The notes: a model not told the origin generated them from the sequence alone. Counted from the stretch's first letter, positions 1 through 64,000 are shown. The stretch is DNA of 64,000 nucleotides from Orbicella franksi (GCA_964199315.1 OZ116706.1:28086001-28150000), one strand, 5' to 3'. Numbers and translations: made by a program.

Positions 1-258
1 ACTCCACTGAACTGATGACTCAACCCAACTGAGATTTGTGCAGTGCCTTGTATTACACTGGTTCATTGCTTCCTTTTGAATTTTGCGTCCAAGTTACAGG
101 CGTTCTAAGATTCCACACAGATCTGCTGTTAAGCTATCTACTTTCCAGCAAAGAATTTGTGAGGTTGCCTCTCTCAAGCAAGGAAAGAATTAAGCGTGCA
201 AAGGAATTTGTTTACTCGGGTTAGTTTGGTATGTAAGCATCTTTTACATTTTACTCAC

Positions 259-13979
<13,721 letters not shown>

Positions 13980-14099
13980 CTTGCTTTCACGTGTTACGAC
14001 AATGCGACCAAAACAACACGTCTTCCAAAAATAAATGCTTTACATGTCTTTGATTGCCTCTTTAGCACCAAACATCCCCTGCTTGCAAAGCGAAAATAG

Positions 14100-14180
14100 T
14101 AGGAATAACGACCACAATTCACGCATGCGTAAACTTCCGCCTGCGGCTCCCGTGAATCACTTCGGGTTGCAGTTGTTTGC
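14100..14180 (-). promoter_or_regulatory. Probable formin promoter region
   Basis: CpG-richer patch about 130-200 bp upstream of the formin ATG, with the palindrome acgcatgcgt (NRF1-like, 14121-14130) and gcggaagt (ETS-like) on the minus strand. Motif-level evidence only. Confidence 0.3.
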
Positions 14181-15229
14181 GTGACTTGAAAAAAGTCGAA
14201 AAGAGTTTTCTTTTTATTCCTCCAGTTTGTTTTGTATCCCAAAAAGACAGGTTTTAATGCCCCCCAAAATTAGGGCATCTCTTAACTTAGAGTTTTTTAT
14301 TGCTTTCATCATTCAAATGAACCCGTTCCACTGGTGGTGAATATTTACTTTCAGATGGTCACGCAACATGGAATTCCGTTTTGCCTGACCTAACCGCAGC
14401 CCGGTAATCATGCAATAGCTTCTTTTCGTCAAGCACAAAAGGCTGGAAAAAGTTAAAAAGGGCGGAAGAAGTTACTCTCATGCAGTCTAAGATTATCAAT
14501 ATTTTTATCATAACTTTTGTATCATAAAAATCAAAACATAACGATCTGAAAGATGGCAGACACAAAATGAATCGTGCTACGATGACGTCATTATTTCCGG
14601 GTAAAATGGCATTCAATAAAAATACCTTAAATCGTGCTTTTGCGTGAACGCAACATCCGTTATAAGGCTTACAGCAACTATGACACACACGATTTGTTTC
14701 ATCGAACAATGCTTTAGTAAACCATAACCCAGAACGCTCAATGCCCTTCAATTCAGGTCAACAGTGCGAGAAAAAGTATCTGAATGATCTTTTCCATGGC
14801 AACATTCCACGAATAATTTCGAATTTTTAAGACGATGACATGCGGATTTATTGCGGGCTGAAAATACTTAAGCATTGACTAATCATTTAAATTTGGCTCG
14901 ACGTCTCCGTGGGTTTTTCTTGAGAGCCATAGAGTGCCATGTATAGAACTGGTCCTATATTCGTTACAATTCAGCATTCTTATTGGTCCCCTGGACAGTC
15001 CGAATTTTGCATTGCGGATCACATCGATGATTTGCACCGTGTAAAAAGTCTGGGCAACAATTTTAGCTGTACCTCTAAAACCATTTCAACCGTGTAGAAA
15101 AGAGCCATTGCTTTAGTAATTCTCGATCTGATAATTGAAAACTGCTGTTTTAGTATGTTTTGGTAAAAAATTATCGTGAAAGAGATAGATGTGAAAGCTA
15201 TATAGACAAATAGATACATGAATAAATCT

Positions 15230-15607
15230 AAAAATCTCTTTAAGGCATAACTCTTTAAAGCAGCCTTACAATTTGCTAAGCTAAGGTATTTACAGCTGTT
15301 AGAGTTTAAGTCTAAGATTCGAGAAAGACTTCATTGGCTCCTTTAAATCTTCTGTTAGAAAATATTTTTTGTCCAAAAACTCTTAGCTTAGTTTTTAGTT
15401 GTTCATATCTAGATTTAGATTTTTTAAATTTTTATCTTTTATCATATCTTTAAATTTTAGCTGTATTCTATTTTGTAATTTTTATTATCTTATAAGTGTA
15501 AATAGTTTTTAATTTCTAACTTAGGATAGAGGGCCACTGGTTCGTCAGTTTTTTACTGTTATGTGTTGCCCTCTATAAATAAAGTTGTTACTTACTTACC
15601 TACTTAC
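15230..15607 (+). mobile_element. Possible 3' end of a 5'-truncated LINE (L2/CR1-like)
   Basis: A decayed KNLFKA*LFKAA string resembles L2 ORF2 ends. It is followed by an AT-rich 3'UTR, AATAAA and a (TTAC)n tail. Confidence 0.35.
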
Positions 15608-16039
15608 TAAGGAGTTCATTCTACTGAAGCCAACCGGCTCTTCTTACAAAGGATCGTTGGTCGTGGCTGTTCTGAATAGCGGAACATCTAACTTATTTAC
15701 GAGTGGACATCGGCTTCAACCTCTTCAGTTAGAATCAGTGTTGGAAAATATTCAGTGATCCTTTGCGTATTTTGATGACTTTAAGCTTATGGCTCGTTCA
15801 TAGGCAAGAGGTCAGCTATCTCCGTCCCCATATTTATTCGTCGGAGACAAAATTCATTCGAGGACATGCTACCTAAGCCTGAATTTCAGCTGCGAGTAGA
15901 TGACCAGAGAGGACATGTGATTTTCAGGCTAATGTTAATTATGTTTACCAGTGCGAAGAACTTTACTGGTTCTCGCCAAGAGATTATCATCTCTTGTTCT
16001 CGCACAATTAATCGTTTTTTGGCTCTGTAACACTGGGAC

Positions 16040-16204
16040 TAGCCTCATCCAGGCGTTCAGTTAGCTGGGGCGCATTGTGAAAATGGCGCAAGAAAAAATA
16101 GAGGAAAAGTGCGGTGCGGGAAGGCACCAAGTCTCTCTCCTTAATTTCACTCCGCCGTTTTTTCGCGCTGCGCCCCCAACTAACTGAACGCCTGGAAGGG
16201 GCTT
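16040..16204. mobile_element. MITE with a 9-bp target site duplication
   Basis: Imperfect TIRs (ccaggcgttcagttag...gcgca and inverse); the direct repeat cactgggac lies at 16031-16039 and 16205-16213. Confidence 0.6.
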
Positions 16205-16945
16205 CACTGGGACAAGAGCACCGATCCCGCTAACCACAGGCGCACGCAAAGAGAGAAACCACAAATCTCGTTTTCTACAGTGTGCGAACGTCTTTGTGGA
16301 GGTTTGTTTAGTACTCTGCTATTAGTCCTATAGCGTTTAATAGGCCATCACCTGGCCCGCATGTGCAAAGAAGTACCTGGCCTAGTAATCAAGGAACGAA
16401 AACAAAGGAATGTGTGATTTTCAGATCAATGTTTCTCTCTCATCTGGGCCTCCAGAGCCGCTTATTATTGACACCTCTTTTAATGTTGTTCCGAGAATTT
16501 ATCGGGTCATTAATGCAGGAAGGAAAGGAAAGGAAAGGAGACACAGGAAGGAAACAGCGGATGACATCTGCATGCTCGGTCGCCTGACCAAAAAAAAAAA
16601 AAATTAATCAGTAAAATACTTTAGTCAGGTGTCATGGTATTTAGGATTGCAACACAAATTGGGCCAAAATCGAGAAACAAACGTGGTAAATAGAACTGAA
16701 AGTTTGTTGAAAATTCCAACCAACAATAAGACCTCTCGATTAAAAGCCGACTAAAAGTAATTCCTTTCAAGCCATGCTTCTTTAGTTCCTCATTTTTCAA
16801 GGTTAGTCCAGTGGGCGACTGCGCGAGTGAGCACGATAATGGCCTCGGGTATCCACTTGACTAATCCTCAGAATAATGAACCACTACCAGTAGTGCATTT
16901 TCCGTGATTGATCACGATTGTAAAGACCTGTAAAGGTGACATAAC

Positions 16946-17113
16946 AGACTACGAGTAGTCCTTCCTTCGCTTAGTCCGTCGCGGGTAACACGAAAGACAA
17001 CGGCGAGAGAGAAACGGCCACGGAGCCAGGATCTCGCTCGGCTAATTTTTTCGCCCGGTTTTCTTTCGCATCACGCACGAAGGACAGAGCGAAAGAGGTA
17101 CTACTCATAATGT
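16946..17113. mobile_element. Degenerate MITE
   Basis: The left end agactacgagtagtcc...cttcgcttagtccgtc has a decayed inverse copy near 17075-17113. Confidence 0.4.
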
Positions 17114-17394
17114 AGTGACGAAGTGATGAGTTCCAGCGGTTTTGATCCCGTTGAAATGGAAAACCTCAGTTTTTAATGAGATTTCTTCGCGCGCTTGTTT
17201 GTAACCAAATAAAGGGTGGCCATGCATGGGTGACTGATTGATTGAATCCATACTTCGCTATAAACAACTCCTTCATAATAATTGGGACCTTTACATTCCT
17301 AGTATTAAATTCCCAGAAAAAAGGTAGTAAAAAGACGACTTTCTTCGCCAGATCAATTCTTCTCATAGCGAAGCTGTGACGTCCGGCTGAGATT

Positions 17395-17803
17395 CCCGGG
17401 ATACTCCTTGAAAAATTGGGTAGAGGTGTGCGGCCCGCTTCTCAAAATCCTTACCCTATTTGTGACCAAAATCTGCGATTTTCTGTATCCTATTTAAATT
17501 ATAACCTGACCAAAAATTCGATACCCTATTTAAGACCTAACCCTTGAATTAATACCCTGTTTCAGAACTGCCTTTTAATTAGTTCCCTAGTTCAGATCGA
17601 TGTTAAAGGGATTGTAAAATTCTTTTGTAGATGGTCTTATCGATAATGATGAAAAAAGTAGCCTTTTCTACAAAAGAAACCAATTCAAGACTAGAGTGCA
17701 AAAACCATACCCTTTCTGAGACCAGAATGGCCAAAAGCGATACCCTGTTTCTGACCAAAACGGTTAAAAATATAGCTCATATATGGGAGTATCCCCTCTC
17801 GGA
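17395..17803. mobile_element. Degenerate MITE of a CCC-terminus family
   Basis: Starts cccgggatactcc and ends gggagtatcccctctcgg, with internal ataccct subrepeats; related in style to 52387-52802. Confidence 0.45.
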
Positions 17804-18849
17804 ACCTCGGCCGACCTAGGCCTCCGTCATTTCGCTCGCATTGTAATAACTAAGTGATACCTACTGTTGTTTGCATGCTTTGCAGTATTGTTTGAATAAC
17901 TGCAAAGCCAAGAAATTTAATTTGTGATATCATTATAGAGGCATGGAGTTTTGTTTCAACTAACCATTTAACCAGGGGCCGCTACACCTGATTGTGCCTG
18001 GTTTAATTAACTAACTAATTTGTATATATAATTAACGATATAAAATGAGTCTCGATTACTGTCTCAGTCAGGGAAACTAATGCTTTTTTTTATGTAAACC
18101 TTCGTTAAAGCATTCCGAAAGTTTTCGATTGGTATCATTCAATCAAACCCTATCGCGAGCTCTTACGAGTTCTCCGGAAACTGACCGCAGTATGGTGCAA
18201 ATAGGATACATTATGTTGGTTAGTACAATTTCTGTTCAAGCCTACGTATGTCAATTTTGACAAGATGAGGTAGATTTTTGATCAAAGAGGTTACAGTATT
18301 TTTGATATATCACAGCTTAGTCGAGCTGAGACCAACGTATAATATTCGTGTACGTTCGAGTACAATGGATATGTGGTTTCACAATATATCTTGCGTTACG
18401 GTTTTCCGTTGTTTATAACTATTTGGAGTTTGAACTCTAATTTTACCAAAGTTAATAGAGGGAAATGATTATAAAATCCGACAAAGTTCTTTTTTGTATG
18501 TTTTTGGTCTCGTTTTTGTCCTTGACCGTGCACGAAACACAATACTTCTTTACTTCTGACTGATAAACTAACCAACAGAAATGCTTTGGTTACGTAATTC
18601 ATGCAGAGTGTATGAGCGCAAAACAAAAAATTGTGCACGGTCGTGGACCTTCTAATATAAATCTTGGCATCTTTGTTTACTCCTTGGATGTTTGCCGGGC
18701 TTCATAAACATTCCCCTCTATTAACTATGATTTTACATGCTACTGAAAGAATCGCAGAATGAAAGGTCATGGAGGTCATTATGTAGGCTGACCTTTCCCT
18801 TCAGTCAAAGATTCAACAACCAAGCGTAACAACAATCGCTGTACGACTA

Positions 18850-21800
18850 CTAGCGAATGTCGCTATCATCATCATCTTCGTCATTGTCATCGTCATTAGG
18901 ATCACAAGGATCCATCATTCCTTTAAATTCACTTATTTCCTTGTGCTCGCCATAAGACGATGGTCCCGGCTTTTTCTCCTCGCGTCCAGGTATGTGCAAT
19001 CTCAGGGTCATAACGGTGACACTGGCGGGCGCTGCAAAAACTATCTGGTCACCCAAAGGACAGACTGCAAAAGGGTTTGTGTCCACCGTAAAAGTCGTCA
19101 GCTTTTTACCCTTGATAAGATCCCAAGCCTCAAAGGAACTGGGTTGGTACCCTTTGGCATCTGTTGTTATTGCAGTGGTCCCGTCATGGTTGAGGTAGAT
19201 CTTGTCGATGTCCGTGGAGACAAGGTCGTGAAGCAGATTTCCACTCTGGATCTCCCAAACTTTAAGGCTCTCGTGACTTGTCACGGCTAGCATGCTCTTC
19301 GATGAAATAGCGACCATGTTTCTTCCACTAGAACCTTCAGCCAACGTATGCATCAGCTTTCCCGTTTCTGTGTTCCACAGGGCGCTTACCTGATCGTTTT
19401 TCAGCTGTAAGATGAAGTATTTACCATCTTCCGTAATGGCGGAACCATCCAAACCCAACTGCTCGCCCTCAATTGGATCCATTACCTTGTGTTCGTGCGT
19501 CTTGGTATTAAAAACCAGAAGTGGAACTGTCGTGGCGTCTTGCTCGACATAAAAACTGGCTTGGGAGCAAATCACTGTGCTACCATCTTTACTGATTAGA
19601 ATTCCTTCCAGGCGATACTTCTGGCCAAGTTTGTACTGTCCTACAACCTGCCAGTAAAGCAAACAACTTTGAACGGATGCATAAACCCTTAAAATCATTT
19701 TTCGTGTTAACTTTTCCATTAATAGCTTTGAATAGATATTAACATGTAGGTGAGATAGGTGCTTTGGCCTCATCTTGGCCAAGCATGAGTCAATCAAAAA
19801 ACGTAGTTCTATGGAAAATGAAACGAGAGAGTAAAGGAGATGATTCACACCAGAGAAGCCTCGTGATGAGCGAAATTCTCAAAACTGTCCTTAATTAAAC
19901 ACCAAGAAAGAGAAAAAGAAGTCATGCTGCAGTCCTTAACAGGACTGACAGTCCTTACCAAACTAGGAATGGCACACGATAAGTGAGAAATAGCAGAAAT
20001 CTTGCCATGTGGCCAATTTCAAATTGGCCGAGGATTAAAAAAGTAAATAAAATTACTGTATAAGCTACTTAGGTTAATTTGAAAAACAAAAGAACTGTTC
20101 ATTACCTTGCCAGTGTCTACGTCCCACACTTTCAAGTTCCGTCTGCCACGTGACAATCCAATGAAATTCTTCTTGTCAATAAACCCGACGGCCTCCAGTC
20201 GTTTGCTGGACTTCCCTTGCAGAACACGGAGCGTTTTTGCCTGGTCAAAGTCCATGAACTTGTAGTGATCAAAGTTATCTTTCTTTTGTTCTCCCACAGC
20301 GATTCGTCCAACGCCAACCTTGTCAGTCAGCATACGCAGAGGCTGGGGGAAGTTATATGCTTTGATAGAGCGGACTTTGACACCGGTAAGTGCATCCCAC
20401 ACTGCAATCTCAGGCATCATCTTGACGGTGCAGCTTGCGATCACGTGCCGATTGTCTGCTGCAACTGAAAGCATCCATATTGAATCAGCAAAGCCTTGTG
20501 TCGTGGCAGTGACATCCGTCTCATCATCATCGACGCTCTCTCGAGCATCGTAAATTCGAAGAACCCCATCCGATCCGGTAGTTGCTACAAAATCTCCCCT
20601 GCGCCCGTAAGTACCAAAGCCTGGTTGTAATCTAGCAACGACGGTGGCATCACCCGTGTCAAGGCCCCATTTTACTAATTCGTAGTTATTCCTTATAGCG
20701 ATAACTTTCTTCCCGTCCTCTGCGACAACAAGGCGATCGCGTTGCCCAATGCCGAACTCTGGGATATCTGAAACGTGCTTGCCTGTAGCAGCGTCATAAA
20801 CTTTAAGCTGCTTTATAATATATCCGTCTGACACCACAAGCAACTGCTTTCTGGAGGTAAGGTGGACTTGTGTTATTTCTGTGTCTTTTAACTCGCCTCG
20901 GATTTCTTCCTTTTGCAACTCCACGTTTATCTAAATAGAACAGTGAGGCAAAACTGAAAGTTATACAGGCAAAGATGCATGGTTATCAACAAACACTGAC
21001 AACTGACATTGCTAATACTGACTTGAGGGCGAAGCATGATTCGTATTAATAAATGTTTGAAAAATCTTTAAAAATCTCCTTTCTCCTTACATTAAGAAAC
21101 AGTATGGTAGTCAGTACCGAGAGTTAATATGTTCATCTCATAAATATCGAGAGCAAATGTGGAATGTTTTAAAAATATGAGTGGGCGTAATTCTGGCCAA
21201 GATCGTTGCCCTGAGATTTTAGGTTAGACCCTATACATTTACAGCCCTCCTGGTCAAAATACTTTCATCTGGGGAACCTCAAATACTACAAAAACCTTCA
21301 TGCTATGAAAACGGAAACTAGGGGTAACACGCTTCTGGCTTTTCCGATCTGAAAAATCGTACTTTTACCATAAACCGACTACCCACGTATAAGCAATGGT
21401 CATATTAAACAACATTAGAGCGATTCAAACCAACCTTACAAATTTCCTTTCCAGTTTTAACATTGAGAACGTGAACCGTCTTTTGGTTACGTAGGCAATA
21501 TACCGCAAGGTCCCCGGTAGCGTCCAAATGACCAAAAGTTTCCTCAACATTGATACCTTTTACAGGAATGTCATGAACAAGCTTCCCAGAGGCAGTCTCC
21601 CAGATTCGCACACCGGAGTCACCGAGAGCAACCACCATGTGATCATCATCTGCAAACGCAACGGAAGGGAACCCTCTGAACCAGTTTCCGTCATCCTTCA
21701 TGGGCTTATACTCCTGTAAGATCTTGTTTGTTCTAGCATTAATGAGGTACATGTTTGCCGACGAACCCGATGCAACAAAGATGTCGTCGTTCTTAGGGCT

Positions 21801-24800
21801 GATCATCGCCCGCCAACACGAATTCACATCTGTTGACGATTCGTCGAAGCACACCTTTCTCTGCCTCCTTCCACTCTTTATATCTAGATACAATAGACAA
21901 AGTCCCTCTGAACCACGATTGCAGGTCACGACTGTCTTGGAATCACTCGTGAAATTTACGTACTCAATTCCACCGTGGAACTCATCATTTGACACTGAGT
22001 TTATCAGAGATCCTCCAGCCGGTGTGAGGCATTGTTGGCTGGGAATAAAAGCAGCAACAGACGGGTTATGGGCAGCTTCCAACATCTTTGCCAGAAATGG
22101 GAATTCTTTCTTCTTCATATGCTTGTATAGACGGCCAATCAGCTGCACGGACAGTTGACGAGGATCCTGCCTAAGTGATAGTACAGACAAGCTGAGGCAC
22201 TTGTTCAGGAGGTCAAATTCTCTGTCATCTGGATGAAGAGCAAGAGCAGCATTAAAATCCTGTTGCAACGCCTCCACAGAACTTGCTTGGACCTTCGTCA
22301 GGAGGAACTCGAAGTTGCAGAGGGTTTCTTCCTTGAGCGTTTCCACTTGGTGTGACAGAAGGAGGTTATGAGGGAGCTCGCTCAACATGCGCCGATTGAA
22401 AATGGGCTTCTCTTCGTTTACGTCGAACTTCAGAGGTTGCTTGGGTACCAATCGATCCATAGACATTTCTTTACCACTCTTGTCCACAAAAGACTTCTTT
22501 GTCCCGCCTGACCATTTTCCGAGGAAGTAGTCGCTCATGTTTGCATGAATCCCGACTGCTTGCCCGCTTCCAAGATAACGTTCACGGGCAGCTTCGATGA
22601 ACTGGCGATGATACCAGTTTATAACCCGGGCACCATCGGCTCCTCTTTCAATTAGGTAGTCTCCAATGTCGGACCGGATCCGTATCCACAACAGAGGTGG
22701 TAACCGTCGAATGGGTGGTGTCCAGTATTGATAGACGTCATTGAGTACCTTATCATCCAGTGATAAGATGTCCTCCAGCTCGGGTTCCGTCAACCCATTC
22801 CTGGAAGCAGTGATGTAGGCTAAAGCTTGGCTCACAAGAACTTTCCCATGAAGTCTCTCTACACGATCAAGAAGGTCATGGATGATCCCTTTTATTGTCG
22901 GTGCCAGCTTAGTATCGTTTGGAGACGTATAGGATTTCCAACGAGAGGCTTCGTCGAAAGACAATTTCAGATACAGAGGCAATGGACACTTTTCGAAGGC
23001 TTCCAAAACAATCTTCTCTTGTTCACTTTGTAACAGCCGTCTGGAGGATTTGAGCCAACTGTCCAGTATTTGTTTGGCAGTGTCAACAGGCATCTCAGGT
23101 ACTTCCAGGAGGACGGTGGCTTCGTACTTTTCCTGGTAAATGAACAACATTTGACGGATTAGTTGAAGGGTTTATTGTGAACTGAAAAGGCTCTCCGGTC
23201 ATCTTTTTAGGACACACAAAACATTCGGCGACAAACTGAAATCAAACTACCCAGTGGGCCAAAAAACTGATCGATAACAACAACATTACTTACCTCTAGT
23301 CTGGGGAAGCAATTGTATTCCTTTTCTGGGAGGGTTGACAAGATAATGTAGACATTCTCTGGTAGCTCCTTTGGAACCCATTCGAGCTCTCTGCCACCGT
23401 CATCATCCGACAGTTGATCCAGCGAATCAAGGACAAGCACCACAGGATGAGAAGATGATGCATGGTCTTCCAGACATTTAGGAAAAAACTCCAGGAGGGA
23501 CCGAATATCCTATGAATAATAGACAGTAGGAGGCGAAAGATAAACAGATCAGTAACGTATACAGTGCAACATTACAGGGAAATTGATGCTGTAACAGCGT
23601 TTGTTTAGAAATAAACAAGACGCTTTCGACACTGTAATCCTACCAATATGCGGGACACGTCTCACTTTTTAACCTAATAAAATGACCAGCTAGCACCTTA
23701 GCTCGGTAGTTAGAGCAACCGACTGTTATCTGGGGGTCATGGGTTGGAATCCCGTAGGGGACTCAAACGTTTTCTTTGTCCCACGCTCGCGACATCCTGA
23801 AAAGCTAATTTTTCACATTCCAATCGGGTAAATAGGCTGCTTTTGTGTCATTCGCTAAAAGCCGGAAAATATATGCATTCTGAAGCCTTATATATGCACT
23901 GGTCAGTGGAATTAAGGAAACAAATTTCCGACCCATCACACCACTATGCTCCGGTCTTTGCTAGGCATTCACTCGCGAAAAACTCCATGTGTTTTTATAA
24001 GCATTTACCTTAAGAACAGTTTACCCATATAACTATGGAGCGAATAATCATCATTCACGATCTTTCCCGTGACAGGATGCTAAATATTCAGCGCCGTTAG
24101 CAAGGAATGATTCAGTCAAATCCTATTTTTCTCTTGGTCTGGTACATACTTAAAACTTTTCGTTGTAAGTACACAGGGAGCTTTATCGAATTGTTTGGAC
24201 TCGACCAGTTGTACCATTTAACAGTGATTAAACAATCCACCAACTATGGGTCTTACTTTTCTGTACGGAAACGCTAAGAACAAATTCCTCGGCAGTGAAT
24301 TTTACTTACCTGCGGCACTTTGTCACTCTCAGAATCCTCATCGGTCCTACAAATCTGTTGACAGATACTGCGCATTAAGTTTCTTACATCTGATGAATCT
24401 GGAGTTGTCCCGATAAATCGGGTCACAACTGTCGCGGAATCCTTTCCGAGCCATTTCTTTACTTCCATGGCAACTTTGGCCATCAAGGAAGTCTTTCCGC
24501 ATCCTGATTCTCCATACAGGACGGCAATTTGATCTTTTTTCACTGTCTCCTTCACAGTCGTCAAAAACTCGTCACGACCGTGAAACAACTGGCACTTCCT
24601 TTTGCAGAAAGACCCATGCTGAAATATTTCCTCGGTCAGCTCATCTTCTCTGTTGATCGATTGGTCCTCCTCGATGCCTCGGTTGATCCTTTTTGTTAAT
24701 GTGTCATAAAAATCAGTACAAAGCTTCTCGATGTACTGCGCATGCTCTTGTGACGCACTTGGGTCAATACCATTACCATGCCACTTGACATCATACTGAA

Positions 24801-27721
24801 TTACATTGCTGTTGGTCAGCGCTTCAGGAAGGTCTTTCTCTCGAAGTTTGTTCAGCAGCTGCTGTGCGGATTCGTCTACCGATGAAGGATTTCCCCACGT
24901 TTTGTCGATAAATTTCCCAGTATTGGAGTCTGCTATGTTATCATTGATGTCTGTGATGACCCTTTTGAACCAGAAACAGTGTTTGTCTTGTTCGTTTGCC
25001 TTGATGATACCTCTACGGATTTCATCTTCTGTCACTAAATAAAAAAAAAAAAAAAATTTTAGCACACTTGTAAAATTAAAAGTGGTGATCACAATCCATT
25101 CAAAAAAGCCAAGCTGAAATAAAGAGCTGCTTTAACAGCGTAATCTCCTTTTCTGTTTTCGACCATTACTAGGTTCAATGGCCTATTGTAATCTACTTAG
25201 CTGTACTGTTCTTTTGCCTCTACTGGTTAAAGGTCTATACAAATGAATATCATATTTTACAATAAGGCTTTGACCAAGGGAGGTGCCGCTAGATCGGATC
25301 CTATTATTTTTGGGCAATTTGCCAATTTAATATCCTGAAACTGGGTTAGGTGAACGTGTCACAGAAGAAATGGACTTTTATACTATTCAACAGTAATAAA
25401 TGGGGCTGAAAGTCATTTCCTGTCTATGTAAACTAAAGAAAGCAAAAGTTACTTACTGAGAACATTCTGCTAATGATGCAAATAAAATGGGAACCAACTA
25501 GATCTCCGAGTGAGTTTTATTTTATCCGAGGACACTTCGAAGTAGTCATGATATTTTTCATCACGGCATGGAAAAAGTACTCTGTACAAACACTTACCTG
25601 ACATGTAGTACTTATGCCGTTCACTTTGCTTGTCCAAAGCCTTGTTAGCGGCCATCCGCAAAACGACCTGCATTCTCTCAAACGCAGTCCACCAATCAGC
25701 AGAAGCCTTCTTACGTAACTCTTCGTTCGCGTAATCACGATAATGGGGTAGCAGTGATGTGATTGGTTGTAACAGATATTGGGCGGGAACTGAGTTATCG
25801 TCCCTCCAGAACCAATGTTTCAGTAGCTGGAGATCGTCTGTGTTGTCAACCGCTCCAAGGAGCTTCTCAAACTCAGAGGCATCGATCTTCACAGGAAAAG
25901 GACGGTAGCCATATTTTTGCCCCAGGAAAGTCTGAAAGTGTAATGAAGACTTGAGTAATCTCAAAACATAGTAAAGATGCTTCGATTATCAAGTTGAACT
26001 CACAATGAAGTTGGGTCCAGTTGACAACTTCTGACATGCGCGGAGCTCCCTCATGCATAGCTCAGTAGTCATGTGATCATCAGTGGACTCGTCTCGGACT
26101 CCCCATCTCATGTCGACCACTTGAAAATCATAGCCTCTCTCTTGACAGTAGGACTTGAGCCGGGGGTACACTCTCTCCATCAATGTGTTACGCTCCACAG
26201 AAGTATCTGCGAAATTTACCATACTCATGTCAGTTCCTTTCTCGTGTGAGCAACTGAACGAATTACACTAATGAACATCTGAATTCAGTTATGAACAAGG
26301 CAGAGAGGGCGAATGATAAGAGAGTTAATTCCTCCCATAGATCGTGTTTCAAGGTATTTTTAGTCACGGTACCCAGTTCTCCCACGGACAATGTTTCCTC
26401 CGCGTGTCACGATTGGCTATTTCTAGACCACCTCGGATTTCCAAAGTGGGAATGATCTATTAATAACTCTAGAGGGATTACCTTAGAGGAATAAGACCTA
26501 TATGGGGGACTTCCCCTTTATAATTTACCTGTAAATGTAGAACTGGTAAATATTCTAACAATCTTGGCTTTTTCTGGGTAATGAAAATCCATGTCACCGG
26601 TCAAAGCTTTCTTCACCTTCTCTTCGTAGCTCAAGTTATCTTCAGTCTCATCCAATACAACCTCTTGAACAATTTCCTTTTCTTGTTCTTGTTCTTGTTC
26701 CTCTTCTTTTGATGACTCGCTCTTTCTGCTGCTCGCTGAAGAACTTCTTTTGCTCTGGTTATCTTCCTTGCTGTCATGATCGCTTTCTTCCTTCTCAGAA
26801 TCGCTTTTGTTGTCTTCTTCCACGTGGGAACTCTTCTCTGATTCTGATTCATGGCCCTCGTCTCTGTCAGACGAATTGTCATCATTGTCTTCGTGATCTT
26901 CCCGGTCACTCTGCCGAGGATTCTCGTTCTCTTGAACTTGATTGTCTTGGTGAAGAGTCTGAAAATAAGAACAACCACCCAATGGTGAGTTTTCAACTGA
27001 CTTTTAAAAGCATATATGCTTACATATACGCTTCTGCTTAAACTCATTAATGATTCATAAACTTTAAAGAAAGGAGATCACGACCGCGACGGTGTTTGAA
27101 AATCTGATCTTATTTAGCATATATTTTACGATTTTATTGCTCCCTTTTCTCCTTAGTTTTAGTTTCAATTCAGAAGACATATCAAGCACCCAAGACATTG
27201 TTTAACCACATTTCTAGACACAAGTACGTCAAAAATACTCCGCTGCGCGTCGTATTTTCAACTCTCCACTCAGTGTTTGGAAATGTGGATAAACACGGTC
27301 TTTCGTGCTCGATACGTGACAGCAGCCAGTGTTCCAAGCAATGAAATTCCTGTTCATTAGTATAGGTAATCGTACGGTTTTTCTCGTTCAATTTGGAATT
27401 AATTTGCACGAGTGAGCTTTGTGAAAAACTCACAAGTGCAAATTAATTCCAAACTGAACGAGAAAAACCATATGATTACCTATTGATATATAAACATGAA
27501 AAAATTCGCGCGGAGGAATTGCCGGAAGATCTTTCTTGAAGCCATTTTTTTTTCATTCGAGAAAACTTTTTTTCAAAGTTTCCGCACAAAAGTTTCGTTA
27601 TCATTTTACGTACGTGATATCATTGGCTTAGCAAATTTCCTATTGTATTTCAGCCAATCATAATCCAGAATTACGATGTGTAATTTGTACTGGTGTTACA
27701 ATTTTTGGCACTAGTGTTACA

Positions 27722-27754
<33 letters not shown>

Positions 27755-28788
27755 GAGTAATTTTTCATGTATAGTATTAGTCCTATGTAAAAACTATACC
27801 GATGCATGTTTGGGAACACCAGCATTTTTACTCTTTTGTATAGTATTTTTTAAGTTATTATCTTCTTAAGTCTTCGGTATCTTTAAGGTAGTCCGTTACA
27901 TAACCCTTATTGACTTCCCTGAGCTTCTTGTCTTAAACATTAATATTTTGAAAATATTAAAAAAACAAACAAACAATATAGCCGCCTTTTAAAAATCTCT
28001 TTTAATGGGCATCTTCGAATTTCTTTATTTTGCCTTTGTATCAAAACTATATTGATGATGCAAAACCTTTCAAACAAATATGCGTTTACTAAACGTGAAA
28101 ATAAGCATGAGTAGCACACATGTTCACACGAATGAGTTTGCTCTCGTTTGTATCAAGATGTACTTTGAATCAGACGAAAACACCATGTTGACCACTGCCA
28201 ATGATCGTTTTTGTAAAATCTCTACAGGAAATAGTTTTTATTCCGGGCGTCGGGCATGCAGTTAATTTGTTCCTTATCTGCGATGGAGCCTTGTGCAGTG
28301 ATCTAGGTAAGGCCTGGTTTTCACTAGACACTACAAGCTACAAGCTAAAGCACTACAAGCTACAAGCTGAAGCTTAAGCATAACAGTAGTGAGGACTCCC
28401 ACAACACAAGCATAAGCGCAAGCACAGGCAGAATAAAACTTTTTGTTCTTCTTCTGTTTGTGCTGCGTGATGCTTGTGTCAAATGAGAAGGCGCCGCTGT
28501 AAGCATTAGCATAAGCATCGTCCTTCATTTTCATTTTTTTCATGATACCTAGGAGGTATGGAACCGGAAGTGAGGCAATCATCCATTTTAAGCATGCGTA
28601 CGTTTATGCTTTTGCTGATGCTTATGCTTGCGTCGTAGGGAAAACCAGGCTTGAAGGACTGACTGAGGGTAGGAGAAATCTGGAGATGATGACAGTCAGT
28701 CATTTCACACGGCTAAAATGACCCATTACGGTATTACCTGGAGACTCTGTCGTTTTTGTTTTTTATTCCTGGAGAGGATCACACCCAT
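18850..28788 (-). CDS. NWD1-like: NACHT and WD40 domain protein, paralogue A (~1759 aa): MGxxxS/polybasic N-terminus, acidic linker, DUF4062-like domain, NACHT, helical domains, WD40 propellers, acidic tail
   Basis: Nine exons with consistent phase: 28738-28788 (MGVILSRNKKQKRQSLQ), 26529-26958, 26004-26206, 25598-25931, 24310-25034 (Walker A GESGCGKT), 23294-23509 (Walker B VVLVLDSLDQL), 21435-23132, 20106-20930, 18850-19647. Total 5280 nt, open frame. DUF4062-type motifs IFTSSTFT, VVDMRWG and TTELCMRE are present. Confidence 0.9.
23690..23815 (+). mobile_element. tRNA-derived SINE fragment (intronic)
   Basis: A-box-like tagctcggtagttagagc and B-box-like gggttggaatccc, followed by non-tRNA sequence; the acceptor stem is not intact. 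Confidence 0.55.
27181..27781. repeat. Unclassified interspersed repeat with an internal hairpin
   Basis: Internal inverted repeat taggtaatcgtacggtttttctcgttcaatttggaattaatttgcac ... gtgcaaattaattccaaactgaacgagaaaaaccatatgattaccta at ~27361-27482; outer boundaries are approximate. Confidence 0.4.
28311..28651. mobile_element. PIF/Harbinger-type MITE in the first coding intron of paralogue A
   Basis: taa|ggcctggttttcac ... gggaaaaccaggct|tga, with internal aagcata/tatgctt subrepeats. Confidence 0.6.
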
Positions 28789-30903
28789 TGCTACCACCAG
28801 CTAAACATCAATCAAGTAATCTGCAAAAAAAAAAACCGTCTTTGAGGGTGAGAATTTTATTTCATTAATCATGTAAGAGGTTTTGAAAGATTACCTTCAA
28901 GTAATTTATTAATATTAAGTCATATCTGAATCACAAGTACACGGAAATTTAACATTAATGTTTCATGTTTCCTGGGTACAGGAAACAAACTTTTTCAAAC
29001 TTGTTAGCCCACTTCGATCCTTCCATTCGATCCTTGCACATTCCTCTTTCGATGTAACAGATAAATAAAATTAGACACTTTTACAAGAAACGTGGTCAAG
29101 AAACATGATCCGATGGAAAATTCAGGCCAACTACCAGTAAGTCAAGCAAGCGGGGGCCGCGTCCTCGCACTTTCTATTGCAAACGAAGGAAGTTATCCGT
29201 GGCTATCATTATGGCCGATAGACGAAAACGCATCTGATTTTTTTGCCATTACTTCACAGTTTAAGCAATGTGAATACACAGGGCACCTGCTGCAATGCGA
29301 TCGATGAAACAATTAAATATCGAAAATCACCGGTTCATTCCCATTGTACTAAGGTCTTGGCAAAATCTGTTTCCTTCGATTCAAAGCCTTTCTACAGCGG
29401 ATATCCAAAAGACGTTTTACTTAAAATGCACTACAAATATGTCATTTGCATCAATACCTCTGAAGCGGAAATCTTTAAATAAAAGCAGGTTATGATAATT
29501 ATGTTTCTCATGGTTACTATTTAACACGAAAATAAACACAAAACTCACCGAATACATGAAACATTAGTAAATGGGTCTGACAAATTACGTCTAAGGTTTC
29601 TTTCTTTCGATTTTATCAGTGAGAAATCAAGAGTTGCTAGAAGGCTTAATGTAAAATACTTAAGAACTAAACTCTCAACTCCTTCCTTACGCGAATAGCG
29701 TTCGTGACAATCTCGAATATTCAGAACACACATTTACCCCAAGAGCGAGCTCTTTCGAAAATGAATACTAATTCAAAAAATATGCTTCACTGTGTAAAGA
29801 TCGTTTTAGCTCAGTCTGTTTAGACGTTATAAGTGGATGTTTATAGATGTAAGAGGGTGTTTTACATAAAGAAGTAGCATCAAAATCCTCGCTTGATTCG
29901 TCATGAAGGTTGTGTTTGAGGCGGTAGCTCAGCTCATTCGAAGAACAAACTAATCAATGTCCATATGGTGTGGTGATAATCGCAAAAATGCTTTTATTTC
30001 AGGTGACATTGGCAAGGTTATAAACCTACCTTGTGTTTTGCCCTTGGTCCTTCGAACTGGAGCTCAAAGCATCTCTCGATTCTGTGTAGTTTCTCACGCG
30101 TTACAACTGCACCTGACAAATGATAAAACTGAAACTGCACTGTAATATTGAAATTCATAAAAAGAAACCACTTTAAAGTCATTTAAATAAAGACATTTGT
30201 CACGAAAGACTTAGATGATGGAAGCGTCACGGTTGTTAAGAAACAGACCTGTTAAAACCTTTGAAATCTCAAGAAAAATACGATACTTTTTTGTACGCCT
30301 TGTCATTATATTTCTGCCTTGGCGTGTTAGAAATTTAGCTGCCGCAGGAAAGCTTTGGGTTAAAAATAGCGATATTTTTACTGGTAGTTCAAAACAGACT
30401 GCAACAGATAAGTCAGTGGGCGGTTTCGGCTGAAGTCACTATAATGAACACGCGTTGTTTCACTTGACTATTTAAGGTGGGACTATTTTAGCTTTGTACA
30501 GGCGGTAGAATATTACAAAAAATAGCCGCATCAGTTTACAAATAACACCAAATCTCTGCGTTATATGTTAGGGATGTTTTGATCTACTCGCCATAACAAT
30601 TGCGCTTCGGCGTGGATTCATTTCTAATAACAGGAACAAATAATTTTGTAACGCTTGATCGAGTTATTTCTTTAGAATTGTCGAGTACAACACCCACGTT
30701 TGTCATTGTGGATCTTTCGCCACAAAATGAAAGCTTTCAAGGAATGCGGAATGCTAAGACCAACGCCTCCAGTATTTGTTTTCCCGTCTCCCAGTTCTTT
30801 TTTATTCAGAACAGCAATTAAAAAGAACGAAATTGCTCTTTCCAGCTGTTAATAAATCAGCTTAAGTTTTCCGCAATTGAAAGAAAACTCAAATTTACAT
30901 CAA

Positions 30904-31066
<163 letters not shown>

Positions 31067-31678
31067 GATTATCACTGCCGGCTATTTCAGGCCAAGACTG
31101 AAATAAGACCGGTGAGTACAACCCTCAATCGACTATTTGGTGAGGCCCTCCCTGCAAGGGGTTCCTTCTCCAGGTTGAAGGCTTCTAAAAGAATAGGGAT
31201 TCACGAGTTCAAGTATATTAGGGGTAGGGGGAGACTTCATTCTGATATTTGAAAAGTCCGTTCAAAATGAACAAAAGCACCTGTCCGATTATTTTAAGAA
31301 GTTGCCCAATTCAAGAGTATAGAAAATGTGTGTAAGCATCCACCTAGGTATGCGAAAGGCTACCATTTCCTATGGGAAGTATATCAAAGGAGGGCATTTT
31401 CTGTTAAAAATGACACATATAAGGGGACGGTTTTGCATCTCTGGTTGAAACTCCCTCTGAGTATGGAACTTTGTTACGTACGTCTCTTGAGAAGTACGCG
31501 AATACAACCATACCAGATAGCGTGTCTGTTACTAGAGCCAATAAAATACCCTAATATAATATCTCTAATATGCTGTCCTCACTCCTTCTTCTGAGAACAG
31601 CAAATGCCAAATTTCTACGCTAAAATTATTTTTGGTAGCCATATGGAATACGCCTGTATCTCAGTGGAGTCAATGTGC

Positions 31679-31986
31679 TTCGAACGAGTTGTTACAGTCA
31701 AACTAAGTGAAGCGTACCCCTCAAGATTACATTAATGAATTGATTATTTGATTATTGAACCCACTAGTCGTTCCAAGAATACGGCTAATGGGTTTAATGT
31801 TCAAAAAAAAATCAATTTAATATTGATTTTGGAAATGACTAGCGAGTTCAATATTCAAATAATCAATTCATTATTGCATTCTTGAAACGATTAGCGGGTT
31901 CAATATTCAAATAATCAATTCATTTAATGTGTAAACTTGAAGGGTACGCTTGACTTGGTTTGACTCTAATAGCACGCTCATACGAA
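31679..31986. mobile_element. Inverted-repeat element (MITE-like), arms ~90 bp
   Basis: The left arm gtcaaactaagtgaagcgtacccctcaagattacattaatgaattgattatttga matches the inverse of the right arm ending ...gggtacgcttgacttggtttgac. Confidence 0.55.
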
Positions 31987-33301
31987 CGTCTGAAGTAATG
32001 ATAGATTTATACCACGTTCACACCAAAAAGTTAAACAAATTTAAAAGTGTTTTAAAAGGTTAAAACTCAGTTGTTCATACCATGCGCACCCCACGACTAA
32101 ACAAAGTAGTAACTTGTTTGATTAAACCTTCTTGGTAAGGTTGTTTGAAATTTGTTCTCCCAAGAAGGCTTGAAAGCGCAATCGACAAATTGGAAAACCT
32201 TAAGCTAGTTTAGATGGCGTGGTAGAAAAAGTCAAAATGACTTTTCTCACTCGCCAGGGACAGGTTAACCAAGGGCAAAAAGGCACTTTTTGCACGGTGC
32301 ATATGGTCTTGCGTAGGAATGTTACAAAAATCTCAATGTACATGTTTCCCTGAACCAAATTGAGATTGGGTTTTACCCAAAACAAAACAATGTCTAGTTG
32401 CAATCAAAAGACCCACGACTTCTCAGAAATGACTCAAAGCAAAAAGGCGCGGAGTCCCTGTGTTCGATTTTCCACTCTTCTAGCTGTAAGTTTCCAGGCG
32501 CCCGGAGATTCGACTTTCGTACAGACACACCTATGAAAACTGATTTGAAAACAATTCAGCCCATCCAGTTGCAGGTCAGTTTAAACTTCACCACCACTGA
32601 GGTTTCTAACAAATATGTTATGGTCACAGACTGCAAATATTTCAGAAAACATGTTTGCGGAAATTATCTCAATTCTTGAAAAGTCTAAGAACAATCTCAA
32701 AGAGATAGATCAAACTGTATGTTTATTTTTGGTGCGTTTTTTGCCATTCTGTCACGTGCAGACCAGTAGAAAACTGGTAATAGCCACTGAAGGCAAAGAA
32801 AAGTTCATACAGATTTAAAGATCATATTTTCTTTAAAATGTACAAATTAGTAAAGGTAAAAGCAAGGCAAACAGCTTATAAGTATGGGCGCCCAAAACTA
32901 GTTTCTTCTCACCATCGCCGTTTGCCTTATACGTGTTTTGAACTGATTGAGCAATACGAGTAATAGTAAAAACCAAAAAAACTATCTACTGTCGGAAAAC
33001 GACATAACAAATGCTTACTAGAAAAACACTAAGTAAACATTGGTCCAGTTTGTTTAGTTAGTTAGTTCTTATCACTGGTAATAGGCAATTTTTAAATTTA
33101 ACTGTAAAAGTAGTGTCAAAGCTTTAGTCTCTAATAGTAAGACAGTGTCACGATTCTAGCTTTCACGAACTAACAGTATTTCAAAGCTGCTTAGTTACTA
33201 ACTAGATTCGGATCCTTAGCAGATTCATGATCAATGCCTCGTTAATATTGTAGCGTTCTATGCTTTTGCGTTATTTCCACTGAAATGTACATTGCGCATG
33301 T

Positions 33302-36300
33302 CTAAGCTATATGACTATCATCATCATCTTTGTCAGTATCCATGTTATCATCAACCAGTTTCTCTGGGGAGTCCTCTACAACTGCTTCGATGGCCAAACC
33401 ATCGTATGGAGACTTTAAATCTTCTTCAAGAACCTTGTGTTTCTTTCCAGGACGGTGTAAATGCAAAATCATCAGGTTTGGGTTTTCTCCCAACCCCAGA
33501 GCGAGCTTGTCTCCAATAGCTTTCACGTGATTTGGGTAACCATCTGTCATGAAAGAGGCCAATTTCTTCCCTGTCTTTGTCTCCCACGCGTCAAAGCTTT
33601 TCTGGTCCTCGGATCTGGAAATGATCACCTCTCCATCTTGCGAGAGATAAAGCTCAGATACGGGTGGAGAAGAGATGGTAAGCAGAACCTGTCGACTTTC
33701 GATGCTCCAGATTTTGATGCTCTCGTCGCCTGTTCCAGTTATAGCTATCATTGAAGCTCCAGAGACTGCAACCGTGCTGGCTATTTCGTACGCGTCTGGG
33801 TCGAATAGCTTCCGTATGAGCTGGCCAGTATGTAGATCCCAAAGAAGAGGCTGCGAATATTGAACTAAATTCACAAGATATTTGCCATCGTCGGATATTC
33901 GTGCATTGAACAGGGTCAACTGCTCGCCTTCGTACTTCAAAATCTTATGGCTGAAGCTGGTTGTGTCGATGGCAACCAAATGCAGTTCTTTGTCCTTGTG
34001 CTGGGTCATTTGGCTTGCCTGTGAACACAAGGCCATTTTACCGTTACTGCTAATTAGCATCTCTTCAAATCGGCGCTTTTCTTTGAACTTCACCACGTTC
34101 ACTACTTTTCCGCTGTCAACATCCCACACTTTGACAAATCGTCTCCCTCTTGAAAATGAAATCATGTGCTTCTGATCGATGAATCCGAAAGCATTCATCC
34201 GTTTGCATGCCTTTCCTTCCAAATTCCTCTCGATCCTTCCCTCAGCAAAGTTGAAGACTTTGTAGTGTGGAAAGTTCTGGTCGAAGATGAAGCCGACACC
34301 ACGGGTGGAGGTGCACATGCGAATGGGATTGGGGAACATCATCATGTTCATCAGTCGACGCACTCGTTTACCACTCAGTGCATCCCATACATGGATCTCG
34401 TTTCTAAGCTGAATAACAGCTATGGAGAGAACGTGGCGCTGATCAAAACTAGGCGAGATAGCTGTTATTTGATCTGCTATCGAGTTGCCCTGAATCTCGG
34501 TTACCACGATGTCCTTCTGATTTTCATCTTCATCTTCTCGACGTTTGTCGTAGACTCGAAGGATGTTGTCTTGCCCGATTGCCAAGATGTTGACACCATC
34601 GCGTGTATAGAGACGTAATCGAAAAATTGGACTCCTAAGGCACCTCTCGATTTGTCTGGTCTCCAGATTCAAAATGCAGATTTCAAACATATCGGCAGTC
34701 ACAACCTTCGTGCCGTCATCAGTAATCTGCATTCGATGAAGACCTTGCTGCATCTTGAAATTGGTCAGTTCACGAATTAGACTACCAGAAAGATCGTACA
34801 ATCGCAGATTATCAAATGAAGATGGGATCACAGCCACTTGGTCTAAGGAGGTTATTTTGATTTCCTTGATAAAGACTTTTTGACCATCCTTGCTTTTGGG
34901 ATAGGAAATGGTAATCTTCCTAACTTCTTTCCCAATTCTCACATCGATAAAGTGCACCGTGCTTTTCCCTCTCAGATTGTAAACAGCGTGGCTTCCACGT
35001 GCATCCAGCGTACCAAGTTCGTCTTCGGTGTTTACATCTTTCAGTTGTAATTTGTGAAGCGGTTTACCATTCTCTACTTGCCAGACCTTCAATGCGTCAG
35101 GACAGATAGCAACCAGTTTGCTTTCATCGTCAGCAAACGACACTGGGGCTTGGGGGTTATATGAAAACCATTCATCATCGGATACTTGGAACTCTTGAAT
35201 TATTTGCCCAGTCAGTGTGTTGAGCAGGAAAATCTTGGGCGATCCAGCGAGCAACAGCAAATCAGTACTCTTCTGACTTATCTGGTTGAAATTTACACAG
35301 TACATATCGACCGGTTCTGTGATGGTAAACTTTCGCACTTCTCTTCCAGTGACATAATCAATGATTCTGATGACCAATCCTTCCGAGGTCTGACTTGATA
35401 CTGCAATAGTGCGATTGTCTTTAGCAATGCTTACCACGTCACTACCTAACTGGGTCAAGCCAATTGCAGAACGTAAAGCTCCACCAGGTGCTGTCAGACA
35501 TTTTCTGTTTGGAAGAAAACAAGGGGTGGAGGAATTTAATGCCTGCCTCAAAACGTTGTGAACGTCCGGATACTGTTCTTGTCGCTGCAGAAAGTTGTAC
35601 ATTCGGCCAATCAGCTGAGTGGGAAGTTGCCTGCTGTCCTTGGAAAGCGAATGAGCGGAGAGTTGCAAACATTCGTTGAGGAGTTCCACATCGCCATCGT
35701 TTGGTTTTACCTCGAGATAAGATGAAAAGTCACCCATAAGCAATTGTAAAGATGTTCCTTGGAGTTTCGCCGAAAGAAACTCGAAGTTGCAAAGACATTC
35801 TTCTCTCATCATATCAAATTTTCCGGAATGTAACAAGTGAAATGGCAGTTCGCTCAACTTGCGAAGGTTGTAAATCACTTTGTCTTTACGCGAGTCGAAC
35901 ATCAACGGTTGCTTTGGTACCAACCTGTCCATGGACATCTCCTTTCCTTCTTTATTAACAAATGGCTTCTTCACTCCCCCAGACCACTTGCCAAGAAAGT
36001 ACTCACTCATGTTCGTGTGAATCTTCATGGACTGCTCTTCGCTCAGGTATCGCTCCCGTGCGGCCTCGATGAACTGACGATGATACCAGAATACCACTTG
36101 GGTGCCATCTGCCCCTCGCTCGATCAAGTAGTCTCCGATATCAGACCGAATGCGAATCCACAGCAAGGGTGGAAGTCTTCTGACTGGCGGTGTCCAGTAC
36201 TGGTAGACGTCATTCAGGACGTCGTCGTCTAATGAAAGGAGATCTTCTAACTCGGGCTCTGTCAAACCATTCTTAGATGCAGTAACGTACGCCAATGCGT

Positions 36301-39300
36301 GGCTCACCAGTACTTTTCCGTGTCGTCGTTCCAGTCGGCCAAACATGTCATCGATGATCTCTCGCACAGTTGGCTCAAGATACATGTCGGAGGCAGGGGT
36401 GAACGATTTCCAGCGCAGAGCTTCATCAAAGGCTAGCTTGAGGTAAAGGGGAAGCGGGCACTTTTGAAATGCTTCCATGATGTAGCTTTTCTGTCTTGGA
36501 AGGATGGTCCGATTAGCTGTCTTTAACCAGTTGTCAAGGATGACATCTGCCTCATTGAGGGGAATCCTTGGTACTTCCATGAAACATTCATCTGGCAAGA
36601 TAGTCTAAAATGAAGAAAAAATGCGAGGAAACTTTCAGTTTAGTACTAGACCTGACTTGACAGAGGTATCTTTTCATATATCACCCTATAGAATGGCGAG
36701 AATGGAGTAACCTGCAGAAGATTTGGGTCTCCAACGTAAGTTGGTTTGCATGGTAAGTTACAGTACGATTGAGATTATTGTCGTTAATTCCATATCAAAT
36801 TAATTAAAACTAGCCATAAAGCTAAAGGAACATAACGCAGTGTCCTTATGAGGGCTCGAAGTAAAAGCACACGATCGGCGCTAAGGGTCTATGTCAAGAC
36901 ACGACATTTCATGTTAGGATACTTGTACGAGTTTTGCACATCATGCCATAGTGTATCTTAAAGATTGCTGCTTTAAACTTACTCTCAAACTAGGCAACGC
37001 CTGATATTCCTCGCCAGGTAGCGTTGAAAGGATGGCGTACACGTCGCTTGGCAATTGTCTTGGATACCAGTCCATCTGCCGACCGCCGTCATCGAGAGAA
37101 AGCTGGTCCAACGAATCCAAAACCAAAACAACTGGTTGATTTTCAGCCGATTTTTCCAGGCATTCTTGAAAGTAGTCTTTTAAGGATTTCATGTCCTGGA
37201 TACAATATGACATAACGCACAATAGAAAAAAGGAGTTCAGTATCTAATTAACCGTGTAAGTTAGTCTCTTTTCAGTTAGTCTCGTTTCTCTCTTTAGATA
37301 ATAAAGCAAAAAGACGAAATTTATATAGTCACCTATCTGACAAAAACGAGATTGGAACAGAAAATATTAGAACAGAAAGAAATCCGGGAGGTGTCGGTTC
37401 AATCTGGCCAAGGTGAAAGAACTTTTGGTCTCGTCTGGTTTCATTTATTTACAAGGAGTAATTCACAACAACTCGAGTCGGAATTTAAAAGGGATGTGTT
37501 TTTGGCACTCACTGTCCACCTCCATAACAAACGATAGTAGCCCCATAAACTATCCAATCGCAGCGAGCGAAAAATGCTGTTTACCAGTTGGTGGCAGTGG
37601 TATGATACTTAGAACCGACTGGACATGCAACTAATTAAAATCTAAAACTGTAAATTACCTCCGGAACGTCTGCAGTGTTCTGTCCAGTAGCTTTGCACAG
37701 CTGAAGACATATGCTACTTAGGAGAGGTCTGATGCCAGATGAATCCGGTGACGTGCCAATGAATCGCACTACGACAATGGCAGATTCGTCTTCGACCCAC
37801 TTTTTCACTTCGCTTGTGATTTTGGCCATGATTGAGGTCTTTCCACAGCCCGATTCTCCATGGAGCACAACACCGTGCTTGTCATGATTTAGCAAAATAT
37901 TCTTTGAGGCTTCCAGGAACTCTTTACGACCGTAAAATGATTTACTCTTCTTCTGGCAAAATGAGGCATGCTGGAAAAGTTCCTCTGCAAATGCATCTCT
38001 TGAATCAGATGTCTCCTTCTCCTGAATGCCGTTTTCAATCATTTGAGTCAAGGTGCCGAAAAAGTCTTTGCACAGCTGCTCTATGTAGTCTGCGTGCTCT
38101 GGCGACGCCGAGGGATCGATTCCATTGTCAGTCCATTTAATGTCATAATTTACGATGTTTGCGCTCGGCAAGGTTTGCGGGATGTCTTCTTCTCGGAGAA
38201 CGTTGAGCAGTTTCTGCGCAGTATCATCAACAGATGAATTAGCTCCCCATGTCTTGTCTATGAATTTCCCAGCGTTTTTTCTGTCGACGTTTGCATAAAG
38301 ATCTGAAATGACTCGTTTGAACCAGAAGCAATGTTTGGAAGGATTAGCTGCGTTGATGATGCCACGCCGGATTTCGTCCTCGGTTACTACGGACGAAAAA
38401 AAAATATGGTTGGAATTTTCGTACTGTATAGCCATCATTTCAAATTAATGGGCATGCATACCTGTTAACGTAAATTGCTTTAAATTCCTTACTTGAGTCT
38501 ATTCTTTAAATCTAGTTGAAATTTTTCTTAACAGCCGGATATGCTGTTCGCTTGAGGGTAATTCATATTTTTTTAGGCAGTAGACCGCTTTCACACGCCC
38601 AATTAAAGGATCTTGCTTTATAAGGGCCTTGCAAACAATCCCAGTTATTTTGCTGGGTAACTCATAAAGAGATATCAATTTGACGTTTAATGTTTTAGAA
38701 AATGGCAAGAGGCATAGAGAACAATTTGATACGGCGTTGAAGTACAGTTTTTTGCGTCATACCTGACATGTAGTACTTATGTCGTTCTTTCTTGTCCAGA
38801 GCCTTAGCAGCGGCCAACCTCAAAACCATTTGCATTCTTTCAAACGCCGTCCACCAATCAGAAGAAGCCTTCTTACGTAACTCGTCGTTCGCATAGTCCC
38901 GGTAATGAGGCAGCAGTGATGTGATTGGCTGCAACATATATTCGGCGGGAACTGAGTTATCATCTCTCCAGAACCAGTGTTTCAGCAGTTGGAGATCGTC
39001 ATTGCTTTCAACTGCTCCAAGGAGCTTTTCAAACTCTGAGGCGACAATCTTTGCGGGAAAGGGTCTGTAACCATACTTTTGTCCTAGAAAGGTCTGGAAT
39101 GAATGGAAAACTACGTCAATTAAGGCAACAAGCTTATTTGACTTTCCATATTTATTCAGAGGTATACCGGGAATACTTATGTAGATAAACAGGGAAAAAA
39201 AGAGAACATCGCTTCGGACGACTTTGCAACTTTGAATCACAGGTGCACAAACAGAGCCAATTATTTCACTTTTTCACCATCCTTTTAGTCAAAGCGGCAA

Positions 39301-41640
39301 CAATATCATCGGGGAAATTAAAGACACCCTATTAATATCATGTTAAATATCTAGTAGAAATTTTTGTGCAATTATTGATAGTAGACCAACTTTATTAAAC
39401 TCACAATGAAGTTAGGTCCAGTTGAGAGCCTTTGACATGCACGCAACTCCCTCATGCACAGCTCAGTGGTCATGTGATCATCCGTGGACTCGTCCCGGAC
39501 TCCCCATCTCATGTCGACCACTTGAAAGTCATAGCCCCTCTCTTGACAGTAGGACTTGAGTCGGGGGTACACTCGCTCCATCAATGTGTTACGCTCCACG
39601 GATGTGTCTGAGGGAAAAGGAAGAATAAAAAGTGAAAGATTACCTGGAAGTACCTGCAGTGTAGGTCATAGGTGTCGGGACACCCAGATACTAGTGGAAC
39701 TGACTCCTTTCCCCCTTCTACGCTGAATTTGGACGTACCTATACGTGTTAAGCGAGCAGACTATGTGTGTATGTTAATTTGAGAGGTTCAACATCAGTTC
39801 CTGAGAAAAGAACTAATATAAAAACAATCACATTATTGTTTCGGCAAGAGTACTGTAGTGTCTATCTCGATCTTCCTGAGACTACTGTTTTGACAAATCT
39901 CTGTGCTACATCTGACCTACACTGTAGATGGCAGCGTTGGAGCTGTTAGTTACAGTAAAATACTTACCAGTGAAAGTGGAACTTGTGAAGATTCGAACAA
40001 CTTTCACGTTCTCTGGGAATTCACCGTCCAGATCACCAATCAGGGCATTTTTGAGCTTCTGACTGTAACTGGGAACGTTTCCAGTATCTATGTTATTATC
40101 ATTTTCACCATTTTTCTCCTCATCGGAATCATCTACGACATCATCTTCTTCATTTTCAGGGTCATTTTCCTCCTCTTGTTGTTCATCTTCTTGATCCTGG
40201 TCGTCGTTTTCCTCTCCTTCGTCGGATTTGTCTTCATTGTCACTGTCGTCTTTGTTTTCATCCTCATGTTCTGATATTTCTTCCTCGTGATCGTCACACT
40301 CTCTCGTCTCTAAAGCCTCTTCTTCCTCGTTTTGTCTCTGAGAGGATGCTTCAGTTTCTGCACGTACCTGGCTCACCTGCACAATGAGTCAATCAATTAA
40401 TCAATCAATCATCAGTTCGTCAGTCTGTAGAACAGTCAGTCAGTCAGTCAGTCTGTCAATCAATTATTCATTCATTCAATCAATCAGTAAGTCAATCAAT
40501 CAATCAGTCAGTCAATGAGTTAAGAATTCAGTCAGTCAGTCAATCAGTCAATCATTCATTCAGTCAGTCAGTTAGTAAGTCCGTCAGTTAGTTCGTCAGT
40601 CAGTTAGTCAGTCAGTCAATCACTCCATCAGTCAATCAGTCAATCAGTCGATCAATCAATCAATCTATCAATAAATCAATCAACCAATGAATCAATCAGT
40701 CAGTCAGTCACTAAATCAATCAATCAATCAATCAATCAGTTAGTCAATCAATTAGTCAGTCAGTCAATCAGTCAGTCAGTCATTCAATCAGTCAGTCAGT
40801 TAGTCAGTCCGTCAGTCATTCAGTTAGCCAGTCATTTATTCAGTTAGTCAGTCAGTCAGTTATTCAGTCAGTCGGTCGGTCAGTCATTCGGTCATTTAGT
40901 AAGTCAGTCAGTCAGTCATTCAATCAGTCAGTCCGTCCGTTAGTCAGTTAGTCAGTCAGTTAGTCAGTCAGTCAGTCAGTCAGTCATTCAGTCAATCAAT
41001 CATCAATCAGGCAGTCAGTCAATCACTGAATTAATCAATCAATCTATCAGTCGATCGCTTGATAGATTAATCTATCAATCAATTAATCTATCAATCAGTA
41101 ATCAGTTAGTCATTCAATTAGTGAATCAATCAGTCAATCACTAAATAAATAACTAAAACAATCAATCAGTCTATCACTGAATCACTCGCTCACTCACTCA
41201 CTATTACTATTACTCACTCTTTCACTCAATTAATCAATCAATCAATCAATCAGTCAATCAGTCAATCAATCAATCAATCAATCGATCAGTCACTTATTTA
41301 ATGTTAAACATTTAAACAATGTAATTCCACAAGAAAGGTTACAAAATATTATCTCTTTTTATTAGATAACAAAAGACATTTCATACTTCGGTAATAATTC
41401 TGTCAGTTTTCAGCCAGGATTATATTTATCAAAAAACACTTAGTTTCATTTTCAATCGTTTTCAAGTTTCATCCTTCTGTCTCCACTAACGCAGGGAGTG
41501 TGGAGTGACACTAAAAAAACGGCTACGAAGAGCGTTACAGGTAGCCTTTGTTAAGACAAGTAAGATATTATCAGATTAAATACCTCATTTTGTTCCACCT
41601 TAGGCGTCCACCTCTTTTTCCGGGAAATAGCGATCCCCAT
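33302..41640 (-). CDS. NWD1-like: NACHT and WD40 domain protein, paralogue B (~1747 aa), same architecture as A
   Basis: Seven exons: 41584-41640 (MGIAISRKKRWTPKVEQNE), 39968-40376, 39405-39607, 38763-39093, 37659-38386 (GESGCGKT), 36983-37195 (VVLVLDSLDQL), 33302-36604. Total 5244 nt, open frame. An acceptor at 41665 and a candidate donor at 43100 suggest an upstream non-coding exon. Confidence 0.9.
40386..41292. repeat. ~900-bp degenerate tetranucleotide array (TCAG/TCAA/TTAG)n in the first coding intron of paralogue B
   Basis: Directly visible; it abuts the 3' splice site of the exon starting at 40376. Confidence 0.95.
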
Positions 41641-41844
41641 TGTATTCTCGGATCTCAGCTCTAGCTATAAAATAAGCAATAGTAGTGAAAGTTCTGACGT
41701 TAATTGGCAATGGCCAACCAGGTACCTCGATCTAATTATGCTATTTTTGGCTTTTAGTATTTTCCGATGAGTATGAAAGAAATCGTATGAATGTCCACAA
41801 CGAAGTTCTACAGTTGATATGCGTGATTAATTTTGCATTAAATA

Positions 41845-42016
41845 AAGTGGAATCCCGATATTTTTCAAACGTCCAAGGTGAAATGAAAATTGGTTTGAAA
41901 AATCAGGTAGTTTGACAAGTCGGGGGATGAAACTACGGGGTTCAACTGAGGGGAGAAAAACGACTTTTGGCTCGAATTGGAACCATCGGGAGGTTCGAAA
42001 AATCGAGATTCCACTG
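41845..42016. mobile_element. Tc1/mariner (pogo-like) MITE, same family as 4636-4810
   Basis: ta|aagtggaatcccga ... tcgagattccactg|ta; the internal sequence is colinear with the 4636 copy. Confidence 0.7.
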
Positions 42017-42020
42017 TACA

Positions 42021-42287
42021 CTTTCAATAACATGCGGACTCTAAAACTCAAAGCTCAACCGACAAATGCGTTTTTCCCTACCATCAATCAAATGTTCGGC
42101 GGCTCCTCCCAGCTACCGACTACTGCCGAGCACTGTTTCAGTGTCTGAACTGTGCTCAGCAACTAGATTACCGCGCGCTCGGCAGTAGTCGGAAGCTGGA
42201 AGGAGCCGCCGAACACTTGATTGACGGTAGGGAAAAACGCATTTGTCGGTTGAGCTTTGAGTTTTAGAGTCCGCATGTTATTGAAAG
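42021..42287. repeat. Near-perfect inverted repeat: 111-bp arms, 45-bp spacer
   Basis: 42021-42131 versus 42177-42287, with 4 mismatches counted by eye. Confidence 0.9.
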
Positions 42288-45230
42288 GCGCAATAAACAT
42301 GTGACTTAACTATAACACAGTTCGTTAAGTCAAAAGACCAGTTACGCTAATTGATGTCGTTTTGATGAAGATGCTAGTTGTTATTTACTTTGGGTTCTCC
42401 TGACCAAGAAACCGTGACCTAGGAAACGAATTTAAACATCAAATAGAAACAAATGCCGAAAAACCTCTCTGGAGTGCAATTGTTAGCAAGTAAAATTATC
42501 TGTGGCTACTGTTTTTGTTGTTTCAGGCAGTAAACCTGCTATTAAGAGCGCGAAATTTTGCGCGAAAAAACCTTGCAGAAAATGTAATGACAAAATTACA
42601 ACAATGAAGGTAACTGGTGTTTTCTGATTTTTTTTTATCTATGAGCAAACAAACGTCAAGCGGGTGACGTGCTGCGAAACCAAAAGAACTCATCTGCATT
42701 TTAGGCCGAGAAACTCTTACTCTTGCCCACATTTGATGAAGATGTGTAGGTTAGTTCCACCAAGTTTTTTAACATCTAAATGTGTGATGATTTTGTAGCG
42801 ACGATCTAAAAGCTGGGATCTTAGCGAAAGCAACAACATATCGCGACAAATTCAGTCAATCGACCAAGCATGCAATTTTGTCAGGAATCGTGACTTATAA
42901 AATCAATTCAAGCGAAGTCGTCGAGATAAAATTAATTCCGTGCTAGACCATATTTCTTTTTTTTTTTCAAGCACCCGTGTGTGGAGTCTTTATATGAGCT
43001 TTTCGGAAGCAACGTTTTAAGTAAATGCAATGAGTGAAAGCCGGCTCAGCGCTTTTAAGCAGACGGGCTCGTGTGATTCAAGCAACTCTTTAACACTTAC
43101 CTGTTAGAAACAGTGGTTTCGCGTGCTTGGGAAGGAAGTTTTTATGCGTGATGTTGTGTATAATAAGCGGCCGAGCCAGAGCTTTTCGGATTATGGAAAA
43201 AATAAACGCCGCAACCAAGTAATTCAGAGCAGCTCAAGACTTTTGGTGAAAGCAATTTAATATTAATCTTTCTAGAATATGCCTAAATAAATAACGTTAG
43301 CCTGTGTTTGACGTTTGATTACCATGGTAACAAAGCATCTTGGACAAGGTTTCCAGAATGCGCAAAATAATTGATATGACGAACACAAGACTATACTACC
43401 CGTTTCAATAAGCTGACATTGCTTAACTTTTTTATCACTTCTTTTATTCCTTGATTATTATGTTTCCTCATTTGAATTCTACGTGTAACATAAAAGTTAT
43501 GTTATGTGTACGCTTGACCAATCAAGTGGCATAATACAACTGGCTAATAGATCAGAAGTAATGTCAGAGAAGACAATATCTGCTTTTCTGCTTCTCAGTG
43601 CCATTGTTCAAAGCGAAACTTGCAGGTTATGTGATTATTCGTACACTGCAAATTACTTTCATTGTCCACCTACCTGTGACGTTGTTATCAGGCAATATGC
43701 TAATTTGAAACAAAGATGCTTTAAATGTTAGTCGACTTAGTTGGTTAGAGACGAAAAGGAGAAAGTCTCTGGGTTTGTTCATAAAGGTGTAAAACTAACA
43801 GCTATAGCAGTTAAACTTTCAGGTCCATCGCGGAAAAGTAGTTAAAATCTAATTTCTCTTCAACATATCAACTCCACTTTCAAAATTTAATGAGGAGAAT
43901 TCGGCAGGTCATCGCGTCACAGGCTGACGTCGACGTGACGTACAGACCACAGGCAGCAAATTGTCTTAATGGGCAAGCAGAATTCTGTAATCAGTGCCAT
44001 CCCATGTATATACGAGGATACTGCAAGGAGATTTCACGCGATAGTCTCATCAAGAGCTATGTTTTTAAAAAACCTTAACATATTTTAAAGTTACTTTGCA
44101 GTTGATAGTATGTCGTGGTAATTATAACAACGCTCAGCTGTTACGTTTACTACACCAGAGCCCCTCTATCTGTGAGAAGTAACTGGTTACTAACTCCTTT
44201 GCGAAACGGAGTCAGTGCTCGACTCATTAACTGTATGCAGTGTCGGTGTAATGGACGAACTTGTTACCGTATAACTTATTACAGCTGCTGAAATGGATTG
44301 TAGAAGTTTGTCAATGCAACCAACTGACCCACGGAGATTTTTGTTACCCCTTGCAAAGAATATTTATCACACTTTTTGATGGTACAGTAAAATTCATTTA
44401 AAAGCACGCGATTTGATCCTATTGTATTTTATTTTGTATCAGCATGAAAACCTAATTTTCCTCCCTAAATCTGAACCTTGGGTATATTCTTAACGTGATG
44501 TTAAAATTACACCAATCGCCGTTTCAATATTCTCAGTGTTAAAACGGATTTGGACGGATGGGCTAAGACTTGTACTAAAGATAGTATATTTCAGGAGTTG
44601 ATGTGATCACATTTATCTCCGACATGCAATTTCACTTCACACCTACTATAGAAATAAATGGACTGAGTCACTGACTTCCCCCTGGATGTAAACATGCGAC
44701 AATGAAACTTCATTTCTGTTTCACATAATACTCTTCATTGAAACAAATATCACAATTTTAGCTGCAAATAAAAGTCCCAAGTTTGTATACATACCAACAA
44801 TGCAACAAACGGAGAACGGATGTTTTCTTTCCCTTGAAACGATTAAGTGAACTCTGCCGGCTGCAACTATAATAATTACAGATTGCATGACTCCAATCGT
44901 CCGAAAAATCCTGAGAACATGAATACGTAATTTACTAATCCGTTAATGGAACTTTTATTACAATACAATTATCTTTTTGTATTGCAAGAGCTGCTCTACG
45001 TAAAACTAATGAATGATATACATTTTTTAATCGTTGTATTGTTCGCACCAACGTAAAGTGAATAAAACGGGCCTATATGCTTAAGACATAATAAAAGCCT
45101 TGATGTTACATTCAGAAAAAAATACACGGATTTGTTGCTTACTTTGAATAGCCGTTTAAGGTATTTTTACTCTAAAAAAGCCCAAGCGAAAATATCTTGC
45201 GATTTTGCATATTGATTCGGCTAAGAGTTC

Positions 45231-48200
45231 TTACATAAAATTGTCTCGATAAACCTGTTCAGAAATAAACACGTTTTTGGACGCAAAAACTGTGCTCCCT
45301 CCGCCGATGATAACGTTAGGCCTGGCATGAACCGCTTTCCTAGTGAACTCCGTTCTTTGAACGTCGGTTACCTCTGAATCGTCATCAACATCCTCATCTT
45401 CGTCTTTTCCTCTGGCGCTAGCAAGGTCTTGTGCTGGTTGTAGATTACTTTCCAGTGGACAATTCTCAAAAGGAGAATGGTCAGGTGCGATAGGATCTAC
45501 ACGTCCAGGGATATGTGGTCGTAACGTCATGAACTCTGGCTTGTCAGCTTTGGCGACCACGAGGCGGTTCCCGGATATCGTCATGCGTTCAGGCTTCCAG
45601 TCAGAAGTGAAGGAGGCAAGCGTCACACCTGTGGACAAGTCCCAAGCGTCGATGCTGCTATTTCTGTAACGATAGTTGGAGAATGCTAATTGGCCATCTT
45701 GTGTCATGAATAGGGAATCAACTGTTTCGCACTTGAACGCATAACGGAGATCTCCACTGACAATATCCCAGACGCTGATTCCCCCGTCTCCTTGACCAGT
45801 GAGGACCATGCTGCTGGCTGAAGATATCGCGGTCGAGGTTACAGTAGGGTTCTCTTCATCAGCGACGAGTCTGTGCTTTAGACTTCCATTTGCCAAGTCC
45901 CACAGCAATGCTTTGAACTCTTTGGTTAGGCAAACGAGGTAACTCCCGTCATCCGTTATGGAACCATTCCAAAGCAGCAACTGAGTAGTTTCAATCTCTA
46001 AGAACTTCTGATCTCCTGTTTGCGTGTTTAGAAAGATCAGCGGCAGGGTTTCTTCATCGTGATTTACAATCTGGCTCACCTGGCTACACACAACTGATCT
46101 CCCATTTCTGCTGATGAGCATGTCTTCAAAACGATGTTTTTGTCCGAACCTGTACTGCTTGACTAAATTTCCATCGCCGAGGCTCCAAACTTTGAGGTTG
46201 CGTCGTCCGCGGGAGAAGGCAATAATGCGGTCCTCGTCAATGAAACCAAATGCTTCGGTTCTTTTAGAGGCTTTCCCTTGCAGATGTCTTTCGACTTTGC
46301 CCGCTTTTAAGTCAAAAACTTTGAAGTGGAAAAATTCTTGATCGTGGATAAAACCAACAGCACGAGATGTTCCATACATTTTTATTGCGGTGGGCGGCAA
46401 TTCTTGGGTCATTTTTAGGACTCGCACCATTGTTCCAGTCAAAGTGTCCCAAACGAGGATTTGATTAGAATTATTGACCATTGCCGTCGCAATGACATGC
46501 CTGTGGATGTGGTCTGTTTCCCGACTCAGATAGTTGATTGAGTCAACTGAAGACACGGCCTTGTTACTCGATGAAGCGTCTGAAACCTGTTCAGTGTTCT
46601 CTTTGACAGCTTGCTCAAGGTCGTAAAGACGAATTATGTTATCGTGAGCCACAGAAATCGCAAACTTTCCATCTCTCGTGTAAAAATTGACATGAATTAT
46701 CAACGTTCCAAATGATTTGCTCTTCAAGGTTTTGTGAACGGTTCCATCTTCGAGGTTAGTCACGAGAATCTCGTAGTCAGCAACACCCACAGCTTTCGTT
46801 CCGTCTGTTGTTACTTGAAGTCGAAGGAGGCCCTTGTTGATTTTAAACTGCGGAACTTCCCTGATAACATCCCCAGTGTGCAGATCATACAAGCGAAGAT
46901 TGTTTCTCGCTGAGGAAGTGACGACCACCTGCTCTTTACAGGTCACTTTGATTTCTCCAATGCAGCATGCATCCTCTTCACTGAACACATTGACTTGCCT
47001 AACCTTCTCTCCTGTTCTAGTGTTGAGGACCGTGAAATTCTTTGTCCCATGGACGCTGAAGGCTGCTAGATGCCCTGATGCTCCGATAGTTCCGTACTCC
47101 TCATCTGCGGGTATCTTGCCTATGTCAATCTTGTGTTGCAACTGACCATCTTCAGCTTTCCAAATCTTGAGGTCTTCATCTGTAATGGCAACGATACACG
47201 TTTCATTGTCCGCAAAGGACACAGGTGGCATTGGATTGTATTGGCTTTCTTGGACAAGGGCTGCGAATCTCTGCAGAATTTGACCAGTGGATGTATTTGT
47301 GAGAAATATATCAGTTGATCCTACTAAAAGGAGAAGGTCTTCACTGAATAGGCTGCCCTCAACAGTCCAAACCGTTCCAACTTCCAAAGATCCAGGTAGT
47401 GTTACTCTCCGAAGAGTTTTTCCATTGCGCAAATTTATAGTCAGTATCTGGATATGCAGTGGGTCTGAGAACGTAGTGGTAACATAGGCTGTCTTTCCAT
47501 CGCAGCTAAAGCCACAGCATTGATACACAGACTCACCGGGGACTTTCATCGAGGAAATCAGGGATCCACCAGGGGAGGTCAAGCACTTGTCACTCGGTAT
47601 CAGGCAAGGGACCGATGAGAAATAAGCTTGTTGCAGTAGGAGGTTAATGCCACTGAATTCGTCTTTACCGTGAAGTGCGGTAAGCCTACCAAGAAGCTGA
47701 GGAGCCAGTTGATTGGTGTCACTTTTGAGAGCAACGGATGACAACTGCACTGTTTTCTCCAACTCGATGAGGTCTTCATCCTCTGGAAAGACAAGGAGTG
47801 AGGCGACAAAGTCATCAAGAACTGACTCTAAAGACGTTGCTCGTAGTTTAGCCAAGAGGAATTCAAAGTTGCAAAGTGCCTCTTCCTTGAGTCTCTGTAG
47901 GTTACCAGCGTGCAACAGATGATGCGGCAACTCATTCAATTTTCGCAGGTTGAAGACGTCCCTCTTTTCGTTCTCGTTACGAAACGTTAAGGGTTGTTTG
48001 GCCAACAACCGATCCTTGACCACTGTCTGTCCGTCTTTGTCAACATAAGGTTTTCCCGCACCGTTAGCCCACTTGCCCAGAAAGTAGTCAGCAAGTTTTG
48101 AATGAACTTCTGCTTGAGTTCTCAAGTAACGATCGGTTGCCACTTCGATGAACTGGCGATGGTACCAATAAATCACTCGAGAGTCATCTGCTCCGCGTTC

Positions 48201-59900: not shown

Positions 59901-60602
59901 CTAATTAACAATTAGATTACGAGCTCGAGATTTCTATTGCGTGATAGCTGATGAGGCATTTCATTTCTTATTTGCAACGATTCTTTTTTATTTGCGGCGT
60001 TTCATTTTTTATTTGCAGCTATTTTTTTAAATCTGCAGCGTGTCCCTAGTGGACCATCGTACAGAATAGATAGCAAGTAGCGTAGCCAATAAGAGAACGG
60101 CATTCGTGATAGAACGCGAGTAGATTAATACTAAATTTCCGACTGGATAAGCTTTCCAGTACTTCGAATGATTCAAATAATGCAAGCAGTGTTACTGATT
60201 CGGATCTCATTTTGTGTTATTTAAATTCTTCTAAAAAAGTAAAACAAAAAGTTGCATTCTTTTTTTTTGCTTAAGAATAACATTCGTTGTGGCAGCAACA
60301 GCTGTTTGTAAAACGCATGAACGACAGCAATAATTCACTAGCCCTCCTCCCCTCCCCGAAATGAAATTATACCGGCAAAATAAAGTTTAACTGGTCAGGT
60401 GTCTGTGAAATATTTGAAGTAGCTAAAGGCATTTAATTCCGTGTATTTTACTCGTTCGCTGGAGCGTGTGATCTCTCAATCTTGCCAGCCGGTTCTCGTA
60501 AAATTCTTTCCCTTAGATTACGCACTTTATCGAAATGTTCCATAAAAAAGCCAGAAATCTGACAGTGATGTCAGTGAGTACCTTATTTAATTGACTCTCT
60601 AA

Positions 60603-61010
60603 GGCCCAGTTCAGACGCCGAACTTTTCATGAGCCGAACCAAATACATTGAATTAAGTACATGAAAAGTTCGGCGTCTGAATCAGTTAAGAACGGCTATT
60701 TGAATTTGGAACGGCCCAGCCGTTCTTCCCGCCTAGCTCAGCCGGGAATTTCGGCTTTGGAACGGCTTTGATTCAGACGTCGAACTTTTCATAAGCCGAA
60801 CCTAATGCATAACTTATTATAACGTATTTTACAAGCAGTTTTTACTTTGCCTGAAAATCGCTGACATTTCGATGTGTTTTGGTTTAAACTAAATAAAGTT
60901 CGGCGAATTAAGTTCGACGTCTGAATCAACAGGTGTACTTTTGATAATTTGGATCGGTCCAAAGTCGAATTAAGTTCGGCTCATGAAAAGTTCGGCGTCT
61001 GAACTGGGCC
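60603..61010. mobile_element. PIF/Harbinger MITE, 408 bp, apparently young
   Basis: Perfect 37-bp TIR ggcccagttcagacgccgaacttttcatgagccgaac with a TAA target duplication on both sides. Confidence 0.85.
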
Positions 61011-61602
61011 TAAGCCTGGCGAAAAAAGTTGCAGGTTCTAAGTTTTAACGGCAAATGTGAATATGTTACCTTTAGCGGACTGAACACAATAAATAGTAAC
61101 AAAAATTCGGAACGCACTGAGGTTTGTTTTTGGATCATTATCATATCCACAAGAAAGTTAGAATGTGACGAGAACTCGGATGCGGAAATTCCATGTAATC
61201 AAAATGGCGGAGGTACATTCTTGAGTGTTTCTTCTTCGTCTGGAGACAACTTATTTATATTAAGGTGTCCTTTCTTAGAACCCGCTTGCGAGTTTTGACG
61301 CTTACCAACGACAGACGGCTACTGGCAGTAGGAGCCGGTTAACGGACGCAAGTTCCAAATTTCAACTTTCAAAACTTTCTGTTGATTCCAATTGAAACTG
61401 CATAATGGTTATGGCGTAGTTGTGCTCAGCCCTGGAAAGAATTTGCTTGTCCTGATGTTACAGTTTTAACATTAATGTTCAAATGGCTCATCTTAAGATC
61501 GACTCTTTCTCGCAGACGATCCTAAACAGGCGACTCTGATAAACCAAGTGCACTAAAGTCAACTGGTGGCTAAATGAACAGTCCAATATTGATATTCCAT
61601 AT

Positions 61603-61894
61603 TAGTATATACCACACAAGTGAATAGTGCTTTTTGCGCGCTCTGATTGGTTAACTCGGAGGTGATTAGCAAGTACTATTCACCTCCGAGCAGCCGGCGC
61701 CAGAGATTTTAAAATTTCCGACCGCTTTTCACACATAAAATAAAGTTTTGGTCCGCTAATTATTCAGCTTGTGTGGTATATACTAAAACAATTATTCACC
61801 TCAGTGTCGGTGAAAGTGATGGATATTTTCCTCGCCGCTTCACGGCTCGGTAAATATCCATCACTATTCACCCCCACTTCAGTGAATAATTGTT
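61603..61894. repeat. Twin-hairpin element (two adjacent inverted-repeat modules; possibly non-autonomous Crypton-like)
   Basis: tagtatataccacacaag (61603-61620) / cttgtgtggtatatacta (61768-61785), then aacaattattcac (~61787) / gtgaataattgtt (61882-61894). Confidence 0.5.
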
Positions 61895-62240
61895 AAATAT
61901 GTTGTTATTTCACCTATGTTCTTCCTTCCGGTGACATCAGTTTTAATAGGCTTATAAAATCAGTCTAGCGCAACGGAAACTTGTTGCTCATAATTTATGA
62001 AGTTGACTGAAACGTCAAATTATACCTGTACTGTAACAGTTGAGACCAAGGTACGCTTTCACTTATAACCGGCTGTTAACGCGCGCTGTTTAAACGAAAA
62101 TGAAAACCAAGTAGTATAGTGGTTCAATGGTTATGACTGCAGAAGTTTAGCTATAGAAAGAGCTGAAACCAGCCATAGATCATTTTCACGAGACGTCATC
62201 TCTTTCTATAATCCAAAACTGAAGAGCCCCCAAAGTTTTT

Positions 62241-62808
62241 GGGCGTCTGGAAAACCCGAATAGCGAATAGCGAATAGTCGCGAATAGCGAATAGTCCCGA
62301 ATAGTGCGAATAGTAGTGAACAATCGCGAAAAGCGGCGAATAGTGACGAATATAGTCGTCAATAGTCACCGTTTTCAGTAGGTCTAATATCCAGCGTTAA
62401 TTAATTATCCAGCGTTAATTAATTATCCAAATAAGCAACAGAATTTCAGTGAATTTATTAACTTTTCTTCTCCGGACTCAGGCTAGTAGGTTGTCCATCG
62501 CCGACATTAAGAAAACAGAAAACACAAGGATAACCTAATAAAGACGTATTTACGCTTTTGCAGCGGTTAAAACAGATGAAATTACGTTTAGAAACACCTT
62601 TTGTCCTGATAAGCGTCTGTGTTTTTTAGCGGGAAAATCCCATCCTAAGTTGCTTTGAGGTTGACTGCGAGATACTGGGTACCCTATTTGCTACTATTTG
62701 CCACTATTTGCCACTATTTGCCACTATTCGCCACTATTCGAGACTGTTCGCCACTATTCGCACTATTCGTACTATTCGCTATTCGCTATTCGGGTTTTCC
62801 AGACACCC
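62241..62808. mobile_element. MULE/Foldback-like MITE with a 9-bp TSD and subterminal tandem motifs
   Basis: TIR gggcgtctggaaaacccgaatagcgaatag versus its inverse (1 mismatch); aaagttttt at 62232-62240 and 62809-62817; GAATAG/CTATTC subrepeat arrays. Confidence 0.8.
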
Positions 62809-63094
62809 AAAGTTTTTATCCTTATCAGGCATAAGAGGCGGTAGATTTAAATCTGTTTGCAATTTTACAGCTCAATAGCGTGCTTCGTTTGGAAATCAGC
62901 TGAGCATTTTGAATTTCAGGGTTACGGAGGTGCTTGACACAAGGCTACGATCGAGTTTGTTGAAAAATATATACTTATCTCATGATTTTGAGCGTTTTTA
63001 GAAGTTAGAGCATTCGGAAATGTGCTTATGAAAATGTTTGTTTGCTCAGTACCTATAATCAGTCGTCTAGATAGCCAAAGTATATTAATTCCAA

Positions 63095-63339
63095 GGCCGG
63101 GTTGTTCGAAAGCCGGTTAACGCTAACACAGGATTAAAAGTTGAACGAAGTATTAATTTTTGTCGTATAGAAATGTTTTCCACCGCTTTACCTTATATTT
63201 TGGGTCGTTTGTGATTATTCAAACTCAAAACTGTCGGTCAAACAATATAAACAAAAAACTTCACTAAAAAGTTCCAAAAATGAAATCGAAATTCTCGCTA
63301 ATCTTGGGTTAGCGTAATCGAGATTTGAACAACCCAGCT
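63095..63339. mobile_element. PIF/Harbinger-type MITE
   Basis: ggccgggttgttcgaaagccggttaacgctaac ... gggttagcgtaatcgagatttgaacaacccagct. Confidence 0.55.
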
Positions 63340-63580
63340 CTGATTTCCGGCCGCCATATTGGTGTACCACGGATGTACACCAACATGGCGTTTTCATACT
63401 GGGCTCTGTAAATTTCCGCGAAGCATTTCGACGAATATCTGAAGTTTGGGGAAACGCATAGGCCTAAGACTTGGAGAAGTGTCTTATTTAGTTATCTTCT
63501 ATAACATCACAATTTCTTAGCTTTTTCCACTGGATGGTTTTCGATTTATTTTTTTATTGCCTGACAGTGAAAACGATCTG

Positions 63581-63780
63581 CAGTGAAACCTGTATTAAGC
63601 GGACCTCATATTAAGCGGACACCCTCTATTAGTGGACACCGGCTTGAGTCCCAAATTTTCATCCCATATTCACTGTACAATAAACCTGCATTCAGTGGAC
63701 ACCTCTGTTAAGCGAACGCGGACACCAATATTAAGCCATTTTGTTACACAAAATCTGCAATAAGTGGACACTTTAAGGCT
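63581..63780. mobile_element. Left part of a pogo/Tigger-like MITE
   Basis: Starts cagtgaaacctgtattaagcggac, with repeated (a/t)agcggacac/agtggacac motifs; no right TIR identified. Confidence 0.4.
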
Positions 63781-64000
63781 TTTTACTTCTAAAAGCTCAG
63801 TTCAGACACCTTTAACATTAATTGTTCAGCGATGTCGTTTTAAGCTAAGTATATTAATCCAGATTGATGCATTGACTGTCTGGTGGACATTGTGCCCTGG
63901 GCAGTCTTTCATCTTACACTGTGTTACGAAAGGGTTCATAATTAACTATTATATGCTGAAACTGTTTAGAATGGACACCCTGTGTTACGGGGTACTAGTA

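Follow-up and report, generated by a model that had tools for sequence, protein, structure and literature searches.

N-terminal acyl anchors and the NWD family

Myristoylated proteins bind membranes stably with the help of a second signal, for which there are two classical and interchangeable forms, a cluster of basic residues and a palmitoylatable Cys. Src and MARCKS carry 'myristate plus basic' anchors, and the start of paralogue A, one of the coral genes described here, resembles them in its Met-Gly start, Ser6, a basic position 7, five K/R in the next eight residues and a disordered tail. Lck/Fyn-type starts resemble the 'myristate plus Cys' version present in NWD1-like relatives. The cargo of the coral protein differs from that of Src and MARCKS, being a 1,700-residue STAND ATPase with a TIR-like domain and not a kinase or an actin-binding protein, and behind the predicted coral anchor comes a long tail that is very acidic.

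Among plant immune receptors, the coiled-coil NLRs RPS5, PML5, L3/L5 and SUMM2 are held at the membrane before activation by N-terminal myristoylation and/or S-acylation, and mutants of the G2A type lose function (PMC11467418, PMC13043302). The coral gene is similar to these N-acylated NLRs as a STAND receptor of the immune type with an N-terminal acyl anchor, which in the coral is predicted. In contrast to plant CNLs of the RPS5 type, with coiled-coil, NB-ARC and LRR, the coral protein combines a predicted DUF4062/TIR-like domain with NACHT and WD40 domains, and the N-terminal domains of the two are without homology. The acylated plant NLRs mostly use Gly and Cys, whereas the coral genes possess Gly and a basic cluster. 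The relation, if the predicted anchor operates, is an analogy of mechanism and not family membership.

Vertebrate NWD1 and NWD2 share domain order and family with the coral genes (Pfam HTH_NWD1, NACHT, NWD2 C-terminal propeller and, as predicted from the orthologues, DUF4062). DUF4062/TeTIR, which is the N-terminal domain of NWD proteins, has been identified as a TIR-like NADase domain of STAND proteins and is active in human TEP1 (bioRxiv 10.64898/2026.05.01.722283, 10.64898/2026.09.21.753143; 2026 preprints). Mouse Nwd1 is located at the cytoplasmic face of the ER, where it is targeted by its WD40 part and not by its N-terminus (PMC11897295), and human NWD1 is described as N-terminally truncated in the TIR-like domain (bioRxiv 10.64898/2026.09.21.753143, 10.64898/2026.05.01.722283). 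Unlike paralogue A, the sampled NWD2-like proteins begin at the domain (MDDRT...IVRIFTSS), without tail or MG. A preliminary description of this DNA had stated that N-acylation is not known in animal NWD proteins, and our literature searches agree: no report of acylated NWD proteins was found in the full-text literature (NWD1 with myristoyl; NACHT/WD40/coral with myristoylation), and acylation is not mentioned in the NWD/DUF4062 papers bioRxiv 10.64898/2026.09.21.753143, bioRxiv 10.64898/2026.05.01.722283 and PMC11897295.

Three tandem NWD1-like genes in the window

The window, which is the whole stretch of 64,000 nucleotides of Orbicella franksi DNA analysed here (GCA_964199315.1 OZ116706.1:28086001-28150000), harbours three tandem genes on the minus strand, namely paralogue A (Table 1), paralogue B (about 33302-41640) and paralogue C (about 45231-51861). 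Pfam analysis of their exons detected NACHT, NPHP3_N, HTH_NWD1, many WD40 propeller families and Beta-prop_NWD2_C. In paralogue A, NACHT was matched at 4.1e-07 (30.4 bits, cut-off 26.7) and HTH_NWD1 at 4.9e-18 (65.7 bits, cut-off 27), and the beta-propeller matches of paralogue C include Beta-prop_NWD2_C. The search with tblastn showed that paralogue A is collinear with a Montipora protein (P0043) over residues 33-1778, reaching the end of that protein. In BLAST the best matches came from scleractinian corals: paralogue A shares 81% identity with a protein from Stylophora and 78% with one from Montipora, and paralogue B shares 84% with one from Oculina. The nearest annotated relatives of the three genes are cnidarian proteins named 'NACHT domain- and WD repeat-containing protein 1-like' or 'qui-1-like'. 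Paralogue A belongs to the NWD1-like STAND family.

The paralogues differ in their introns. Intron 1 is present in A and B and absent from C. B (33302-36598) and C (45231-48584) each encode the WD40 half in one exon of about 3.3 kb, and in A (18850-23150) two introns of about 450-500 nt interrupt it, with the alignment to the Montipora orthologue still contiguous; this is intron gain or loss between tandem paralogues. For paralogue B, a contig of the JGI 3300008042 metatranscriptome (L001), 99.4% identical to the window and spanning 31858-37772, is a spliced mRNA of the same species that proves the junctions 37658/37197 and 36983/36610. It extends to 31858, about 1.4 kb past the stop of paralogue B (33302-33304), consistent with a long 3' UTR.

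Table 1. Position of gene features in the window, counted from its first letter.
Feature	Positions	Strand	Description
Whole paralogue A	18850..28820	-	N-terminal tail, predicted DUF4062, NACHT, NWD1 winged helix, WD40 propellers; about 8 coding exons
Untranslated leader, same exon as the ATG of paralogue A	28789..28820	-	after acceptor-like T11-GCAG site
First coding exon of paralogue A, coding part	28738..28788	-	MGVILSRNKKQKRQSLQ; 51 nt, 17 codons; phase 0 end at CAG/GT
Intron 1 of paralogue A	26959..28737	-	GT at 28737-28736, AG at 26960-26959
Second coding exon of paralogue A	26529..26958	-	acidic, Ser-rich disordered linker into DUF4062/TIR-like start (IVRIFTSSTFT); ends ACAG/GTAAAT, phase 1
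First coding exon of paralogue B	41584..41640	-	MGIAISRKKRWTPKVEQNE, then gtattt; phase 0 join to exon 2 at 40376
First coding exon of paralogue C	51408..51861	-	MGIIVSRKRRRE into acidic linker and DUF4062 start (IVRIFTSSTFT), without intron

First coding exon of paralogue A

From 28788 to 28738 on the minus strand, the codons of the first exon are ATG GGT GTG ATC CTC TCC AGG AAT AAA AAA CAA AAA CGA CAG AGT CTC CAG, followed by gtaata. The second coding exon begins directly after a strong acceptor, ttcttattttcag, with ACT CTT CAC, encoding TLH. Seventeen whole codons ending at CAG/GT and TLH from 26958 give a join in phase 0. This is the 51-nt exon of the preliminary description, which had it end at CAG/gtaata and join 26958 in phase 0, and both the sequence and the orthologous proteins confirm it. 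The same description had reported the exon as absent from the ORF track. The ORF of exon 1 counts 20 codons from the ATG and 23 from an upstream GTG, and appears only when ORFs of at least 20 aa are listed; its length thus agrees with that report and explains why the exon is missing from an ordinary ORF track.

An in-frame TAG is present five codons 5' of the ATG. The acceptor-like site before the leader ends at 28821, 32 nt 5' of the ATG, and stops in all three frames were found between the two. Because the leader is closed in all three frames, no coding sequence can enter the exon from upstream, and the N-terminus of paralogue A is therefore Met-Gly if the exon is in the mRNA. The Kozak context of the ATG is GCAATGG, with a purine at -3 and G at +4. 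The leader acceptor (TTGCAG/ATTACTT) is kept in two genomic contigs from a related species (L003/L004), and this conservation suggests that a further non-coding exon may be located upstream of the leader.

Two other elements were observed near the exon. An upstream ORF of five codons (MFSWW-stop; 28808-28791, minus strand) ends 2 nt before the main ATG; its own ATG is ACG in L003/L004, and the uORF is not conserved. Inside intron 1, about 122 nt (27362-27483) match their own reverse complement at about 88%, forming a palindromic, possibly MITE-like element.

Predicted lipid anchor and acidic tail

The consensus of N-myristoyltransferase (NMT) is G-{EDRKHPFYW}-x-x-[STAGCN]-{P} (PROSITE PS00008). 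Residues G2 V3 I4 L5 S6 R7 of paralogue A fit this consensus, with Arg at position 7 and not the preferred Lys. The peptide MGVILSRNKKQKRQSLQ has Gly2, Ser6 and five K/R within positions 7-14 (R7, K9, K10, K12 and R13), and no D/E is found in positions 7-16. The earlier claim that Gly2 and Ser6 with the following basic residues form the NMT consensus is borne out by G2, V3, S6, R7, the five K/R and the lack of an acidic residue in positions 7-14. In NMT substrates, residues 2-7 lie as an extended strand in the pockets of the enzyme, the basic position 7 makes a salt bridge and Ser6 is favoured (PMC7048800). A signal peptide or a transmembrane start was rejected, as only three hydrophobic residues follow Gly2.

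Behind the predicted anchor of paralogue A, Asp, Glu and Ser are abundant in a tail of about 140 residues, and the net charge is about -21 over 160 residues. In the AlphaFold model of the Stylophora orthologue, residues 1-155 have pLDDT below 50 and no secondary structure, and the fold starts with a helix and a strand around IVRIFTSS, where Pfam DUF4062 begins. This predicted disorder of residues 1-155 would leave the N-terminus accessible. No Pfam match to DUF4062 was obtained with single exons of the window at E <= 0.01. The orthologues P0043, P0034 and P0022 match PF13271 above the cut-off, starting at IVRIFTSSTFT, and exon 2 of paralogue A is 78-80% identical to P0043 and P0034 (tblastn) over a stretch that includes DUF4062.

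The sequence of events predicted for paralogue A is as follows. The initiator Met would be removed co-translationally and NMT would add myristate to Gly2, V3, S6 and R7 fitting its binding pockets. Myristate and the adjoining five Lys/Arg would then keep the N-terminus attached to a membrane at its cytoplasmic face, and the disordered acidic tail of about 140 residues would act as a flexible leash that tethers the TIR-like/NACHT/WD40 body to it. The acidic membranes named in the preliminary description would be a candidate target. Against a simple reading of this kind, the acidic tail might cover the basic patch or disfavour contact with acidic lipid. It is speculation that the leash has such a masking effect, or that phosphorylation of Ser in or near the patch provides an electrostatic switch. 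Myristoylation and membrane anchoring of paralogue A are well supported as predictions and probable. The complete explanation, which joins a true coding start, a myristate-plus-basic anchor and a tethered body, we likewise regard as probably correct.

Met-Gly starts in annotated relatives

Starts of the same kind are present in the NCBI models of the A/B orthologues from Stylophora (P0034, MGVLLSKKQTKTRQSFQ), Montipora (MGIILSRKKNKS) and Oculina (P0030, MGSAVSRKKKRK), the N-terminus of P0034 being near-identical to that of paralogue A. Other cnidarian relatives start with MGIILSKRRRRRR (Oculina, P0022), MGAIVSRKRRT (Acropora), MGSASSKRKKK (Nematostella) and MGVLISKKKSAKK (Rhopilema). Paralogues B and C also have five K/R each in their basic clusters. 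The anchor-type start had been described as a trait of paralogue A; it was found there, and it is not special to that gene, being present in A, B and C and in many NWD1-like proteins of cnidarians, hemichordates and molluscs.

A tree of the region after the NACHT domain was built, by FastTree only and with no root inferred, from 113 full-length relatives together with A, B and C. The tree divides into 52 NWD1-like and 64 NWD2-like rows at a branch with 99% local support, and A, B and C belong to a clade with 100% local support within the NWD1-like half. The MG motif is present in 34 of the 52 NWD1-like rows, at the annotated start or no more than 30 residues from it, and in all ten proteins of the anthozoan clade to which A, B and C belong. 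Motifs found within 30 residues of the annotated start, such as MILSVAESVICRA-MGCGSSK, probably reflect mis-set starts. No convincing MG case was found among the 64 rows of the NWD2-like half; a single row has an MG motif in its first 30 residues, which was judged to be a chance match. The arthropod majority of this half starts directly at the domain (MDDRTVD...KIVRIFTSS), without tail and without MG.

Of the 29 long proteins with an MG start, 24 have Ser at position 6 and four have Gly or Thr there, and 16 have Lys or Arg at position 7. Twenty-five full-length models (at least 1,500 aa) begin with the consensus, and 23 of them possess a second signal. In 16 of these, from hemichordates, molluscs and some cnidarians, it is Cys next to Gly (MGCGxS), and in the other seven, from cnidarians, it is a basic cluster. 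The remaining two models have neither. Across phyla, no positions of the whole N-terminal tail are better conserved than Gly2 and Ser6. This switch within the family between myristate plus basic and myristate plus Cys argues for lipid anchoring more strongly than the motif of one gene would.

The anchor may be an old NWD1-like trait, absent from the NWD2-like branch, in which a basic cluster and a palmitoylatable Cys can replace each other as the second signal. In its widest form, which we put forward tentatively and with slightly more doubt than confidence, an N-terminal lipid anchor of either kind would be ancestral and conserved in the NWD1-like branch of animal TIR-like-NADase STAND proteins; these would be membrane-resident sensors or executioners, the animal counterpart of acylated plant NLRs, and the anchor would have been lost or replaced in NWD2 and vertebrate NWD1. 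Since the tree is unrooted, 'ancestral' is a reading and not a result.

The same N-termini could also be read with the exon as a real start and the protein free of lipid, the basic run being a nuclear-import signal or a patch for protein or nucleic-acid binding and the MG-x-x-x-S left unused by NMT. The basic runs KKQKR and RKRRR do match the classical nuclear-import signal, KKQKR of A and KRRRR of C fitting the consensus K-K/R-x-K/R; motif-based predictions of myristoylation have false positives, and the acidic tail speaks against simple binding to acidic lipid. Nevertheless, this reading is unlikely, as it is opposed by the cross-phylum conservation of Gly2 and Ser6 and by the relatives without a basic run, whose Cys3 (MGCGxS) is sensible only as an alternative lipid second signal. 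The basic run is hard to explain as a nuclear-import signal in a family where it is exchanged for Cys.

Annotated starts vary among the relatives. In six mollusc and other NWD1-like proteins (P0153, P0183, P0190, P0211, P0117 and P0124) the annotated start lies 5-15 residues before an internal MGC/MGS motif and has probably been mis-set. Close relatives from Haliotis start with MGCGPS (P0111) or with a non-MG sequence (P0108, P0113, P0118), which hints at alternative first exons. For paralogue A itself, such a situation would mean that the MG exon is one of several alternative first exons and that only a fraction of the protein is anchored, depending on tissue or condition, other isoforms starting from a different exon or from a Met before DUF4062. 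Besides the Haliotis proteins, this possibility draws on an internal Met in exon 2 just before the domain (GDMDFHYPEK), on a Dendronephthya model (P0079) that starts without MG, and on the acceptor before the ATG, which implies one or more upstream exons and promoter complexity. We hold it to be improbable, given that the anthozoan-clade proteins, A, B and C included, all start with MG and that no competing conserved ATG exon was seen. It is compatible with the lipid-anchor explanation and does not exclude it.

Conservation of the exon and chance expectation of the motif

The first 21 nt of the exon matched four contigs among the JGI metagenomes and metatranscriptomes, all of them unspliced and genomic. 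Two belong to the same species (99.5-99.9% identical) and two to a related species (L003/L004), the latter being about 80% identical to the window in non-coding DNA and about 90% in exon 2. L003/L004 keep the ATG of paralogue A, the upstream acceptor, the GT donor and the acceptor TTATTTTCAG at 26958, and the quality of the alignment jumps exactly at 26958. Within exon 1 they show one synonymous change, one Leu to Phe change and one in-frame deletion of 3 nt. Their indels measure 8 nt in the intron just behind exon 1 and 3 nt in exons 1 and 2. No transcript of the species across 28738/26958 was found, the four JGI matches being genomic and the sole spliced contig, that of paralogue B, being without its 5' end. 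When the translated exon 2 was searched against proteins, most matches were prokaryote-style ORF calls on genomic exon 2 whose starts are artefactual, and only one protein (P0229) was informative.

P0229 is encoded by a coral scaffold of a Tara metagenome (L006) and reads MGVLLSKKKNKERHGFQ-VTEDDD..., an open frame that continues unbroken from the MG start through the acidic exon. At L006:1644-1700 the former donor CAG-GTAACG is translated as Gln-Val-Thr and the frame goes on into the acidic region; intron 1 was lost in this coral or never gained there. In paralogue C, the MG start and the acidic region are likewise uninterrupted by an intron, and such an N-terminus therefore belongs to the protein. 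Together, paralogue C and P0229 prove the frame of the join between exon 1 and exon 2. An intronless contig of 5.6 kb from an mRNA assembly (L007, Logan) has an in-frame stop nine codons before MGSVVGKKKKK.

Paralogue C also has an in-frame ATG seven codons upstream (51882-51880, minus strand; MIKLEGS-MG...), with no in-frame stop in the 90 nt upstream. If this ATG is in the mRNA and used, the Gly would be buried and paralogue C would escape myristoylation.

Both strands of the 64 kb were scanned for M-G-{EDRKHPFYW}-x-x-[ST], requiring that 16 codons be open and that residues 7-14 carry a net charge of +4 or more. Exactly three matches were obtained, at 28788, 41640 and 51861, all on the minus strand and one at the 5' end of each paralogue. 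In 200 first-order Markov simulations the mean number of matches was 0.06 and the maximum was one; three were never reached. The MG-plus-basic starts are not due to chance.

That the 17 codons lie outside the gene and are open by chance, in an intron or upstream region, is effectively refuted by the comparative data and extremely improbable, despite the shortness of the ORF, the lack of RNA support from this species and the conservation, at about 80%, of the surrounding non-coding DNA in the related species, since the motif occurs in all three paralogues, paralogue C and L006 have the MG start and the next exon joined without a break, indels are in frame and splice sites kept in L003/L004, and orthologous annotated proteins and an mRNA contig begin with an MG start. 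The stretch 28738-28788 is very probably a real exon of paralogue A, and comparison of the sequences identifies it as the predicted true start of the coding sequence of this tandem NWD1-like STAND gene.

Significance for NWD1-like proteins

Public protein databases already list the MG N-termini, and the novelty lies in how they are read and not in the sequence. First exons of 17 codons are easily missed or mis-set in annotation, and several mollusc models start a few residues early, hiding the Gly. Such gene starts can be corrected with the help of the N-terminal MG motif.

The predicted anchor is of a known kind, on a protein family for which the literature searched does not discuss such anchors. 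If invertebrate NWD1-like proteins do carry a conserved lipid anchor, these large STAND machines would already be at a membrane before they are activated, like the acylated plant NLRs, and the anchor would bear on the question of what NWD proteins sense and where they act.

Follow-up and report, generated by a model that had tools for sequence, protein, structure and literature searches.

TeTIR has been described as the TIR-like NADase effector domain of STAND proteins of the TEP1/NWD1/NWD2 type, and an AlphaFold model of NWD1 suggests that this protein carries an N-terminally truncated version of it (preprint 10.64898/2026.09.21.753143). Bacterial DUF4062 proteins have been linked to NAD+ depletion in a second preprint. 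Corals and other invertebrates have expanded sets of NWD1-like genes, whose TIR-like NADase effector at the N-terminus has only just been described. The G-x-x-x-S/T consensus of myristoylation and the role of this modification in TRAM and MARCKS have also been reported; in TRAM, an adaptor of Toll-like receptor 4, myristoylation is needed for both membrane localisation and signalling (PMC5492501). With respect to plants, a genome-wide study of CC-NLRs mentions myristoylation (PMC6312357).

No prior statement linking NWD1-like proteins to myristoylation was found in open-access papers and bioRxiv, where NWD1 together with myristoyl gave two incidental matches and the combination of myristoylation, NACHT and WD40 gave two unrelated ones. 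The words 'myristoyl' and 'palmitoyl' have 0 occurrences in preprint 10.64898/2026.09.21.753143, and no localisation data for any family member were found in the open-access and bioRxiv literature searched. The conserved acylation-type start that we predict here for the NWD1-like family is not mentioned in the family papers searched.

Paralogue B and its first coding exon

The window, i.e., the whole stretch of 64,000 nucleotides of Orbicella franksi DNA that was analysed, carries paralogue B, flanked on the same strand by paralogues A (18850-28788) and C (45231-51861). B is a seven-exon gene on the minus strand encoding a DUF4062/TeTIR-NACHT-WD40 STAND protein of the NWD1-like kind with 1747 amino acids. 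After the first exon (E1), E2 (39968-40376) carries an acidic linker and the first DUF4062/TeTIR strand (VRIFTSSTFT), while E3 (39405-39607) carries the core of that domain. E4 (38763-39093) and E6 (36983-37195) were placed by alignment to a spliced contig, as was E3, and have GT-AG borders. E5 (37659-38386) contains the NACHT P-loop GESGCGKTS, and E7 (31847-36604) the rest of NACHT, the NWD1 winged helix, the WD40 propellers, the stop at 33302 and a 3'UTR of at least 1.45 kb. In a profile search with the spliced N-terminal 603 residues, DUF4062 (PF13271) was located at residues 147-233, directly upstream of NACHT, with a score of 30.4 bits (cut-off 24.7). The genomic exon pieces of B scored above the Pfam cut-offs for NACHT, with the P-loop included (27.1 vs 26.7), HTH_NWD1 (65.5 vs 27) and Beta-prop_NWD2_C (50.5 vs 33). 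The nearest named relatives are proteins annotated as NWD1-like from Oculina, Montipora, Stylophora and Nematostella. The linker encoded in E2 has a net charge of about -44 over about 113-115 residues, 45% of them Asp or Glu.

E1 spans 41584-41664 on the minus strand and consists of 24 nt of 5'UTR followed by 57 nt of coding sequence (41640-41584; codons 1-19), which translate to MGIAISRKKRWTPKVEQNE. Its borders are ttatag/CTAGAG at the acceptor and GAG/GTATTT at the donor, resolved as GT-AG against the spliced contig described below. The codons are ATG GGG ATC GCT ATT TCC CGG AAA AAG AGG TGG ACG CCT AAG GTG GAA CAA AAT GAG, followed by gtattt. Codons 2-10 (41611-41637; GIAISRKKR, including Gly2, Ser6 and the basic run) form a predicted N-myristoylation consensus with a polybasic patch and are the best-conserved part of the exon. 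The start codon (41638-41640) lies in the context ACAATGG, with A at -3 and G at +4. Intron 1 (40377-41583; 1207 nt, GT-AG, phase 0) ends in cattgtgcag before GTGAGCCAG, and the next exon begins at 40376. It is filled by a microsatellite of about 900 nt at 40389-41292, (CAGT)n grading into (TCAA)n, which ends 13 nt from the acceptor.

The exon is well supported by transcript data. A 26-mer across the E1/E2 junction has no match in the window, with up to three mismatches allowed, and its single exact match in the JGI collection is to the metatranscriptome contig Ga0099807_1083949 (7789 nt; L001 hereafter). L001 aligns to the window in seven blocks of 99.5-100% identity, all with GT-AG boundaries. 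Its single long reading frame (1091-6334; 1747 aa) begins at the ATG corresponding to 41640, the first in-frame ATG downstream of an in-frame stop; this stop, the nearest one, lies 43 codons 5' of the start, with no in-frame ATG in between. In the spliced transcript, Met1-Gly2 (ATG GGG, 41640-41635) is thus the translational N-terminus.

Four RNA runs were compared with L001:1-1800. Two of them, X14 and X6, which come from other studies, contain records that bridge E1/E2, as well as the junction of E1 with a leader exon (E0), ungapped: record 4 of X14 (801 nt, L001 866-1666) and record 7 of X6 (470 nt, L001 846-1315). In X6 the Ser6 codon reads TCT, through a synonymous C>T change of its third base (L001 1108). 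The raw-read poly-A runs X23 and X24 gave 0 reads and neither support nor refute the junction. Furthermore, 30-68% of the sampled words of 39900-41700, a stretch of which E1 and E2 make up about 27%, were present in 14 RNA runs. The original prediction, made from the window alone, that a 57-nt exon encodes MGIAISRKKRWTPKVEQNE, ends GAG/gtattt and joins 40376 in phase 0 is therefore borne out by the minus-strand sequence and by L001, and the junction 41584-40376 proposed as a check is present in spliced RNA, exactly in L001 and in the bridging records of X14 and X6. We conclude that 41664-41584 is a real, spliced first coding exon of paralogue B. A chance or artefactual ORF is ruled out as its source by the transcript evidence together with the orthologues described below. 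A signal peptide or a furin site (RKKR) was also considered and rejected, because a hydrophobic core is absent and the domains are cytosolic.

The leader upstream of E1 is more variable. A non-coding exon of the B transcript, E(-1), lies at 43101-43992 on the minus strand, with the donor cag/GTAAGT at 43101/43100 and the loose end GTAAGTGTTAAAG in X14. It is 90% identical between the window and L001, with indels, as against 99.5-100% for the coding exons, so the promoter and 5'UTR region of B is highly polymorphic. Between E(-1) and E1, transcripts from three samples contain E0, a non-coding exon of 199 nt (L001 868-1066) that has no match in the window or in the whole assembly. E0 is collinear in the related coral locus L003 (L003 3473-3959). 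At the corresponding place the window has a palindromic MITE-like element of 267 nt (42021-42287), the arms of which (42021-42131 and 42177-42287) are 96% complementary. Given both the collinearity in L003 and the element found in its place, the assembled haplotype seems to have lost E0 through a structural variant. A short uORF (MGRPIHSS-stop) runs over the E0/E1 junction (L001 1044-1070; its E1 part is 41664-41660 of the window), out of frame with the main start. The leader of L001 is 1090 nt long with 16 ATGs in total, which suggests either that the 5' leader is long and rich in uORFs or that the start of the contig is in part an artefact.

Conservation of the start peptide

A six-frame regular-expression search of the window recovered the starts of all three paralogues, A with its ATG at 28788 (MGVILSRNKK), B at 41640 and C at 51861 (MGIIVSRKRRR), in agreement with the common consensus MG[IV]x[ILV]SR[KN][KR] that had been proposed for them. 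About two chance matches per 64 kb are expected for the looser pattern MG...[ST][RK], and one unrelated match was seen at 47050. Judged by sequence, the three-way recurrence of the full consensus, each time just 5' of a paralogue, is not a matter of chance. In C, a single exon encodes both the start peptide and the linker, and the start has a separate small exon in A and in B. In B of the window, residues 3 and 5 are both Ile (MGIAISR; 41626-41634), as against Ser3 and Val/Leu5 in all other B orthologues (MGSAVSR), which makes it more similar to A (MGVILSR) and C (MGIIVSR). Ordinary substitution could account for this, as could a small tract of conversion between paralogues.

Across nine cnidarian members of the family the layout is the same: an acylation consensus, a net charge of +2 to +7 at residues 7-14, and then an acidic linker of 100-150 residues with a net charge of -12 to -52. 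Mean identity is 54% for residues 1-10 and about 21% over the aligned columns of the linker. The linkers had been called unalignable, a description that fits the paralogues and fails for the orthologues, whose linkers do align.

Seven loci around B-type last exons were taken from related coral assemblies; one of these loci ends before the position of the start exon. In the other six loci, a small start exon lies 5' of the linker exon of the B orthologue, reading MGSAVSR or MGSYVSK, then basic residues and a terminal NE, with GT after every exon. The encoded peptides are MGSAVSRRRKWKSKTEQNE in L003, MGSAVSRKKKWKLKQQHNE in L004, MGSAVSRKKKRKLQQQQNE in L005 (Oculina, where it is the annotated start), MGSAVSRKKRKVKFDHNE and, in a second copy, MGSALSRKQRRVQVEHNE in L006, MGSAVSRKKKKLKLEHNE in L007 and MGSYVSKRKRSKINTNE in L009. 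The start exon of B therefore stays a separate exon of 17-19 codons in related corals, and the motif, expected to occur in orthologues of related species, is present both there and in many annotated relatives. An A-type exon (MGVILSK... or MGIILSK...) lies 5' of the next gene in the same loci. L003, L006 and L009 share the A-B-C order: a C-type last exon precedes B and an A-type start exon follows it, so the tandem array is older than the divergence of these corals. The two B-type start exons of L006 (625-678 and 5048-5101) are about 4.4 kb apart and each is followed by a linker-exon match; that species has a further tandem copy, or a fragment, of B.

In an alignment of the B loci, mean pairwise nucleotide identity starts at 0.45 in the intron that precedes the exon and 0.55 in its 5'UTR part, reaches 0.77 in codons 1-10, is then 0.63 in codons 11-19 and 0.71 in the first eight intron bases, and drops to 0.30-0.35 deeper in the intron. 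Codons vary with the residue kept at Gly2 (GGG/GGA), Ser6 (TCC/TCA) and Arg7 (CGG/AGG), and Gly2 and Ser6 are invariant across the B orthologues. These synonymous changes, together with the drop in identity from 77% to 30-35%, point to selection on the peptide. The original prediction had gone further and placed selection on the lipid anchor itself; the constraint on the peptide stands, while the attachment of a lipid is deduced from the consensus.

In order to follow the signal beyond corals, 127 proteins of at least 1250 residues from two protein searches were combined with B into a set of 128 rows and analysed with FastTree. The tree falls into two halves, with a support of 99 on each side. 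Starts with MG and the consensus were found in 31/66 rows of B's half, B counted, and in 0/62 rows of the sister half, which comprises NWD2-type proteins of insects, nematodes and rotifers; in the insect-type NWD2 half, short N-termini lead straight into the domain with no MG start. All nine members of B's own cnidarian subclade have the consensus start. In eight more rows of B's half (8/66) the consensus lies 5-15 residues downstream of the annotated start. The motif is missing in the other 27/66, about 6 of which are clearly truncated models, the others being without explanation. Label changes on the tree numbered 16-17 as compared with about 34-36 in shuffles, a difference to which relatedness alone contributes.

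The accompanying signal differs among lineages. It is a basic cluster in the B-type cnidarian subclade and a Cys at residues 3-5 in some other cnidarian rows (e.g., P0087, P0095 and P0097). In 7/7 hemichordate rows and in many rows from gastropods, the start is MGCG.S or MGCxxS, and a Cys3 that could be palmitoylated is thereby added. Myristate is classically paired with one or the other of these, a basic cluster or Cys3. The motif is probably a clade-wide acylation signal, as far as can be judged from these patterns. The scallop (bivalve) rows P0118, P0147, P0164 and P0198 keep a MYRQYL... stretch before MGSGGSKK, and P0101 and P0106 of Gigantopelta have a MILSV... extension before an internal MGCGSSK. 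In these animals, either the annotated starts are wrong or the acylation site is masked; upstream starts of the MYRQYL type, if real and translated, would block myristoylation. Several database models of relatives begin inside or just before the DUF4062 domain. For annotation, the lesson is that a signal on an exon of 17-19 codons can be missed by gene predictors.

A putative lipid anchor and its alternatives

We consider E1 to encode a putative N-myristoylation site and electrostatic membrane anchor for B, a reading to which we assign a probability of about 0.7. Under the NMT-substrate rule (PROSITE PS00008-type), charged and aromatic residues and Pro are excluded at position 3, position 6 takes a small residue, preferably Ser or Thr, and Pro is excluded at position 7. 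With Ile3, Ser6 and Arg7, B is a predicted substrate on the basis of this consensus. An NMT gene exists in the genome, PF01233 matching three collinear exons on contig C5 of G000 with a best score of 99.8 bits. Met1 would be removed and N-myristoyltransferase would probably place myristate on Gly2, as Ile3, Ser6 and Arg7 fit the enzyme consensus. A basic cluster was looked for within about 15 residues of the acylated Gly, and B has RKKRWTPK at residues 7-14 (net +5). This basic and aromatic run would, on balance, add electrostatic binding to acidic lipids. Myristate and the basic run would together keep B on the cytosolic side of a membrane, in the manner of Src, MARCKS and the TIR adaptor TRAM. 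More speculatively, the acidic linker of about 115 residues may tether the TIR-like effector flexibly to the membrane, or may pair by charge with the basic patch, and the sensing or NADase signalling of B might then take place at the membrane.

Certain points were counted against the anchor, namely the 27/66 relatives without the motif, the eight models with an internal MG, the fit of RKKR or of the Oculina KKKRK to a classical NLS, and Ile3/Ile5 in the window's B. Ile3 is a less typical residue of NMT substrates than Ser3. It does occur in a known substrate, since TRAM starts MGIGKSK (PMC9440496).

Another possibility is that the conserved element directs B to the nucleus or nucleolus, or is some other basic patch binding protein or nucleic acid, with Gly2 and Ser6 incidental and no lipid attached. 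RKKR in B, KKKRK in the Oculina orthologue and RRRRRR in P0010 do match monopartite NLS patterns, of which the RKKR pattern is not specific. Under such a function the invariance of Gly2 and Ser6 despite synonymous codon changes would not be expected, and the basic run always stands directly behind the acylation consensus at the extreme N-terminus. Related subclades, moreover, lack the basic run and carry Cys3 instead while keeping MG...S/T, which fits a membrane anchor and not an NLS. This alternation of the second signal between a basic cluster and Cys3 is the main argument for not reading the basic run as a nuclear signal, and we regard the latter explanation as unlikely. An RNA-level cause, such as the context of the translation start or splicing signals, with the likeness to an acylation site fortuitous, would account for the fair conservation of the 24-nt 5'UTR part (0.55) and of the first eight intron bases (0.71). 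It is hard to reconcile with third-position and CGG/AGG changes that keep the amino acids and so indicate selection on the protein, or with the presence of the motif in distant phyla without nucleotide similarity and in C without a separate exon, and appears highly improbable.

It may also be that B is myristoylated and yet not stably anchored, the myristate being buried or used for a protein-protein contact or a conformational switch as in c-Abl and recoverin, e.g., in STAND autoinhibition. The consensus evidence serves this reading as well as it serves the anchor, and the very acidic linker beside the basic patch could neutralise that patch within the molecule. However, the two-signal logic of a basic cluster or Cys3 is a hallmark of membrane targeting, and a fixed pocket within the molecule is less likely with a low-complexity linker of about 115 residues; in our judgement a buried myristate has little to recommend it, about as little as the nuclear signal. 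The membrane anchor thus remains our preferred reading, and the acylation signal, if true, would place the NWD1-like sensor family at membranes.

Comparison with known acylated proteins and STAND receptors

TRAM/TICAM2 resembles B in its start MGIGKSK (PMC9440496), with Gly2, Ile3, Ser6 and a basic residue 7 (Arg7 in B, Lys7 in TRAM), and in the succession of anchor, spacer and TIR-type domain. Unlike B, it is a small adaptor with a canonical TIR and without an NTPase or repeats, whereas B combines a divergent DUF4062/TeTIR with NACHT and WD40 propellers. Neither anchor nor spacer is homologous between them, and the resemblance would therefore be due to convergence. Src and MARCKS, in which myristate is paired with a polybasic stretch, compare with B in having Gly2...Ser6 followed by a basic cluster (net +5 in B). 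In Fyn and Lck, myristate is combined with a palmitate on Cys3, and the MGCG.S start of the hemichordate and mollusc relatives corresponds to this dual-acylation form. None of the four, which are kinases or regulators of actin, is related to STAND NTPases, and the basic patch of B, in contrast, leads at once into a very acidic linker of about 115 residues.

Within its own family, B agrees with the TeTIR-NACHT-WD40 STAND proteins NWD1, NWD2 and TEP1 in having DUF4062, NACHT, the NWD1 winged helix and an NWD2-type propeller, all above Pfam cut-offs, and it groups with NWD1-like proteins. A wider and more tentative proposal, to which we give slightly less than even odds, is that N-terminal fatty acylation is ancestral to the NWD1-like branch, predates the cnidarian-bilaterian split, has swapped its second signal between a polybasic run and Cys3, and is absent from the NWD2 branch. 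In invertebrates, the members would then be TIR-like NADase sensors that reside at membranes, possibly plasma, phagosomal or symbiosome membranes in corals, and an animal counterpart of the acylated plant NLRs. Among plant NLRs, N-terminal acylation motifs are found in RPS5-type CC-NLRs. Like B as we read it, acylated plant NLRs are STAND immune receptors brought to the plasma membrane by N-terminal fatty acylation; unlike B, they have NB-ARC instead of NACHT, LRR instead of WD40 and a coiled coil instead of a TIR-like N-domain, and the anchor would be of independent origin in the two groups.
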